Below are positions 1-64,000 of a stretch of DNA of 64,000 nucleotides, piece by piece. Numbering within the stretch: the stretch's first letter is position 1; the number at the start of each line of letters is the position of its first letter. Location: assembly GCF_018402035.1 (NCBI RefSeq), contig NZ_JAGYJN010000001.1:746327-810326 (forward strand), read 5' to 3'. The stretch is from Roseicyclus sp. (lineage in GTDB: Bacteria > Pseudomonadota > Alphaproteobacteria > Rhodobacterales > Rhodobacteraceae). The notes beneath the pieces were generated by a model. That model worked only from the letters and a program-made list of their open reading frames with translations. It made no database searches and was not told where the DNA came from. Both the position numbers and the translations under genes were made by a program.

Positions 1-219
<219 letters not shown>

Positions 220-228
220 CTAGGTAGT

Positions 229-681
229 ATGCCCTTTGACCGCTTTCCAGTCCGAATTGCCGGGCTTGCGGTAAGCTATAAATGTTCTATCTTTGTTCTC
301 ATGGAGCCACAGATTTCCCAGCCCGCATGGCCACGCCCGCCCGTGTGCCTGCCCCATCACATGCTGCATTTGCCGCCCGAAGGGGCGCGGGTGGCGGTGG
401 CGGGTCTTGTCTTGGTGCGCCAACGCCCCGGCACGGCCAAGGGCGTGATCTTCATCACCCTCGAGGATGAGTTCGGGGTGTGCAATGTGATCGTCTGGCA
501 GAAAATCTATCAACGCTTCCGCCGCGCGGTGATCGCGGGGCGGCTGTTGCGGGTGACAGGCCGAATGCAGCGCCAATCAGGCGTCACCCATGTGGTGGCC
601 GAGGAGGTCGAGGATATCTCGGCGATGCTTGACGAATTGGTGCGGCTGCATGAACCGGCACGCGCCGCCGATCAGCCCTGA
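229..681 (+). pseudogene. dnaE2: C-terminal remnant of error-prone DNA polymerase III alpha subunit (DnaE2-like OB-fold end only)
   Basis: In this 150-aa ORF, the segment [77 protein letters not shown] matches the conserved extreme C-terminus of DnaE2/DnaE. A full gene is over 1000 codons, but the frame is closed by TGA at 205-207 and the upstream DNA encodes a divergent ferredoxin. Confidence 0.6.
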
Positions 682-761
682 AAAAGCCAATGCTTTCACG
701 AGCGCCGCAAACAGGCTATCTTTGGCGACAAGATAAAACCGCGCAGCGAGCAGTCACACCT

Positions 762-1322
762 ATGCGCCTGACCATTCTTTGCCCGGGGCTTTTGGCCCTT
801 GCCGCCTGCATGCCGGCAGGCCAACCGGATGCATTCGCCAACCCCTTGGTCGCGGGTGACGCAGCGGTCGAGGTCTTGCGCGGCGCAGGCCCGCCCAATG
901 CCGACCCGATGGCCTGCTATGGGCGCAAATCGACCCCGGCGGTGATTGAAACCGTGACCGAACAGGTGATGGTGCAGCCGCCCCAAATCGGCACTGACGG
1001 CGTTGTGCGCGAACATGCGATTTTCGTGACCGAGACGCATCAGCGCATCGTCACCGAGCGGCGCGAGCTTTGGTTCGAGGTGCCTTGCGCATTGGAAGCG
1101 GGCGATCGCGATTTCATCGCCTCGCTGCAACGTGCGCTCAGCGCGCGCGGGCTTTATGCCGGGCCTGTGACGGGCGAGATGAACCGCCGCACAGCGCGCG
1201 CGGTCCGCGCGTTTCAAGCGCCGCAGGGCCTTGATAGCGAGATCTTGTCACTGGCCGCAGCCCAACAGCTTGGCTTGGCGCTGTGGAACCCACGGCTGGC
1301 GGCGGGTGGCGAAACGGGCTGA
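762..1322 (+). CDS. lipoprotein with C-terminal peptidoglycan-binding domain
   Basis: ORF 690..1322; the internal ATG at 762 gives MRLTILCPGLLALAAC, a signal peptide with a lipobox. The C-terminal LQRALSARGLYAGPVTGEMNRRTARAVRAFQ resembles a PG_binding_1 repeat. Confidence 0.6.
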   Translation: MRLTILCPGLLALAACMPAGQPDAFANPLVAGDAAVEVLRGAGPPNADPMACYGRKSTPAVIETVTEQVMVQPPQIGTDGVVREHAIFVTETHQRIVTERRELWFEVPCALEAGDRDFIASLQRALSARGLYAGPVTGEMNRRTARAVRAFQAPQGLDSEILSLAAAQQLGLALWNPRLAAGGETG

Positions 1323-1345
1323 ACGCGCGGGGGAAGGCCAAAAGA

Positions 1346-1373
1346 AAACCCCCGGACCAAGGCCCGGGGGTTT
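1346..1373. terminator. GC-rich hairpin between convergent genes (bidirectional terminator candidate)
   Basis: AAACCCCCGG (1346-1355) pairs with CCGGGGGTTT (1364-1373) across an 8-nt loop. It sits between the stop at 1322 (+) and the stop at 1395 (-). Confidence 0.55.
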
Positions 1374-1394
1374 GCAGGCACAAGCGTGCTATTA

Positions 1395-2888
1395 TCAGTC
1401 GGCCAAGCTCAGCGCGACAAAGCGGGGGTTGCCCGCGCGCCGGATCAGCAGCAGCACGGATTTCTGCCCATTCTCGGTCGCGGCCTGCACGCTGGCTTGA
1501 AAACTTGCCACATCGCTGACGGGTTGTTGGGCAACTTCGGTGATCACATCATCCACGGCCAAGCCTTTGGTCGCGGCGTCCGAGGCAGGATCGACCGCTT
1601 CGATCACCAGCCCCGCCATGCCCTGCGCAAGCCCAAGCTGGCCGCGTCTCTCATCGGTCAGCGGTGCCAGCGTCATGCCCAAGACTTGGGTAGGTGCTGG
1701 CGGCGTGACCTGCGCATCAGGGGTGGCCGCAGCCATACCTTCGGCGGTTTCACGACGGCCAAGGGTGATGGCCAAGATCTCGGCCGCGCCTTCGCGCACC
1801 ACCTCGACCGGCACGGTCTGACCTTCGGCACGCTCACCGACGATGCGCACCAATTCGCGCGTGTCGTCGATGGCCTCTCCATCGAAGCTAAGGATGACAT
1901 CGCCCACTTTCATGCCGCCTGCGCGGGCGGGGCCTTCGGGCACATCGGTGATCAAAGCGCCGCGCGCCTCGGCCAAGCCCAGCCCATCGGCCAGTTCGGG
2001 GGTGACATCTTGGATGCGCACACCCAGCCAACCGCGCCGTGTTTCGCCAAATTCGCGCAGCTGTGCGACAACATTGGTCACAACGGCCGAGGACATGGCA
2101 AAGCCGATCCCGATCGAGCCACCCGTGGGCGACAAGATCGCGGTGTTCACACCGATCACCTCGCCTGCCATATTGAACAGCGGGCCGCCGGAATTGCCGC
2201 GGTTGATCGCGGCATCGGTCTGGATGTAATCGTCATAGCTGCCCGACAGCGCGCGACCCGCGGCCGACACGATGCCGACCGAGACCGAAAAGCCCTGCCC
2301 CAAGGGGTTGCCCATGGCCATGACCCAGTCACCGACCCGCATCGCGGTGCTATCGCCGAAATCGACGAAGGGCAGCGGCGCATCGGCCGTGACCTTGAGC
2401 ACGGCGATATCGGTATTGGGATCGGTGCCGACCAATTCCGCCTCAAGGGTAAAGCCCGCGCGAAACTCGATGGTGATCTCATCGGCGCCTTCGATGACAT
2501 GGTTATTCGTCACGATGTAGCCATCGTCGGAGATCAAGAAGCCCGAGCCCAGCGCTTGGCTGCGGCGCGGTCCACGATCCGGGCTTTGCCGGTCGAGGAA
2601 TTCATTAAAGAAATCCTCCAATGGTGAGCCCTCGGGCACAACCGGGGCCGGGCCTTGGCGGCTGGCCACGATGGATGAGGTGGTGATGTTGACCACCGCA
2701 TCACCCACCTGATCGACAAGATCGGCAAATGTCGCGGGCGGCGCGGATTGCGCGCGTGCAGGTACGATGCCGATGAGCATGGTCATCACCAAGATCACGC
2801 TCATCAATGCCGCAATCGCCATGCGCGAGCGCGCAAGGGTGCTGTCATGTCGCGCGATGACCGCGCTGTCGCGGCGCGGTGTGCGCAT
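1395..2888 (-). CDS. htrA: periplasmic serine endoprotease, DegP/HtrA (Do) family, two PDZ domains
   Basis: Catalytic-triad context GSGFLISDDGYIVTNNHVIEG ... DIAVLKV ... GNSGGPLFN, followed by two PDZ-like repeats. I placed the start at the internal ATG 2888 (MRTPRR... then the TM/signal segment AIAALMSVILVMTMLIGIVPARA). The ORF-track start at 3071 overlaps the neighbouring gene. Confidence 0.85.
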   Translation of the reverse strand: MRTPRRDSAVIARHDSTLARSRMAIAALMSVILVMTMLIGIVPARAQSAPPATFADLVDQVGDAVVNITTSSIVASRQGPAPVVPEGSPLEDFFNEFLDRQSPDRGPRRSQALGSGFLISDDGYIVTNNHVIEGADEITIEFRAGFTLEAELVGTDPNTDIAVLKVTADAPLPFVDFGDSTAMRVGDWVMAMGNPLGQGFSVSVGIVSAAGRALSGSYDDYIQTDAAINRGNSGGPLFNMAGEVIGVNTAILSPTGGSIGIGFAMSSAVVTNVVAQLREFGETRRGWLGVRIQDVTPELADGLGLAEARGALITDVPEGPARAGGMKVGDVILSFDGEAIDDTRELVRIVGERAEGQTVPVEVVREGAAEILAITLGRRETAEGMAAATPDAQVTPPAPTQVLGMTLAPLTDERRGQLGLAQGMAGLVIEAVDPASDAATKGLAVDDVITEVAQQPVSDVASFQASVQAATENGQKSVLLLIRRAGNPRFVALSLAD

Positions 2889-3046
2889 AGGGGCTTGCAA
2901 GATCGTCACGTTTTCCTCCTGTCCAAGCCATGAGGCGCGCAAAACCCGCGCGCCCTCATCACATATTTGGGCCAAATTCGCCCGGATCAATCCCATCGGC
3001 GCGAATTGCGCGCGCGCCCCTGTCACATCGTCGTGACGCCGCACCG

Positions 3047-3244
3047 CTAAAGCCCCGCGCTGACCGCCCATGAGATCAGCACGACCCCAACCGTCATCGC
3101 CGACAACCCGATCAGGCGGCGCGTCTCGACCGGGATTTGGTTCATCAGCCGCAGCAGATCGTCCAGACGCGAAGGGGCCAGTGCGAACACCAGCCCCTCA
3201 AACACCAGCACCATGCCGAGCCCCAGCAAAAGCATCAGGCCCAC
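3047..3244 (-). CDS. small membrane protein (DUF2065-like), typical partner downstream of hflKC
   Basis: 65 aa with two hydrophobic helices. Its position directly after hflC matches the hflK-hflC-DUF2065-htrA arrangement as I remember it. Confidence 0.6.
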   Translation of the reverse strand: MGLMLLLGLGMVLVFEGLVFALAPSRLDDLLRLMNQIPVETRRLIGLSAMTVGVVLISWAVSAGL

Positions 3245-3256
3245 AGCCCCGGCCCC

Positions 3257-4150
3257 TTACTGGAAGGGTGCCGGCACAGCCGAGCCGGAATTCCCCAGAA
3301 ACTCGAAGAATTCGCTGTCGGGCGAGATCACCATGGTCGAATTCTGCCCCATCAGCGCCCGCTCATAGGCGGCCATCGAACGGTAGAATTCAAAGAAATC
3401 GGGATCTTGCCCAAAGGCTGCGGCAAAGATGCCGTTGCGCTGTGCATCGGCCTCACCGCGGGCGATATCGGCCTCGCGGCTTGCATCCGAGACAAGCTCG
3501 ACCACGGTTCGGTCGGCTTGGGCGCGCACACGCTGCGCGGCTTCTTCACCGCGCGCGATTTCATCTGCGGCTTCGCGTTCACGCTCGGCGCGCATCCGTG
3601 CATAGGTCGCTTCAAGGTTTTGCACGGGCAGGTTGGTCTGCTTGAGCCGCACATCAAGGATGTCGATCCCCAAGGCCAGCGCGCTTGACCGCGCCCCGTC
3701 GCGGATCCGCTCGGCCAACATGGCGCGTCCCGGCGACAAGATCGTGTCCGATGTCACCTGATCAGCACCCAAGGTTTCGCGGATTTGCGCATTCAGGATC
3801 GACGACAGCCGATCCTCCGCCGCGCGCAGACCACCAACACCCACCGCTTGGCGGAATTGCACCACATCGGCGATCCGGTACCGCGCGAATGCATCGACCA
3901 CAAGACGACGGTCATCGGATGGCGTGACTTCGATCGTGTCGGTATCGAGCGCGAGGATACGCGCATCGTAATAGACCACCTCTTGGATGAAGGGGATCTT
4001 GAAGTTCAGCCCCGGCTCTTCGACGACCTGACGGATTTGGCCGAATTGCAAGACCAAGGCCCGTTCACGTTCGTCGACCACGAAGATCGCGCTCAGCGCC
4101 AAGGAAATAAGCAAGACGACGGCGGGAATGAGATATGTCAAACGGCGCAT
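3257..4150 (-). CDS. hflC: protease modulator HflC (SPFH/band-7)
   Basis: 297 aa with an N-terminal TM and an SPFH domain. The start overlaps the hflK stop (TGATG at 4148-4152). Confidence 0.85.
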   Translation of the reverse strand: MRRLTYLIPAVVLLISLALSAIFVVDERERALVLQFGQIRQVVEEPGLNFKIPFIQEVVYYDARILALDTDTIEVTPSDDRRLVVDAFARYRIADVVQFRQAVGVGGLRAAEDRLSSILNAQIRETLGADQVTSDTILSPGRAMLAERIRDGARSSALALGIDILDVRLKQTNLPVQNLEATYARMRAEREREAADEIARGEEAAQRVRAQADRTVVELVSDASREADIARGEADAQRNGIFAAAFGQDPDFFEFYRSMAAYERALMGQNSTMVISPDSEFFEFLGNSGSAVPAPFQ

Positions 4151-5316
4151 CAGTTGCTGCTCCCCGTGATGGTGGCGGTTCCGGTGGTACTGCGGCGCAG
4201 GTCATTGAGCGGCAGATAGGGCACGACGCCCTGACCGCCCGCACCGCCGGGTGCATCAAGGATCACCAGATCCACATCGCCCAGCACCCGCTCCATGGTC
4301 TCAAGGTAAAGACGGCGGCGGGTGACATCGGGTGCGCCACGGTATTCGTCAAGAACGGCGAGGAAGCGGCTGGCTTCACCCTCGGCCTCGTTGACGACGC
4401 GCGCGCGGTAGCCTTCAGCTTGTTCAAGGATCTGGGCGGCTTCACCGCGTGCGCCTGCCAAAACCCGGTTGGCATAAGCATCGGCTTGGCGTTCGAGGCG
4501 GTCGCGCTCTTGCTCGGCGGCCTGCACTTCGCGGAAGGCATCGATCACCTCGGCGGGCGGGTCGGCCCGGTCAAGGTTCACACGCACGATGGTAATGCCC
4601 GCATCATAGCCGTTCAAAGTCGACTGAATACCCTCGCGCACACCATCGGCGATCAGGCCACGATCCCGGTTGAGGATCGGGGCAAGCTCGGTGCGCGCGA
4701 TGATCTCGCGCATGGTCGATTCCGCCACGGCGCGCACGGTGGCCGCGCCATCACGCAAATTGAACAGGAATTTCGCCGGATCATTGATGTTCCAGACAAC
4801 CTGAAAATCGATATCGACGATATTGGCGTCCGTCGTCAGCATCAGCCCGCTTGAGCCGCCAACGCGGTTGGAGACGATGTCGCCAACATCTTCGGTCCGT
4901 TCCGAGGTGACATTGACCACCTCGGCGGTGACGACCGGCCATGGCGCAAAGTTCAAACCGGGCGATCCGATGGACGAGAATTCACCCAAGAACAATTCAA
5001 CCGACTGCTCTTCCGGGCGGACGGTGTAAAACGAATTATAAAGCCAAAGCCCCACAACCGCGACGAGCCCCAAGGCCCAGATCGTGCGCGGGCTGACCGG
5101 CAAATCGCCGCCACCCGTGCCGCCGCCGCCTGCGCGGCCACCGCGCCCGCCCATCAAAAGGCGAAGCTGTTCTTGCCCCTTGCGCACGATCTCGTCGAGT
5201 TCGGGGATCTGCTGATCGCCGCCACGCGGCGGACGCCCATTCGACCCGTTCCCTCCGCGATTGTCACCGCCACCAGAGCCACCACCGCCCCAGGGTCCGC
5301 CACTATTGCCAGCCAT
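4150..5316 (-). CDS. hflK: protease modulator HflK (SPFH/band-7)
   Basis: 388 aa with a Gly-rich N-terminus (GGPWGGGGSGGG), a TM segment and an SPFH domain, followed by hflC. Confidence 0.85.
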   Translation of the reverse strand: MAGNSGGPWGGGGSGGGDNRGGNGSNGRPPRGGDQQIPELDEIVRKGQEQLRLLMGGRGGRAGGGGTGGGDLPVSPRTIWALGLVAVVGLWLYNSFYTVRPEEQSVELFLGEFSSIGSPGLNFAPWPVVTAEVVNVTSERTEDVGDIVSNRVGGSSGLMLTTDANIVDIDFQVVWNINDPAKFLFNLRDGAATVRAVAESTMREIIARTELAPILNRDRGLIADGVREGIQSTLNGYDAGITIVRVNLDRADPPAEVIDAFREVQAAEQERDRLERQADAYANRVLAGARGEAAQILEQAEGYRARVVNEAEGEASRFLAVLDEYRGAPDVTRRRLYLETMERVLGDVDLVILDAPGGAGGQGVVPYLPLNDLRRSTTGTATITGSSN

Positions 5317-5414
5317 CGATTTTTGTTCCCCTCACAAATCAGATCGTCGTCAAACATGCATATGGGGGCTTGCGCCCCGACTTACACGCCAAGCTGGGGG
5401 TTTTTGCCCCAATA

Positions 5415-6776
5415 TCAAGCCATGCGCACCGGCGTTTTCATCGTGACCAATTCTTCGGACATGGTCGGATGCACCGCAACCGTGCGGTCAAAGTCTTCTT
5501 TTGTAGCGCCCATCTTGATCGCAATGCCCGCAAGCTGGATCATTTCGCCCGCCTGTGGCGCGACGATATGACAGCCCAAAACCTTGCGCGTCGCCTGGCT
5601 GACCACCAGTTTCATCATCACCCGATCCGCGCGCCCGGCAAAAGCGGTCTGCATCGGGCGAAAGGATGTGGCGTAAATCTCCACCGGCTCTTGCGCGCGC
5701 GCGGCCTCCTCGGACAGGCCCACGGTGCCAAACTCGGGCTGGGTGAACACCGCCGAGGGGATCAGCGCGTGATCGACCGGCGTGGGATTGCCCTTGAACA
5801 CGGTTTCGACAAACCCCATCGCCTCGCGGATCGCGACAGGGGTCAGCGTCACCCGGTTGGTCACATCACCGATGGCATAGATCGAGGGGATGTTGGTTTG
5901 CGAATATTCATCAACCACGATCTCGCCCTGTCGGCCCAGCGCCACGCCCAGATCATCAAGCCCCAGATCGCGTGTATTGGGCGTGCGGCCCGTGGCAAAC
6001 AGAACCGCGTCAAAGGTGCTGTCCGATCCGTTCGACCCCTTGACCCTGATCGCGCCATCCGCTGCGGGGTTCATCTCAACAATATCGGTGCCAAGATGCA
6101 GATCGACACCTTTTTCGCCCATCATCTCGGCGATCAGCCCGCGCGCCTCATCGTCAAAGCCGCGCAAGATCTGCGCGCCGCGATAAAACTGCGTCACGGC
6201 CACACCCAGACCGTTCAGGATGCCCGCGAATTCACAGGCGATATAGCCGCCCCCAACGATCAAGATCGACCGCGGTAGCTGTTTCATCTGGAAAATATCA
6301 TCCGACACCATCCCCAAATGTGCATTGGGCATATCGGGGCGGACCGGGCGCCCCCCTGTCGCGATCAAGATGTGCTTGGCGGTAACGTGCCGCCCATCGG
6401 CCAGTGCAACGGTATGGGGGTCGGCCAAAGCTGCGCGCAGATCGAAGATCTCAACGCCCGATCCGTTCAAGAGCTTGCGATAGACACCTTCCAGGCGGTC
6501 CAACTCGGCATCCAACTGCCCCGAAAACCGCGACCAATCAAATGCGCCCTCGGTCAAATCCCAGCCATAGGCGCGCGCATCAGCGAAACCTTCGCGATAG
6601 GCGCTGGCGAAAACCATCAGCTTTTTCGGCACGCAGCCCCGGATCACGCAGGTGCCGCCCATGCGGCTATCCTCGGCCAGACCGACCCGCGCACCGGTCG
6701 CGGCGGCCACCCGCGCGGCGCGCACACCGCCCGAGCCACCGCCAATCACGAAAAGATCATAGTCGAAATCGCTCAT
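5415..6776 (-). CDS. gor: glutathione-disulfide reductase
   Basis: MSDFDYDLFVIGGGSGGVRAARVAA..GGTCVIRGCVPKKLM (redox-active CxxxxC) and C-terminal HPTMSEELVTM. The start is the ATG at 6776; the longer ORF-track N-terminus is Arg/Ser-rich and looks spurious. Confidence 0.85.
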   Translation of the reverse strand: MSDFDYDLFVIGGGSGGVRAARVAAATGARVGLAEDSRMGGTCVIRGCVPKKLMVFASAYREGFADARAYGWDLTEGAFDWSRFSGQLDAELDRLEGVYRKLLNGSGVEIFDLRAALADPHTVALADGRHVTAKHILIATGGRPVRPDMPNAHLGMVSDDIFQMKQLPRSILIVGGGYIACEFAGILNGLGVAVTQFYRGAQILRGFDDEARGLIAEMMGEKGVDLHLGTDIVEMNPAADGAIRVKGSNGSDSTFDAVLFATGRTPNTRDLGLDDLGVALGRQGEIVVDEYSQTNIPSIYAIGDVTNRVTLTPVAIREAMGFVETVFKGNPTPVDHALIPSAVFTQPEFGTVGLSEEAARAQEPVEIYATSFRPMQTAFAGRADRVMMKLVVSQATRKVLGCHIVAPQAGEMIQLAGIAIKMGATKEDFDRTVAVHPTMSEELVTMKTPVRMA

Positions 6777-6858
6777 CTTGCCCTGCCACCCCTTGGGCGC
6801 ATCGCGCCGCTCAATCTGCGTGAAAATGGCCCGCCTGTCGCCCCGCGACCGGCCCCGC

Positions 6859-7647
6859 CTATTCCGCCTTATCGACGAAAAGGTTCTCGGTATCGGCGAT
6901 ATCGATACGCTCATGGGCAACGGTGCCATTGTTGATATCACGCACCTCGACCGTGCCGTCGGGTTTGCCGATCACGATCACATCGCAGATATCAAGGAAT
7001 AGCCCGTTTTCCACCACGCCCGGGATCTGGTTCAGCACAAGGCTAAGTTGCGTGGGGTTGGCGATGCGGCGCAGATGCAGGTCAAGAATATAGTTTCCCT
7101 CATCGGTCTTGAACGGCGTGGCACCGTTCAATCGCAAGCTGGCCGAGCGGCCCAAAACATCGACATTGGACAGCATTTCCTCGATCAGCGCCTTGGTCGT
7201 TTGCCACCCGAAAGGGATCACCTCCACCGGCAGCGGGAAAGCCCCAAGGCTATCGACCTGCTTGGAAGGATCGGCGATCACAATCATCTGGTCCGAGGCG
7301 GTCGCCACGATCTTTTCTTGCAACAGCGCGCCACCGCCACCTTTGATCAGGTTGAGATTGGCGTCATATTCATCGGCCCCGTCGATGGTCAGATCAAGCC
7401 AACGCACCTCGTCAAGCGTTTTGACCGTCAGCCCCACCTCGGCGGCAAGCTGTGCGGTGCGCGTCGAGGTTGCGACACCGGTGATCTTCATCCCGTCTTC
7501 GCGCACCAATTCGCCCAAGCAGCGCACCATCCATGCCGCCGTAGAGCCGGTGCCAAGGCCTACCCGCATCCCGTCTTCCACGAAATCCACAGCACGGCGC
7601 GCAGCCACATATTTGGCCTTATCGATGGGCGAAAGCTCGGCGGTCAT
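6859..7647 (-). CDS. rpiA: ribose-5-phosphate isomerase A
   Basis: GLGTGSTAAWMV, DGADE and KGGGGALLQEKIVA motifs; 262 aa. Confidence 0.9.
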   Translation of the reverse strand: MTAELSPIDKAKYVAARRAVDFVEDGMRVGLGTGSTAAWMVRCLGELVREDGMKITGVATSTRTAQLAAEVGLTVKTLDEVRWLDLTIDGADEYDANLNLIKGGGGALLQEKIVATASDQMIVIADPSKQVDSLGAFPLPVEVIPFGWQTTKALIEEMLSNVDVLGRSASLRLNGATPFKTDEGNYILDLHLRRIANPTQLSLVLNQIPGVVENGLFLDICDVIVIGKPDGTVEVRDINNGTVAHERIDIADTENLFVDKAE

Positions 7648-7686
7648 GAGGTTAGATCACTCCTGAAAGGCTTGGATTGATGTTAT

Positions 7687-8406
7687 TCATACCCAAGCAG
7701 CACCCGTGGCACGAGACCAAACTGACGCTTCACGCATTGCTTGTGCCACTGCCGCAAGATGGTCACGCGGCAAGATGACCAACATCCCCGGCGCATCGAA
7801 ACGCAGATCAACCACACCGCCCCGCGTCATGTTCGAGGTGCCGATCTTGCGCGCCGGATGAAATGCAAGCCCGTCGATGGGCCAAACCAAGCCCGCGCTT
7901 TGCCCCGTGACATCACCGAGCGGAAACAGCGACAGCCGCGTCTGCGCAGGCAGATCAAGCACCAGACGCGGTGGCGCATGCACCACCAGATCATGCGCCC
8001 CCAAAACGATGCAACGCACATCGGCACGCATCGCAAGCCCATGATATACGGCCAATTCATGATCGACACGGTCGCCGGAAAAACCAAGCGCGATCACTAT
8101 CGGCGCTTGGATGTGGCGCAGCGCCTTGTCGAAATCGGTGCTGTCTTGCTCGGCCAAGACATGAATACGCTCGGGCGGGATGGCCGCGCGCATCTCGGCG
8201 CTCAGGCTGTCCATATCGCCATAGACCGCCAAGGGCAGATGTCCCGCCGCAACCGCATGCCCTGCCCCGCCATCGGCTGCGACCAGATCGGGGGCAAAGG
8301 CCAGCGCCAGATCCAGATCGGCGCGCGCCACGGCCCCCCCGCCCAAGAGCGTCACCGCCCGCTTGGTGTGAAACAGTGGTGCATGGGGTGGCACATTATT
8401 GCCCAT
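7687..8406 (-). CDS. thiamine pyrophosphokinase
   Basis: [20 protein letters not shown] and [12 protein letters not shown] motifs. ATG at 8406 is preceded by GGAG; the ORF-track start at 8436 is a TTG. Confidence 0.75.
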
Positions 8407-8528
8407 ATTCGGAAGAATCTCCTTTGAAATGCCCAATTACGGTCGCCTTTGTGGGGAATCACTTTGGCACGATGAACGCAATGAGTAAAAAATACCGGCA
8501 TAGCCCGGTCGAGCAGAGTACGAGCCCC

Positions 8529-10625
8529 ATGAGTGACGCGAACAAGATCTTGACGGTGTCCTACGGCACCTTCTCATGTACCCTCGAAGGCTTTGAAAAT
8601 CCATTCGAGGCGATGAAGGCAATCGCTGAATATTTCCGCGATCTGGCTGCCGAGGACCGCTATTTCGGTGCCGAGCCGCCGACCCCCGACACCGATATGC
8701 TGCAGCGCATCACCGAGGCCGCGATTCAGCGCCGGGTCGAGGCGCGGATCATGGAATCGGGCCTCTTGCTGCGCGCCCAGCCCGAGGCGTCCGAAACAAT
8801 CGCCGAACCTGCCCCGGCCAAGATGCAACCGGACCAGCCTGCGCAAATCGCCGATGCGGATTTGGCCGATGAGCCCCCGGCATTGGCCGAAACAGCCCCA
8901 GAGGCAGCGGTCGCGGTAGCGCATGTCGAAGCTGCACCAGTACATGCCGCGCAAACAGAGCTAGAATTAGCGGCAGAGGCAAAGGCAGAGGCAAAAACCC
9001 GAGAGGCAGAAATTGCCCCAGCACCCGAGGTCGTGGACGCGCCCGAACCAGCCTGCATCGCCGACACGCAACCCGCGATCGAACAGGCCGCCCCCCTCCC
9101 CATCGAAGAAGCAATCATTCAAGCCGTCACAAACACCCCCGACGCGCCACACACCGCCGCGGATGACGCAGATTTGCAGGCCACGCTGGCCGCTTTGGCT
9201 GCTGATGCATTCCCCGAAATCGCCATTTCCGATGTGCCTGCACAAACTGTCGATGTCGCGGATCATCTCGCGGGGGGTGAGGAAACGCTGGCCGCTGTCG
9301 TCGCAGCCTTGGCCGAGGACGCGACACATGCGCCCGATCAAGCACCAACCACGCCCAGCCCAGCCGAAGAGACAGGCACGGCTGAAGCAGCGTTCTATGC
9401 AAGCGTTGCGCAAGATGGCGCGACACTCGACCATAGGTCGCTTTTTGATGATGTCTCCGCGATGGATGGGGCCGCTGTCGCCGACCGTCTGGCCCGTATT
9501 CGCCGCACCACCACCCATGAGGGTGATATAGGTGAAGTGGACGCCGCCGACACCGCGCTATCCGATGCGCAACAAGATACAGTGGCGGTGGACCTTGCGG
9601 ATCAGCCCATGGCCCCCGCGCAAGATCTTGCCCCCGCCCCAATGCCTGCCAAGGTCGCAGGATTAGACACCTATGATGCTGATTTTGAGGATGATAACGC
9701 GCCGACCGATGATGATGCGGCCATTACCGCCGCCATCACAGCCGCCACGGCGCGCGAGATTGCCCCGGCACCTCAGACCGAAATCCTCAGCGACATCGGC
9801 GCGCCACAGGCGGCTGACCGCCTGTTTGCCGCCACCGAAAACCATATGAGCCACGCCGATACGACCCGCCGCAGGGCCAATATCTCCCATCTCAAGGCCG
9901 CCGTGGCCGCGCGCAGCGCCGAGCGCGAACTCGCCCCCGAGGCTGAGAATGCCGAAGACGACACTGTCGAATACCGCGAGGATTTGGCGCAAGTGATGCA
10001 CCCGCGCCGTGTCCGCGTCGATGTCACCCGCCGCAGCGAGACACCCCGGCCTTCCCCGCTGATCTTGGTCTCTGAACAGCGCATCGACGATATCGCGCAG
10101 CTTGCCGCAGGTGAGCCTGTCCGCCCGCGCCGCGTCATCGCCGGCGAGACGGCCCACGCCGCCCCGCCTTTGGCTGAGCCTCCACGCAGCACCACCCAAA
10201 CGCCCGGTGCGATCGGCAATAGCCTTGCGCAATTGGCCCAGCGCGCCAGCGTGATCATGCAGCTACGCCGCAGCGAGGATATCGCCATTGCCGATGCGCC
10301 TGCACCCGCCGATGCCGCCGCGCAAAGCGACCTTGCACCCGCGCAAGCGGTGTTTGGCCCCGAACATGCGGAACATTTCGCGCAAATTCTCGACAAAAGC
10401 GACGCGGTCGAAATTGACGAGGTGATCGAGCTGGCAGCGCGCTATGCCCAAGGTGTCTTTGGCACCGGCACCTTTGAGCGGACCCAGCTTTTCCGCATGA
10501 TCGCCGATGCGACCGACCAATCCATCAGCCGCGAGGATATGCTGCACTGCTTTGGCGAAATGATGAACGATGCCCGCATCGAGCGTGTCGCGCGCGGCGC
10601 GTTTCGCCTGTCGCAAGCGCAGTAA
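8529..10625 (+). CDS. conserved acidic Ala/Asp/Glu/Pro-rich protein of unknown function
   Basis: The globular N-terminus ([47 protein letters not shown]) and C-terminus are separated by about 500 aa of acidic low-complexity sequence. Alternative ATGs exist at 8472 and 8481. The ORF-track start at 7971 runs antisense through the kinase gene and is rejected. Confidence 0.6.
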
Positions 10626-10640
10626 GCGCGATTCACGAAA

Positions 10641-10677
10641 ATGGCCCCGCGGCTTTGCAGCGCGGGGCCATTCTTTT
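10641..10677 (+). terminator. rho-independent terminator candidate
   Basis: ATGGCCCCGCG (10641-10651) pairs with CGCGGGGCCAT (10661-10671), followed by TTCTTTT. Confidence 0.6.
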
Positions 10678-10692
10678 ACAAAAACCGTTCTA

Positions 10693-10920
10693 TCACTCGT
10701 CGCGCGGCGCGTCGGGATCGGCCTGACCAACACCCTTGAAGACCGCCTTGAACGGCAAGACCCACAAGATGCCCAGCACGATGTAAATCGCGAATTCCAG
10801 CCAGATACCGGGCCGCTCAAACAGGCTCATCACCCACCACGCCACGGCGATATAGGCGGGCATGCCCACCAACAGGATCAAAAGCGACAACCGTCGCCGT
10901 GTCTTATATGTCAACGCCAT
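10693..10920 (-). CDS. small two-TM membrane protein (DUF2842-like)
   Basis: MALTYKTRRRLSLLILLVGMPAYIAVAWW... has two hydrophobic helices, and the gene lies immediately downstream of purA. ATG at 10920. Confidence 0.55.
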   Translation of the reverse strand: MALTYKTRRRLSLLILLVGMPAYIAVAWWVMSLFERPGIWLEFAIYIVLGILWVLPFKAVFKGVGQADPDAPRDE

Positions 10921-10934
10921 GGGCCCTCGTCCGG

Positions 10935-12230
10935 TCAATCTGCAAAGGGATCGGTCACAAGGATCGTGTCGTCCCGTTCAGGTGAGGTAGACAGTAGCGC
11001 CACCGGGCATTCGATCAACTCTTCGATACGGCGCACATATTTCACCGCCTCACCCGGCAGATCGGCCCAGCTGCGCGCCCCTTCGGTCGAGGCGGCCCAA
11101 CCGGGCATCTCTTCGTAGATGGGCGTGCAGCGCGCCTGTTGATCGGCGGCCGTGGGCAGGTAATCAAGCCGCTCCCCATCCAGATCATAGGCCACACAGA
11201 TCTTTAGCGTCTCGAACCCGTCGAGCACATCAAGCTTGGTCAGCGCGATCCCCTTGACCCCCGAGGTGGCGCAGGTCTGGCGCACAAGGCAGGCATCAAA
11301 CCAGCCGCAGCGCCGTTTGCGCCCCGTCACGGTGCCAAACTCGCGCCCACGCTCGCCCAAGCGCTGGCCATCAGCGTCTTTGAGTTCGGTCGGAAACGGC
11401 CCTTCGCCGACCCGGGTGGTATAGGCCTTCACGATGCCCAAGACGTAATTGATCGCCGTCGGTCCCAAGCCAACACCCGTCGCCGCCTGACCCGCGATCA
11501 CATTGGACGAAGTGACAAAGGGATAGGTGCCAAAATCAATGTCAAGAAGCGCGCCTTGCGCCCCTTCAAACAAGATGCGCTTGCCCGCCTTGCGCTTGTC
11601 GTTCAGCACCTTCCAAACCGGGGCAGCATAGCGCAAGATCTCGGGCGCGATGGCGCGCAAACGGTCCAAGAGCGCGTCGCGGTCAACCTCGGCGATGCCA
11701 AGGCCCCGGCGCAGCGGGTTGTGATGCTGCAGCGCGCGATCAACCCGCGCCACCAGCGTCGCGTCATCGGCCAAATCGGCCACCCGCACCGACCTGCGGC
11801 CGACCTTATCCTCATAGGCGGGGCCGATGCCGCGCCCCGTCGTGCCGATCTTGGTGCCAGCGCTGGCGGCCTCTTCGCGGGCACGATCAAGCTCGCCATG
11901 GATCGGCAAGATCAGCGGCGTATTCTCCGCGATCATCAGCGTCTCGGGCGTGATCTCGACGCCCTGCTGGCGGATCGAGGCAATCTCATCGATCAGATGC
12001 CAAGGGTCGAGCACGACACCATTGCCGATGACGCTGAGCTTGCCGCCCCGCACCACGCCCGAGGGCAGCGCGTTGAGCTTGTAGACCTTGCCATCGATGA
12101 CCAGCGTATGGCCCGCATTATGGCCACCTTGGAAGCGCGCGATGACATCGGCGCGTTCCGACAACCAATCAACGATCTTGCCTTTGCCTTCATCGCCCCA
12201 CTGGGCCCCAACAACGACGACATTAGCCAT
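10935..12230 (-). CDS. purA: adenylosuccinate synthase
   Basis: [31 protein letters not shown] and [13 protein letters not shown] motifs; 431 aa. Confidence 0.95.
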
Positions 12231-12541
12231 GGCAGATCCTCCGATTGCGACCCGGGCGGGCTATAACGGTCCGAGGGGCGGGTTGGAAGCGGAAGATCAT
12301 GCGAATCGCGCGAATTCCGCGCAGCGGCGCGACACGCCGCCGCAACACCGCCATGGGGCTATGCGCGCGCGTTAAAAGGCATACATCGGTGTACCGCATC
12401 ACCAAGATATGCTTTGGAAATAAAAAAGTTTCAAATACAGGGGCGACTCGCGTTATGGTTGACTGACTTGGGCTTGCGGCGGCATGCCGCATCTCATAAG
12501 TAAGCCGAAATCCGAGCCAGGCCTCGCGAAGGACACCGCCA

Positions 12542-12904
12542 ATGGAAAACATCATTCTCGTCGTCCATCTGATCCTCGCGATCTGTCTTATCGGCGTTGT
12601 GCTTTTGCAGCGGTCCGAAGGCGGCGGGCTTGGCCTTGGCGGCGGTGGTGGCGGTGTGATGAGTGGTCGGCAAGCGGCCACTGCACTCGGCAAGCTGACT
12701 TGGGCCTTTGCGATCGCCTTTCTGGCAACCTCGATCACCTTGACGATCATCGCGGCGCAAAACTCCGCCGGTTCATCGGTGCTTGACCGCATCGGCGGCG
12801 GCACGGCATCCGAAGCGGGCGACAGCCCCGCGCTTCCGCCCGCGTCCGATTTGCTGCCGCCAATCACCGGCGACGCGCCGCTTTTGCCGCCACGCGCGGA
12901 TTGA
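12542..12904 (+). CDS. secG: preprotein translocase subunit SecG
   Basis: MENIILVVHLILAICLIGVVLLQRSEGGGLG followed by a second TM. Adjacency to pyrG is typical. Confidence 0.85.
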   Translation: MENIILVVHLILAICLIGVVLLQRSEGGGLGLGGGGGGVMSGRQAATALGKLTWAFAIAFLATSITLTIIAAQNSAGSSVLDRIGGGTASEAGDSPALPPASDLLPPITGDAPLLPPRAD

Positions 12905-13070
12905 TCGGCAAATTTTCGTATATTTAGGGTCTTTCTCACGGCTGACCCAATATCATGTGTCGCATCCCTTGCGGGGATGTGGCGAATCCAGTTAAGATCA
13001 AATCCCGTGATACAGGGATAGGCAGGGCGCTGATGATGCGGCGCGCTCCGGCACGGGAAGGTTTGCTGAC

Positions 13071-14714
13071 ATGGCGCGATTCATTTTCATCACCGGCGGT
13101 GTGGTCTCCTCGCTTGGCAAGGGGTTGGCATCGGCGGCGTTGGGCGCGCTGTTGCAAGCACGCGGCTTTACGGTGCGGCTGCGCAAGCTTGACCCCTATC
13201 TCAACGTCGATCCCGGCACGATGTCGCCTTTTGAGCATGGCGAGGTGTTCGTCACAGACGATGGGGCGGAAACAGACCTCGATCTTGGCCATTATGAGCG
13301 TTTTACCGGCGTCGCCGCGCGGATGACGGATTCGGTATCATCAGGCCGGATTTATTCCACCGTTCTCGAGAAAGAACGCCGCGGTGATTACTTGGGAAAA
13401 ACCATCCAAGTTATCCCCCATGTCACCAATGAGATCAAAGACTTCATCCGCATCGGCGAGGATGAGGTCGATTTCATGCTTTGCGAAATCGGCGGCACCG
13501 TCGGCGATATCGAGGGACTGCCGTTTTTCGAAGCGATCCGCCAATTCAGCCAAGACAAGCCGCGTGGACAATGCATTTTCATGCATCTGACGCTGTTGCC
13601 CTATATCAAGGCCAGCGGCGAGTTAAAGACCAAGCCCACCCAGCACTCGGTCAAAGAACTCCGCTCGATCGGCATTGCGCCCGATATCCTTGTGTGCCGG
13701 TCCGAAGGGCCGATCCCCGCCAAGGAACGCGAGAAACTGGCGCTGTTTTGTAATGTCCGCCCCGATGCCGTGATCGCCGCCCAAGATCTGGCCTCGATCT
13801 ACGAAGCGCCCTTGGCCTATCACCGCGAGGGGATGGATCAGGCGGTGCTTGACGCCTTTCAAATCAGCCCAACCCCCAAGCCCGACCTCTCGGCTTGGGA
13901 GGATGTCGCCGACCGCATCGCCAACCCCGAGGGTGAAGTGCGCGTGGCCATCGTGGGCAAATACACCCAGCTTGAAGATGCCTATAAATCCATTGCCGAG
14001 GCGCTGACCCATGGCGGCATCGCCAACCGCGTCAAGGTTAAGGCTGAGTGGATCGATGCCGAGATTTTCGAGCGCGAAGATCCCGCCCCCTATCTTGAAG
14101 GCTTCGACGCGATCTTGGTGCCCGGCGGTTTCGGCGAGCGCGGCACCGAAGGCAAGATCAAAGCCGCCGAGTTTGCGCGGACCCGCAAAGTGCCTTACCT
14201 CGGTATTTGCCTTGGCATGCAGATGGCGGTGATCGAAGCCGCACGCAACCTCACCGATCTGCGCGATGCAGGTTCAGAAGAATTCGACCATGAAGCGGGG
14301 AAAAAGCGTTTCACGCCTGTGGTTTACCACCTCAAAGAATGGGTGCAGGGCAACGCATCGGTGACCCGCAAGCTGACCGATGCCAAGGGCGGCACGATGC
14401 GCCTTGGTGCCTATGATGCGGTGCTGAAAGCAGGCTCCAAGGTTGCAGGCGTCTATGGCGGGCTTAACATCGAAGAACGCCACCGCCACCGCTACGAGGT
14501 CGATATCAAATATCGCGAGGCGCTTGAGGCCAAGGGATTGTGCTTTTCGGGCATGTCGCCCGATGGCCGCCTGCCCGAGATCGTCGAGATCGAGGATCAC
14601 CCGTGGTTCATCGGGGTGCAATTCCACCCCGAGCTGAAGTCTAAGCCACTCGCACCCCATCCGCTGTTTCGCGATTTCGTGCGCGCGGCCAAGGAAAACT
14701 CGCGACTGGTCTAG
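13071..14714 (+). CDS. pyrG: CTP synthase
   Basis: [18 protein letters not shown] and the GATase domain motif GICLGMQ; 547 aa. Confidence 0.95.
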
Positions 14715-14718
14715 CCCG

Positions 14719-14740
14719 GCGGAAAACGCCCGTTTTCCGC
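14719..14740. terminator. hairpin between convergent pyrG and the aminotransferase gene
   Basis: GCGGAAAACG (14719-14728) and CGTTTTCCGC (14731-14740) form an inverted repeat. Confidence 0.5.
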
Positions 14741-14774
14741 ACGGGAAATCTCCAGATTTCCGTTGCGTTTTCTT

Positions 14775-15977
14775 TCAGAAAACGCGCCCCATCCCTGTCA
14801 CCTCGTCGCGGATGATCTCCGCAATCAGGCGCACATCGGCCTCCGAGAATGTCAGCGGCAAGCGCATGTCGATCAGCCCGGCAAGGATCGCATCGGTGCG
14901 CGGCAAGCGTTGGGGCGGCGCATAGCGCCAGCTATCATAGCGCGAGGTAAAGGCCACGGGCTCGGCCGCGCCGAACCATTTCAACTCTACCCCCCGCGCG
15001 GCGCAGGCAGCCAAAAGCGCGCGCATCGTATCGGCGGACCAGCCCGGCAAAAGGAACTGGAAAGACGAGCCAACGATGCTTTCTTGCGCCGGGCGTTCGA
15101 TCAGGCGCAGCCCTGCGATATTGCGCAGACCCGCCTCCAACATCCGGTAAAGCGCGTTCCAGCGCGCGACCTGCTGGGGGAGTGCGGCAAGCTGTGGGCG
15201 CAAGATCGCGGCGCGCAGATGATCCATCCTGCCCGAGATATTGGGCGTCTCATACTTTACATTTTCGAACATTTCGACAGGGGGTGCAGCGGTGTGCTTG
15301 CCGTAAAGCATATAGGAACCCGACAAAACCACCGCGCGGGCCATGACCTCGGCATCATCGGTGACCAAAAGCCCCCCCTCGCCGGAATTGATATGCTTAT
15401 AGGTCTGGGTCGAGTAGCAGCCGATCACCCCATGCCGCCCCGATGGCATGCCGCGCCATGCCGCCCCCATCGTATGGGCGCAATCCTCGATCACCTGCAG
15501 ATCATGCGCGCGCGCCAACGCCATCAGCCGGTCCATGTCGCAGATATGGCCGCGCATATGGCTAAGGAGCAGCACCCTTGCCCCGCTCTCGCGCGCCTTT
15601 TGGGCCAGATCGTCAAGATCGATGGTCAGATCTTGCGTCGTCTCGACGAAAACCGGCACCGCCCCGACGCTTGCGATCGCCCCCGGCACGGGGGCCAGCG
15701 TCCAGCCATTGGACAAGATCTTATCGCCCACCTGCACACCGATGGCGCGCATCGCGCAGCTCATCGCATAGCCGCCCGAGGCCACGGCCAGCCCGTAGCG
15801 CGCGCCCGTAAAGGCCGCAAATTCGCGTTCGAGTGCTGCCACCTCGCCCTCGTCGCCGGGCAAAAGGTTATAGCGATGCAACCGCCCCGAGCGCATCACA
15901 TCCAGCGCTGCGGCAATCGCCGCCTCGGGAATGGGTTCTTGCTGGGTGAAATTGCCGGTGAAAACAGGTTTTGTCAT
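14775..15977 (-). CDS. PLP-dependent aminotransferase, DegT/DnrJ/EryC1/StrS-like
   Basis: 400 aa. N-terminal EREFAAFTGARYGLAVASGGYAMSCAMRAIGVQVGDKIL and the overall length fit this family. Substrate unknown. Confidence 0.65.
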   Translation of the reverse strand: MTKPVFTGNFTQQEPIPEAAIAAALDVMRSGRLHRYNLLPGDEGEVAALEREFAAFTGARYGLAVASGGYAMSCAMRAIGVQVGDKILSNGWTLAPVPGAIASVGAVPVFVETTQDLTIDLDDLAQKARESGARVLLLSHMRGHICDMDRLMALARAHDLQVIEDCAHTMGAAWRGMPSGRHGVIGCYSTQTYKHINSGEGGLLVTDDAEVMARAVVLSGSYMLYGKHTAAPPVEMFENVKYETPNISGRMDHLRAAILRPQLAALPQQVARWNALYRMLEAGLRNIAGLRLIERPAQESIVGSSFQFLLPGWSADTMRALLAACAARGVELKWFGAAEPVAFTSRYDSWRYAPPQRLPRTDAILAGLIDMRLPLTFSEADVRLIAEIIRDEVTGMGRVF

Positions 15978-16021
15978 GGATCACAGAATTGAGTGCCAAA
16001 CCCTCCGCGTCAATGCCCCGA

Positions 16022-16687
16022 TCAGGCGATCAACCGATCAATAACGCTGTCCAACCCGTCATAATGATTGATCAGCGCCTCTGGCCCAAGATCGGCGACC
16101 GATTGGCCCAAGGGCCCGAATGTGACCAGGGCACAAGGCCGGCCCGCTGCGCGCGCCGTATCGCGGTCGGTCACTGTATCGCCGATCAGGCAAGATTGCC
16201 TCCGTGCACCGCCCGCGCGCGCCACCGCCTCGAAAAACGGGGCTGGGTCAGGCTTGCGGACGGGCAATGTGTCAGCCCCCACAAGGGCTGCGAATTCTGC
16301 CCTGACGCCCAGCCGGGTCAACAGCGTCTCGGCCAAGCCTTCGGGCTTGTTGGTGCAAATGCCCACCGCGATGCCGCGCGCCTTGAGCCGGGCCACCGCA
16401 TCCATCGCGCCGGGGTAAAGCGTGGTGTGCCGGTCAATCGCGTCACCATAGGCCGACAACAAAAGCGGGTAGCCCGTAGCGATCATCGGCGCGGCCTGCG
16501 CCATCCCCATCCGGTCGGCCGCCAGTTGCAGCATCGCCCGCCCACCGCGCAGCGCGGTCGCATCATCGCGGCCCATCACCAATTGCGGCGCATGGCCCAT
16601 TGCGCCCAAGGCCGCATTGGCCGCAGCGATCAGATCACCGGCGGTATCGGCCAATGTCCCATCCAGATCGAAGATGACACAGCGCAT
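16022..16687 (-). CDS. HAD-superfamily hydrolase (phosphoglycolate-phosphatase-like)
   Basis: MRCVIFDLDGTLADT (DxDGT motif I) and CTNKP (motif II). The start is the ATG at 16687. Confidence 0.75.
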   Translation of the reverse strand: MRCVIFDLDGTLADTAGDLIAAANAALGAMGHAPQLVMGRDDATALRGGRAMLQLAADRMGMAQAAPMIATGYPLLLSAYGDAIDRHTTLYPGAMDAVARLKARGIAVGICTNKPEGLAETLLTRLGVRAEFAALVGADTLPVRKPDPAPFFEAVARAGGARRQSCLIGDTVTDRDTARAAGRPCALVTFGPLGQSVADLGPEALINHYDGLDSVIDRLIA

Positions 16688-16809
16688 GAGGCCCCCCTTG
16701 GGCAAGTTTCCGCCCGTCGATGTAACAGGGCGTAGGCCAAAGTGAAGCGCCAATGCTTGCGCCGCGCCCCACCTTCGATAAAACAGCCACAAAACGAGGG
16801 GCACATCGC

Positions 16810-18183
16810 GTGAGCATTTCCGAAACAGGCGCACCAACACCCATCGCGGTGATCATATTGGCCGCGGGCCAAGGCACGCGGATGAATTCCGATTTGCCCA
16901 AACCACTGCACAAGCTGGGGGGCGTGCCGCTCATCGCGCATGCTTTGCATGCGGCCAGCACCCTTTCACCTGCCCGGATCGTCGTGGTCACCGGTCATGG
17001 TGCGGACGCGGTTGAGAAAACCGTCGCTGAGCTTGCCCCTTGGGCCGAATATGTGCGCCAAACCGAACAACTGGGCACCGGGCATGCCGTGCTGCAAGCC
17101 GCCCCCCTCTTGGCCGATTTCAGCGGCGATGTGATCGTGCTTTACGCCGATACCCCCTTCATTTCAGAGGAAACCCTTGCCGCGATGCAGGCCGCGCGCG
17201 CGCATCACGATATCGTCGTGCTGGGGTTCGAGGCAGCCGATCCCGGCCGCTATGGGCGGCTCATCATGGATGGCGAGCGGCTCTTGCGCATCGTCGAGGC
17301 CAAGGATGCGACCCAAGCCGAGCGCGCCGTCACCATCTGCAATTCCGGCCTGATGGCGGGTGATGCGGCCACGATGCTGGGGCTTTTGGCAAAGGTTGGC
17401 AACCACAATGCCGCCGGTGAATACTACCTGACCGACCTGCCCGGTCTTGCGGTGGCCGATGGGCTGTCGGCCACGGCCATCCTCTGCCCCGAGGCCGAGA
17501 CGCTGGGCATCAATTCCCGTATCGAGCTTGCCCAAGCCGAGATTGCCTTTCAAACCGCCCGCCGCGCCGCGATGCTGGCAGATGGCGTCGCCATGCAAGC
17601 CCCCGAGACCGTGATCTTCGCCCAAGATACTTGGGTCGGACGCGATGCCGAGATCGAGCCTTATGTCGTCTTTGGCCCCGGTGTCACCGTGGAAAGCGGC
17701 GCACATATCCGCGCCTTTTCGCATCTCGAGGGGGCCCATGTCAGCGCGGGCGCCGTGATCGGCCCCTATGCCCGCCTGCGCCCCGGCGCGGAAATCGGCA
17801 ATGACGCGCGCATCGGCAATTTCGTCGAGGTGAAAGAGGCCCAAATCGGCGAAGGGGCCAAGGTCAATCACCTCAGCTATATCGGCGATGCCGAAATCGG
17901 GGATGCCAGCAATATCGGCGCAGGCACCATCACCTGCAACTACGATGGCGTCATGAAACATCGCACGGTCATTGGGCGCGATGTCTTTGTCGGCTCCAAC
18001 ACCATGCTGGTGGCCCCGGTCAGCCTTGGCGACCGCGCCATGACCGCCTCGGGCTCGGTCATCACCGAGGATGTGGCCCCCGGCGCGCTGGCCTTGGCCC
18101 GCGCCAAACAGGTCAACAAGCCCGGTCTGGCAATCCGATTGATGGAACGTTTGCGCGCCATCAAGGCCAGCAAGAAAGGTTAA
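16810..18183 (+). CDS. glmU: bifunctional GlcNAc-1-P uridyltransferase / GlcN-1-P acetyltransferase
   Basis: AVIILAAGQGTRM and a C-terminal hexapeptide-repeat region. A GTG start at 16810 is likely; the ORF-track start is 16753. Confidence 0.9.
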   Translation: MSISETGAPTPIAVIILAAGQGTRMNSDLPKPLHKLGGVPLIAHALHAASTLSPARIVVVTGHGADAVEKTVAELAPWAEYVRQTEQLGTGHAVLQAAPLLADFSGDVIVLYADTPFISEETLAAMQAARAHHDIVVLGFEAADPGRYGRLIMDGERLLRIVEAKDATQAERAVTICNSGLMAGDAATMLGLLAKVGNHNAAGEYYLTDLPGLAVADGLSATAILCPEAETLGINSRIELAQAEIAFQTARRAAMLADGVAMQAPETVIFAQDTWVGRDAEIEPYVVFGPGVTVESGAHIRAFSHLEGAHVSAGAVIGPYARLRPGAEIGNDARIGNFVEVKEAQIGEGAKVNHLSYIGDAEIGDASNIGAGTITCNYDGVMKHRTVIGRDVFVGSNTMLVAPVSLGDRAMTASGSVITEDVAPGALALARAKQVNKPGLAIRLMERLRAIKASKKG

Positions 18184-18186
18184 ACC

Positions 18187-20001
18187 ATGTGCGGTATCGT
18201 CGGCGTTCTGGGCAGCCATGAGGTCGCCCCCCTGATCCTCGAGGCGCTCAAGCGGCTGGAATATCGTGGCTATGACAGCGCGGGCATTGCCACGCTGCAA
18301 GATGGCCACCTCGACCGCCGCCGCGCCGTGGGCAAGCTCATCAACCTCTCCGACCGACTGGTGCATGAGCCGCTGCCGGGCAAGGCAGGCATCGGCCATA
18401 CCCGCTGGGCCACCCATGGCGCACCGACCGAGGCGAACGCCCACCCCCACCAAAACGGCCCGGTCGCCGTGGTCCATAACGGCATCATCGAGAATTACCG
18501 CGAATTGCGGGCCGAACTTGCGGGCTCCAACTTCGAAAGCGAAACCGACACCGAAACCGTCGCCCATCTCTGCGCGCGTTTCATGGCGGGCGGCATGTCC
18601 CCGCGCGAAGCGGCCAAGGCCACCATCGCGCGGCTCGAGGGGGCTTTTGCGCTGTGTTTCTTGTTCGACGGGCATGATGATCTGCTGATCGCCGCGCGCC
18701 GCGGCTCGCCCTTGGCCATCGGCCATGGCGAGGCTGAGGGCGAGATGTATGTCGGGTCTGACGCCATCGCGCTGGCCCCCATGACCGACCAGATCACTTA
18801 TCTCGACGAGGGCGATATCGCCTTCATCACCCGCGCAGGCGCTGAGATTTTCGATGAAACCGGCACCCCCGCCAGCCGCCCCAAAACCCGGATCGAGATC
18901 GGCGCCGCCGTGATCGACAAGGCGGGATATAAGCATTTCATGGCCAAGGAAATCCACGAACAGCCCCGCGTGTTAGCCGAGGCGCTGGCCCGCTACGCGC
19001 CGGGCGCGCTGCCGGTCTTTCCCGAAAGCCTTGATTTCACCCGCTTCGACCGGGTTGTGATGGTGGCCTGCGGCACGGGCTATTATTCCTGCCTGACCGC
19101 GAAATACTGGTTTGAACAGGTGGCGGGCATCCCCTGCGAGGTCGATGTCGCCTCCGAATTCCGCTACCGCGAGCCGCCCTTGGCCCCGCGCACGCTGGCC
19201 CTTGTCGTCAGCCAATCAGGCGAGACCGCCGATACGCTGGCAGCACTTCGCTACCTGCGCGGACGGGCCGCGATGGTGGCAAGCCTTGTCAATGTCGGCA
19301 CCTCATCCATCGCGCGTGAAAGCGATGTGGCGCTGGCGATCTTGGCAGGTGTCGAGGTCTCGGTCGCCTCGACCAAGGCCTATACCAACCAACTGGCCGT
19401 GCTGGCGCTTTTGGCGCTGCATGCGGCAGGCCAGCGTGGCGTGCTGACCCCGGCCCAGATCGGTCAAGAACTCGACATGCTGCGCCATGTGCCCGAACAG
19501 ATGAACCAAGCGCTGGCCTGCGAGCCCGAGATCGCCGCCATCGCAGCCGGTCTGGCCGAGGCGCGCTCGGCCCTGTTTCTTGGGCGCGGGGTGATGTATG
19601 CAACCGCCCTTGAAGCGGCACTAAAACTAAAAGAACTCAGCTACATACATGCCGAAGCTTATGCATCGGGTGAACTGAAACATGGCCCCATCGCGCTGAT
19701 CGATCGCACCCTGCCCGTGCTGGTCTTTGCCCCCCATGACGCGCTCTTCGACAAGACCGTCTCGAACATGCAAGAGGTCATGGCCCGCGGCGGTCAGGTC
19801 ACGCTGATCACCGATGCGGCCGGTGCCGCCATCGCAGCAGAGGGCACACAAGCCACCCTGACCCTGCCCGCCGCAGGCCGCCTTGCCGCGCCCTTGGTCT
19901 ATGCCATCCCCGCCCAGCTTTTGGCCTATCACACCGCGATTGCCAAAGGCACCGATGTGGACCAGCCCCGCAACCTCGCCAAATCGGTGACCGTGGAATG
20001 A
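18187..20001 (+). CDS. glmS: glutamine--fructose-6-phosphate aminotransferase
   Basis: MCGIVG N-terminal nucleophile, two SIS domains and the C-terminal KSVTVE; 604 aa. Confidence 0.95.
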   Translation: MCGIVGVLGSHEVAPLILEALKRLEYRGYDSAGIATLQDGHLDRRRAVGKLINLSDRLVHEPLPGKAGIGHTRWATHGAPTEANAHPHQNGPVAVVHNGIIENYRELRAELAGSNFESETDTETVAHLCARFMAGGMSPREAAKATIARLEGAFALCFLFDGHDDLLIAARRGSPLAIGHGEAEGEMYVGSDAIALAPMTDQITYLDEGDIAFITRAGAEIFDETGTPASRPKTRIEIGAAVIDKAGYKHFMAKEIHEQPRVLAEALARYAPGALPVFPESLDFTRFDRVVMVACGTGYYSCLTAKYWFEQVAGIPCEVDVASEFRYREPPLAPRTLALVVSQSGETADTLAALRYLRGRAAMVASLVNVGTSSIARESDVALAILAGVEVSVASTKAYTNQLAVLALLALHAAGQRGVLTPAQIGQELDMLRHVPEQMNQALACEPEIAAIAAGLAEARSALFLGRGVMYATALEAALKLKELSYIHAEAYASGELKHGPIALIDRTLPVLVFAPHDALFDKTVSNMQEVMARGGQVTLITDAAGAAIAAEGTQATLTLPAAGRLAAPLVYAIPAQLLAYHTAIAKGTDVDQPRNLAKSVTVE

Positions 20002-20594
20002 GCCGCCTTGGCCCTGCGACCCTGACCCTGCGCGGCCGTCATGTCACCTTGGTGCCGCTTGACCGCATGCATGCCGAACCCCTGTCCGAGGCCAGCGCCG
20101 CGGGCGATCTGCACAAGCTGTGGTATACCGCCATCCCCGCGCCTGCGGGCATGTTGGCCGAGATCGACCGCCGCCTACGCCTGCGCGATATCGGCGCGAT
20201 GATCCCCTTTACCCAGCTTGACGCGCGGGGCATTCCCATCGGCATGACCAGCTATATGAATATCGACCACGCCACGCCACGCGTCGAGATCGGCTCGACC
20301 TGGATCGCGCCTACCGCCCAGCGCGGCCCGCTGAATACCGAGGCCAAGCGCCTGCTCTTGGGCCACGCTTTCGAGGTTTGGTCCTGCCTCGCGGTCGAGT
20401 TTCGCACCCACCGCCTGAACCAACAATCGCGCCGCGCCATCGAGCGGCTGGGCGCGCAGCTTGACGGGATCTTGCGCGCGCATATGACCATGCCCAATGG
20501 CACGATCCGCGACACGGCGGTCTATTCCATCACCGCGCAGGAATGGCCGGTCATCCGCGCCCATCTCGACGGGCTGATCGCGCGGCCAAGATGA
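19998..20594 (+). CDS. GNAT-family N-acetyltransferase (RimJ/RimL-like)
   Basis: 198 aa, beginning LRGRHVTLVPLDRMHAEPL. ATGA overlaps occur at both ends (with glmS and with the next gene). Confidence 0.65.
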   Translation: MSRLGPATLTLRGRHVTLVPLDRMHAEPLSEASAAGDLHKLWYTAIPAPAGMLAEIDRRLRLRDIGAMIPFTQLDARGIPIGMTSYMNIDHATPRVEIGSTWIAPTAQRGPLNTEAKRLLLGHAFEVWSCLAVEFRTHRLNQQSRRAIERLGAQLDGILRAHMTMPNGTIRDTAVYSITAQEWPVIRAHLDGLIARPR

Positions 20595-21274
20595 CAGCGG
20601 ATGACGCCATCGCCGCGCTCCGCGCCCATGCCGACCCGGCCCGCGCCACAGACATGGCCGCCTATCACAAACAAAGCCGCGAGGTGCTGGGCCTGTCCAA
20701 CGCGCTGACGGGCAGTTTGGCCGAGGAATGGCGCAAAGCCTTGGATCAACCCGGCCTTGTCACGCTTGCCCAAGGGCTTTGGGCAAGCGACATTTTCGAG
20801 GCGCGGATCGCGGCGGGTAAATTGTTCATCCAAGCCCGCATCCGCCCCGATGACCACGCCGCGTGGGATTGCATCACGGGCTTCGTGCCAGATTTCGACA
20901 GCTGGGCCATCGCCGATGCGGTGGCCCAAAGCGGTGCCAAACGGCTGATGCAAGACCCTCACCGCCTCGACATATTGGCGAATTGGACCCTATCCGATCA
21001 CATGTGGACACGCCGCGCGGCACTGGTCTTTGCGCTGCCCTTCACCAAAGCCCGCCACCCGAACGCGACCGAGGCGGCGGCGCGCGCATCCATCCTTGGC
21101 TGGTGCGAAACGCTCGCCCCCGACCGCGATTGGTTCATCCAAAAAGCCATCGCATGGTGGCTGCGCGAGTTGTCCAAGCGCGACCCCGATGCCGTCACCG
21201 CGTGGCTGGCAACCCATGGCGCCACCCTCAAACCTTTCGCCCGCAAGGAGGCGGCCCGCCAGCTTGGCCGTTAA
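20591..21274 (+). CDS. DNA alkylation repair protein (AlkD-like HEAT-repeat family)
   Basis: MTADDAIAALRAHADPARATDMAAYHKQSREVLGLSN...WIQKAIAWWLRELSK. ATG at 20591 overlaps the upstream stop (ATGA). Confidence 0.65.
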   Translation: MTADDAIAALRAHADPARATDMAAYHKQSREVLGLSNALTGSLAEEWRKALDQPGLVTLAQGLWASDIFEARIAAGKLFIQARIRPDDHAAWDCITGFVPDFDSWAIADAVAQSGAKRLMQDPHRLDILANWTLSDHMWTRRAALVFALPFTKARHPNATEAAARASILGWCETLAPDRDWFIQKAIAWWLRELSKRDPDAVTAWLATHGATLKPFARKEAARQLGR

Positions 21275-21417
21275 CCCGCCAACAAGATTAACGCGCCCTC
21301 TTTGCTTTACAAATACGCATGCCGGCCCATCCTCCCACGCGGTGCGCATGCAACAGCCAGACGCCCGCGATGCATGCGCTGCTTGCACTCGCCCCGCGCT
21401 TTGCGTCACCTGTGCGC

Positions 21418-22086
21418 ATGTTGCGCCGCCTCGCCCTTGCCCTGCTCTTCTGCCTCGCATCAACCGCTGCGTCGGCACAGGAATTCATCGCCGTGCCCGA
21501 TTTGATCTCGGATGAGGATTTCTACCGCCTCGTCGCCTGCGCGGCACCGCCGGGTGGCACCTGCGCCAAGCCCTTCATCCGCTGGCCCGTGACCCGACGC
21601 GCGGATTTGCGCATTGGCATTGCAGATGTCGCGCCCAGCTTTCCCAGCTATAAGCTTGATCTGATCGACCGCGCCATCGACGCGGCCATCGCCGAGATCA
21701 ATGCCACAGGGGCCGATGTGCATCTCACCCGTGTTTACGAAGGTGAGGTCGATATCCCGCTGTATCTTGTCCCGACACCGCAAGGCGCGCGGATCACCGG
21801 CACAAGCATCGCCGAGCTTGACGGCAGCGAAATGGCTATTGCCCGTGTGGCGCTGCGCTCACGCGGCGGCACGATCTTGTCAGCTGCCATCGCCATCAGC
21901 CAAGACATCCGTCGCCGCGAGATCGCCTCCGTCGTGCTCGAAGAGCTGGTCCAAGCCTTGGGCTTACCCACCGACATCTACAGCCCGGCCTATCGACCCT
22001 CGATCTTTTCCGAGATCGATAACGCCACGGTGTGGTTGCGCGGCCAAGATGCCGCCGCACTTCGCCGCCATTACCCGCGCCGCTGA
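21418..22086 (+). CDS. secreted protein of unknown function (DUF2927-like by recollection)
   Basis: ATG at 21418 gives the signal peptide [22 protein letters not shown]. The family assignment was not checked. Confidence 0.5.
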
Positions 22087-22109
22087 GCGGCCCATCCAAG
22101 GACAGCCAG

Positions 22110-22649
22110 ATGCCCAACCAAAAATCGATCCAAGACTATATCCGCACCATCCCCGATTTCCCGCATGCGGGGATCATGTTTCGCGATGTGACCACGCTCT
22201 TCCAAGATCCGCGCGGCTTTCGGCTTGCGGTTGACCAGCTTTTGGCCCCTTTCGTGGGCGAGCGTATCGACATCGTCGTCGGGCTCGAGGCGCGCGGCTT
22301 TATCCTTGGCGGCGCGGTGGCCCATCAACTCTCCAAGGGGTTCGTGCCCGTGCGCAAAAAGGGCAAACTGCCCGGCGTGACCATTTCGCAGGATTATACC
22401 CTCGAATACGGCCAAGCGACGGTCGAGATCCATGACGACGCGCTGACACCCGGTCAAAAGGTGCTGCTCGTCGATGATCTTCTGGCGACAGGCGGCACCG
22501 CCGAGGCCGGTATCCGGCTGGTCGAGCGCTTGGGCGCCGAGGTGGTGGGCTGCGCCTTTGTCATCGACCTGCCCGACTTGGGCGGGCGCGCACGACTTGC
22601 GGCGATGGGCGTGCCCGTCCACGCGCTATGCGCCTTTGACGGTCTGTGA
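22110..22649 (+). CDS. apt: adenine phosphoribosyltransferase
   Basis: [20 protein letters not shown] and the PRPP-binding motif [16 protein letters not shown] at 22110. Confidence 0.9.
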
Positions 22650-22710
22650 CGCGAGAACCCGCGCCCAAGCGATTGCCATTCCAACGCCAAGCCGTTAGCC
22701 AAGCAGCGTT

Positions 22711-22796
22711 GCGGGCGTGATGGAATGGTAGACATATCGGACTTAAAATCCGTGGGCCTTTGTGCCGTGGGGGTTCAAGTCCCCCCGCCCGCACCA
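22711..22796 (+). tRNA. tRNA-Leu (anticodon TAA), encoded CCA
   Basis: The GCGGGCG acceptor pairs with CGCCCGC. The anticodon loop is CTTAAAA, there is a long variable arm, and the T-loop is GGTTCAAGTCC. 86 nt including CCA. Confidence 0.9.
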
Positions 22797-22831
22797 ATAG
22801 AAAGCCGACATTGCGGCCAAGCCCAACGAAA

Positions 22832-22855
22832 AACGCGCCCACAGCGGGGCGCGTT
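22832..22855. terminator. hairpin downstream of tRNA-Leu and of the minus-strand small ORF
   Basis: AACGCGCCC (22832-22840) pairs with GGGCGCGTT (22847-22855). Confidence 0.4.
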
Positions 22856-22893
22856 CTTGGGGTGCGCTTGCCGCTTGCGCGGCAACAGGGCGA

Positions 22894-23217
22894 TCAGGCG
22901 GCTTCGGCCTCTGACTCAGCTTGGCTCCGACGCTCGCTCTCTTCACGGCTGAGTGCGACCGAGGTCCGCACGCCGCGTGATACGAAACACATCAAGCCCT
23001 GAACGACGCGCTCATTGGGATCGATACCCGCACAGCTCAGCACTTCACGGCCATCGCGCGACCGCGCCCAGCGGGCGATCTGCTCGGGGCCATTGCCATA
23101 TTTCTTGTCATCAGCAATGGCGTCATCCAAAGCTGCAAGCACCACAGCGGCGAAAAGTTTCCGCGCGCGCTGGCCTTGTTCGAAGTTGAAGGCAGTGCCA
23201 TCAACGAAATCTCTCAT
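22894..23217 (-). CDS. hypothetical small protein (107 aa from the internal ATG)
   Basis: ORF 22894..23298. ATG at 23217 gives MRDFVDGTAFNFEQGQ... I recognised no motif. It lies in a locally AT-richer patch next to tRNA-Leu. Confidence 0.35.
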   Translation of the reverse strand: MRDFVDGTAFNFEQGQRARKLFAAVVLAALDDAIADDKKYGNGPEQIARWARSRDGREVLSCAGIDPNERVVQGLMCFVSRGVRTSVALSREESERRSQAESEAEAA

Positions 23218-23466
23218 TTCGTCGTTCCTTGTTATTGCTCTTGCATTTCCGGCGTGAAGCCCCTTCTGCCTGAAAAGAATGCGATTCTGTGATGCCAAAA
23301 TCGCATATGTGATATTCGCTCAGCGCATAGCTACGCGAGAAACCACAAATTTTTAAGCAGATGACGCCAGTCTCAGTTCAAACACATAGGGTCTGTTAAA
23401 AATCTATCAAGATTCTGCCATGTTTTTGACATAGTTCTTGGGTCGCGCCCCGGGGCGCGCGGTCTA

Positions 23467-24333
23467 TCACTTGCGCCCAGCATCCCAGGGCGAAAACAGG
23501 CGGCGGCGTGCGCCACTGCGCGGAATCCGCGTCGTGCCAGCGCCAGCGGGCGGTATCGGCGCATGCGGGGTGCCGATCACACGGCGGACACGCGGGATGG
23601 CATGCGCGCCGCGCGGGGCAAGGACATAATCAACCGGCGCATGGGGTGGCTCGCCATGCCATGTCGCCCAGAACGCAGGCCCGCCCAGCCGCCGCCATAG
23701 CGGCAAGGCCAGCACCACACCCGCGATGAACCCGCCCGCATGCGCCCAATAGGCGACACCGCCGCCCGCCGCATCCATCGCCATGCCGTTGAACAATTGC
23801 AACGCAAACCACAGCCCCAGCATGACCCATGCCGGGATGGTAAAGACCTTGAACAAGATCACGATGATGATCAGCACATCGATGCGCGCGCGCGGGAACA
23901 GCAACAAATACCCCCCCATCACGCCCGCGATTGCCCCTGATGCGCCCACCATCGGCACGTTCGAGCCCGGCGCGGCAAGGATTTGCCCCAGCGCCGCGGC
24001 AACACCCGCAGCAATGTAGAACCCCAAGAACCGCAGATGCCCGAACAAATCCTCTAAATTATCGCCGAAGATGTACAAAAACAGCATGTTGCCCAGCAGA
24101 TGCATCCAGCCGCCATGCAAGAACATGGAGGTGATAAGCGTATGCCCATCGATGCCCGAGACAACCTCGCGCGGGACCAGCGCCCAATCGTCGAAAAAGG
24201 CCATCAGCAACCGCTCGGACCCCGACAGCGACGGGTAATAGGAGAGAAAGACCACGATATTGATCGCGATCAGCGCCCAAGTCACATAGGGCGTGCGGTT
24301 GGACGGGTTATGATCGCGAATTGGAAACATCAC
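23467..24333 (-). CDS. rhomboid-family intramembrane serine protease
   Basis: Multi-TM protein with HLLGNMLFLYIFG, GASGAIAGVMG (the GxSG catalytic Ser) and AHAGGF (catalytic His). Confidence 0.8.
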   Translation of the reverse strand: MMFPIRDHNPSNRTPYVTWALIAINIVVFLSYYPSLSGSERLLMAFFDDWALVPREVVSGIDGHTLITSMFLHGGWMHLLGNMLFLYIFGDNLEDLFGHLRFLGFYIAAGVAAALGQILAAPGSNVPMVGASGAIAGVMGGYLLLFPRARIDVLIIIVILFKVFTIPAWVMLGLWFALQLFNGMAMDAAGGGVAYWAHAGGFIAGVVLALPLWRRLGGPAFWATWHGEPPHAPVDYVLAPRGAHAIPRVRRVIGTPHAPIPPAGAGTTRIPRSGARRRLFSPWDAGRK

Positions 24334-24386
24334 CCCACCCTTGGGCGCGCGGCAGCGCCGGTCAAGGGGGGATGCACGGCCAAGAC

Positions 24387-25325
24387 CTAGGTCAACTCGT
24401 CCAGCGCCAAGGCAAGCCGCACCTCGCGCCGTACCATCTTGCGCACACTGCGGGTGATGCGCATGCCCAGCTCGCTTTGCAGCTCTTGGCGCACAACCTC
24501 GGCAATGATCTCGCGCAGCGTTTCCTCGTCAAGGATCCCATCCTCGGTCTCGGGAAAGCTGAACGGTGCGGTGGCCGCACCGAAATCTTCGATACTGTCG
24601 TCCTCATCGGCCAGCGGGTCTCGCGTATCGTCTTTGGCGGCGTCCCTTGGCGCATCAACATCGATTTGCGCGGCAACATGATCTTGTGCTGCGTCATCAT
24701 CGCCCTGCTGCGCTGGCGCGGCATCACGCCCCTCGCCCGGCACCCCATCTGCTTGCGCCCCATCATCTGGCGGCAGGTCATCCCCCGGCGCGTCATCATC
24801 CGCCGCGCTGTCTGGTTCCGGGGCGTCTTGCTCGGCCTGCCCGCGCGCTTGGGTCAATTCGCGCAAGGCCTGATCCGCGCCGGGATCGGGCCAATTGGCA
24901 TCGCCCACCTCGGCCTCGAAATCGGCGCTGGCACTGGCACTTGCGCTTTGCAAATGGGTCAGCTTGGCACGGAATGTTGGGCGATCTTGGCCCATCCAAG
25001 GCGCGCCATGCAGCGCCCCTTCGGCGATCGCATCATCGACCGCTTCTTCGGCGCTTTCGGCAATTTCGCCCCAATCGGCCAAGCGATCCTCGAAATCCCA
25101 AGGCGTGTCATCTTCCGCCGCATCCGCATCATCCGCGATGGTGTCCGCGACGGGCAGCCAAGGATCATCAGGGTCGCTGACACGTAACGCCGGTGTCAAA
25201 AGCAGTTTCGGCGCGCTATCCGGCGGGCTGAGAGGGGCGGATTTGCCAGCCGGGCCCGAGACAAGCCGACGAATGGATGCCAAGACATCCTCAATCTCTT
25301 CAGCGGATTTCGCGGCTTCCGACAT
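24387..25325 (-). CDS. acidic PopZ-like / DUF2497-like protein
   Basis: ATG at 25325. The N-terminal AEEIEDVLASIRRLVS resembles the PopZ EEILASIRRI motif. The middle is acidic and Pro/Asp-rich, and the C-terminus is helical (ETLREIIAEVVRQELQSELGMRITRSVRKMVRREV). Confidence 0.55.
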   Translation of the reverse strand: MSEAAKSAEEIEDVLASIRRLVSGPAGKSAPLSPPDSAPKLLLTPALRVSDPDDPWLPVADTIADDADAAEDDTPWDFEDRLADWGEIAESAEEAVDDAIAEGALHGAPWMGQDRPTFRAKLTHLQSASASASADFEAEVGDANWPDPGADQALRELTQARGQAEQDAPEPDSAADDDAPGDDLPPDDGAQADGVPGEGRDAAPAQQGDDDAAQDHVAAQIDVDAPRDAAKDDTRDPLADEDDSIEDFGAATAPFSFPETEDGILDEETLREIIAEVVRQELQSELGMRITRSVRKMVRREVRLALALDELT

Positions 25326-25506
25326 TACGACACACTCCTCGATACAACACGCTTGGCCCAAGCGACACACCGCGCCGGGCGGTGCAGGCAAGCCAGCGCT
25401 TTACCCCTCATGCTGGGGGCTTGCGTCGAAAGATAACCGCAAGCGCGCGTTCACACAACGCATAGCACGCATTGTAACGATTAAGCGGCAAGCTGCGGCA
25501 GTGCGA

Positions 25507-26895
25507 TCACTCGCGCCCGATGGCCTTGAGCAGCGTATCGAGCCGATCCCCCTGCGGCGACATCACCCGCGGCCGCCCCCCCTGAAAGGCCGCGCCATAG
25601 GCCGCGACATCATATTCCGGCACGGGCAGGTCCAGCTTGGCCACACCCAACAGACCAGCCGCCCCCAAAATCCCATAGGCCGCCGCGTAAAGCCCAGATT
25701 GCGCCTCGATCCGGCTGATCCGCGCCTCAAGCAGGTCTTGCTCGGCATCAAGCACATCAAGCGTGGTACGCGCGCCCAATGACGCCTCTTCGCGAATGCC
25801 CTCAAAGGCAAGCTGGGCGGCATTGATCCGCTGGTCCGAGGCTTGCAGCTGCGCCGTGGCAATATCGAGACGCGCATAGGCATTGCCAAGCAGTTGCAGA
25901 TTGATCTGCACCTGTCGGGTCAGGCTTGCGCGCACCGCCTCGGCCTGTGCAAGCGACTGCCGCTCCAGCGAACCAAGCTGGCCACCGCGATAGATCGGCT
26001 GGCTCAGCGTCAGGCTCAGGCTTGCGCCCTTCCCCTCAAACACAGGATTAGATGCAACGAATGTTTCGTTGCGCGACAATTCCATCGACAAATTCGGCAG
26101 CGTCGCACCACGCGCCTGCGCAACCGCGAACTCGGCGGCGGCAACCTCATGTTGCAAAGCACGGATCGCAGGGTGTTCTTGCCGGGCAAGACGCGCGGCC
26201 ACCTCCTCGGAGGCGGGCAAGGTGGGCATCGCCCCCGGACCGGAAAGCGCCGCAGGGTAGCGCCCAACCGCAAGATTGAACAATTCGCGCGCAATGTCGC
26301 GCGTGCCTTGCGCGGCGGCCAGATTGGACCGCGCGGTCGCCAATAGCGCCTCGGCTTGCGCCACATCGGTGCGGGTCGCCTCGCCCACTTCGAAACGGTC
26401 GCGCGCGGCGCGCAATTGTTCGGTCACGACGCGCACATTGGCCTCGCGCACGGCGACGACCTGCTCTGCTTCCCAGACTTCAAGATAGGCGGTGACGGCA
26501 TCACCCAACACCTGCGCCTCAAGCGCCACAAGCTGGGCGCGCGCAGCATTCAAGGTCTCTTCCGCACCGCTTAACGCATTGCGCCGCGACCCGCCCGCGT
26601 AAAGCGTGGCCTCGGCCACCAAACGCGCAGTGGTGGTGGTGGTATCGCCCACCAGATCGCGCGATGTGCTGGCCACAAATCCCAAGGTCGGCAAAAGCGC
26701 GGCGATGGCTTGGTTCACACCCTCATCGCGCACCCGCAGCAAGTAGCGGTTTTGCTCCAGCAGGGCCGAGTTGCGATAGGCATCGGCCATGGCACTGCGC
26801 AGCGTATCGGCACCCACGGGCAGCGCGGTCAGCATGAGCGCAAGCGCTACACCAAAACCGCGCGTCATTCGCTTATTCCAGCCCGCCATCACCAT
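25507..26895 (-). CDS. tolC: TolC-family outer-membrane efflux protein
   Basis: Signal peptide MTRGFGVALALMLTALPVGA followed by DTLRSAMADAYRNSALLEQNR and two repeated halves. ATG at 26895 is preceded by GAAGGG. tolC next to pcm is a common alphaproteobacterial arrangement. Confidence 0.8.
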   Translation of the reverse strand: MVMAGWNKRMTRGFGVALALMLTALPVGADTLRSAMADAYRNSALLEQNRYLLRVRDEGVNQAIAALLPTLGFVASTSRDLVGDTTTTTARLVAEATLYAGGSRRNALSGAEETLNAARAQLVALEAQVLGDAVTAYLEVWEAEQVVAVREANVRVVTEQLRAARDRFEVGEATRTDVAQAEALLATARSNLAAAQGTRDIARELFNLAVGRYPAALSGPGAMPTLPASEEVAARLARQEHPAIRALQHEVAAAEFAVAQARGATLPNLSMELSRNETFVASNPVFEGKGASLSLTLSQPIYRGGQLGSLERQSLAQAEAVRASLTRQVQINLQLLGNAYARLDIATAQLQASDQRINAAQLAFEGIREEASLGARTTLDVLDAEQDLLEARISRIEAQSGLYAAAYGILGAAGLLGVAKLDLPVPEYDVAAYGAAFQGGRPRVMSPQGDRLDTLLKAIGRE

Positions 26896-26945
26896 CACCC
26901 TTCGCTTGCCGAAACCCGCCCGGCACCTTGCCACTGAAATAGCCG

Positions 26946-27599
26946 TCAGAATACGAACCCCGGAACCCGTGCAAAGCCCGGCAAAACCGGGGCGGTTGCA
27001 TTGAATTCCACCCGCCACGACATAGCGCCGTCGATCTTGCGGCCAAGACGCGCCTCGCCCAAGGCGCCTTGCATGAAAACGGCCATGATCCGCCCCCCCT
27101 CCTTGATCTGGTCGATCAAGGATTGCGGCACCTCTTGGACACCGCCAAAGGCCACGATCACATCATAGGGGCCGTTCTTCGCGCTGCCAGCGGTCAAGGG
27201 CGCATGTAAGACGGCCGCATTGTCGATCTCTTGCGCAGACAGCGCCGCCTCTGCATCGGCGGCCAAGCTCGCATCCTCTTCGACGGCAACGACCGCATCG
27301 ACCAAGCTGGCCAAAAGGGCGGTGGTATAACCCAAGCCCGGCGCAATCTCGAGCACCAGCTCACCGGGCTGCAAATCAAGCGCCTGCAATATCTTGGCGA
27401 TATTGCGCGCCTCCATCAACTGACGCGACCCCGTCAGGGTGATCGGCGCGCCCGCATAGGCCAAGTCGCGCATCGCATCGGGCACAAACGCCTCGCGCGG
27501 GATGGTCAACATCGCGTCAAGCACGGGAAAGCTGGTGACATCAGAGGGGCGCACCTGCGTGTCAACCATGGTGCGGCGGCGTTCGGCGTAGTCTGCCAT
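26946..27599 (-). CDS. pcm: protein-L-isoaspartate O-methyltransferase
   Basis: The SAM-binding motif VLEIAPGLGYTTALLASL; 217 aa. Confidence 0.8.
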   Translation of the reverse strand: MADYAERRRTMVDTQVRPSDVTSFPVLDAMLTIPREAFVPDAMRDLAYAGAPITLTGSRQLMEARNIAKILQALDLQPGELVLEIAPGLGYTTALLASLVDAVVAVEEDASLAADAEAALSAQEIDNAAVLHAPLTAGSAKNGPYDVIVAFGGVQEVPQSLIDQIKEGGRIMAVFMQGALGEARLGRKIDGAMSWRVEFNATAPVLPGFARVPGFVF

Positions 27600-27776
27600 G
27601 GGAACTGAACCAATCCGTCTAGTTTATCCGCGTTTCTCATCGCACAGCGCGCGGGGCTGCGCAACGACAGGATGGCGGGCTGCGACGTTTCTCACCGATC
27701 CGCACGCGCAACATCGCGCGTTTGCAACCTTGCGCGCCCTGCCCGCATCGGCTACCTCAGTGCGCACCACCCCGGC

Positions 27777-27813
27777 GGCGAGTTGGCGGAGAGGTTACGC
27801 AGCGGATTGCAAA
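27777..27813 (+). pseudogene. 5' half of a tRNA-Cys(GCA) gene, severed after the anticodon loop
   Basis: GGCGAGT-TG-GCGG-AGAGGTT-ACGC-A-GCGGA-TTGCAAA reads as acceptor, D arm, 5' anticodon stem and loop. No 3' anticodon stem or T arm follows. GC content drops sharply from 27814 onward. Confidence 0.7.
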
Positions 27814-27893
27814 AACAGTTGCACTCGCCCAAACCTCCCATTTAATTACTTAAAAACAAAGACTTAAGAGAAATTCACCCTTCAAAATCAGCT

Positions 27894-27916
27894 TACACAG
27901 TTGATACACAGTTTTC
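27894..27916 (+). repeat. 23-nt motif TACACAGTTGATACACAGTTTTC, copy 1 (putative integrase arm-type sites)
   Basis: Identical to 29495-29517. It contains two ACACAGTT octamers 11 bp apart and starts 81 nt after the anticodon loop of the tRNA-Cys fragment. Confidence 0.7.
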
Positions 27917-28211
27917 ACACAAAATTGAGCAAAATCAGGGTGTTGAACACGGTAATTATGCCCCTGAAAAAGTCGCTACTCAGACTTTTAATGCGAACAC
28001 AATGTGCAGGATAATTGCTGTTTCTCTGACGGCACTAACGCCTCGTCTCATGAATTGAGCTGTTGTCCTTTGGCAAGCATTAGCAAATCGCACTCACCCC
28101 CCGGCGCAGGCTGCATTTAAACAGGGCATTCCTGCTTCTCGTGTTGGCTTAATGAAACTGGCTACAGTCGCGTGCTTGAATTACACCAATCGCACACGCG
28201 GATTGCTAACA

Positions 28212-28490
28212 TCACTGATAAACCTCATCATGCGAACCAACGTTGATCAAAATAATGTCGTTGTCCTGGATCATAAGTTCCAATGTAATGCGATAGCTCA
28301 TATTGATTGAGACAGAACTTAGTCCACTCAGTTTACCAGTCAGCTTATGCAGTCTTAGCGATGGATGCTGAATGTCGAGCTCCATCAACTGAAGGGTCTT
28401 GAGATACTGATCTTTAAGGCGTGGGTGCTTCTTGATCCATTTGGCAGCCTTTTTGTTATAGCTGTCTGTAAAGACCAGCCTGTAACTCAT
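28212..28490 (-). CDS. type II toxin, RelE/ParE superfamily
   Basis: 92 aa (MSYRLVFTDSYNKKAAKWIKKHP...LRLHKLTGKLSGLSSVSINMSYRITLE). An ATGA overlap joins it to the upstream antitoxin. Confidence 0.7.
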   Translation of the reverse strand: MSYRLVFTDSYNKKAAKWIKKHPRLKDQYLKTLQLMELDIQHPSLRLHKLTGKLSGLSSVSINMSYRITLELMIQDNDIILINVGSHDEVYQ

Positions 28491-28744
28491 TTCATCGTCT
28501 CAAGGCGTTTCAAGTGATCTGCAGGACTCTCTGTGATAAACCGCCCCTCTGCCAGATCTTTACGTGTCTCATGAATTGCGGCTTCTAGCTCACATGTACG
28601 CAAGTGAGAGTACTGCTCAAAGCTCATAACCACATACTTGTCTTTACCACGTACGGAGACAATCGCTTCAGTGCTGTCCGCTAAGGCTTGCTCGATCGCT
28701 GTAACGCCTCGGGTCTTCAATTCATTTGCCGGTATGTTAGGCAT
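28487..28744 (-). CDS. type II antitoxin, Phd/YefM-like
   Basis: ATG at 28744 gives MPNIPANELKTRGVTAIEQALADSTEAIVSVRGKDKYVVMSFEQYSHL. The ORF-track start at 28873 is probably too long. Confidence 0.65.
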   Translation of the reverse strand: MPNIPANELKTRGVTAIEQALADSTEAIVSVRGKDKYVVMSFEQYSHLRTCELEAAIHETRKDLAEGRFITESPADHLKRLETMK

Positions 28745-28907
28745 AGCGCACTTCCAATCGTGTTGATTATAGTACTGTCTAACATACTGAGCGCTATTGG
28801 GCAATGTTGTATTGGCCCTTAGAACATGGATTAGATGTCTTGCGTTAAAATATGGGCTTACGTGCAAAAACAACGTAACGCTCTGTAATCATGCATGTTT
28901 CAAAAAC

Positions 28908-29038
28908 TTATCCACAGGTTCGCTAATCAAACACTGTGTTTGCAACAGTACTGTTTGCCCACTTTGCTCAAACAGTACTGTTTGGTCACTTGTAAATAAA
29001 TGCCATGTTAACATGCAGTGTTTGCCTTCACATCAATA
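28908..29038 (+). repeat. 131-bp palindrome-dense module, copy 1
   Basis: 128/131 identical to 38870-39000 by hand alignment. Contains AACAGTACTGTT at 28944-28955 and 28971-28982, CAAACACTGTGTTTG at 28928-28942 and CATGTTAACATG at 29004-29015. Confidence 0.85.
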
Positions 29039-29376
29039 GCGAGAGTGAGCACAGCATTAGATTGTAATTCCATTAGTATCAGTGCGTTACGAACTGCGTT
29101 TCAAACTCTAAACGCTCTTCAGACCAGGACTTGGCAGCTAAGCCTTAACAACCCTAAGGTGTCGGGTTCTAATTGAGATGAAAGATCACGAGGCGCATTT
29201 CACCCTTTGGGTGTATTTCACACAGAAATACATGCGAGACCTGAAGGTTCAGTCGCGAGGGCTTTTCTCAATTAAATCAGACGTAAACTACCAGAAATTA
29301 GTGCTTTTATCTCAATTAACAAAGGATGGCCTCTTGCACATCCCGCAGTGTTAATGTAGCTACAAACATCACTTGA

Positions 29377-29450
29377 GGCGGGTTGGTAGAGTGGTTATGC
29401 AGCGGATTGCAAATCCGTGTACACCGGTTCGATTCCGGTACCCGCCTCCA
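29377..29450 (+). tRNA. tRNA-Cys (anticodon GCA), intact, encoded CCA
   Basis: The GGCGGGT acceptor pairs with ACCCGCC. The anticodon loop is TTGCAAA and the T arm is ACCGG-TTCGATT-CCGGT, with TCCA at the end. It differs from the 27777 fragment at 5 positions in the first 23 nt and is identical over GCAGCGGATTGCAAA. Confidence 0.9.
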
Positions 29451-29494
29451 ACAAAATCAAGCACTTAGCCACTTTTTTCCTCACAATTTCCTCA

Positions 29495-29517
29495 TACACA
29501 GTTGATACACAGTTTTC
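29495..29517 (+). repeat. 23-nt motif TACACAGTTGATACACAGTTTTC, copy 2
   Basis: Identical to 27894-27916 and starts 82 nt after the anticodon loop of the intact tRNA-Cys. Further ACACAG-type words follow: CTGTGT at 29517-29522 and ACACAGTG at 29549-29556. Confidence 0.7.
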
Positions 29518-29695
29518 TGTGTATGTATCAGCGGAATCACCCTGTTAAACACAGTGATCGCACTTGCAGTGTTCGCCAGCAATTTCTGCTCGCACGGCAC
29601 TTTTCTGCTGTTTGCCCGCAAAGATTTTGGAAACTCAACAACGCGTGCTGTAAAGTTTCGTTTTCCTTTGAGAGTTTTGATCATACAATTGGTTT

Positions 29696-31225
29696 ATGAA
29701 GGAGACCAACAGAACCATTAAAGTCAGCGAACACATTCGACTGGATACAAGACCTGGCAGTGCAAAGTGGCAAGCACGGGTTAAACTGGCTGATGGCTCT
29801 TGGCATAGATTTTCAACCAAGACAGAAAGCATAGAACGCGCCACAGAAGTCGCGATGAAGTTTTTCTACACATCCGAAGATCGTCTCAAAAATAATCTGC
29901 CACAAAGCACGCGCAAGTTTCGTCGTGTTGCAGAATTTGCACGGGACAGGATGCAAGAAGAACTGCGTTCTGGCAGCGGACACATCGTCTACAAAGACTA
30001 CATCACTGCTCTTGATAAGTATCTCATTCCGTTCTTCGGTTCATATGATGTAGCCAATATCAATGCCAAAGCTCTGGTGGACTTTGGCAAGTGGCGCACA
30101 GAACAGCTGGGACGCAAGGCACATCATAGTACCATCAACACGCATAACACGGCATTAAATCGAGTGCTGGATGAAGCGGAACAACGTGGTTGGATCACAC
30201 ATGCCATTCGGCCCAAGCCCATCAATGACGGTATCAAAACAGAAAGCCGTGGCAGTTTTACCAAAGAAGAATACAAAACCATCTATGAGGCCCTGAGATC
30301 GTTTCATAAGGCGTCTGACAATCCCAATACTCAGGCCACGCGTGAAGTGCTCAGGAACTACGTGCTGGTGCTGGCCAACACTGGGATGCGGCATGGGACT
30401 GAGGCTCTGAACCTCAAATGGAAAAACCTGCTATGGATCAAAGAAGAGGATCAGACCTATCTTGGGCTGTTTGTGGCAGGAAAGACGGGTCAGCGGCCAC
30501 TAATTGCCAGAGATCGCGCTATAAGGCCCCTAGAGCGTCAATTGGCGCTCAATCCCAATCTCAGAGGCAAAACCCTGGATGAAGTGATTGAAAGCAAATG
30601 CGAAGATTATGTGTTTGTCACTCGCTATGGCGAACGGGCAGCGCGGCCCAACCTCTCCCGCAATTTTGAGACGCTGCTTAAATCTCTCAAAATTGTATAT
30701 GGCGCCGATGGTAAAAAGCGAACGCTTTACAGCTGGCGGCATTTCTACGCCACTTTGGATCTGCAGCGCGGCATCAGCACCCACGCCCTCAGCAGGCAGA
30801 TGGGCAACAGCACGGGCGTGTTGGACCGTTTTTACTCAAAGCTGTCGCCGTTCATGAACCCAGGTCTGCACTCAGGTCGTGATCAGCAAGAGCAGCGTAA
30901 TGCAGCAAAGACCGTCACAGAGCCGCAGCAAGCGACAGCAAAAGCCGAGGGCGACCGAGAGCTGCAAGAAGCCCCAGTTGCCAATCTAACAGTGTCTGCA
31001 CAAGCCGCAGCGGCCGTAGATCAAACTGCTGCTCCTAAAACATCAGCGCATGAGAAAGCGTTTGATCTGTTTGATGCTGGCAAGCTCTCAGAAAAAGCCC
31101 TGCTGATTGCTGTTGGGGCGGAGCGCAGTGGGTTTGAACTTGCAGAGGACCTGCGATTGCGCACGCTCACAGCTTTTGAAGACGGACGCCTGTCAGAGGA
31201 TGCAATGATAAAACTGCTGAGTTAA
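29696..31225 (+). CDS. tyrosine-type site-specific integrase with a long C-terminal extension
   Basis: 509 aa with catalytic-domain signatures NTGMRHGTEAL (Arg), SWRHFYAT (H-x-x-R region) and GVLDRFYSKL (Tyr). About 125 further residues follow, rich in Ala/Gln/Glu. The gene is adjacent to tRNA-Cys. Confidence 0.85.
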   Translation: MKETNRTIKVSEHIRLDTRPGSAKWQARVKLADGSWHRFSTKTESIERATEVAMKFFYTSEDRLKNNLPQSTRKFRRVAEFARDRMQEELRSGSGHIVYKDYITALDKYLIPFFGSYDVANINAKALVDFGKWRTEQLGRKAHHSTINTHNTALNRVLDEAEQRGWITHAIRPKPINDGIKTESRGSFTKEEYKTIYEALRSFHKASDNPNTQATREVLRNYVLVLANTGMRHGTEALNLKWKNLLWIKEEDQTYLGLFVAGKTGQRPLIARDRAIRPLERQLALNPNLRGKTLDEVIESKCEDYVFVTRYGERAARPNLSRNFETLLKSLKIVYGADGKKRTLYSWRHFYATLDLQRGISTHALSRQMGNSTGVLDRFYSKLSPFMNPGLHSGRDQQEQRNAAKTVTEPQQATAKAEGDRELQEAPVANLTVSAQAAAAVDQTAAPKTSAHEKAFDLFDAGKLSEKALLIAVGAERSGFELAEDLRLRTLTAFEDGRLSEDAMIKLLS

Positions 31226-31788
31226 AGCAGCTCCACCGCCTCTTTCATCTGATCCGCATTCACATCGATATACCGTTGTGTAGTCGAGATATGAGAATGC
31301 CCCGCAAGTGCAGCAAGCAAGCGCACACCTACTCCCTTGTTTGCCAATCTGGTAATATAGGTTCTGCGTCCCGAATGGCTTGAAGCATCTTTGAAGCCAC
31401 AGTTTTTCAAAATGTCCAAAAACAGCTGACACATTGTGTTTGGCGAGAAGTGACCGCCTTTCTGACTTTCAAACAAAGGACGCTCTAAATTGCTAAAGTT
31501 TTTATCCAATCCGTAGTCCTCTAATGCTTTTGCGAGACGTTTGTTGATAAACACGCTGCGCCGCTGCCCACCCTTGGTTTGGTCGCTCTCAAGCGTAAAC
31601 TGTTCACGTACACGACCTTCGGCGTCAAACACGTCGCCCAACTTGAGCGCTGCAATTTCTTTAGCGCGTAATCCCGCAAAAAAGCTTACCATGAAAATCG
31701 CCGTATCACGATTAGCGTGCCGTCTTGTGCGACAGTAGTGCAGCACCTTGCGAAACTGGGCTTCATTCAGTGTCTGTGCATGTCTCAT
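31222..31788 (-). CDS. small tyrosine recombinase (catalytic domain only, 188 aa)
   Basis: FFAGLRAKEIAAL (Arg), HSGRRTYITRL (H-x-x-R) and LAGHSHISTTQRYIDV (His, Tyr). It is convergent with the integrase and the two stop codons share TTAA at 31222-31225. Confidence 0.8.
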   Translation of the reverse strand: MRHAQTLNEAQFRKVLHYCRTRRHANRDTAIFMVSFFAGLRAKEIAALKLGDVFDAEGRVREQFTLESDQTKGGQRRSVFINKRLAKALEDYGLDKNFSNLERPLFESQKGGHFSPNTMCQLFLDILKNCGFKDASSHSGRRTYITRLANKGVGVRLLAALAGHSHISTTQRYIDVNADQMKEAVELL

Positions 31789-32122
31789 GGTATAAAATCC
31801 TTAAATCTCATCTTATCGCTATAAACACTATAAAGTCTGAGGTTTGGGTTGGGCGACCGGTTTCTGCCCCTACGATTACTGTATTTTAAAAGGCCAATTC
31901 GGCCAAAATCTCATGTTTTGTTAGGATTAAATGCAAATCGTGAGATTTGATTTTGACGCAACTTAAGGCGCCGCTGCATACATCAATAAAATCAATGAGT
32001 TATCCGATAATCTCATGAAATGTATATAACATGAGGTTTTGAACGCTGTACTTCGGCTCAAACGGCACATCTGTTTGTAAGCTCAAAGAACTAGAGTTCA
32101 GTGCACGTTGGTAGGCATAAAA

Positions 32123-32151
32123 TTGACACGACCTGTTCAACAGCATATTAT
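32123..32151 (+). promoter_or_regulatory. sigma70-like promoter for parDE
   Basis: TTGACA (32123-32128), a 17-nt spacer and TATTAT (32146-32151), 23 nt before the GGAGGG Shine-Dalgarno and ATG 32174. Confidence 0.5.
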
Positions 32152-32173
32152 AATCTCATATTTGGAGGGTACT

Positions 32174-32419
32174 ATGAGCCGCGCAACATCTATCATACTG
32201 GGTGAACACTTTGACACGCTGATTGCTCAACAGATGCAATCAGGGCGCTACAGCACCGCAAGCGAAGTCGTGCGGGATGCACTGCGTCTCTTTGAACAAC
32301 AACAAGTTGCGACGCAAAGATTGAGCGATGCAGTAGATAAAGGGTTCGCAAGCGGATTTACGGACGAAATTGATTGGAACGCTCTGGAAAAACGTGCTGA
32401 AAATACAAAAGCACGATGA
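32174..32419 (+). CDS. parD: type II antitoxin ParD
   Basis: MSRATSIILGEHFDTLIAQQMQSGRYSTASEVVRDALRLFEQQ is the characteristic ParD RHH N-terminus. ATG at 32174 has a GGAGGG Shine-Dalgarno. Confidence 0.85.
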   Translation: MSRATSIILGEHFDTLIAQQMQSGRYSTASEVVRDALRLFEQQQVATQRLSDAVDKGFASGFTDEIDWNALEKRAENTKAR

Positions 32420-32715
32420 AGCACGTCCAATACTCGAAAGAGTCCCTAAAGGATCTGGAAAATATAACTGATTACACCGCTCAAATGTGGGGCGCCAATC
32501 AGGCAAAGGTGTATCTCAAAGACATTCGGGACAAAGTACATCAAATTGCTAATGGCGAAGCAATTGTGCAGGTTCTGCACATTCCAAGGCCTGGAATGCT
32601 GAAGGTGCGTGTAAACCGACATATCGTTATTTTCGAGTCAACGGATGCTACAGTGAGAATAATCAGGATTTTACATGACTCGATGGATATTCCTCAGCAT
32701 CTAACGAGAAACTGA
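32416..32715 (+). CDS. parE: type II toxin ParE
   Basis: 99 aa, with an ATGA overlap to parD and a C-terminal RIIRILHDSMD. Confidence 0.8.
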   Translation: MKHVQYSKESLKDLENITDYTAQMWGANQAKVYLKDIRDKVHQIANGEAIVQVLHIPRPGMLKVRVNRHIVIFESTDATVRIIRILHDSMDIPQHLTRN

Positions 32716-32828
32716 AAGACTATAAAATACGCAGGAGGAGAACATTTTTCAGGGAGCAGTGCAATTGAACTTCTGCTGTTCTTTATGTACCGAGCATCCA
32801 CCAGCCCTTTAACTTCTGAGTATTTTCC

Positions 32829-33650
32829 ATGACCAAACTCCGCAAAGCAGTTTTCCCCGTCGCTGGTTTTGGCACAAGGTTTTTACCTGCGACCAAAGCC
32901 ATGCCGAAAGAATTGCTGCCCATCGTGGACAAGCCTCTGATCCAATACGCCGCTGAAGAAGCCATTGCTGCGGGCATTGACACGCTGATCTTCGTAACCG
33001 GCCGCAACAAGCGCGCCATTGAGGATCATTTTGACAACAACCAAGAGCTCGAAATGGCTCTGCGCGCCAAAGGCAAAAATGAACAAGCCGACATGGTCAA
33101 AAACATACTGCCCGCGGGTGTGGAATGCATCTTTGTGCGTCAGCCGGAACAACTTGGTCTTGGCCACGCTGTGCTTTGTGCGGAACGTGCTGTAGGTAAT
33201 GATCCGTTTGCCGTTTTGCTCGCAGATGACTTTCTCACATATGAAGGCGCAGGTGTGACTGCTGATCTTGCACGCGCATTTGCAACATCTGGCAAGACGC
33301 AACTCAGTGTAATGGAAGTCAACGGTCCTGATATTTCCAAGTATGGAGTTGTTGTGCCAAATGGCGCGCCAGGATCAGTGGCAGGTCTTGTTGAAAAACC
33401 CGATGCTGACAAAGCCCCTTCGAACCTTGCTAGCATTGGCCGCTATGTCCTGACCCCGGACATCTTTGATATCTTGCGCAATCAACCCGCAGGAGCTGGT
33501 GGAGAAATCCAACTGGCAGATGCCATCAACACACAAGCCGCTAAAGATGCAGTGGAAGCCGTCACGCTCAATGGACGCCGGTTTGATTGCGGCAGTGTAC
33601 AAGGGTACTTGGATGCCATCATGCATGTGGCTGATCGTAGAACGCGCTGA
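32829..33650 (+). CDS. galU: UTP--glucose-1-phosphate uridylyltransferase
   Basis: KAVFPVAGFGTRFLPATKAMPKELLPIVDKPLIQY and VEKP motifs; 273 aa. Confidence 0.9.
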   Translation: MTKLRKAVFPVAGFGTRFLPATKAMPKELLPIVDKPLIQYAAEEAIAAGIDTLIFVTGRNKRAIEDHFDNNQELEMALRAKGKNEQADMVKNILPAGVECIFVRQPEQLGLGHAVLCAERAVGNDPFAVLLADDFLTYEGAGVTADLARAFATSGKTQLSVMEVNGPDISKYGVVVPNGAPGSVAGLVEKPDADKAPSNLASIGRYVLTPDIFDILRNQPAGAGGEIQLADAINTQAAKDAVEAVTLNGRRFDCGSVQGYLDAIMHVADRRTR

Positions 33651-34305
33651 TCATTTAGTCAGAGCTGTTCCAACCCTATAGTGTTTGTCATCTATCAAGC
33701 TCAGCTTCGCCGAGCTGACTATCGCTGTTTGTTCATTCGCTTGCGCTCAATCACAAACACCTTCAGTCATGTATTTCCAACTTGATAAGCTCAAACAGCT
33801 TTTGTGATTTTGAATTTATATACTTGGGATCTCATCCAGATTGTGCAGTCATACCAAGGCTTACTGCAGCCTTGGTATGACGATGACCTCATCCGAGTTG
33901 CTACCGTCTGTCATGAGCGCAACCTTGTTAAAGGAAGCTGGGGTTACTCTGTCAGCTTTACGCGCCACCTTTTCAGCAACGCACCCTAGTGCATCCAAAG
34001 CCATGACAAACAGTGGATGCGGGCGTGGGGTTCTCATTTGAGCCTTGTATTCCCACTCCTGCCGTTTTTTTGCTTGGGCGCTCTACGACAAAAAGCGCCA
34101 GTTGTTTTATTAGCAGCTCGGCATAAACTGCTTGGCGTCCCTAACATCCACCGCCACAGCGTGACCTGTGTTCGGATCTTCCTGGGGCATCTTCCGATGC
34201 ATAGAGCCTGTTACCGATGCGTGAGGCATGTCCAACTATTCCATCCTACACGTTTATTTATCACGAGACGCAGAAAACCGGCTCAAAAGCGGTTTAAACG
34301 CAAAA

Positions 34306-34334
34306 TTGACGTTATAACGTTTTGATGCTATAGT
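34306..34334 (+). promoter_or_regulatory. sigma70-like promoter with embedded palindromic operator for the RHH/RelE module
   Basis: TTGACG (34306-34311), a 17-nt spacer and TATAGT (34329-34334). The perfect 12-bp palindrome ACGTTATAACGT at 34309-34320 overlaps the -35 element and spacer. AGGAGA Shine-Dalgarno at 34348. Confidence 0.55.
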
Positions 34335-34360
34335 GCTCGTGACAACTAGGAGACATCCTC

Positions 34361-34594
34361 ATGGCTCAATTATCACAACGTTCAACCATTTATTTTGACC
34401 CGAACATGCACAAAGCACTTAGACTCAAGGCTGCGCAAGAGAACCGTTCTGTATCGGATATCGTTAATGAAGCTGTGAGCTTGCTTGCTGCAGAAGATGC
34501 AGAAGATATCGCTGAATATGATGCACGCAAAAATGAGCCGTCAATGGACTATTCGAGCTTTGTAAGTGAACTGAAGAATGACGGAATTATATAG
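34361..34594 (+). CDS. type II antitoxin, ribbon-helix-helix (CopG/RelB-like)
   Basis: 77 aa (STIYFDPNMHKALRLKAAQENRSVSDIVNEAV), overlapping the downstream toxin by 17 nt. Confidence 0.7.
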   Translation: MAQLSQRSTIYFDPNMHKALRLKAAQENRSVSDIVNEAVSLLAAEDAEDIAEYDARKNEPSMDYSSFVSELKNDGII

Positions 34595-34838
34595 CATCCG
34601 TTTCAAGTCGTCGGTCAAGAAAGACTTGCGATCCATCCCAAAGCAAGATGTGCTACGAATATTAAATGCTCTAGAGCATCTTGCTCAAGATCCGCGCCCG
34701 ATAAATTCAAAACCATTAACAGGGCGTGACGGATGGAGAATTCGCGTGGGACAATATCGCGCCATCTATACCATCAATGAGCAGGAAATCATTATTGAGG
34801 TCGTAAAGATAGGGCATCGCAAAAACGTTTATAGATAA
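34578..34838 (+). CDS. type II toxin, RelE/StbE family
   Basis: 86 aa (IRFKSSVKKDLRSIPKQDVLRILNALEHLAQDPRP...GWRIRVGQYRAIYTINEQEIIIEVVKIGHRKNVY). Confidence 0.8.
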   Translation: MTELYSIRFKSSVKKDLRSIPKQDVLRILNALEHLAQDPRPINSKPLTGRDGWRIRVGQYRAIYTINEQEIIIEVVKIGHRKNVYR

Positions 34839-34841
34839 GCC

Positions 34842-35576
34842 TTATTCCAATTCCTCTACAAACAGATCACCATAACGCTTTTTAAATAAGCGCAGCGCTG
34901 GATCAAATGATCCACTGAGTTCACAAAGCGTAAAGACATGTGCATCTGCAATACTCTTGTTTTGCAGCGCATTGTCGAGAATACTGGGCAGTCGTTTTTG
35001 GATATTTTCCATTTGCTCATGGGTATAATGCTGTTGCGCGAGAAACCTCGCAAACTTGAGCCATGGCATAAGAGGGTCTAGGTCTTGTACAATTTGCGCA
35101 TAAGAATGTCGCAACATCGTATCTGTCATGCCATCAACAGTGAAATTATCAAATCCCGTTGTTAAAAAACAGACTAAGAGACCATCGTATACCATCTCAA
35201 ATTCTAGGTCTGAATGTCCTGTGAGCGCGTAATCAACTTGGTCCATGAGACTGCTTGAGAACTGCGCACGCAAGATGTTCTCAATCTGACTAGGTAGATG
35301 AATGCGCAGCCCAACACGCGACACATAATGGTCATATTCTTTGTGCTTTAAATATGCGGCTTCAATAGGAACGAGATCGCAATCAAATTGAAAATGCTGA
35401 GGCGTTGGTGCGACTTCATAGCCTAGAATTTGGCTCCCGCCTTCATTAGCTAAAGATGCAATCTGATTAGGATCTGTGTGGATACCAATTTCAGTATCAC
35501 ACAGACCTGCTAAGCATTGCACGATTTCTACAATGCAAGCCTCAAAAGCCTTTCTGTCTGAATTATGTTCCATCAC
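34842..35576 (-). CDS. hypothetical protein, gene 4 of the AAA+ operon (244 aa)
   Basis: Long ORF in 40%-GC DNA. Its ATG overlaps the upstream stop (ATGA at 35573-35576). I recognised no motif. Confidence 0.7.
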   Translation of the reverse strand: MMEHNSDRKAFEACIVEIVQCLAGLCDTEIGIHTDPNQIASLANEGGSQILGYEVAPTPQHFQFDCDLVPIEAAYLKHKEYDHYVSRVGLRIHLPSQIENILRAQFSSSLMDQVDYALTGHSDLEFEMVYDGLLVCFLTTGFDNFTVDGMTDTMLRHSYAQIVQDLDPLMPWLKFARFLAQQHYTHEQMENIQKRLPSILDNALQNKSIADAHVFTLCELSGSFDPALRLFKKRYGDLFVEELE

Positions 35577-36304
35577 TCGTTCAGCTTTGCTTCACAAAGA
35601 CACCGAATAATATCGCGCTTTACCGGATACTGAAACTTGAAGAGCTTTTTGTAGAACGCCTGCGCTTCCCCATCCTTACGCCTGCCATACTCTGGTTGCT
35701 TTGCATATCTGAGCTCGCTTTTATACAGCTTCAGAAACTCTGCATGATATTCGTCGCGCAACTCATGCAGTAGGCTATAGTCTGGCTTTAGTTCTAAAAG
35801 TTGATCAATAAAGCACAGGTTTTGAGCCCATTCATGATAGCGGTTAGTAATACGATCGGGCAATGCGAGCATCAGCATGAGTGCACGTTTGCTACCCGTA
35901 TCTTGCACTCCTTTTGGCAAAGTAAGTTTTTCATGTGGAAGTACGGGTGTGAAGCCGGCTTCAATTTGGCGCAATTTTACATGAATTAAATTGCTCTTTT
36001 GATTGCTGGGGAATTTATACCCCCAGAAGCGATTGTAATGTCTTCGCACGGCTGGGTGTCCAGGGGAAGGATTTCTAGAGTATCCGTCTAATAGGAAGTT
36101 GTGATGGAGACTCGACTCGAGAGCTAGATTTTCCTGCTCATTTTTGTGCATTAATAAACCGCGCACGCGATCAAAAACGTCAGTGTGTCGTAGTGCGCGA
36201 ACCTTTACATCAAATCCACACTGATCGAGAAACCATAAGAAATCAGTTTGTTCAGGCGACATCTCCAGCTCGTAGAGACCTTTTTCGTCAAATAAATCTT
36301 TCAT
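35573..36304 (-). CDS. hypothetical protein, gene 3 of the AAA+ operon (243 aa)
   Basis: The ATG at 36304..36302 overlaps the stop of the ATPase gene (TGATG). The ORF-track start at 36364 is probably too long. No recognisable motif. Confidence 0.7.
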   Translation of the reverse strand: MKDLFDEKGLYELEMSPEQTDFLWFLDQCGFDVKVRALRHTDVFDRVRGLLMHKNEQENLALESSLHHNFLLDGYSRNPSPGHPAVRRHYNRFWGYKFPSNQKSNLIHVKLRQIEAGFTPVLPHEKLTLPKGVQDTGSKRALMLMLALPDRITNRYHEWAQNLCFIDQLLELKPDYSLLHELRDEYHAEFLKLYKSELRYAKQPEYGRRKDGEAQAFYKKLFKFQYPVKRDIIRCLCEAKLNE

Positions 36305-36984
36305 CAGAGAGCCCTCCTTGAAGAATGTGATGTGATTGGCGCCGGTGACTGTGCGGTGCGCCATCCGATCACGGTCTCCTCCAACAAATCGATCAAATCT
36401 CGAGCACTGCCTTCAAAACTTTGGAGCATGAGTGCAACGTCTTGAGTGGATGGCGACATGCCTTCGTCTTCTAGAATAGCTTTTGCACGAGGCACCCAGT
36501 CTTGGTTTGTTGGTGGGGTAAGATCTACAACGCGAAACCTGCTTAGGATGGCACCGAGTATCCGCGATTTGTGATTGGTCGTAGCAATGAAGCGGATGTA
36601 AGAGCGCTTTGCATCCATGAAGTCACGAAACAAGGGTTGCTGCGTGCGAAGATCTAGCGTGTCGATTTCGTTAATAACAACAAGAGCTTTGTCCGGGTTT
36701 CCAAAGAGCTGGAAATTAGCCTCTGCCATAATTTGTGACTGCAGGTCTTTTCCTGAACTTCCCCCATTAAATTCCCAGGTCATGTTCTGGATGTTTTTGG
36801 TTTTAAAGTAAGTCTGTGCAATCACACGCGCGGCTTCGGTTTTTCCAGCGCCTGGCGGTCCCACGAGTAATAGGGGCTTTGAGGGTATAGCAGTACAGTA
36901 TTGCTTTATGATGCCTGCGTTCAGCGGATCAGCGATAACGAGATCGTTAAATGCGGATGGAAGGTGTTTAAGATCAAAGGACAT
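36304..36984 (-). CDS. small AAA+ ATPase, clamp-loader (RFC/DnaX)-like
   Basis: Walker A LLLVGPPGAGKTEA, Walker B ALVVINEIDTL, sensor-1 region FIATTNH, an SRC-like arginine-finger motif ILSRFRVVDL, and GSARDLIDLL resembling the DnaX/RFC sensor-2 helix. ATG at 36984 is preceded by GGAGGC. Only about 226 aa, so the usual collar domain is missing. Confidence 0.75.
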   Translation of the reverse strand: MSFDLKHLPSAFNDLVIADPLNAGIIKQYCTAIPSKPLLLVGPPGAGKTEAARVIAQTYFKTKNIQNMTWEFNGGSSGKDLQSQIMAEANFQLFGNPDKALVVINEIDTLDLRTQQPLFRDFMDAKRSYIRFIATTNHKSRILGAILSRFRVVDLTPPTNQDWVPRAKAILEDEGMSPSTQDVALMLQSFEGSARDLIDLLEETVIGWRTAQSPAPITSHSSRRAL

Positions 36985-37043
36985 GTTTGCCTCCATGAGA
37001 GAAAGGGAAAAGGGCAACTCGAAAGCCGCCCTTTCGTTTCGCC

Positions 37044-37862
37044 TTAGCCGTAATGCGGGGTCACAGCCCCGTTTGTGCGGAGTGCGCCACCGTTAACAGT
37101 TGCATTTGGCATCGAGCTCACAGTGATCATTTTGGAGGTAAATTCGCGGACATCGCGTGCACGCCGTTCTGCAAGATCACCGGCATCAACCTGCGCTTTG
37201 CTATCCTGAGCGCGCTGATCCAGATCTTTGCCGGAAGATACTAGGACTGCGTCAATGACACCTGCTTCGTTGCAACCGTAGACGATTGTACCTGTGCCAT
37301 CATCGTGACAGCGCACAAGAGCAACCGCATAATCTTCTTCATAGTCTGTATTTGGTTGAATGAAGGTAGGAAGCTCAAATGTGCTGACCCCGACCTGGAC
37401 ATCTGCCAGGCCATCAAGCGCTAGCTTTTTATAATCATCCTTGCTCATTATGCTGGCTTTTTGTGCCTTAGGAACTCGGCGCACCTCTTCAATGCCGCCA
37501 CATTCTTGCACATAGCTGGTGAAGCTTTGATCTGGACCTTTCATGTCGTGGGCGATCGCAATCACGCGGGCGTAAGAGTCCTCACGCCGACCTACTTTAC
37601 CAAAGACATAGCGAATGACCTTCAGTGCTAAGCTGGTATTTGCCTGAGTTTTTAGATCCAAATCTGTAAGCAGTGAGGCAAAGGCACGACGCTTGCCTAC
37701 TTCGGCCTTCAACTCAGAATAAAGTGCGTAGATTTGCTCCAAGATTGCATAGAGCTCAGTTGTGGCGGCACGCATTGTGCCTTCTTCCCAGACCACGCGC
37801 GCGGCGGACATTTGCTCGAGGCGTGTATGGATGTCGTGTTTGATTTGAGATTGAACTGACAT
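37044..37862 (-). CDS. hypothetical protein, gene 1 of the AAA+ operon (272 aa)
   Basis: Long ORF with a helical N-terminal half and a mixed C-terminal half. No recognisable motif. Confidence 0.7.
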   Translation of the reverse strand: MSVQSQIKHDIHTRLEQMSAARVVWEEGTMRAATTELYAILEQIYALYSELKAEVGKRRAFASLLTDLDLKTQANTSLALKVIRYVFGKVGRREDSYARVIAIAHDMKGPDQSFTSYVQECGGIEEVRRVPKAQKASIMSKDDYKKLALDGLADVQVGVSTFELPTFIQPNTDYEEDYAVALVRCHDDGTGTIVYGCNEAGVIDAVLVSSGKDLDQRAQDSKAQVDAGDLAERRARDVREFTSKMITVSSMPNATVNGGALRTNGAVTPHYG

Positions 37863-38072
37863 TGGTTTTTCCTTTCAGAACATTTGATTGGAACCCCTGA
37901 AAACACAGGGGTGGTTGCAAACTCTGATGCTGGATGACGCTTCATGACACAAAGTTAAGGTGAACAGTCATTTGCGGGCATGTAGGCTCAAACAAGCACA
38001 GAATGAGACTCACGCTATCGACTTTGAACCTTGAAAAACTAAAACCATATACATCATGAAGGAGATGGTTTT

Positions 38073-38840
38073 ATGGTCTACGACGCGACCATTGAGCTGC
38101 AATCGCCACTGAGCTTTATGACAGCTCCGCCAAATATAGACGATTTAAAAGGCACGAGATTCCGTGAGCCCAGAAATTCGCCCTATAAAGATGCACCTGC
38201 CTTCATGGCCTCGCTTTATTACTGGTGGTGGGCTTTCTTACGGCGCAACACCGCATACAAACGCACATGCCGCCAAAGTGGCAATGGAAGACTGGGGTGG
38301 CTTTATAATGATTTTGGGAATGTTTTTGGCAATGACTTCTTATCTTGGTGGCGAAGCCATCAATTGCTCTTTGCAGAACAGAATAAAGTAATGCCAGAAG
38401 AAGCAGGCATTGGCCTGAACTACTGGCTTGATCCTCGCAAACCCTTCAATCAGATCCACGAAGAGACTAAAGCGCTGCACTTACGCGCACATTCACTTTT
38501 AAAAAATAATGAATCTACGCGTGCTTCCTCAGCACGTTACCCAATCTATAAAAATGTCTCTTCACACACACTGCACAAAACACTGACACTCTGGGATCTG
38601 CACCTGTATTATCCCGATATGTCAAAATACGACTTAGGTGTAAAAGCGGGGCTTAAGCCTAATCTTATGCCTGAGACCAAATATGGTGAAAGGCGGACCA
38701 AACAGGCGATGCAGGTCAAAGCACACAATCACCGTGCGCGCACAAGCATTGCTAATCAGACCAGTCGATATCTACGCACAGCGCGGCAGTATATTGAGAA
38801 TGTCGGCAAGGGTGAGTTTCCAAAATCTGTGGGCCGTTAA
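38073..38840 (+). CDS. hypothetical protein with a FLRRN-type motif (possible DUF6499-like regulator domain)
   Basis: 255 aa. ASLYYWWWAFLRRNTAYKR resembles the W..FLRRNP.Y signature I associate with DUF6499/FseA-type ICE activators. This is recollection only. AGGAGA Shine-Dalgarno upstream. Confidence 0.55.
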   Translation: MVYDATIELQSPLSFMTAPPNIDDLKGTRFREPRNSPYKDAPAFMASLYYWWWAFLRRNTAYKRTCRQSGNGRLGWLYNDFGNVFGNDFLSWWRSHQLLFAEQNKVMPEEAGIGLNYWLDPRKPFNQIHEETKALHLRAHSLLKNNESTRASSARYPIYKNVSSHTLHKTLTLWDLHLYYPDMSKYDLGVKAGLKPNLMPETKYGERRTKQAMQVKAHNHRARTSIANQTSRYLRTARQYIENVGKGEFPKSVGR

Positions 38841-38869
38841 AACAAGTGCAAACAACCTTAGAGTGCATT

Positions 38870-39000
38870 TTATCCACAGGTTCGCTAATCAAACACTGTG
38901 TTTGCAACAGTACTGTTTGCCCATTTTGCTCAAACAGTACTGTTGGGTCACTTGTAAATAAATGCCATGTTAACATGCAGTGTTTGCCTACACATCAATA
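38870..39000 (+). repeat. 131-bp palindrome-dense module, copy 2
   Basis: 128/131 identical to 28908-29038. AACAGTACTGTT occurs at 38906-38917 and 38933-38944. Confidence 0.85.
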
Positions 39001-39106
39001 AGTAGAACATAGCACACCTTTAAGGTGTATTCCTCATAAAAACAGATGTTTAAGTGATAAATAACTGTGAGGCAGGTCCTCCTGCCCAACAGTTGAGGAA
39101 TTTTAG

Positions 39107-39433
39107 ATGTCACGACATATTTTAGAAACAGCGCGCCGCGAACTTATCTCTGCAGGACTTGTGCAGCATTCCACGGAGTTTTGCCGCGCTTGGCTTGGGA
39201 AAAGTGAATGTTACCTGCGAACTTTGCGCATTCAAAACATTGACCCAAGCGCAGACGCACTTTCAACCTTTGCGAGTAAATTACGCTATTATGCAGAACG
39301 TCTTGAGCAGACTGGAGAAAGCAACCATCTAGCCCTGGCACGCTTGCTAAGAAAACATCAAAAATTAAGCGAGGGCGCCCTAGACCAAAAAGCGCGTCAT
39401 AAGTGGATGCAGCCCGAGAGGATGGGTCTATGA
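39107..39433 (+). CDS. hypothetical small protein (108 aa)
   Basis: The ORF is preceded by GAGGAA. No motif recognised. It lies 107 bp downstream of repeat copy 2. Confidence 0.5.
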   Translation: MSRHILETARRELISAGLVQHSTEFCRAWLGKSECYLRTLRIQNIDPSADALSTFASKLRYYAERLEQTGESNHLALARLLRKHQKLSEGALDQKARHKWMQPERMGL

Positions 39434-39553
39434 CAGCGCTCGAAATGGGTCTTGCAGCTAAAAAATTTGCACTGCGGTTTTTTCTAGGGAAGTACTTATC
39501 AGTTCTGGGTGGTGATTTTGCGCCACCCCAGTATGTAAACCTAGGAGCTGCTC

Positions 39554-39919
39554 ATGGATGATCGTGAAGAAATGCGCCGCCTCATTGACATGATCGAAAA
39601 GTCTGCAGGATCCAATACGATTGAGCAGGCAGTCGATGATCTAAAGACTTTTGCGAATACGGCCAGCTTCTTGGCAAACAAGCTCGATAGCAGGCTGAAG
39701 GCAGGCGAGGTGAAGAAGAAAAAGCCTGCAAAGTCTGGCAAGGGGATAGGGCTATCGAAACCAGCGCCACCTCCCATTCCAAAGTCCCGTAACACACCTG
39801 AACCGCAGGACTCTGTGAGTGGTATGCCTCAAGCTACCAGCACCAGTATCTCACAAGCCGACTATGACAAGGTGAAGCCCATGCGCCCAATGGGAGCGTT
39901 GAGCGCAAACGAGAGTTGA
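39554..39919 (+). CDS. hypothetical small protein with Lys/Pro-rich centre (121 aa)
   Basis: The ORF is preceded by AGGAG. The helical N-terminus is followed by KKKKPAKSGKG...PPPIPK. Confidence 0.45.
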   Translation: MDDREEMRRLIDMIEKSAGSNTIEQAVDDLKTFANTASFLANKLDSRLKAGEVKKKKPAKSGKGIGLSKPAPPPIPKSRNTPEPQDSVSGMPQATSTSISQADYDKVKPMRPMGALSANES

Positions 39920-40049
39920 TTTGTTACGCACTTAAGTGTCTGTTTTTAAGCAAAAAATGTGTATTATTTGCATAAAGATCGTCAGTTTTAGACTTGCCCA
40001 ATCAAGAAGACGACAGGCATAGCGAGAATGGTTTTCAGCACATATGCTG

Positions 40050-41117
40050 TTATTCATCGCCCGAAGGCTCATCTGATGGGTCATCGTTGTCAGCATCTAC
40101 ATCGTCTGAGCCTGTATTTGGATCCCGTTCTTCTGCGCTAACGGCTTCGTCCATGCTCACGGTATTCACCACAAGCTCAAAGGTATCGAGAATATCAGGA
40201 TGGTTCTGTGTGAGGTAGTTTTTCACGGTTGGTGTGGAGATCAGTTTGCTTAAATACCCGCGCGCGACGACTAAATTAAGGAGGTCTGAGCCGTAATTGG
40301 CCTCTGCATCTTTGTACTTGGTTTGCACCTGGCTCATTTCTTTTTCCAGTTTAACAATCTTTTCTAACGGATCTCCTTGAGGAATGTCTGGTTTGGCGGG
40401 CGCCGTGTCTGTGCGCTGTTCTGGCGGTGTTGCTTTTAACAGGGCCTCTGCGTGGGGTCCTGTTATTTTATCTGCCGCGATCATCAACTCGACGGCCTCC
40501 ACTTGGCGCGCAGCTTTCATTTTGCGCAGGAAACGTGTGACCTCTGGGTTGAACTGTTGGTCTTGTAAGAGCTCAACGGCCTGGGGGCACACACCATGCA
40601 ACAAGTTCACACGAGTGTTAATGGCTGAGAGATTGACATTAAACGCGCGTGCTAAGCGCTCTTTGCTGACACCTTTGTCGATTGCGCGACGCAACATATA
40701 GTGCTCCTGCACCGTAGACAGTCTATTTATGCGATGGTTGTAGGTGTAGGTCTCAAAATCTTTGGCGATAAGACAAGGGGCCTGATCTTCGCCCAATTCC
40801 TTGAGTGCGAGCACGCGTAGGTTCCCATCGAGTAGGAGGAAGGTTTCGTTTTGGTCATCTGTTGGGATTATAGAAAGCGGCTCAATCAATCCAATTTCTT
40901 TGATGGAAGAGAGGATCTGTTTGAATTTGCGCGTGGTCATCACACCGTCAGGTACTTTCTTGCTTGGCATAAGATGTTCGATAGGGATTTGATGGGTTTC
41001 TAAATTAAATCCAAGCGTGAGATTGAGAGGCGCCTTTGGAAAGCCGAATGCGTCCTCCTCTGGCAGTTCAGTTGCTGCTCCCGGGAAAATTTCTTGAATA
41101 GACATTGGTTCGTTCAT
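40050..41117 (-). CDS. ParB/RepB-like N-terminal-domain protein with acidic C-terminal tail
   Basis: IGLIEPLSIIP and LLLDGNLRVLALKELG form a ParB/Srx-type Arg motif, followed by HTH-like GVSKERLARAFNVNLSAINTRV. The C-terminal tail is DDVDADNDDPSDEPSGDE. Confidence 0.7.
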   Translation of the reverse strand: MNEPMSIQEIFPGAATELPEEDAFGFPKAPLNLTLGFNLETHQIPIEHLMPSKKVPDGVMTTRKFKQILSSIKEIGLIEPLSIIPTDDQNETFLLLDGNLRVLALKELGEDQAPCLIAKDFETYTYNHRINRLSTVQEHYMLRRAIDKGVSKERLARAFNVNLSAINTRVNLLHGVCPQAVELLQDQQFNPEVTRFLRKMKAARQVEAVELMIAADKITGPHAEALLKATPPEQRTDTAPAKPDIPQGDPLEKIVKLEKEMSQVQTKYKDAEANYGSDLLNLVVARGYLSKLISTPTVKNYLTQNHPDILDTFELVVNTVSMDEAVSAEERDPNTGSDDVDADNDDPSDEPSGDE

Positions 41118-42013
41118 GATACACCTCCGTTCAGTGTGTTAAGTTCAATCCGTTCTGCGAGATATTGAGGCAGTGTTTCTAAACCTTCTGCACGCAGCAG
41201 CGTCACAAAATTTGTGTCTGTAAAAAGTGTTCTGAGGCCTTGCTCTACGAGCAGCAGTTTTTGCTGGGCATGTTCAGCCTTCAAAACCATCTTGTGCTGC
41301 CGCTCTACTTCGCGCTGGTATGTCTTCACGAGCGAATGCGCAGAGTTTGGTAGTTTGGGTCGATTGTTAGCCTTTGGACCTTGGTCACGGCGTTTGGCGA
41401 GAAGCTGTTTTGCTTCATAAAGTTGTGTGGTTTTAAGCTCACCCGATTGATACGCTTCTTCCAGCATGTCGCCTAAATCATCGTCATCGGTTTTGGCGCG
41501 TGCGATTTGGATGGCGGCACTCAGTGGAAGGGTGCCATGTTGAACGGCTTCAATTAAACGCTCTTCGCCCTTTTCCAGGAGAAACACGATGTCGCGCACA
41601 TATTTTTGCGACAAGCCCGTCTTTGCAACAATGTCGTCGATGCCAGTGTTTCTTGTAAGCAGCAGTTCAATGTCTGCGAGGATCTCCAGTGGTCGGTGCC
41701 CCTTGCGCGCAATGTTTTCTGCTAAGCTCATGATGAATGCATCTTCATCTGAGACATCCACAATCAGCGCTGGAATATGAGTTTCTCCTAATATGCGAAA
41801 CGCATTTAGACGCCCTTCACCGCACACAAGCAGATACTTGGGTTCACTGTCTAAACCCTCACGCTCGGTGACTGTAATTGGTTTTTTAAGACCAATATCT
41901 TGGATGTTTTCGACAATCTCTTCAAAGACTTTGGCATTGCGGTCTCGGGAATTCAGGACCTCAATGCGCTCTATTGGAATGAGCGTCACCCGCTCTGGTG
42001 TGTCAGTGTTCAT
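41114..42013 (-). CDS. ParB/RepB-like N-terminal-domain protein
   Basis: IPIERIEVLNSRDRN, IGLKKPITV, LLVCGEGRLNAFRILG (GxxRxxA) and SLAENIAR motifs. A 4-nt overlap joins it to the downstream ParB-like gene. Confidence 0.75.
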   Translation of the reverse strand: MNTDTPERVTLIPIERIEVLNSRDRNAKVFEEIVENIQDIGLKKPITVTEREGLDSEPKYLLVCGEGRLNAFRILGETHIPALIVDVSDEDAFIMSLAENIARKGHRPLEILADIELLLTRNTGIDDIVAKTGLSQKYVRDIVFLLEKGEERLIEAVQHGTLPLSAAIQIARAKTDDDDLGDMLEEAYQSGELKTTQLYEAKQLLAKRRDQGPKANNRPKLPNSAHSLVKTYQREVERQHKMVLKAEHAQQKLLLVEQGLRTLFTDTNFVTLLRAEGLETLPQYLAERIELNTLNGGVS

Positions 42014-42067
42014 AGCAACTCCTATTGGAAATTTGGGTTAGGACATTTTGTGTATGATGATTTCGCT

Positions 42068-43624
42068 TCATGACGCCTGCCTCCAGATGTTGACCCGGCA
42101 GGCCATGCGATAGAAAAACTGCAGATCATCAAATCGAAAAGCTTCGAATTGAGTGGCGCTTCGTGCATCAATGGCGAGGTGGCTTCTCGGCAAATCCAAC
42201 CAAGGCAACAGGTAATAATCGAGCGCGCCTTCATTGTAGTGATCTAGCCGCACCACCAGTGAGAGATCAGCCTTGAAGCGCTCAGGATCAAAGCGCACAC
42301 GCCAACGAAACCTTCCGTCGCCTGATGTTTGGCACCGTGACAGGACCAAACTGACTGCAAGCTCGTTGTTGATATTCAAAAGCCCTGTGTCTGGCGCCTG
42401 CGTGACAGCCCCGCCTATGGTGTTAATCTGCGCAAGCGTGTCTTGCACTATCTCAGGATACATTGCCCGAAGGCGCGCATTTATTTCGGCGCGTTCGTGA
42501 TCAAAATTCGTCTGATAGCCAATTAAAGCATAGGCCCGTCTTAAAGATCCAAAGCGCGTGCGGTACACATTTGCCGAAGGTAGCGCGTCGCTTTGATCAA
42601 TAAGCACACCACTAATTTGACCATGATCCGCATAAAGACGTCGCAAGTGCTCCAATAGTTCTTCATCCGACATTTTGGCTGAGCGTGCGGTGATGATCTC
42701 TTGGGCCGTCATAAACATTTCGATAGGGACGATTGCTTCAAAGGCGCCTTCTTTGCGGATCCACATTTCTGGCGGGTTGTCCACGTGATGTCTTTTAAGT
42801 TTGAAACTTCGTCGATTGAAAACATTGTTGCCGATGTATTTTTCATTTGTGAGAACTGTCCGCACAGATGTTGTCGTCCAGGGACGCTCCAGATCTGTCG
42901 CGATCCCATGTTCATTCAGACGATCGGCGATTTCTCGAAAGCTCATGTCTTCGTCAATAAGCCAGCAAAACATGCGATTGACCCAAGCAATTTCTTCCTC
43001 GGGTCCCGGCATGAGGATTACGCGATCTGTTTGAAGGCTCTTGTGCTCTCCAGCCTTTAATTCGCCTTTGACCTCCCCGCGTTCATTAACCAAAACACGG
43101 CGCAATCCAAACCCAGCAGGCCCGCCTTGTCGAAACCCCAATTCAATCAGGCGACATTGACCGGCGAAAACTTTTGCAGACAGCTCCCGACTGTACTCAC
43201 CAGCCATGGCGCGTTTGACGCCTTTGACGATTGTGGAAACTGGGGAGCCGTCATTTTCAAACTGCTCTGCACAATAGGCCACCTGGATACCAGCGCGACG
43301 GCAGATATATTCATAATAGGCACTTTCATCGGCATCTTGAAACCGCCCCCAGCGACTGACGTCATAGACAAGAATGACGTTAAAATCTGCAATGCCTGTT
43401 TCTACATCCGAAATAAGCCGTTGAAGTGCAGCCCGCCCACCAATGCTCAAGCCACTTTTGCCCTCGTCGGCATAGGTTTTGATAATCTCAATTCCACGCT
43501 TGTCTGCGTATTCTTGGATTTTATCCGCTTGGTTTTGTGTGGAGTATTGCTGGTGCTCAGTGCTCATCCGTACGTATTGGGCAGCTTTGAAAGCACCTTT
43601 TATATGCTGGGCTTCAGTATTCAT
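42068..43624 (-). CDS. large serine recombinase
   Basis: The resolvase catalytic domain (AAQYVRMSTEHQQYSTQNQ, with the Ser nucleophile, then YADEGKSG and VYDVSRWGR) is followed by a recombinase domain and long C-terminal region; 518 aa. Confidence 0.85.
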   Translation of the reverse strand: MNTEAQHIKGAFKAAQYVRMSTEHQQYSTQNQADKIQEYADKRGIEIIKTYADEGKSGLSIGGRAALQRLISDVETGIADFNVILVYDVSRWGRFQDADESAYYEYICRRAGIQVAYCAEQFENDGSPVSTIVKGVKRAMAGEYSRELSAKVFAGQCRLIELGFRQGGPAGFGLRRVLVNERGEVKGELKAGEHKSLQTDRVILMPGPEEEIAWVNRMFCWLIDEDMSFREIADRLNEHGIATDLERPWTTTSVRTVLTNEKYIGNNVFNRRSFKLKRHHVDNPPEMWIRKEGAFEAIVPIEMFMTAQEIITARSAKMSDEELLEHLRRLYADHGQISGVLIDQSDALPSANVYRTRFGSLRRAYALIGYQTNFDHERAEINARLRAMYPEIVQDTLAQINTIGGAVTQAPDTGLLNINNELAVSLVLSRCQTSGDGRFRWRVRFDPERFKADLSLVVRLDHYNEGALDYYLLPWLDLPRSHLAIDARSATQFEAFRFDDLQFFYRMACRVNIWRQAS

Positions 43625-43943
43625 GGCCCAGCAGAATTGTTAAAACACGTGCCGTGATATTTGGATCACTCGGATCTAATGAATGCATTTGAAAATCGAG
43701 ATCGTAATACTCGATTTTCCAAAAGATGGTTTCGCCGCAAAATTCAAAGCTGCCGAAATCATGCTCACCATAAGGGTCATTGCGCTCTGTGAAAGCATCA
43801 TAAGCTTGCACACGCGCGACAATGGCCTGCGTTTGATAAAGTGCCTGAACTCCCGGTGTCATGTAAACGCGACACCCTGAGAAAGACTTGCGCGCCGCAT
43901 CATTAAGCGCTGCTATTTTTGTTGGATCATGTGCCGTCAGCAT
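43614..43943 (-). CDS. DUF3768-like protein
   Basis: 109 aa. TERNDPYGEHDFGSFEFCGETIFWKIEYYD matches my memory of the DUF3768 signature common on plasmids and ICEs. Confidence 0.6.
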   Translation of the reverse strand: MLTAHDPTKIAALNDAARKSFSGCRVYMTPGVQALYQTQAIVARVQAYDAFTERNDPYGEHDFGSFEFCGETIFWKIEYYDLDFQMHSLDPSDPNITARVLTILLGHEY

Positions 43944-44382
43944 GTTGCGCCTCCGACGGATCTTTTCTGCGTTGTGCTAGTGTAGAGAGTGCGGTGTCTA
44001 ACTCGCCTCCCTCAACGGCTTTGGCGAATAGATCTAGCACCGCAGCAACGTCATCTAGGCTATGAACAATGACAGCGTTGTTATCTGCATCAAGCGGGAC
44101 AACGCGTGCGCCATATTTGAGTTGGACAACCCAGCCTTGCCCATCTTGAAAAAACCAAGGGCGCACAGCGTGTGTTTTCTCTACGCGCTGCCGGTTACCA
44201 TTTGTATCCCGTGCCCAGCCTGGCTTTGTAACCCTATGCTCTTGCCCTTTTTGTGCGGCTGCTAAAACAAGTTTTTGCTGCTCAAGTGCTGTTAGGGTTT
44301 TACTACGCCGTTCTTCAACAGGATCCCGATTGGGCTGCGTGCGTCGATAGGACGTCAATGTAAGTTTAGACAGTGGTGCCAT
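43927..44382 (-). CDS. hypothetical protein (151 aa), first gene of the serine-recombinase operon
   Basis: The ORF overlaps the next gene by 17 nt. No motif recognised. Confidence 0.5.
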   Translation of the reverse strand: MAPLSKLTLTSYRRTQPNRDPVEERRSKTLTALEQQKLVLAAAQKGQEHRVTKPGWARDTNGNRQRVEKTHAVRPWFFQDGQGWVVQLKYGARVVPLDADNNAVIVHSLDDVAAVLDLFAKAVEGGELDTALSTLAQRRKDPSEAQHADGT

Positions 44383-44487
44383 GATGCGCTCCTTATGTGT
44401 TTACATAAAAAGCGTATGGTCAGACGTGCACTTGGACGACCGAAAAGATCTCAATGAATTGAAAAGGCTAGGAAATTTGGGAAGCGA

Positions 44488-44985
44488 TTATTTAGCGAGT
44501 TGCAATTGATCAGCACTGACCTGCATACGTGTTTTTTGTCCCATGAAATCCATAAGGACCCAAATACGCTGCTCAGGATCAATTGTATCCACCGTTGCAA
44601 TGAAATTGGCAAAAGGTCCGGTGAGCATTTCTACACTGTCTCCCTCGTTCAGACTTTTGGGTGGGAGCAATGCACCAGATGCATCGCATCTGAGCATAAG
44701 ACCAGAAATCAGCTGTAGAGGAAGCGGCTTTGGTTTGCCCTCAAAGCTCACAAGCTTTGATACCCCAATCGTGCTATTTATCGAGCGCCAAGGGGCCAAT
44801 TCAGAGTTTATGCTGACAAACATGTATCCTGGGAAAAGAGGTTTTAGATCACTCACAAAGCGGGAGGCTTTTCTGCGGGTGATTTTCTGCATGGGTAAAA
44901 ACGTTTCAAACCCTTGCCGTTGCAAGTTGCGCTCCGCCAGGCGATGGCTGTTTGGCTTGAACTGTATCAAATACCACTGATTCAT
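44488..44985 (-). CDS. NusG-family transcription antiterminator paralogue (RfaH-like)
   Basis: MNQWYLIQFKPNSHRLAERNLQRQGFETFLPM (NGN domain) and PLFPGYMFV, plus a C-terminal KOW-like GDSVEMLTGPFANFIATV; 165 aa. Confidence 0.8.
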   Translation of the reverse strand: MNQWYLIQFKPNSHRLAERNLQRQGFETFLPMQKITRRKASRFVSDLKPLFPGYMFVSINSELAPWRSINSTIGVSKLVSFEGKPKPLPLQLISGLMLRCDASGALLPPKSLNEGDSVEMLTGPFANFIATVDTIDPEQRIWVLMDFMGQKTRMQVSADQLQLAK

Positions 44986-45346
44986 TTTGACACCTATCGG
45001 ACTTAACGCTCACTTTTGAACGAACATAACAGATTTGAAACATCTTGCAAACCTATCAATTGCCGTGCTGAAACTCCCTACCCTGGTCTAAATTGACGGT
45101 GACCCACGACCGTAGGAATGACATAAAGTATTGAAATTAAATACTTTGTTTACCCCCCCCGCAACCCTGCCGGGAGGAACGCACTTCGTCTCAACCTGAT
45201 ATTTTTTTGATTGTAGTCGGAGAAACTTTGGACTATTCGTCAAATCTGAACAGTCATGAACATCCTTGACCTACATTGCTGGAATCTAACACCTGAGCCT
45301 GCGCGCAACGCAAAGCTCGGTGCGGTAGCCGTTCTGGAGCGTCACT

Positions 45347-45727
45347 TTGGCTAGCCGACGCGAAGAACAGCAGGCGGAAATCCGTTTGAAGGTTATGCGG
45401 TTGATTTCACAAAACCCTGAAATGTCCACACGGCAGGTTGCGGATGAAGTTGGGATTTCAAACGGGTCCGCCTATTACGTTCTCACCGCGCTTGTTGAAA
45501 AAGGCTTTGTGAAGCTTGGAAATTTTAAGAAAAATCCGCGTAAGGGTCAGTATGCCCATTTGCTGACGCCGAAAGGGATCCGCGAGAAGTCTTTGCTGAC
45601 CCACAGCTTCATTGAGCGAAAGCGCGAAGAGTTTGAGACTTTGAAGGCAGAAATCAAAGCCCTTGAAGAGGAGGCCGGCCTCGCAGGAGAGGCTATCCCC
45701 TCCCCGCGAAGAGACAAATCCACATGA
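45347..45727 (+). CDS. MarR-type, EPS-locus-associated transcriptional regulator
   Basis: The winged helix MSTRQVADEVGISNGSAYYVLTALVEKGFVKLGNFKKNPRKGQYAHLLTPKG is followed by a coiled-coil tail. The start is a TTG at 45347. Confidence 0.7.
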   Translation: MASRREEQQAEIRLKVMRLISQNPEMSTRQVADEVGISNGSAYYVLTALVEKGFVKLGNFKKNPRKGQYAHLLTPKGIREKSLLTHSFIERKREEFETLKAEIKALEEEAGLAGEAIPSPRRDKST

Positions 45728-47103
45728 CTGACCTTAGCTGCTTCAAAGCCTACGACATTCGCGGTGAAATTGGCGTCAATATTGATGAGGGCGTCGCCTA
45801 CCGCGTGGGTCGCGCCGTGGCCCAACATTTGGGCGCCACATCTGTTGTGATCGGATTTGATGCGCGCGAAACCAGCCCAGCCTTCGCGGCCGCCGCGTCA
45901 CAAGGCGTGCGCGATGCTGGTTCGGATGTCGTTCATATTGGTATGGCTGGCACGGAGGAGATGTATTGGGCGGTGACTGAATTTGGCGCCTGCGCTGGCA
46001 TTGAAGTAACCGCATCACACAATCCGATCCATTATAACGGCATGAAGATTGTCAAATCCCAGTCTCAGCCCCTTGAGGATTTGGGCGACTTTCAAGCCAT
46101 CAAGGCGCTTGCAAGCTCTCAGGCGTGGTGTGATGTGACGGACGTTGGTCATGAGCTTGAGCGCTCAGATGCTGCGCGGCAGGCTTACGTGGGGCGCGTG
46201 TTAAGTTTTGTTGACCTCCCTGCCCTGCGGCCGCTCAAAATCGTTGTAAACTCTGGCAACGGCGCCGCGGGTCAAACCTTTGACGCCATTGCCAACCAGC
46301 TTTTGGCGCTTAGCGCACCGCTTGAGTTTGTGCGCGTGCACCACACAGCGGACGCCACGTTCCCAAATGGTATCCCCAATCCACTTCTGCCAAAAAATCA
46401 CGCCGCGACGGCTGACGTGGTGAAGGCAGAGGAGGCTGACTTTGGCGTCGCTTTTGACGGCGATTTTGATCGCTGCTTTTTCTTTGATGAGACAGGTCAA
46501 TTTGTTCCCGGCGAATATGTCGTGGGGCTCCTAGCATCCATTTTCTTAGAGAAAGAAGCCGGCGCCAAGATTGTCCACGACCCCAGAGTGATTTGGAACA
46601 CCCAAGACATTGTCGCTCAAAAGGGCGGCATCGCCGTTCAGTCCAAAACGGGCCACGCCTTCATCAAGCAGACAATGCGCGCGCGCAGAGCGGTTTACGG
46701 CGGCGAGATGTCGGCGCACCATTATTTTCGCGACTTTGCTTATTGTGACAGCGGCATGATCCCGTGGCTTTTGATTGCTGAGCTCGTTTCCCGCTCGGGC
46801 CGCTCGCTGGGGGATTGGGTGAAAGATCGATATGCGGCCTTCCCAAGTTCGGGTGAAATCAACTTCACGGTGTCGGACGCGGGCAAGGCTATTGAGAATG
46901 TTTTGTCAGCCTACCGCGCTGATGCGCTCTCCTTAGATGAGACAGATGGCGTGAGCCTGGCCTTTGAGGATTGGCGCTTCAACCTGCGCCACTCGAACAC
47001 GGAGCCGCTCGTGCGGTTGAATGTTGAGGGCAGGGGCAATGCGGACGCGCTTGCGGCACACGTGGGCGCGATCGCGGATTTGCTTGGCGGGACGCGTGCT
47101 TAG
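45724..47103 (+). CDS. manB: phosphomannomutase (ManB/CpsG type)
   Basis: Active-site TASHNP and metal-binding FDGDFDRCFFFDE; 459 aa. An ATGA overlap joins it to the regulator gene. Confidence 0.85.
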   Translation: MTDLSCFKAYDIRGEIGVNIDEGVAYRVGRAVAQHLGATSVVIGFDARETSPAFAAAASQGVRDAGSDVVHIGMAGTEEMYWAVTEFGACAGIEVTASHNPIHYNGMKIVKSQSQPLEDLGDFQAIKALASSQAWCDVTDVGHELERSDAARQAYVGRVLSFVDLPALRPLKIVVNSGNGAAGQTFDAIANQLLALSAPLEFVRVHHTADATFPNGIPNPLLPKNHAATADVVKAEEADFGVAFDGDFDRCFFFDETGQFVPGEYVVGLLASIFLEKEAGAKIVHDPRVIWNTQDIVAQKGGIAVQSKTGHAFIKQTMRARRAVYGGEMSAHHYFRDFAYCDSGMIPWLLIAELVSRSGRSLGDWVKDRYAAFPSSGEINFTVSDAGKAIENVLSAYRADALSLDETDGVSLAFEDWRFNLRHSNTEPLVRLNVEGRGNADALAAHVGAIADLLGGTRA

Positions 47104-47173
47104 GGCGGCCGATAATGCAAGGTTACGGGTAGCTTGAAGTTTAAAATGCAGGTGATGGTGAGTGGCGTGGCAA

Positions 47174-47202
47174 TTGACGAAAGGTACGCTTTACCGTACG
47201 TT
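47174..47202 (+). promoter_or_regulatory. candidate promoter/operator of yefM-yoeB
   Basis: TTGACG (47174-47179), a 17-nt spacer and TACGTT (47197-47202). Two GTAC cores at 47184 and 47196 lie 12 bp apart. This resembles the paired GTAC-core operator described for E. coli yefM-yoeB, as I recall it. Confidence 0.4.
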
Positions 47203-47222
47203 AAGGCAAAAGGGGTACTGCC

Positions 47223-47465
47223 ATGACAACAGTGAATGTAACAGAGGCGCGGGCCAATCTGTATAAATTGATTGATGATGCATCTGCGAGCCACGAGCCG
47301 GTGGTCATTACCGGTAAGCGTGGCAATGCAGTGCTACTGTCAGAAGACGATTGGAACGCGATCAACGAGACTTTGTATCTGCTCTCTGTGCCTGGCATGC
47401 GCGAGTCTATCATTGAAGGCATGCAGGAAAACCTCGATGAGACATCAGCAGAGTTAGAGTGGTGA
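47223..47465 (+). CDS. yefM: type II antitoxin YefM
   Basis: MTTVNVTEARANLYKLIDDASASHEPVVITGKRGNAVLLSEDDWNAINETLYL; 80 aa. Confidence 0.85.
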   Translation: MTTVNVTEARANLYKLIDDASASHEPVVITGKRGNAVLLSEDDWNAINETLYLLSVPGMRESIIEGMQENLDETSAELEW

Positions 47466-47725
47466 CTTGGACGCTTCGCTACACAAAGCAGGCCCAGAAA
47501 GATGCGAAAAAACTCGCCTCCTCTGGCCTCAAAGCCAAGGCGCAAACGCTTTTGGCGATACTCGAGAAAGACCCTTGGCAAAATCCGCCCCCCTTCGAAA
47601 AGCTCGTGGGCGATTTGAACGGGGCGTATTCAAGACGTATCAATATTCAACACCGTCTTGTCTATCAGGTTTTGGAAGCAGAAGAGGCCGTGAAAATATT
47701 ACGGCTTTGGACGCATTATGGGTAA
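47459..47725 (+). CDS. yoeB: type II toxin YoeB (Txe/YoeB family)
   Basis: WTLRYTKQAQKDAKKL...PFEKLVGDLNGAYSRRINIQHRLVYQVLE...VKILRLWTHY. GTG start overlaps the yefM end. Confidence 0.85.
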   Translation: MVTWTLRYTKQAQKDAKKLASSGLKAKAQTLLAILEKDPWQNPPPFEKLVGDLNGAYSRRINIQHRLVYQVLEAEEAVKILRLWTHYG

Positions 47726-47731
47726 CAACAC

Positions 47732-47977
47732 ATGACGCAGCTGCATCAGTCAAAGATTTTTGCAAACGGTTCAACGACACTGCCGAAGCCCGTGCGAGAT
47801 GCGCTCGGCGTTAGGGCGGGTGATAGCGTTCGCTATGTTATTTCTGAGGATGGTGTGCAGGTGTTAAAAATGCCGCCGGAGAAATCTCAGGCGGATGATC
47901 TCACTTTGCGCGAGGCTCTGGACGCAGCCGAACATGTGATGGATAACAACCGCACGCTCCTGCGAGACCTGAATTGA
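47732..47977 (+). CDS. AbrB/MazE/SpoVT-type antitoxin-like protein (no cognate toxin ORF seen)
   Basis: SKIFANGSTTLPKPVRDALGVRAGDSVRYVISEDGVQVLK forms a swapped-hairpin-like motif; 81 aa. Confidence 0.6.
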   Translation: MTQLHQSKIFANGSTTLPKPVRDALGVRAGDSVRYVISEDGVQVLKMPPEKSQADDLTLREALDAAEHVMDNNRTLLRDLN

Positions 47978-48263
47978 ATATCGATTGCCAAAATTTGGTT
48001 CAGCGGAAATCAAACAACACCAGCGCGTTATGCCTCCCCGACTGTTTAAGATTACGGGCAGGTGAGCGGGAGTTTTCCGACGCCGTTAAAAAGGGCGGCA
48101 CTTAAGGTAAAAAGCTGCACCAAGGACGTTGTGCGCAAGACTTAACAAAAGTTGAAGATGACATTATTAAAAGTAACGCCGAGACCTGTTCGATCCTTGA
48201 AGAGGTTGATAAGCGCCGGGCAGGACACCGAGACCAGAGATTACAGTTGAGGCCAAAGAAAAA

Positions 48264-49382
48264 ATGAAAAAAGCACTGATAACCGGCATCACTGGCCAGG
48301 ATGGCTCTTACCTTGCGGAGTTCCTGCTTGAAAAGGGCTATGAAGTTCACGGGATCAAGCGCCGTGCTTCCTCGTTGAACACGCAGAGGGTGGATCACAT
48401 TTACGAGGACCCACACGTAGCCAATGCGCGCTTCAAGCTGCACTACGGCGACTTGACTGACACGTCGAACCTTACACGGCTGATCCGCGACATTGAGCCA
48501 GATGAGATCTATAACTTGGGCGCGCAGTCCCACGTAGCGGTCTCTTTTGAGGCCCCTGAGTACACTGCTGATGTTGATGCCATTGGCACGCTGCGCATCC
48601 TCGAGGCAATTCGTTTCTTGGGCCTGGAGCAGAAGACCCGCTTCTATCAGGCCTCGACTTCCGAGCTGTTTGGCCTGGTGCAGGAGACACCGCAGCGCGA
48701 GACGACGCCGTTTTATCCCCGCTCACCTTACGCGGTGGCCAAAATGTACGCCTACTGGATCGCCGTGAATTACCGCGAGAGCTACGGGATGTATGCGTGC
48801 AACGGCATTCTGTTTAATCACGAGTCTCCGCGCCGTGGTGAAACTTTCGTGACACGTAAAATTACACGTGGGCTCTGCAATATTGCACTGGGCCTCGAGG
48901 ACTGCCTTTACATGGGCAACATCGACAGCCTGCGCGACTGGGGCCACGCCAAGGACTACGTGCGCATGCAGTGGATGATGCTCCAGCAAGATGTCCCAGA
49001 GGATTTTGTCATTGCGACGGGTGTGCAGTACTCCGTCCGCGAATTTATCAAGTGGTCTGGCCGCGAGCTGGGCCTCACAATCGAGTTCAGCGGTGCCGGC
49101 GTTGAGGAAATTGGCACAGTCACCGCCATTGAGGGCGACCTGGCCCCCGCTCTCTCCGTAGGTGACGTCGTTATGCGGATCGATCCGCGGTACTTCCGGC
49201 CGGCAGAAGTTGAGACCTTGCTCGGTGACCCCACCAAGGCGAAAGTTAATCTTGGATGGGTGCCCGAGATTACCGCCCAGGAAATGTGCGCAGAGATGGT
49301 CGCGGAAGACCACAGGGCGGCGCGCCGCTCGAAACTTTTAAAAGAGCACGGGCTGGAACTTCCCGTCTCACTTGAGAACTAG
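48264..49382 (+). CDS. gmd: GDP-mannose 4,6-dehydratase
   Basis: [33 protein letters not shown] and [10 protein letters not shown] (YxxxK); 372 aa. Confidence 0.95.
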
Positions 49383-49392
49383 GGCGACGACT

Positions 49393-50352
49393 TTGACTAA
49401 GTATTACATCGCAGGGCACCGCGGCATGGTGGGCGGCGCAATATTCCGGCAACTCCAGGCCGCTGGCGAGACAAATATCGTCACCCGCACCCACGCGGAA
49501 CTGGATTTGACCAACCAGCTCGCCGTCCGGGACTTCATGCAGGCGGAGCGGCCCGACGTCGTGATCTTGGCCGCGGCAAAAGTTGGCGGCATCAACGCCA
49601 ACAACACCTACCCCGCGGACTTTATTTACGAAAACCTGATGATTGAGTGCAATGTCATCCACGAGGCCTTCGGTGCCGGCGTCCAAAAGCTTCTCCAGTT
49701 GGGCTCGTCGTGCATCTACCCCAAGGCAGTACCGCAACCGATGCGCGAGGACGCCCTGCTAACTGGCACCCTTGAGCCGACCAATGAGCCCTACGCCGTT
49801 GCGAAAATTGCCGGCATCAAGCTCTGTGAGAGCTACAATAGGCAACACGGCGTGGACTACCGCTCGGTCATGCCGACTAATCTTTACGGGCCCGGAGATA
49901 ACTTCCACCCAGACAACAGCCACGTGATGCCCGCCCTCATCCGCCGGTTCCACGAGGCGGCTCGGGATGGCCTCGCAGAAGTTGTCATCTGGGGGAGCGG
50001 CACCCCGCGGCGTGAGTTTTCGCACGTGGACGACATGGCCGCGGCCTCGCTCTTTGTGCTGAACCTGCCCAAGGACACATACGCAAAGAATACAGACCCG
50101 ATGCTGAGCCACATTAACGTTGGCACTGGCGTGGATATTTCCATATTTGAGCTGGCCCAGCTTATTGCCAGGGTGACTGGGTTTACGGGAAAGATCAGCA
50201 CTGACCCCACGAAACCTGACGGGACGATGCGCAAGCTTATGGACGTGGGGCGCCTGGCCCAAATGGGGTGGAGCGCGGGCATACAGCTCGAGCAGGGCCT
50301 GGCGGATACTTACGAGTGGTATCTCGCTAATATAGAGACAGTTCGAGCGTGA
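49393..50352 (+). CDS. fcl: GDP-L-fucose synthase
   Basis: [20 protein letters not shown] and YAVAKIAG motifs. There are two possible TTG starts, at 49372 (ORF track) and 49393; I chose 49393 because it lies after the gmd stop. Confidence 0.9.
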
Positions 50353-50365
50353 GGAAATAACTACG

Positions 50366-51814
50366 ATGACAGAACTCATACATCCCGTCCTGCTCTGCGG
50401 CGGCTCCGGCACGCGGCTCTGGCCTCTATCTCGCAAGTCGCACCCGAAGCAGTTTGTGAAGCTTCTGGGCGAGGAGAGCCTCTTCCAGTCGTCGGCACGC
50501 CGACTCTCTGGCGCCGGCTTTGCCGCGCCATCTGTCGTGACTGGCTCTGATTTTCGCTTCATGGTGGTTGAGCAGCTTGCCGCCGTTGAGATTGCGCCAC
50601 AAAATATTCTGATTGAGCCATCTGCGCGCAACACAGCCGCTGCAATCTGTGCCTCAGCTGTGGCACTTGATGCCCAAAATGGTAACAGCCTGATGCTCGT
50701 CGCCCCGTCGGACCACGTCATTCCCGACGCGGAACAGTTTAAGTCAACTGTTGAGGCGGCGGCAGAGACCGCTCTTGATGGGAAAATTGTAACCTTCGGC
50801 ATTCGCCCCGACCGCGCCGAAACGGGCTACGGCTGGCTGGAGCTTACGGCGCAGCCCTCCGACGACTTCGCCCCCGTAGCGCAGCCACTGAAATCGTTTG
50901 TTGAAAAGCCCGACGCCGAAACTGCCGAGGCCCTATTGGGTAGCGGCATGCACTTATGGAATGCGGGTATTTTCCTCTTCTCGACATCAACCATTCTGAG
51001 TGCCTTTGCTGAGTTCGCACCGGAAACACTTTCTAAAGTGCGTGACGCATTTAGCGCCGCCGAGACTGATCTTGGTTTCACACGACTGGCTGCTGGGCCC
51101 TGGTCTGCCCTCGACGACATCTCAATCGACTACGCCGTCATGGAGCGCGCCCCAAACCTCTCCGTGATGCCCTACGACGGCTCATGGTCAGACTTGGGAG
51201 ATTGGCAGGCCATTTGGCGTGAGGGAGAAGCTGACAGCGCCGGCGTAGTGATGAGCGGGCCGTCCACGGCCCTAGACTGTACGAACACCTTGCTGTATGC
51301 GACCAGTGAAACCCAACACCTTGTCGCAATGGGGCTCGAGGACATCATCGCAGTGTCGATGCCAGACGCCGTCCTCGTGGCGCACAAGGACCGCGCCCAA
51401 GACGTCAAGCTCGCCGTCGCAAATCTAAAGGCAAAGGGCGCGGCACAGGCGGAGACCCTGCCCCGCGACTACCGCCCCTGGGGCTGGTACGAAAGCATTG
51501 CGCTTGGGCCACGGTTTCAGGTGAAGCGGATAGTTGTAAATCCGGGCGCTGCGCTTTCACTTCAGTCCCACAACTACCGCTCCGAGCACTGGATTGTAGT
51601 CGCGGGCACCGCGAAGGTTACAATTGACGACGACGTCAAAACAGTGACCGAGGACCAATCGGTCTACATTCCCCTCGGCGCAGTGCACCGCATGGAAAAC
51701 CCAGGCAAACTGCACCTCACTTTAATTGAAGTGCAAACGGGCAGCTACTTTGGTGAGGATGATATCATTAGGTACGATGACATCTACGCCCGCGGACAAG
51801 GTGCAAAGGGTTAA
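50366..51814 (+). CDS. manC: mannose-1-phosphate guanylyltransferase / mannose-6-phosphate isomerase
   Basis: PVLLCGGSGTRLWPLSRK plus a C-terminal cupin (HNYRSEHWIVVAGTAKV...PLGAVHRMENPG); 482 aa. Confidence 0.9.
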   Translation: MTELIHPVLLCGGSGTRLWPLSRKSHPKQFVKLLGEESLFQSSARRLSGAGFAAPSVVTGSDFRFMVVEQLAAVEIAPQNILIEPSARNTAAAICASAVALDAQNGNSLMLVAPSDHVIPDAEQFKSTVEAAAETALDGKIVTFGIRPDRAETGYGWLELTAQPSDDFAPVAQPLKSFVEKPDAETAEALLGSGMHLWNAGIFLFSTSTILSAFAEFAPETLSKVRDAFSAAETDLGFTRLAAGPWSALDDISIDYAVMERAPNLSVMPYDGSWSDLGDWQAIWREGEADSAGVVMSGPSTALDCTNTLLYATSETQHLVAMGLEDIIAVSMPDAVLVAHKDRAQDVKLAVANLKAKGAAQAETLPRDYRPWGWYESIALGPRFQVKRIVVNPGAALSLQSHNYRSEHWIVVAGTAKVTIDDDVKTVTEDQSVYIPLGAVHRMENPGKLHLTLIEVQTGSYFGEDDIIRYDDIYARGQGAKG

Positions 51815-51987
51815 TACATCTGATTGCTATGAGATCTGCTTCACAGGCATCGGAGCGTTTCAATATAGGTGATACAAACAGCCTAATTAAAACAACTATG
51901 GGATCTGACTTTCGGGTATCAGATATTAAGGTTGGATAGGATGTGTGTTTTCCAACAGCGCAACAAAGAAGAATTGAGACTTATTTT

Positions 51988-53154
51988 ATGAAAATCGTTG
52001 TTGTAGGTCTAGGTTATGTAGGACTGTCGAATGCGGTGCTATTAGCTCAGCACAATGAAGTCATTGGCGTTGACATTTCGCAAGATCGCGTAGCTACTCT
52101 TAATGCACGGAAGTCACCAATAGTTGATGTGGAGCTTTCCAAATATCTGGCAAAAAAGGACTTAAACCTATCCGCGACCACGGATTTGAAAGGCTCGCTC
52201 CCTGGCGCTGATTATGTCATTGTGTCGACACCTACCAATTATGATGAAAAAACAAACTTTTTTGACACGTCCTCTGTTGAAAATGTGATTGCTCAGGTTG
52301 TTGATCTCGAACCTAGTGCCTGCGTGGTCGTGAAATCTACAATACCGGTTGGCTTTATCGAGAAAGTAAGAAAGCGTCTAAAAACGGATGGGGTGATCTT
52401 TTCGCCTGAATTTTTGCGTGAGGGCCAGGCGTTGTACGATAATTTATATCCTAGTCGTGTAATTGTAGGCGAGAAATCAGAGCGCGCAACTTTATTCGCC
52501 AATCTGCTCTTGGCCGGTGCAAAAAAATCTAATATAGATGTGTTGTTTACCGGTGCGTCCGAAGCCGAGGCAATTAAATTATTTGCCAATACCTATCTTG
52601 CAATGCGGGTCGCATTTTTTAATGAACTAGACAGTTACGCACTTGCCGGCAAAATGAATAGTCGCGAGATTATTGAAGGGGTATCGCTCGACCCACGTAT
52701 TGGTAACCACTATAATAATCCTTCTTTTGGATATGGCGGGTATTGCTTGCCGAAAGATACTAAGCAGTTGCTAGCGAACTATGAGGCGGTACCTCAAAAT
52801 ATCATACGAGCGATAGTAGACGCAAATTCAACTCGCAAAGAATTCTTAGCAGATACGATTATCAGAACACAATCGAAGACCGTTGGAATCTACCGCCTTA
52901 CTATGAAAAACGGGAGTGATAATTTCCGACAGAGTTCTGTTCAAGGTATAATCCGGCGGATTAAATCGAAAGGTATTGAAGTGATCATTTATGAACCAAC
53001 ACTAGATGATCCGTATTTTCTCAATTCACGCGTAGAACAAGATCTTGGGACGTTCATAGATAGCGTTGATCTTATTTTAGCAAACCGTCTTACGGCCGAG
53101 CTGATGACTGCATCCCAAAAAGTATTCACACGAGATTTGTTTCATACAAATTAA
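51988..53154 (+). CDS. ugd: UDP-glucose 6-dehydrogenase
   Basis: [21 protein letters not shown] (Rossmann fold) and [10 protein letters not shown] (catalytic Cys). ATG at 51988. Confidence 0.9.
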
Positions 53155-53207
53155 AATATGTTTGTACTATTGCTGGCCGTGGTACCAGCAATCTAACAGC
53201 AACCAAA

Positions 53208-54950
53208 GTGACGCTAAAGAGAAAGCTAAAATTGATTAAAACAATAATTCAACTTATGAATCTGTTTCTTCTTATGGATGAAAATTACATTAGAAAAGTT
53301 ATTTTCATTTCCTCATTGAGTTCTGTAATGATGCTCCTCGAACTAGCAAGTTTGGGCTCTCTATACGCTTTTATAAATTCTGCCTTTGACCCTCAAGCCT
53401 TATTATTAGCACAACAGAATGTTAATATAATACTCAATCAAGATTTTAATGAAATTTTTATATTTTATACAATCTCAACAATATTGTGTGTTTTTGTTTC
53501 ACTTTCTGCAATTGCCAAAATAGCTATACTAAACCAACAATTAAAATTTGCGCAAATTACTGGTGTGAACCTATCAAGCTTTCTTATAAACAGAATTTTT
53601 AATAATAAATTTTTGAAAATCAAGTCAACGAATTCAAATGAACTTGTTGCTCTCGTCACCACCAAAACGAACAGAATTGTGAACCAAGCCTTAAGTCCTT
53701 TATTACAAATGATTTCAGCTGCACTAATAATATTATCTGTGATTATCTTTTTAATCATTATAAATCCAATTTCGACAATTATGATTTTTGTCAGCCTAAC
53801 AGCATTCTTTTATATAACAACAAAATTTACAAGGCCACGTTTACACCAAGCATCAATTGTCATGAACGCGAACCTAACGAAATCAATTGAGATTGCAAAA
53901 AATACGATTTCCAATATCAGAGAAATCATCTTGGAAGATAAAAAAGATGACGTCACAGAAGCTTTTTTTTCAAATGAAAAAGCATACAGATATCAGCAAC
54001 GCCTTGTTCAATTATACGCTTTGGTTCCAAAGCATATCTTAGAAATGATTTTAATTCTATTAGCTGTAATATATCTTAGCATAAGCCATGATCCGCAAGA
54101 TGGTATCCAAACCGACATAGGCTTCATAGCAATTTTGATTTACGCTGCGCAAAGGTCACTTCCATTGTTCCAACAGATTTACGCTGGCTTTACACAAATA
54201 CAGTCAAATCAGCATATTATAAAAGATATGATCACTTACATACAAAACTGTGACAATATAAGTTATGGCTCAGACGCACTAGTATTCACAGAAACTATTA
54301 CTTTTGAAAGTGTTGCGATCCAGCTCTCTGATCGATTTAAAATGAAAGAAATAAATCCCATAATTCACAAAGGAGATGTAATTGGTGTTATTGGTCCAAC
54401 TGGGCATGGTAAAAGTACATTTATTGATTTGTTATGTGGCTTAATCCCCCCAGAAAAAGGACGTATTATCATTGATGGTGTGCCACTTACTGTAAAAAAC
54501 ATGAAAAATTGGCAGCATGGAATCGCGCTCGTTCCACAAGTCCCATATTTTGAAAAGCGCAAGCTAGGTGAAAACTTTTCAAGCAAGGGCCCTCATTCTA
54601 GTACCGAGCACATCCGTAAATCACTTGCATTAGCAGGGCTCACATCCATCTTTGATATCGAGCGTGATTATGATTTAGATATTGGTGAAAATGGCTCTCT
54701 TTTATCGGGCGGCCAACGACAAAGACTAGCAATAGCAAGAGCTATTCATAAAGAATCCGATTTGATTATCTTAGACGAAGCAACCTCTGCTCTGGATAGC
54801 ATAACAGAGAAACAAGTCTTAACGGAAATTATTACCAATAAAAAACCACACGTTACAATTATCTTAATTACCCATAATCAACAAAACTTAAAATATTGCA
54901 ATCGTGCGCTGAAAATCATGGATGGTGACATAGTTGAAATTGAGTTGTGA
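53208..54950 (+). CDS. fused TMD-NBD ABC exporter (MsbA/PglK-like; candidate glycan flippase/exporter)
   Basis: About six N-terminal TM segments, then Walker A GPTGHGKST, signature LSGGQRQR and Walker B LIILDEATSALD. GTG start at 53208. Confidence 0.8.
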   Translation: MTLKRKLKLIKTIIQLMNLFLLMDENYIRKVIFISSLSSVMMLLELASLGSLYAFINSAFDPQALLLAQQNVNIILNQDFNEIFIFYTISTILCVFVSLSAIAKIAILNQQLKFAQITGVNLSSFLINRIFNNKFLKIKSTNSNELVALVTTKTNRIVNQALSPLLQMISAALIILSVIIFLIIINPISTIMIFVSLTAFFYITTKFTRPRLHQASIVMNANLTKSIEIAKNTISNIREIILEDKKDDVTEAFFSNEKAYRYQQRLVQLYALVPKHILEMILILLAVIYLSISHDPQDGIQTDIGFIAILIYAAQRSLPLFQQIYAGFTQIQSNQHIIKDMITYIQNCDNISYGSDALVFTETITFESVAIQLSDRFKMKEINPIIHKGDVIGVIGPTGHGKSTFIDLLCGLIPPEKGRIIIDGVPLTVKNMKNWQHGIALVPQVPYFEKRKLGENFSSKGPHSSTEHIRKSLALAGLTSIFDIERDYDLDIGENGSLLSGGQRQRLAIARAIHKESDLIILDEATSALDSITEKQVLTEIITNKKPHVTIILITHNQQNLKYCNRALKIMDGDIVEIEL

Positions 54951-55440
54951 ATATCAGGAATTTACTAACCTTTCTGCAAGTGTTATCTCCGGTCGAGGAT
55001 TGGCCTCCAAGCAGCTAGCTCCAATAAAAGAATTAGACAAGTATGGATTTTTTCCAGGTAGCTTAAACCTAATAATAAATGAACCAACAAGATTTGAAGC
55101 AAACAAGTGTGCAATTGCAACCTTCGATGTGACTCATCGATATTTTTGGCAAGCAAGAATAGACGACATTGACGTATTTTTGTACAGATGGCGTGGGAGC
55201 CGCCTTCACACCGTGGAGATAATGGCGCCAGTCAATCTCAGAAGCCATTTCGGGTTGTACGATGGAGCTTCTGTTAAAATTGAAGTTTCGAAAAAGATTA
55301 TCAGCCCAGTTCAAGTTCGTGACCGATTGCTTTACCAATTATTATGGTCAATGGGCCGACAGTCATGGCCCTATCAGAGTGAATTATACCAATCGTTCGT
55401 AAAATATCTTGAAGCAGCTGTAGGGACGCTACAAAGATGA
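54934..55440 (+). CDS. DUF120-like protein (fold of archaeal CTP-dependent riboflavin kinase)
   Basis: ISGRGLASKQL...GFFPGSLNLIINEP and VEIMAPVNLRSHFGLYDGASVKIEV parallel the GxG...PYxGTLNL and EIIAP..LR..F.L.DGD blocks of MJ0056-type kinases, from memory. A TTG start overlaps the ABC gene end. Confidence 0.5.
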   Translation: MKLSCEYQEFTNLSASVISGRGLASKQLAPIKELDKYGFFPGSLNLIINEPTRFEANKCAIATFDVTHRYFWQARIDDIDVFLYRWRGSRLHTVEIMAPVNLRSHFGLYDGASVKIEVSKKIISPVQVRDRLLYQLLWSMGRQSWPYQSELYQSFVKYLEAAVGTLQR

Positions 55441-56849
55441 TACTAAATCCAGAGTGTTTATTGGTTTGCGGCAAGCCGAGAACCACTGATCTTGAACTAA
55501 TCGCTAATATGAATACTTCTGTTCATAATAATGTATTATTTTGGTCTAATATTACGTCCAAGTCTGCTTTTGACAAGTTTGAACAACTGAATGTACTCTA
55601 CAAATCAAATAATATTTACGACGATCCAGAATACACAATCGTACCACGGGAGGACAAGTATAAGGAATTTCTTACGTTTTTCCAATCAGAGTACTTCAGT
55701 GACGCGCTTCATGTATCTGATCGAGTATATCCACTCAACTTGAGTTATAATAACGCCTTAGCATGTGTATACGAAACATATACAAAAGTGGTGTGCTACT
55801 TAGAATATATTAAACCGAAAACGGTATTGTTAGATAATACACCACATGATTTGTACGCTCTGTGCATTTTTGCATATTGCAAATTGTCTAGCATTAAAGT
55901 CCAATTTATCAAAAGTGGGCAGCATATCGATGACTTTCTTACTTACCTTTGCTCAAATATATCTTTGGTAGATTATGATCAATGCTACTCACTATCATCG
56001 TGTGAAAACGTATCGGTCCAAATTATCAATAACTATAATGAACGTTTGGCTACCAACACACCAGATTATATGTACTCCAACGGCACTTACGTGCGCGAGA
56101 ATATTGTAAAGAGAAAAATTCGTCAAAGCTTGCGTTTTTTGAAACTTAGAATATTTGCAAAATTTCTTGGGTCAAAATGGCCCTCTTTGTGGTCAAATAG
56201 AACTGAGTTTCAAAAGTTTCTAAACGATACCACACGCGAGAATATCTTCTATTTTCCATTACATTACCAACCGGAAGCAACTACTAAGCCCTTTGCTGGT
56301 ATCTTCGCCAGTCAATTTATTGTTTTCAAAAGAATATTAGATAATCTGAGGGAAGGCGATTATATTGTCATCAAAGAACATCCGGCGATGTCTTTGTCGA
56401 ACTTTTTAAATGTACGTAGATATCGAAGTCCGTTATACGAAAGATATGCCAGACATCCGCAAGTCAAATTCGCTCCGATATTTTATTCGAACGCAGAAAT
56501 TTTGTTAAGATCTCAAAACGTTATATCTATAGCTGGCACAACCTTATTAGAGGCTTCAGGTGGTACACACATAATTACATCTTTAATTCCAAATAGATAT
56601 GATGATCATCATCTTATTTCTGGCCTACCGTTGTACCAAAAGAATATTACCGACATTAGCGCTTATCAATCCGCTCAGTCTGAGCGCGATAAGGCATATC
56701 ACAATAGCTTTACCCAATTTACGCCACCAGTGGCGCGCATAGACGTCGACGGTTGGCGTGAACGTGACAAAAAAGACCGAATGTGGCGGGTGTTGGCGCA
56801 TCTTTTAGAACAAAGAATTTCTCAACACGATGGATTTTCCAATGTCTGA
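55437..56849 (+). CDS. hypothetical protein, possible GT-B-like polysaccharide biosynthesis enzyme (470 aa)
   Basis: ATGA overlap with the upstream gene. The block FYFPLHYQPEATTKPFAG...YIVIKEHPAM is reminiscent of capsule-synthesis/GT-B enzymes, but the family is not identified. Confidence 0.6.
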   Translation: MILNPECLLVCGKPRTTDLELIANMNTSVHNNVLFWSNITSKSAFDKFEQLNVLYKSNNIYDDPEYTIVPREDKYKEFLTFFQSEYFSDALHVSDRVYPLNLSYNNALACVYETYTKVVCYLEYIKPKTVLLDNTPHDLYALCIFAYCKLSSIKVQFIKSGQHIDDFLTYLCSNISLVDYDQCYSLSSCENVSVQIINNYNERLATNTPDYMYSNGTYVRENIVKRKIRQSLRFLKLRIFAKFLGSKWPSLWSNRTEFQKFLNDTTRENIFYFPLHYQPEATTKPFAGIFASQFIVFKRILDNLREGDYIVIKEHPAMSLSNFLNVRRYRSPLYERYARHPQVKFAPIFYSNAEILLRSQNVISIAGTTLLEASGGTHIITSLIPNRYDDHHLISGLPLYQKNITDISAYQSAQSERDKAYHNSFTQFTPPVARIDVDGWRERDKKDRMWRVLAHLLEQRISQHDGFSNV

Positions 56850-58062
56850 ACTTCATGGCTTTGCTTTGTGGGACAGAGCGTCTCATCATTTTGATATGAT
56901 GAGAGACTATCTCAACAACAGATTCGAGATACAGCACATATATAAAATTGAGTGGCCCATTGAATATGTGGCAACAAACTTCAATAGACTATACGGCAGA
57001 GATCTCCGGCTAAACGAGAGCCGTCACCTCCAAGTCGGGCAAGGTCCGTTTCATTACTTTATTGTTAAAGATAACCTCCCGAATTATCGATTTCATAAAA
57101 ATGTTTCTGGTAAAGTAGAATTTGTTAATTGCAATATCATTGATGCTAAATACACTCTGCGTGACCGGACCGCTGACGAATTTAAATATTACGTACATTC
57201 TTCGAATAGTGTATCTGAATTTAATAAAGACGCAAAACTAATTTTAGGTAGTAACTTTATACTACCAAATTCAAAATCTTTACACATCATTGATAAAGCG
57301 TGTAATTTTCCGGGCGCTGATGGGTGGACATCTGTCGATGAGGCATTTGCATTTTGCTCTCAAATCCAGAAAATTGTACTTCTCCGTGGCGATAAGAACA
57401 ATTTAGAAAATGAAACTGAAATTGATATATTATGCGAGGATCCATGGGTTGTTGCTGGCATACTTAATGCGAAGAAGATCTCTAGAGAAAATCATAAATA
57501 TGACTTTTGCCTTCAGTTGAAAGACGGCCAAACCATCAAATTAGATATAAGATGCATATCGGATGACTATATTCCAAGCGTTTGGGCATCACATATATAC
57601 AGAAATGCCATTGAAACATCGGGCTTGTCCATCATTGACACCCAAAACCAGTACTTTTTAAATCTATATCATGAGTTCCTTCATAAAACCGTTTCGAGGG
57701 ACGAAAAATTAATCGAATTAATAGACCAGCGCAATAAGCTATTTTTCAAGCCGTTACCAAGTCAATCGACGCAGGAACTAGTTAGTGAACTTAGAGGATA
57801 TCTAATAGATAGAAATTATTATGTAACACGACCAAAAGATGTTGATGTTGATTTTAATAGAAAGATATTAACAGAACTATTACCAGCAGTCACAATTGAA
57901 GCTTTAGATTTTAGGACAAGGGCAAGTCATAAACTGAAATTGGGACTATCGCAAATTATAAAAGATACCCTACGGGTCAGCATATTACAGCAATTTTGGC
58001 AACTATTCCGAGACACCAAACTTGGCCTAAAAATTAGAAAAATTAAGAATAGGTTTTTATAG
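56830..58062 (+). CDS. hypothetical protein (410 aa)
   Basis: 20-nt overlap with the upstream gene. No motif recognised. Confidence 0.6.
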   Translation: MDFPMSELHGFALWDRASHHFDMMRDYLNNRFEIQHIYKIEWPIEYVATNFNRLYGRDLRLNESRHLQVGQGPFHYFIVKDNLPNYRFHKNVSGKVEFVNCNIIDAKYTLRDRTADEFKYYVHSSNSVSEFNKDAKLILGSNFILPNSKSLHIIDKACNFPGADGWTSVDEAFAFCSQIQKIVLLRGDKNNLENETEIDILCEDPWVVAGILNAKKISRENHKYDFCLQLKDGQTIKLDIRCISDDYIPSVWASHIYRNAIETSGLSIIDTQNQYFLNLYHEFLHKTVSRDEKLIELIDQRNKLFFKPLPSQSTQELVSELRGYLIDRNYYVTRPKDVDVDFNRKILTELLPAVTIEALDFRTRASHKLKLGLSQIIKDTLRVSILQQFWQLFRDTKLGLKIRKIKNRFL

Positions 58063-58065
58063 GGT

Positions 58066-59097
58066 ATGAAAAATATTGTTATCTATCCTTATTACGCAGA
58101 TAATCCATACCAGAACATGATAGAGAGCAATATAGGTATAGATGATGTCAATTTTATAAATATCCAATTCAAAGACATAGCAAATATTATTTGCTATCTT
58201 ATTGGGATAAAGCAAACGGATATAATTCACTTTCATTGGGTAAACAATGTTACTCAGACTAGAAATCCAATTGCATCAATCTTATTAACTTTTCTTTTCA
58301 GCATGGCGTTAATCTTTAACTATTTTTTTGTAAAAGCTATCGTTTGTTACACGATGCACAATCGGCGGTCACATTACAAGAAATTAGTTTTTTTAGACCG
58401 AATTTTTACCATATTCGTAGTATTCTTTAGTCAATACGTGATTGTACATGCCGAATTTCAGCGTAAATATGTGAATATAAAATTTCGCAAAAAGATGACC
58501 AATATCATAGTGATGAAACATGGAGTCTATGACCTGCCATGTTTGCAAACCTCAGAAAAAATTGTCAGCGCAGCTGATATACCTGTTTTTCTCTATTTTG
58601 GGCGGATCAGTGAGTATAAAAACTTGTTAGAGGTGGCAGGCATTATTGCACGTCAAAATTGTAAGCTGATTATACTAGGTAAATGTACCTCTGCCTCAAT
58701 AACAACTGAACTTTCGACCCTTATGGATAAAAGCCCAAACCAAATCGAGTGGGAGAATAGAGAGTTTACCGAAGCTGACCTTATACTGAAATCACATAAA
58801 GCTGACTATATAGTGTTGCCTCAGCCGGAAGTGTTCACTTCTGGTAGCGCGATGTTGGCATTGAGTTTGGGTAAACCAATTTTAGCACACCAATCTGAGT
58901 TTTACACTGAGATATTTGGAAAATGTATAGTCCAGTACAATCAAGTAAAGTGCTTGGAGAGAATGGATACTTATCTAAGTGCACTCAACAAAACACGTGT
59001 TGATGATTTGAAATTACTGGAGGCTGAGTACAAGTGGTCACGAACGATTGTTCCGCTCAGGAACATCTACATGAATATACTTTGCTTGCAAGATTAA
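58066..59097 (+). CDS. putative glycosyltransferase (GT-B, GT4-like C-terminal half)
   Basis: VFLYFGRISEYKNLLEV ... FTSGSAMLALSLGKPILAH; 343 aa. Confidence 0.5.
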   Translation: MKNIVIYPYYADNPYQNMIESNIGIDDVNFINIQFKDIANIICYLIGIKQTDIIHFHWVNNVTQTRNPIASILLTFLFSMALIFNYFFVKAIVCYTMHNRRSHYKKLVFLDRIFTIFVVFFSQYVIVHAEFQRKYVNIKFRKKMTNIIVMKHGVYDLPCLQTSEKIVSAADIPVFLYFGRISEYKNLLEVAGIIARQNCKLIILGKCTSASITTELSTLMDKSPNQIEWENREFTEADLILKSHKADYIVLPQPEVFTSGSAMLALSLGKPILAHQSEFYTEIFGKCIVQYNQVKCLERMDTYLSALNKTRVDDLKLLEAEYKWSRTIVPLRNIYMNILCLQD

Positions 59098-59112
59098 GAG
59101 AGTAAGTTGCGT

Positions 59113-60177
59113 ATGAAGACATTAAGAATATACAGCGTTTTGCCGGCTCCATTGGAGTATCGTTATCATGAGTACCTCGCGGCAAAAGAGAATGGGATGC
59201 ATTTTACATTATTTATTGGCGACGATGCGTCATCGATCAAAGCAACGAGGTCACGGTTTCAAAATGTATGGCAAGTGTATAACTGTCGAGTTTCCAAAAT
59301 TTTGAGTTTTAAATATCAGAACCAGACTATTCCAAATTTTATATTTGGTTCGTATGATTTCTTTTTTATACAGGCGCACTTCAAATATATTGATTTTTGG
59401 ATTATCTGTTTCATTAACTTGATATTAAGACGCAAATTGATAGTGCATGGCCAAGGTTTGTATAGATATAGGAAGCCTGGATTGCTTCGAATGTTAGCAT
59501 ATTTCATTGTCATCCGAAGTTGCTGTAAATATGTATGCTATAATGAATACTGTATGTTGGATTTGAAAGCCAAAATACCAAAAAAAATACGTCTGGATAA
59601 AGTTTTTTATGTGAATAATATAATAAGGGTTAAAAATCAGAATATACAGCTAAGACAAAATGTAGATATTCTATTCATCGGCAGACTAAGGGAGCAAACT
59701 CGAGCGAACGAATTCCTCAAAGTATTCAGTAGGTCAGATCAAACACGACAGTTTCACGTGATTGGAGACGGTCCACAGTTATTGGCTTTACAAGAACAAT
59801 ATGCATCAGATTCCCGGATTATTTTTTATGGAGGTTTAACGGATCATTTAGAAATCAATGCGATTGCTGAAAAATGTTCGTTTGGTGTTTATCCCGGCAA
59901 CGCGGGGTTATCATTGGTGCATTATGCTGCTTTAGGATTAATTCCGATATTTCATAACAAATTGTGGGACCACATGGGCCCTGAGTGTGGTTACTTCCAA
60001 AACTATTTAGATGATGTGTCCTTTGATAAGGACAATTTAGAGTCGATATTACATAGAATAGAAGAGATTGAACGATCGGGGCGCACCTTGGAATTACGAA
60101 ATAATATGTTGGAGCTTTATAACTCGATTACACTAGAAAGCTTTGGCGAAAAGTTTGGGTGTATGTTAAAGAAATGA
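59113..60177 (+). CDS. glycosyltransferase family 4-like
   Basis: DILFIGRLREQTRANEFL...FHVIGDGPQLLALQEQY...IIFYGGL. ATG at 59113 (the ORF-track TTG is at 59107). Confidence 0.6.
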   Translation: MKTLRIYSVLPAPLEYRYHEYLAAKENGMHFTLFIGDDASSIKATRSRFQNVWQVYNCRVSKILSFKYQNQTIPNFIFGSYDFFFIQAHFKYIDFWIICFINLILRRKLIVHGQGLYRYRKPGLLRMLAYFIVIRSCCKYVCYNEYCMLDLKAKIPKKIRLDKVFYVNNIIRVKNQNIQLRQNVDILFIGRLREQTRANEFLKVFSRSDQTRQFHVIGDGPQLLALQEQYASDSRIIFYGGLTDHLEINAIAEKCSFGVYPGNAGLSLVHYAALGLIPIFHNKLWDHMGPECGYFQNYLDDVSFDKDNLESILHRIEEIERSGRTLELRNNMLELYNSITLESFGEKFGCMLKK

Positions 60178-61307
60178 AAATAGGTAAATATACCCTAATT
60201 TTATTACTTCTGACTTTCAGTCTGCTTACCAATGCCAAGATTGTCGCTCATTTTCGCATGGTTGACTTAGTAATTATTTTTTACATCGTAACTCACTCTC
60301 GTCATCTGTCCTTAAATCGTAAGGAGGTGGCGTTAATTTCTGCATTTTTAGTCGTCATCTCAGTGACATCATTTCTTAACTTTGATGGTAATCCACGCGT
60401 TCACGAGATTGTTTTCTATTATAAGTATCTCTTTTTTTTCCTCACATTGATTTTAATAAGGAATCTTACCAAAGCGCGGCGAACGTCGATCGATACGCCC
60501 ATATGCATAAATAAAATATCGCCGATGTTATTTATTAGGTATTTAGGAGTTTATTATATTATATTTAATTTTCTTTTCTTCTTTAATAATTCTTTTCTCA
60601 GTGTGACTGGTGCTTCCAGAGTTTCCATTCCTTTTTCTTCTCTTGATGTGGGTACTTCAAATGCTCCAGCATACAGTATTATCTTATTTGCGATCGCTAT
60701 CTACTTTGACAGGTATGGTAAATCCCAGCTTGATTCTATTATTTCTTTCGGTTTGATCATTTCCGCACTACTTGCAGGATCAAGATCGGGCGTGGTGATA
60801 TTTGTCTTATATATCATATTTTACCGACGACCCGTATTTGATAAAAGAACTGTATCGGTGATTTTGATCTGCATAGTTGGAATAATTTTATATGGTGACA
60901 ACATTAGTGGAGTATTTCTAGAATTAGTGTCTAGAACTTTTGAATTTAATTTGATGTCAGACACAAGTGCTCAAGATCGGTTATTCAAGCAATTTCTTGC
61001 GATAGAGATGACACTTGAAAAATCAGCAATGTTTTTTGGAATTGGCCATGAAAATACGTCAATCACTTGGTACGATGGAATGGTGGGTAACCTGTTGATA
61101 ATTGGTGGCGCACCAGCAGTTCTCATTTTCTCGATGGTAATTTACGTGACCTGTAAATCGATTGACGATGGCCCCAAAATGTTCGTCATTCTATTTACTG
61201 CAGTGAGTTTAATATCAGAGTTCGTATTAACAAGTTATGTATGCGGTATTTTACTTCTGCTAACACTGTCTACCGAGGAAAATAATAATGCAGCTAAACC
61301 AATTTAA
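60174..61307 (+). CDS. O-antigen polymerase/ligase-like (Wzy-type) polytopic membrane protein
   Basis: About 10 hydrophobic segments and a LLAGSRSGVVIF motif typical of the Wzy_C region. ATG at 60174 overlaps the upstream stop (ATGA). Confidence 0.6.
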   Translation: MKIGKYTLILLLLTFSLLTNAKIVAHFRMVDLVIIFYIVTHSRHLSLNRKEVALISAFLVVISVTSFLNFDGNPRVHEIVFYYKYLFFFLTLILIRNLTKARRTSIDTPICINKISPMLFIRYLGVYYIIFNFLFFFNNSFLSVTGASRVSIPFSSLDVGTSNAPAYSIILFAIAIYFDRYGKSQLDSIISFGLIISALLAGSRSGVVIFVLYIIFYRRPVFDKRTVSVILICIVGIILYGDNISGVFLELVSRTFEFNLMSDTSAQDRLFKQFLAIEMTLEKSAMFFGIGHENTSITWYDGMVGNLLIIGGAPAVLIFSMVIYVTCKSIDDGPKMFVILFTAVSLISEFVLTSYVCGILLLLTLSTEENNNAAKPI

Positions 61308-61800
61308 ACTTCACCGGCCATTATTTTTTAGACTTAAACAGGGTGTTTGGCTTATTATATCGTTTTTATTTTTTACAACTTTTTTTCCATGGCCAAGCGA
61401 GATAAAAGTAATAATTTTGAGAGTTTTCGGAGCTCAGATAGGTCGTGGGGTGATCATACGTCCTAATGTTTATATAAAATTGCCCTGGAATTTAAGCATT
61501 GAAAGCGATGTTTGGATAGGCTACGGCGTCCATCTTGATAATGACGAGTTAATCACCATCGGCGGTGGGAGCTGTCTGAGCCAGTATACTAGGATTTTCA
61601 CAGGATCCCACGACTTTAGAAGTACAGGGTTCGATTTCGTTGGTGAACAAGTTAAGATTGGGTCCAGGTGCTGGATCGCGGCTTGTTGCGTTGTTCTGCC
61701 TGGAGTGGTGATCGAAAGTGAAAATTTTTACAAGGCAGGTACCATTATCAAAAAAGGAGAGTTGAATGAAAATATCTCTCATCATGCTGACGAAGAATAG
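61288..61800 (+). CDS. hexapeptide-repeat O-acetyltransferase (WcaF-like)
   Basis: An N-terminal TM followed by left-handed beta-helix repeats (IGRGVIIRPNVYI, VWIGYGVHL, VKIGSRCWIAACCVVLPGVVI). Confidence 0.7.
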   Translation: MQLNQFKLHRPLFFRLKQGVWLIISFLFFTTFFPWPSEIKVIILRVFGAQIGRGVIIRPNVYIKLPWNLSIESDVWIGYGVHLDNDELITIGGGSCLSQYTRIFTGSHDFRSTGFDFVGEQVKIGSRCWIAACCVVLPGVVIESENFYKAGTIIKKGELNENISHHADEE

Positions 61801-62530
61801 CAATTCTAATTTGCCGGCAACCTTAGCCTCACTGCACGATCAGACATATAAAAACTGGGAGCTGATCGTGCAGGATTGTTTGTCGGACGATGGAACAGCT
61901 GCATCATTTCTCAACGAAACCGATAAGAGAATTGAATTTATCTCCGAGAGAGATGAAGGATTATACGATGGCCTAAACAAGGCGATTAAGAGAGTTACGG
62001 GAGATATTGTGGGTGTCTTGCACTCCGATGATAAGCTGTACGATTGTAATACTTTGAAAACGGTAGCTAGTACTTTTGCTGATAATCTCACGGAAGTTGT
62101 TTATGGAAATGTGGAGTTTGTAAGACAGCTTGATGATCGTAATCCCGTTCGCATCTGGCGGGCGGGACACTATTCGCCCCAAAGGTTACGTTATGGTTGG
62201 ATGCCACCGCACACATCTACTTTCATTAAAACGAGCCTCCTAGGTGAAGTCGGTGATTACCGTACCGATTATAAGATTGCAGGAGATTATGATTTTTTGG
62301 TCCGAGTTCTAAAATTGCCAAAACTCAAAATAAAATATATCAATCAGACTTTGTGTCGAATGAAATTGGGTGGTTTGAGTACAAAGAAATCGTTTGGACG
62401 CCTCACAAATGTTTTTCTCGAAGATTATCGTGTGGTTAAGGAAAATAAAATTGGTGGTTTGGGTACAGTAGTGTTTAAGAAGTTGAGGAAAATACACCAA
62501 TCCACCCGATTTTTAACATTGTTCAGATGA
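61766..62530 (+). CDS. glycosyltransferase family 2
   Basis: ISLIMLTKNSNSNLPATLASLHDQTYKNWELIVQDCLSDDGT and VLHSDD motifs. An AAGGAG Shine-Dalgarno lies 7 nt upstream of ATG 61766. Confidence 0.75.
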   Translation: MKISLIMLTKNSNSNLPATLASLHDQTYKNWELIVQDCLSDDGTAASFLNETDKRIEFISERDEGLYDGLNKAIKRVTGDIVGVLHSDDKLYDCNTLKTVASTFADNLTEVVYGNVEFVRQLDDRNPVRIWRAGHYSPQRLRYGWMPPHTSTFIKTSLLGEVGDYRTDYKIAGDYDFLVRVLKLPKLKIKYINQTLCRMKLGGLSTKKSFGRLTNVFLEDYRVVKENKIGGLGTVVFKKLRKIHQSTRFLTLFR

Positions 62531-62754
62531 ATTGGGTAACAAAATATAATACCAAAACGCATTAGTGATTTTTTATAAAATTAACCTAATGGAACACTAA
62601 GGAAGTTATTAGTGCGTTTGAAACTTAAAAATCTGAGATTGGATTAATAAGACTATAATCGAGATAAGATTGTGGTCGCCTTAGCTCGATCACATAATAA
62701 ATACTGCTAATATACAATTAGTGTGATTGAAAAACTATAGAAAAGGGAAATATC

Positions 62755-63753
62755 GTGTTCGATGGTCAAAAAATTCTACTAACAGGTGGCACTGGCTCGT
62801 TTGGCCACAAATTTGTTGAAATGGTTCTTAGCAAATATAAGCCAAATAAGATTATAATATTTTCCCGAGATGAAATGAAACAATGGGAAATGGCAAAGCT
62901 TTATCAAGGCGATTCCCGAGTAAGGTTTTTTATTGGTGATGTTCGAGATCGCGACCGTCTGTATCGTGCTTTTGATGGTGTTGATTATGTAGTTCATGCG
63001 GCTGCAACAAAAATTGTCCCGACAGCTGAATATAACCCATTTGAATGTGTTAAAACAAACGTTAATGGTGCTATGAACGTCATTGACGCCGCGATTGACA
63101 AGGGCGTCAAAGGCGTTGTTGCTCTGTCCACTGACAAGGCCAGTAGCCCAATCAACCTGTATGGTGCAACTAAGCTAACATCAGATAAACTATTTGTTGC
63201 AGCAAATGCCTATTCGAGTGAACATGGAACTAAATTTTCGGTTGTTCGATATGGGAATGTAATGGGATCCCGTGGCTCGGTTATTCCATTTTTTGAATCA
63301 ATGAAGCACAAAGGTGTTTTGCCGATTACCGATGAACGCATGACACGTTTTATGATTACACTGGACCAAGGTGTAGAATTGGTTTGGCACGCGTTTGACG
63401 ATATGGTTGGCGGAGAAATTTATGTAAAGAAAATCCCCTCTATGTCTGTGGTCGATTTGGCTCGTGCTTTGGCACCTGAATGTAAATTGGAATTTGTTGG
63501 CATTCGTCCAGGCGAGAAACTGCATGAGCAGATGATCGGAGAAGAGGATTCGCATTACACATTCGAATACCCCAAGCATTACAAGATTTTGCCCGTCATC
63601 AATGAGTGGTCGACATCGCCTGAGCGTATCAAGGATGGCGTCAAAGTTGCCGAAGGTTTTGTGTATCGCAGCGATAATAATACGGAATGGATGTCTGCGG
63701 GTGAATTGATGGAATGGGTCAACAGCAACCGTGACTATATAGGTAAGATTTAG
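62755..63753 (+). CDS. pseB: UDP-N-acetylglucosamine 4,6-dehydratase (inverting), PseB-type
   Basis: KILLTGGTGSFGHKFV, FFIGDVRDRDRL, AAATKIVPTAEYNPFECVKTNVNGA and YGATKL motifs; 332 aa, GTG start. Confidence 0.85.
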   Translation: MFDGQKILLTGGTGSFGHKFVEMVLSKYKPNKIIIFSRDEMKQWEMAKLYQGDSRVRFFIGDVRDRDRLYRAFDGVDYVVHAAATKIVPTAEYNPFECVKTNVNGAMNVIDAAIDKGVKGVVALSTDKASSPINLYGATKLTSDKLFVAANAYSSEHGTKFSVVRYGNVMGSRGSVIPFFESMKHKGVLPITDERMTRFMITLDQGVELVWHAFDDMVGGEIYVKKIPSMSVVDLARALAPECKLEFVGIRPGEKLHEQMIGEEDSHYTFEYPKHYKILPVINEWSTSPERIKDGVKVAEGFVYRSDNNTEWMSAGELMEWVNSNRDYIGKI

Positions 63754-63755
63754 CC

Positions 63756-64000
63756 ATGATCCCATATGGTCGCCAAGATATCCAAGACAGTGACATCGCC
63801 GCAGTTCTTAAGGTTTTGCAGTCTGATTTTTTGACGCAAGGCCCTGCGGTTCCCAAGTTTGAACAGTCTGTTGCGCAGCACAGTGGTGCACGCCATGCTG
63901 TGGCTGTAAACAGCGCTACATCGGCGCTGCATATTGCGTTGATGGCTTTGGGCGTAGGGGCTGGAGATGTTGTGTGGACATCACCCAACACCTTTGTTGC
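63756..64000 (+). CDS. pseC: DegT-family aminotransferase, PseC-like (5' part; continues beyond the window)
   Basis: Hand translation from ATG 63756 gives MIPYGRQDIQDSDIAAVLKVLQSDFLTQGPAVPKFEQSVAQHSGARHAVAVNSATSALHIAL. It lies immediately after pseB. Confidence 0.75.
   Translation, partial: MIPYGRQDIQDSDIAAVLKVLQSDFLTQGPAVPKFEQSVAQHSGARHAVAVNSATSALHIALMALGVGAGDVVWTSPNTFV

Follow-up and report, generated by a model that had tools for sequence, protein, structure and literature searches.

Four minus-strand genes at 34842-37862 of the window (the whole 64,000-nucleotide stretch of Roseicyclus sp. DNA analyzed here) lie so close together that a preliminary description took them for one conserved system, built around a small ATPase and possibly serving either defense or exclusion, or else island maintenance or replication hijacking. 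The locus thus raises the question of whether the four genes belong together and what they do for the DNA that carries them. We address it through the genes themselves, their relatives in about 115 loci, and the proteins that they encode.

Organization of the operon

All four open reading frames were found: g1 (37862-37044, 272 amino acids [aa], ATG start), g2 (36984-36304, 226 aa), g3 (36304-35573, 243 aa), and g4, which runs to 34842 from either an ATG at 35573 (243 aa) or a GTG at 35576 (244 aa). They are not chance reading frames, because each has full-length homologues in metagenomes (40 to 98% identity), and the 90%-identity clusters hold 210 to 646 member sequences apiece. The g2/g3 junction is TGATG, as described, with the A at 36304 common to both genes and AAGGAGGG just before it. 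The g3/g4 junction had been given as ATGA, but bases 35576-35573 read GTGA, so that the overlap is GTGA with the GTG start or TGATG with the ATG start, and the genes are coupled in both cases. The claim of a single translationally coupled operon was confirmed, and g1 to g4 are likely to share one transcript.

The 59-nt spacer between g1 and g2 contains, as previously stated, a small hairpin and a Shine-Dalgarno sequence, namely, a GC-rich, leaky-terminator-like hairpin of 12 bp (37035-37008, minus strand) and GGAGG at 36994-36990. A longer frame for g2 that opens with TTG at 37017 was rejected, since this codon lies inside the hairpin and, in the alignment, all g2 homologues begin at the M(S/T/K)F equivalent of 36984. 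A GC-rich hairpin is found in nearly every g1-g2 spacer, and relatives with unrelated spacer sequence keep it at the same place. Over 73 distinct spacers, the best hairpin has a mean of -17.0 kcal/mol, versus -7.6 for shuffled sequence (median z, -4.3). The hairpin 3' of g1 probably ends a share of the transcripts, which would leave g1 in excess over g2 and all downstream genes and suggests control of stoichiometry.

g1 and g2 belong to an island backbone

Across about 115 related loci, g1-g2 always occurs within one island backbone, which comprises p255, DUF6626, DUF6641, and DUF3768 proteins, tyrosine recombinases of 188 aa and of roughly 410 to 520 aa, and a nearby tRNA gene. Of the 77 loci with enough downstream sequence, at least 66 have g2 directly after g1; about six of the 11 loci without a g2 call reflect ORF-calling artifacts. 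The DUF6626, DUF6641, and DUF3768 genes, both recombinase genes (int188 and int509), and the adjacent tRNAs are found again even in loci with only about 25 to 35% g1 identity. Judged from this gene-order record, g1-g2 is the fixed core of the main operon in a large family of small tRNA-integrating islands that has no earlier description.

The description of the surroundings as a tRNA-linked island with RelE, ParDE, and recombinases held up, in that all of these could be located. The integration module consists of tRNA-Cys (29377-29450), a tyrosine integrase of 509 aa (29696-31225, plus strand), and a tyrosine recombinase of 188 aa that has a catalytic domain only (31222-31788, minus strand) and is the best conserved gene of the island (61 to 89% identity). 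Relatives are adjoined by tRNA-Cys, -Phe, or -Met. The G+C content is 0.44 to 0.50 at 28 to 46 kb compared with about 0.62 at 1 to 28 kb, in the host DNA upstream. A recombinase beside a tRNA gene and atypical composition, the hallmarks of an island or IME, occur together here. A search for flanking direct repeats (attL/attR) showed a partial 5' half of tRNA-Cys 1.6 kb upstream, as well as a perfect repeat of 22 nt; to the right, the window contained no copy of the tRNA 3' end. Toxin-antitoxin genes are ParDE (32108-32715) and an RHH antitoxin with a ParE/RelE toxin (34361-34838, plus strand) that converges on g4; RHH/ParE-RelE cargo also accompanies g3-g4 in three relatives (L039 to L041). 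Farther along are a DUF6626 protein (39107..39433, plus strand, 108 aa; PF20331, 1e-27), which lies downstream of p255 and is encoded in most related loci, a 121-aa backbone protein (39554..39919, plus strand; 48 to 73% identity in many related loci), a large serine recombinase (42068-43624), and the DUF6641 and DUF3768 pair (43927-44382 and 43614-43943, minus strand). This pair lies downstream of the g2 slot in most relatives and here on the other side of the island. Neither a relaxase nor a replication initiator was recognized in the window island, nor was any HUH-like protein, primase, or origin.

Identified hosts are mostly marine Rhodobacterales, to which the present copy adds Roseicyclus sp. 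Cultured hosts with relatives are Nereida ignava CECT 5292, Planktotalea frisia SH6-1, Planktotalea arctica IMCC9565, Marivivens geojensis FJ12, HTCC2083, and HIMB11, and the variant in the window has hundreds of occurrences in protein-collection metagenomes, several of them marine. Full-text literature searches returned no paper naming these backbone DUFs, and no mention of the g1 family or the other operon proteins was found in the searchable literature.

The slot behind g2 is variable

The mining of genomes for co-occurrence, proposed with the preliminary description, thus gave a divided answer: g1-g2 recurs throughout, and the four-gene set is not constant. As a single conserved system, the four genes do not stand, given that g3 and g4 come and go. 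Homologues of g3 form 16 clusters (52 to 98% identity), and g3 is directly 3' of g2 in every context seen; those of g4 form 30 clusters (40 to 96% identity), and a distant homologue occupies the same slot in L015 (hmmsearch, 7e-6). Within a single g1 clade (76 to 100% identity), four combinations of g3 and g4 occur beside the slot families U14 and U7 or nothing: L039 has both, L032 and L034 to L036 have g3 with a decayed or fragmented g4, L037 and L038 have g4 alone directly behind g2, and L014 and L018 have neither. In six unrelated types of cassette, the first slot gene starts -3 to +5 nt from the stop of g2. By comparison across these loci, g3 and g4 are clade-restricted, individually dispensable occupants of a variable slot. 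A type II toxin-antitoxin pair was considered for g3 and g4 and rejected, because obligate pairing fails where g3 occurs with a decayed g4 and where g4 occurs without g3.

The g3 protein is basic (pI 8.7) and g4 is acidic (pI 4.8); neither matched anything in Pfam, NCBIfam, PHROG, PADLOC, or PDB. The AF2 model of g4 (pLDDT 75, pTM 0.75) is alpha+beta and found no match with Foldseek in PDB or BFVD. Other cassettes encode further uncharacterized proteins, or a series whose last member is an endonuclease that resembles HUH rolling-circle Rep proteins. This family, U1, is present in 16 loci, with the motif order FGTLKF, ENFH(V/I)HF, NY.T.EYW as read by eye; it gives weak, sub-threshold matches to the Rep family PF23343 (E about 0.03) and none to PDB sequences. 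In one distant island, L046, g2 is replaced by an 899-aa primase-like protein with matches to DNA primase families of phages (phrog_9765, 1e-13).

g2 is a collarless ATPase of the clamp-loader clade

The identification of g2 as a short clamp-loader-type AAA+ ATPase was sound: the motifs GPPGAGKT, VVINEID, ILSRFRVV, and GSARDLIDLL are all present, and g2 aligns with RFCS (1iqp) and with human RFC5. No variation is seen among 24 aligned family members at the Walker A Lys, the Walker B Glu, the sensor 1 Asn, the SRC-type Arg, or the sensor 2 Arg, and the first acidic residue of Walker B is N, D, or E by clade (Asn in the clade of g2). Apart from PF00004 in Pfam (7e-11), the best matches are to clamp loaders in PHROGs (phrog_168, 2e-25, 5-210 of 314 positions), NCBIfam (RFC small subunit NF001679, 5e-17, at 61.8 bits versus a cutoff of 303), and PDB (1iqp RFCS, 2e-15, residues 6-203 of the query on 18-214 of 327) alike; TIGR02397 gives 44 bits versus a cutoff of 250. 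Some members of the g2 clusters carry the automatic JGI labels “RarA” or “DNA polymerase III delta prime.” The relatives are 209 to 260 aa long, and g2 stops at the end of domain II, so that the collar (domain III) is missing. In true clamp loaders, the collar joins five subunits into pentamers, and the collarless g2 may not be a clamp loader at all. That no polymerase, clamp, or primase lies near g2 in the window was correctly noted, and neither the window island nor the called genes of related loci showed a clamp or polymerase domain.

Its conserved partner, g1, founds a large family for which Pfam has no model, with 92 clusters of homologues at 90% identity and 1,078 representatives at an E value of ≤1e-3 in a 50%-identity library. 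A Pfam search over 52 family members gave no match, and g1 itself had none in Pfam, NCBIfam, PHROG, PADLOC, or the PDB sequences; g1, g3, and g4 are, as first described, proteins with no recognizable domain. The AF2 model of g1 (pLDDT 68.7) is mostly alpha-helical with one beta-hairpin and has no neighbor in Foldseek. The suggestion that g1 might be clamp- or PCNA-like was rejected on the grounds of this helical model and the lack of a PDB neighbor. The protein is acidic overall (pI 5.6) with a basic stretch at residues 71 to 135, and no DNA-binding domain was detected in it. Searches of 72,556 plasmids, 50,697 phages, and IMG/VR turned up no relative of g1, which argues against some other type of mobile cargo.

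The divergent gene p255 and its control region

Upstream of g1 and divergent from it lies p255 (38073..38840, plus strand), which encodes a very basic (pI 9.9), Trp-rich protein of 255 aa and has this position in 80 of the 89 loci with enough flank. The control region between the two genes (37863..38072) contains an inverted repeat, AAAACCAT (38065-38072) and ATGGTTTT (38041-38048), that abuts the p255 start. In the alignment, relatives have GACTCCAT/ATGGAGTC at the same place, and both arms of the repeat have thus changed together. The p255 motif YYWWWAFLRRN resembles the helix motif AWEFLRRN in the DUF6499 domain of the ICE activator FseA (PMC10359603). The window p255 has no significant match in Pfam or PDB, and PF20109 was weakly detected in 1 of 13 p255 relatives (E, 0.019). 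It is possible, as a lead only, that p255 is an FseA/RovC-like regulator.

Proposed role of the g1-g2 operon

Since g1-g2 is fixed in the backbone and g3-g4 is optional, the operon looks like DNA-handling machinery of the island rather than a stand-alone four-gene defense system. Between the options first offered, island maintenance or replication hijacking fits the backbone status much better and stand-alone defense fits it less well; the HUH-Rep-like and primase-like genes of relatives point in the same direction. We tentatively favor, at a chance approaching even, a reading in which g1-g2 forms the island's own module for replication or DNA processing, with exchangeable partners. The closest relatives of g2 itself, the replication clamp loaders, add to the link with replication. 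Such an operon would handle replication, and possibly mobilization, of the excised circle. The divergent promoter region would turn it on, perhaps via the basic p255; g1 would mark island DNA and assemble g2, which would spend ATP at a nick or primer-template junction to bring in, load, or remodel proteins of the host replication machinery (the beta clamp, for example). The products of the slot would be exchangeable initiator or adaptor subunits. The interactions among these proteins are inferred.

Some observations sit less easily with a replication role. The HUH call of U1 comes from eye-read motifs and sub-threshold Pfam matches, the replacement of g2 by a primase-like protein is confined to one locus, g1 is acidic and gave no sign of a DNA-binding domain, and several defense systems likewise combine a conserved ATPase with variable genes coupled to it. 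That layout, a conserved core with a variable partner as in modular defense systems, is one reason to consider g1-g2 a sensor and motor of an ATPase-driven defense or exclusion system carried as a standard island module, with the slot proteins (g3, g4, U7, U14, and the HUH-like nuclease) as interchangeable effectors against phages or competitors. Toxin-antitoxin pairs flank the slot in the window and in L039 to L041, some distant members lie among restriction and defense genes (GmrSD, a NACHT-type ATPase, and MmeI-type restriction), and g4 is strongly acidic, like some DNA mimics. However, confinement to one backbone in about 115 loci fits a life-cycle gene and not shuffled defense cargo, and islands with an empty slot exist (L014 and L018). 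Profile searches found no nuclease, protease, TIR, SIR2, HEPN, or membrane domain in g1, g3, or g4, and the models of g1 and g4 matched no fold. The expectation that no named defense system would be called proved right, as PADLOC-DB 2.0 gives g1, g3, and g4 nothing and matches g2 no further than the P-loop (IetA, TRIP13, and others). We consider a defense function unlikely.

The divergent p255-g1 layout, the most deeply conserved feature, would also suit control of excision, with p255 as an FseA/RovC-like activator of the g1 operon and g1-g2 remodeling a repressor or the complex of DNA with int509/int188, thereby setting the direction or frequency of excision instead of replicating DNA. The WWAFLRRN of p255 recalls the DUF6499 signature of FseA, the inverted repeat of the control region has changed in both arms, and no separate excisionase was recognized in the island. 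Nevertheless, p255 lacks a significant Pfam or PDB match beyond the single weak PF20109 relative, the Rep-like and primase-like neighbors are left unexplained, and, to our knowledge, RFC-type AAA+ proteins have no established role as recombination directionality factors; this reading seems to us quite improbable. Relaxosome-type mobilization is a further alternative, in which a conjugative element or a gene transfer agent would carry the island along, the HUH protein would serve as relaxase in some members, and g1-g2 would supply DNA-processing accessories. The islands are small and encode neither transfer nor packaging functions themselves, and HUH/Rep-type proteins act as relaxases in integrative mobilizable elements (PMC7563843). 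We regard this reading as very doubtful, given that the HUH-like gene is missing from the window island and from many related ones, neither an oriT nor a coupling protein nor any MOB-family match was seen, and g2 is closest to replication proteins.

A bolder reading, which we think rather unlikely, is that g1, g2, and exchangeable partners constitute an unrecognized clamp-loader-derived machine of mobile elements that loads or captures the host clamp at the excised island, permitting replication without a polymerase of its own, or that strips or blocks clamps against a rival phage or element. If so, the machine together with p255 and DUF6626 would mark out a family of marine integrative elements that is both new and abundant.

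Whichever role applies, the locus should not be filed as a four-gene defense system. The g1 family marks a whole family of integrative islands and has >1,000 clusters at 50% with neither a Pfam model nor a solved structure, and a collarless clamp-loader ATPase whose partners can be exchanged puts a core replication fold to unusual use. The function of g2 would show how islands that have no polymerase, recognized initiator, or transfer genes persist and spread.

Comparison with known systems

With tRNA-integrating islands and IMEs (“hitchers”), the island shares a tyrosine integrase by a tRNA gene, deviant G+C content, toxin-antitoxin cargo, a conserved backbone with a variable region, and, in some relatives, a Rep-like HUH gene, whereas no counterpart of its backbone (g1, g2, p255, DUF6626, DUF6641, DUF3768, and int188) was found in described island families. 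The p255 protein is similar in length to FseA/RovC (DUF6499 with a C-terminal DUF2285 HTH; 255 versus 266 aa), and both are carried on mobile elements of Proteobacteria; the likeness of its N-terminal WWAFLRRN to AWEFLRRN is at the motif level and does not extend to a significant profile match. IetAS and Lamassu likewise have a conserved ATPase followed by variable downstream partners, but the PADLOC IetA models cover only about 24 residues around the P-loop of g2, and the present pair has no known effector domains and is strictly bound to one island backbone.

The clamp-loader-like ATPase core of g2 is shared with AAA+ proteins of the RarA/MgsA and RuvB types; however, g2 does not have the C-terminal tetramerization domain of RarA, receives only 20 to 24 bits from the RarA-type models of NCBIfam (PRK13341), and is encoded in an island operon rather than at a housekeeping locus. 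With the RFC small subunit, DnaX, and phage gp44, g2 shares the whole AAA+ module (domains I and II). It differs from them in having no collar domain III (226 versus about 320 to 340 aa), in scoring far under the family cutoffs (62 versus 303 bits), in standing beside no clamp, polymerase, or further loader subunits, and in having as its partner the helical g1, which is neither AAA+-like nor clamp-like.

Operon anatomy and the g1-g2 spacer

The four minus-strand ORFs claimed in the preliminary description were all found where described. The first gene of the operon, g1 (37862-37044; 272 aa), is followed by a 59-nt spacer and then by g2 (36984-36304; 226 aa), g3 (36304-35573; 243 aa), and g4, which starts at either GTG 35576 or ATG 35573 and ends at 34842. 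The spacer contains a 12-bp, GC-rich hairpin with a T-rich tail (37035-37008) and the sequence GGAGG at 36994-36990. A longer g2 ORF starting from TTG 37017 was rejected, as that start falls within the hairpin and is supported by no homologue. Genes g2 and g3 overlap as TGATG at 36304. The overlap of g3 and g4 is GTGA for the GTG start or TGATG for the ATG start, a trivial correction to the ATGA first reported. The protein records (WP_213684195 to WP_213684199) are annotated “hypothetical protein” and “AAA family ATPase,” and a scan for sigma-70 promoters did not find enrichment over shuffled sequences.

A GC-rich hairpin is present in most of the g1-g2 spacers of related loci, and the spacer sequences themselves differ from branch to branch. 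Over 73 distinct spacer sequences, the mean best hairpin was −17.0 kcal/mol versus −7.6 kcal/mol for dinucleotide shuffles, with a median z of −4.3 and z < −2 in 82%. The simplest reading is that the hairpin acts as a leaky terminator or 3′ stabilizer, which would leave g1 more abundant than g2 and the proteins encoded behind it.

The g2 ATPase

We assign g2 to the clamp-loader clade of AAA+ ATPases. It matches PF00004, the phage clamp loader family phrog_168 (2e-25), and NCBIfam models for DnaX and the RFC small subunit, with bit scores that reach roughly a fifth of the curated family cutoffs. The four ATPase motifs quoted previously all occur in its translation. Among PDB sequences it matches archaeal and human RFC small subunits (up to 2e-15), in an alignment that spans RFC domains I and II only (residues 18 to 214 of 327), and its relatives are 209 to 260 aa long. 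The Walker A Lys, Walker B Glu, sensor 1 Asn, SRC-type Arg, and sensor 2 Arg are invariant in a 24-member alignment; at the first acidic position of Walker B, the clade of the window has Asn and others have Asp or Glu. Since the catalytic residues are invariant and the alignment ends at domain II, g2 is very probably an active, oligomer-dependent ATPase without the collar domain of true clamp loaders.

Orphan proteins g1, g3, and g4

Neither g1, g3, nor g4 has a significant match in Pfam, NCBIfam, PHROGs, PADLOC, or PDB sequences, and profile searches of PDB sequences with alignments of these three, of a protein family found behind g2 in other islands (U1), and of the divergently encoded 255-aa protein p255 returned nothing. 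No defence-system call had been anticipated, and PADLOC made none. By profile comparison, g1, g2, g3, g4, and p255 are mutually unrelated.

The g1 family is large: when 1.84 billion representatives were searched in full with an HMM, 1078 clusters (50% identity) were recovered at E ≤ 1e-3, 663 of them at E ≤ 1e-10. Its members are nearly all 240 to 290 aa long and match end to end, and none of the 52 sampled carries a Pfam domain. Homologues were first located by a word-seeded search in Rhodobacterales, among them Planktotalea, Nereida, Lentibacter, Marivivens, HTCC2083, HIMB11, Roseovarius, and Marivita. AlphaFold models g1 (pLDDT 68.7, with the N-terminal 130 residues confident) as a helical protein that bears a single beta-hairpin along with a disordered tail, and the model has no Foldseek neighbour. 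The suggestion that the 272-aa protein might be clamp- or PCNA-like is ruled out by this helical model and the absent Foldseek match. A degenerate, delta-like AAA+ subunit was likewise rejected (hhalign probability, 0.3%).

In the g4 model (pLDDT 75, pTM 0.75), a helix at the N terminus and a helical bundle at the C terminus accompany an antiparallel sheet. Foldseek returned nothing significant for it (best E of 0.09 in PDB and 0.04 in BFVD, TM < 0.3); RdgC-like matches recur at insignificant levels. The g3 protein is basic and g4 strongly acidic. At 243 aa each, they might have been paralogues, but the hhalign probability is 0.9%. A kinship of g3 with U7, a family of 236 to 244 aa found in the same position elsewhere, was not supported (hhalign probability, 0.6%) despite a common N-terminal E..QLL.....CG motif.

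Backbone of the island family

We collected 116 related loci, and HMMs built in iterative rounds served to label the ORFs of 114 of these and of the window. Directly after g1 comes g2 in at least 66 of the 77 loci with enough downstream sequence, and about six of the 11 loci without a g2 call reflect artefacts of ORF calling. In 80/89 loci, a p255 homologue is encoded upstream of g1 in divergent orientation. Other genes recur in the same order, namely those for DUF6626, a 121-aa protein, DUF6641, DUF3768, a 188-aa tyrosine recombinase consisting of the catalytic domain only (int188), and an integrase of about 410 to 520 aa, and this set often adjoins tRNA-Cys, -Phe, or -Met. The same core is present where g1 is only about 25 to 30% identical to that of the window. 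Searches of plasmids and phages (blastn with the 3-kb region), of plasmids (tblastn with g1 and three of its distant relatives), and of phages (tblastn with g1), as well as a scan of IMG/VR, found nothing. Conserved synteny and this absence from plasmids and phages thus place g1-g2 in the shared backbone of a single family of integrative islands of chromosomes.

The tRNA-linked island context claimed for the operon is borne out by composition and gene content. The G+C content is 0.44 to 0.50 at 28 to 46 kb versus about 0.62 in the upstream host DNA (1 to 28 kb). Encoded in this region are tRNA-Cys, ParDE, two RepB/ParB proteins, and three recombinases (two of the tyrosine type and one large serine enzyme), and an RHH/ParE pair converges on g4; an Rfam scan of the island found only the tRNA.

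Variable slot behind g2

The position right behind g2 (the slot) holds different genes in different islands. The g3 and g4 families comprise 16 and 30 clusters (90% identity), respectively, and all contexts examined place them directly behind g2 in islands whose g1 is 77 to 100% identical to that of the window. Both genes are present in the window and L039, and g4 occurs without g3 in L037 and L038; in L007, g3 extends past the contig end. In L032 (10729-11463) and L034 to L036, g4 is present downstream of g3 as pieces of 62 to 133 aa, and its fragmentation beside an intact g3 is evidence that g4 is being lost.

Sister islands with g1 identities of 76 to 78% differ in slot content. A distant g4 homologue (U14) occupies the slot of L011, L013, and L015, the unrelated 243-aa protein U7 that of L012, and the slot is empty in L014 and L018, where int188 follows g2. 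Distant islands carry the sets U4-U2-U1 (16 loci), DUF3768-U3-U13-U6, or U17-U18-U19. The start of the first slot gene falls −3 to +5 nt from the g2 stop in six unrelated cassette types; the content of the slot thus varies, and its coupling to the ATPase stays constant. The proposal that all four genes form one conserved system therefore did not hold, as g3 and g4 are optional and are found together, singly, decayed, or not at all.

Island surroundings

The int188 gene (31222-31788, minus strand) converges with that of a 509-aa integrase (29696-31225, plus strand), with a 4-nt overlap. It is the best conserved gene of the island family, at 61 to 89% identity even where g1 identity is about 30%, and its product may act as a directionality factor or as the second subunit of a recombinase. 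A tRNA-Met lies inside the island region of three islands, between DUF6641 and int188 (L026:13530-13606 and L027:12527-12602) or past int188, adjoining the integrase (L029:13042-13118).

A block of two RepB/ParB-like genes and the large serine recombinase (40050-43624) is found, among relatives, only in the window, L032, and L034. In these three, DUF6641-DUF3768 lies beside the block instead of downstream of g2, a displacement for which the serine recombinase may be responsible, through an insertion or an inversion.

A 131-nt direct repeat (98% identity) has one copy just left of tRNA-Cys (28908-29038) and the other between p255 and DUF6626 (38870-39000). Each copy contains two perfect palindromes AACAGTACTGTT (at 28944, 28971, 38906, and 38933; chance expectation, 0.05 matches). 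The repeat could serve an island regulator as an operator array, or it may be left over from a second copy of the island. The 5′ half of tRNA-Cys is itself copied 1.6 kb upstream of the intact gene (37 nt, 86% identity; 27777-27916 versus 29377-29517), as is a perfect 22-mer, ACACAGTTGATACACAGTTTTC, in the same intervals, and a YafQ/Phd-like toxin-antitoxin pair (28212-28873) sits between the partial and intact tRNA genes. This partial copy has the look of a scar from a previous or tandem integration event. No copy of the tRNA-Cys 3′ end was found farther right in the window to mark a right boundary of the island. At the right edge of the island lies a NusG/RfaH-like paralogue (44488-44985), followed by a MarR-type regulator and a long sugar-nucleotide/O-antigen-type cluster (45347-64000), in which G+C falls to about 0.37 at 52 to 64 kb. 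The NusG-MarR-phosphomannomutase junction is also present in L032; either the island inserts beside a NusG/O-antigen-type locus, or the cluster belongs to a larger composite island.

Possible role of the operon

Several features of the island family bear on function. The closest relatives of g2 are replication proteins. U1, a slot family of 196 to 290 aa (L002, L003, L022, L024, L025, L029, L030, L048 to L050, L052, L053, L055, L087, L089, and L104), has three invariant motifs, FGTLKF, ENFH(V/I)HF, and NY.T.EYW, ordered and spaced like the three motifs of HUH rolling-circle Rep proteins. Because its matches to PF23343 (REP_ORF2-G2P) are weak and subthreshold (E of about 0.03 in three members) and it has no match among PDB sequences, U1 is only tentatively considered Rep- or relaxase-like. 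At a distant locus, L046, the g1 homologue is followed by an 899-aa protein outside the AAA+ class (L046:11016-13715) instead of the RFC-like ATPase. Its N-terminal part matches phage DNA primase families and its C-terminal part has a P-loop (phrog_9765 DNA primase, 1e-13; phrog_2467, 2e-39). This locus adjoins an MmeI-type restriction enzyme and a DEAD helicase.

Tentatively, we favour the reading in which the operon supplies the island with a DNA-processing module of its own, serving the replication and possibly the mobilization of the excised circle. Anatomy and synteny are observed, and each mechanistic step is inferred: g1 would be an abundant factor specific to the island family, g2 a collarless clamp-loader-type motor, and the proteins of the slot (g3 and g4 in this island) initiator or adaptor subunits that can be exchanged. 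A function in defence or exclusion would account for a conserved ATPase with variable coupled partners, and it is in keeping with the toxin-antitoxin neighbours and with the restriction and defence genes beside two distant members; however, the operon is strictly linked to one backbone, contains no known effector domain, has no PADLOC match, and occurs in islands with an empty slot, and we consider this function unlikely. Control of excision by the operon appears somewhat less probable again, and a relaxosome-type mobilization module is the most doubtful of these proposals. The DNA-processing module would be of greater interest if g2 does manipulate the host sliding clamp.

Relation to known systems

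Full-text literature searches for DUF3768, DUF6626, and DUF6641 found no paper, nor did we find one linking clamp-loader-like ATPases to islands or defence; searches on roseobacter islands likewise yielded nothing relevant. The island family is undescribed in the literature searched, and its core operon combines an unusual minimal RFC-like ATPase with a large orphan family.

The very basic p255 (38073-38840, plus strand) contains the motif YYWWWAFLRRN, which resembles AWEFLRRN, the signature of the DUF6499 domain in FseA, an activator of ICE excision and transfer (PMC10359603). The lengths are also similar (255 versus 266 aa), but p255 of the window has no significant profile match, and profile support for the likeness is nearly absent. 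Directly before its start codon lies an inverted repeat (38041-38072), AAAACCAT / ATGGTTTT, with a 16-nt spacer and the Shine-Dalgarno sequence in the loop. Related islands have GACTCCAT / ATGGAGTC at the same place, so that both arms have changed together between clades; the repeat may be a translational hairpin or an operator.

The island of the window belongs to the general class of tRNA-integrating genomic islands. Its ATPase descends from clamp-loader ATPases and would share their way of working, but it differs from a real clamp loader in its missing collar domain, its low family score, and its lack of association with a clamp or polymerase.
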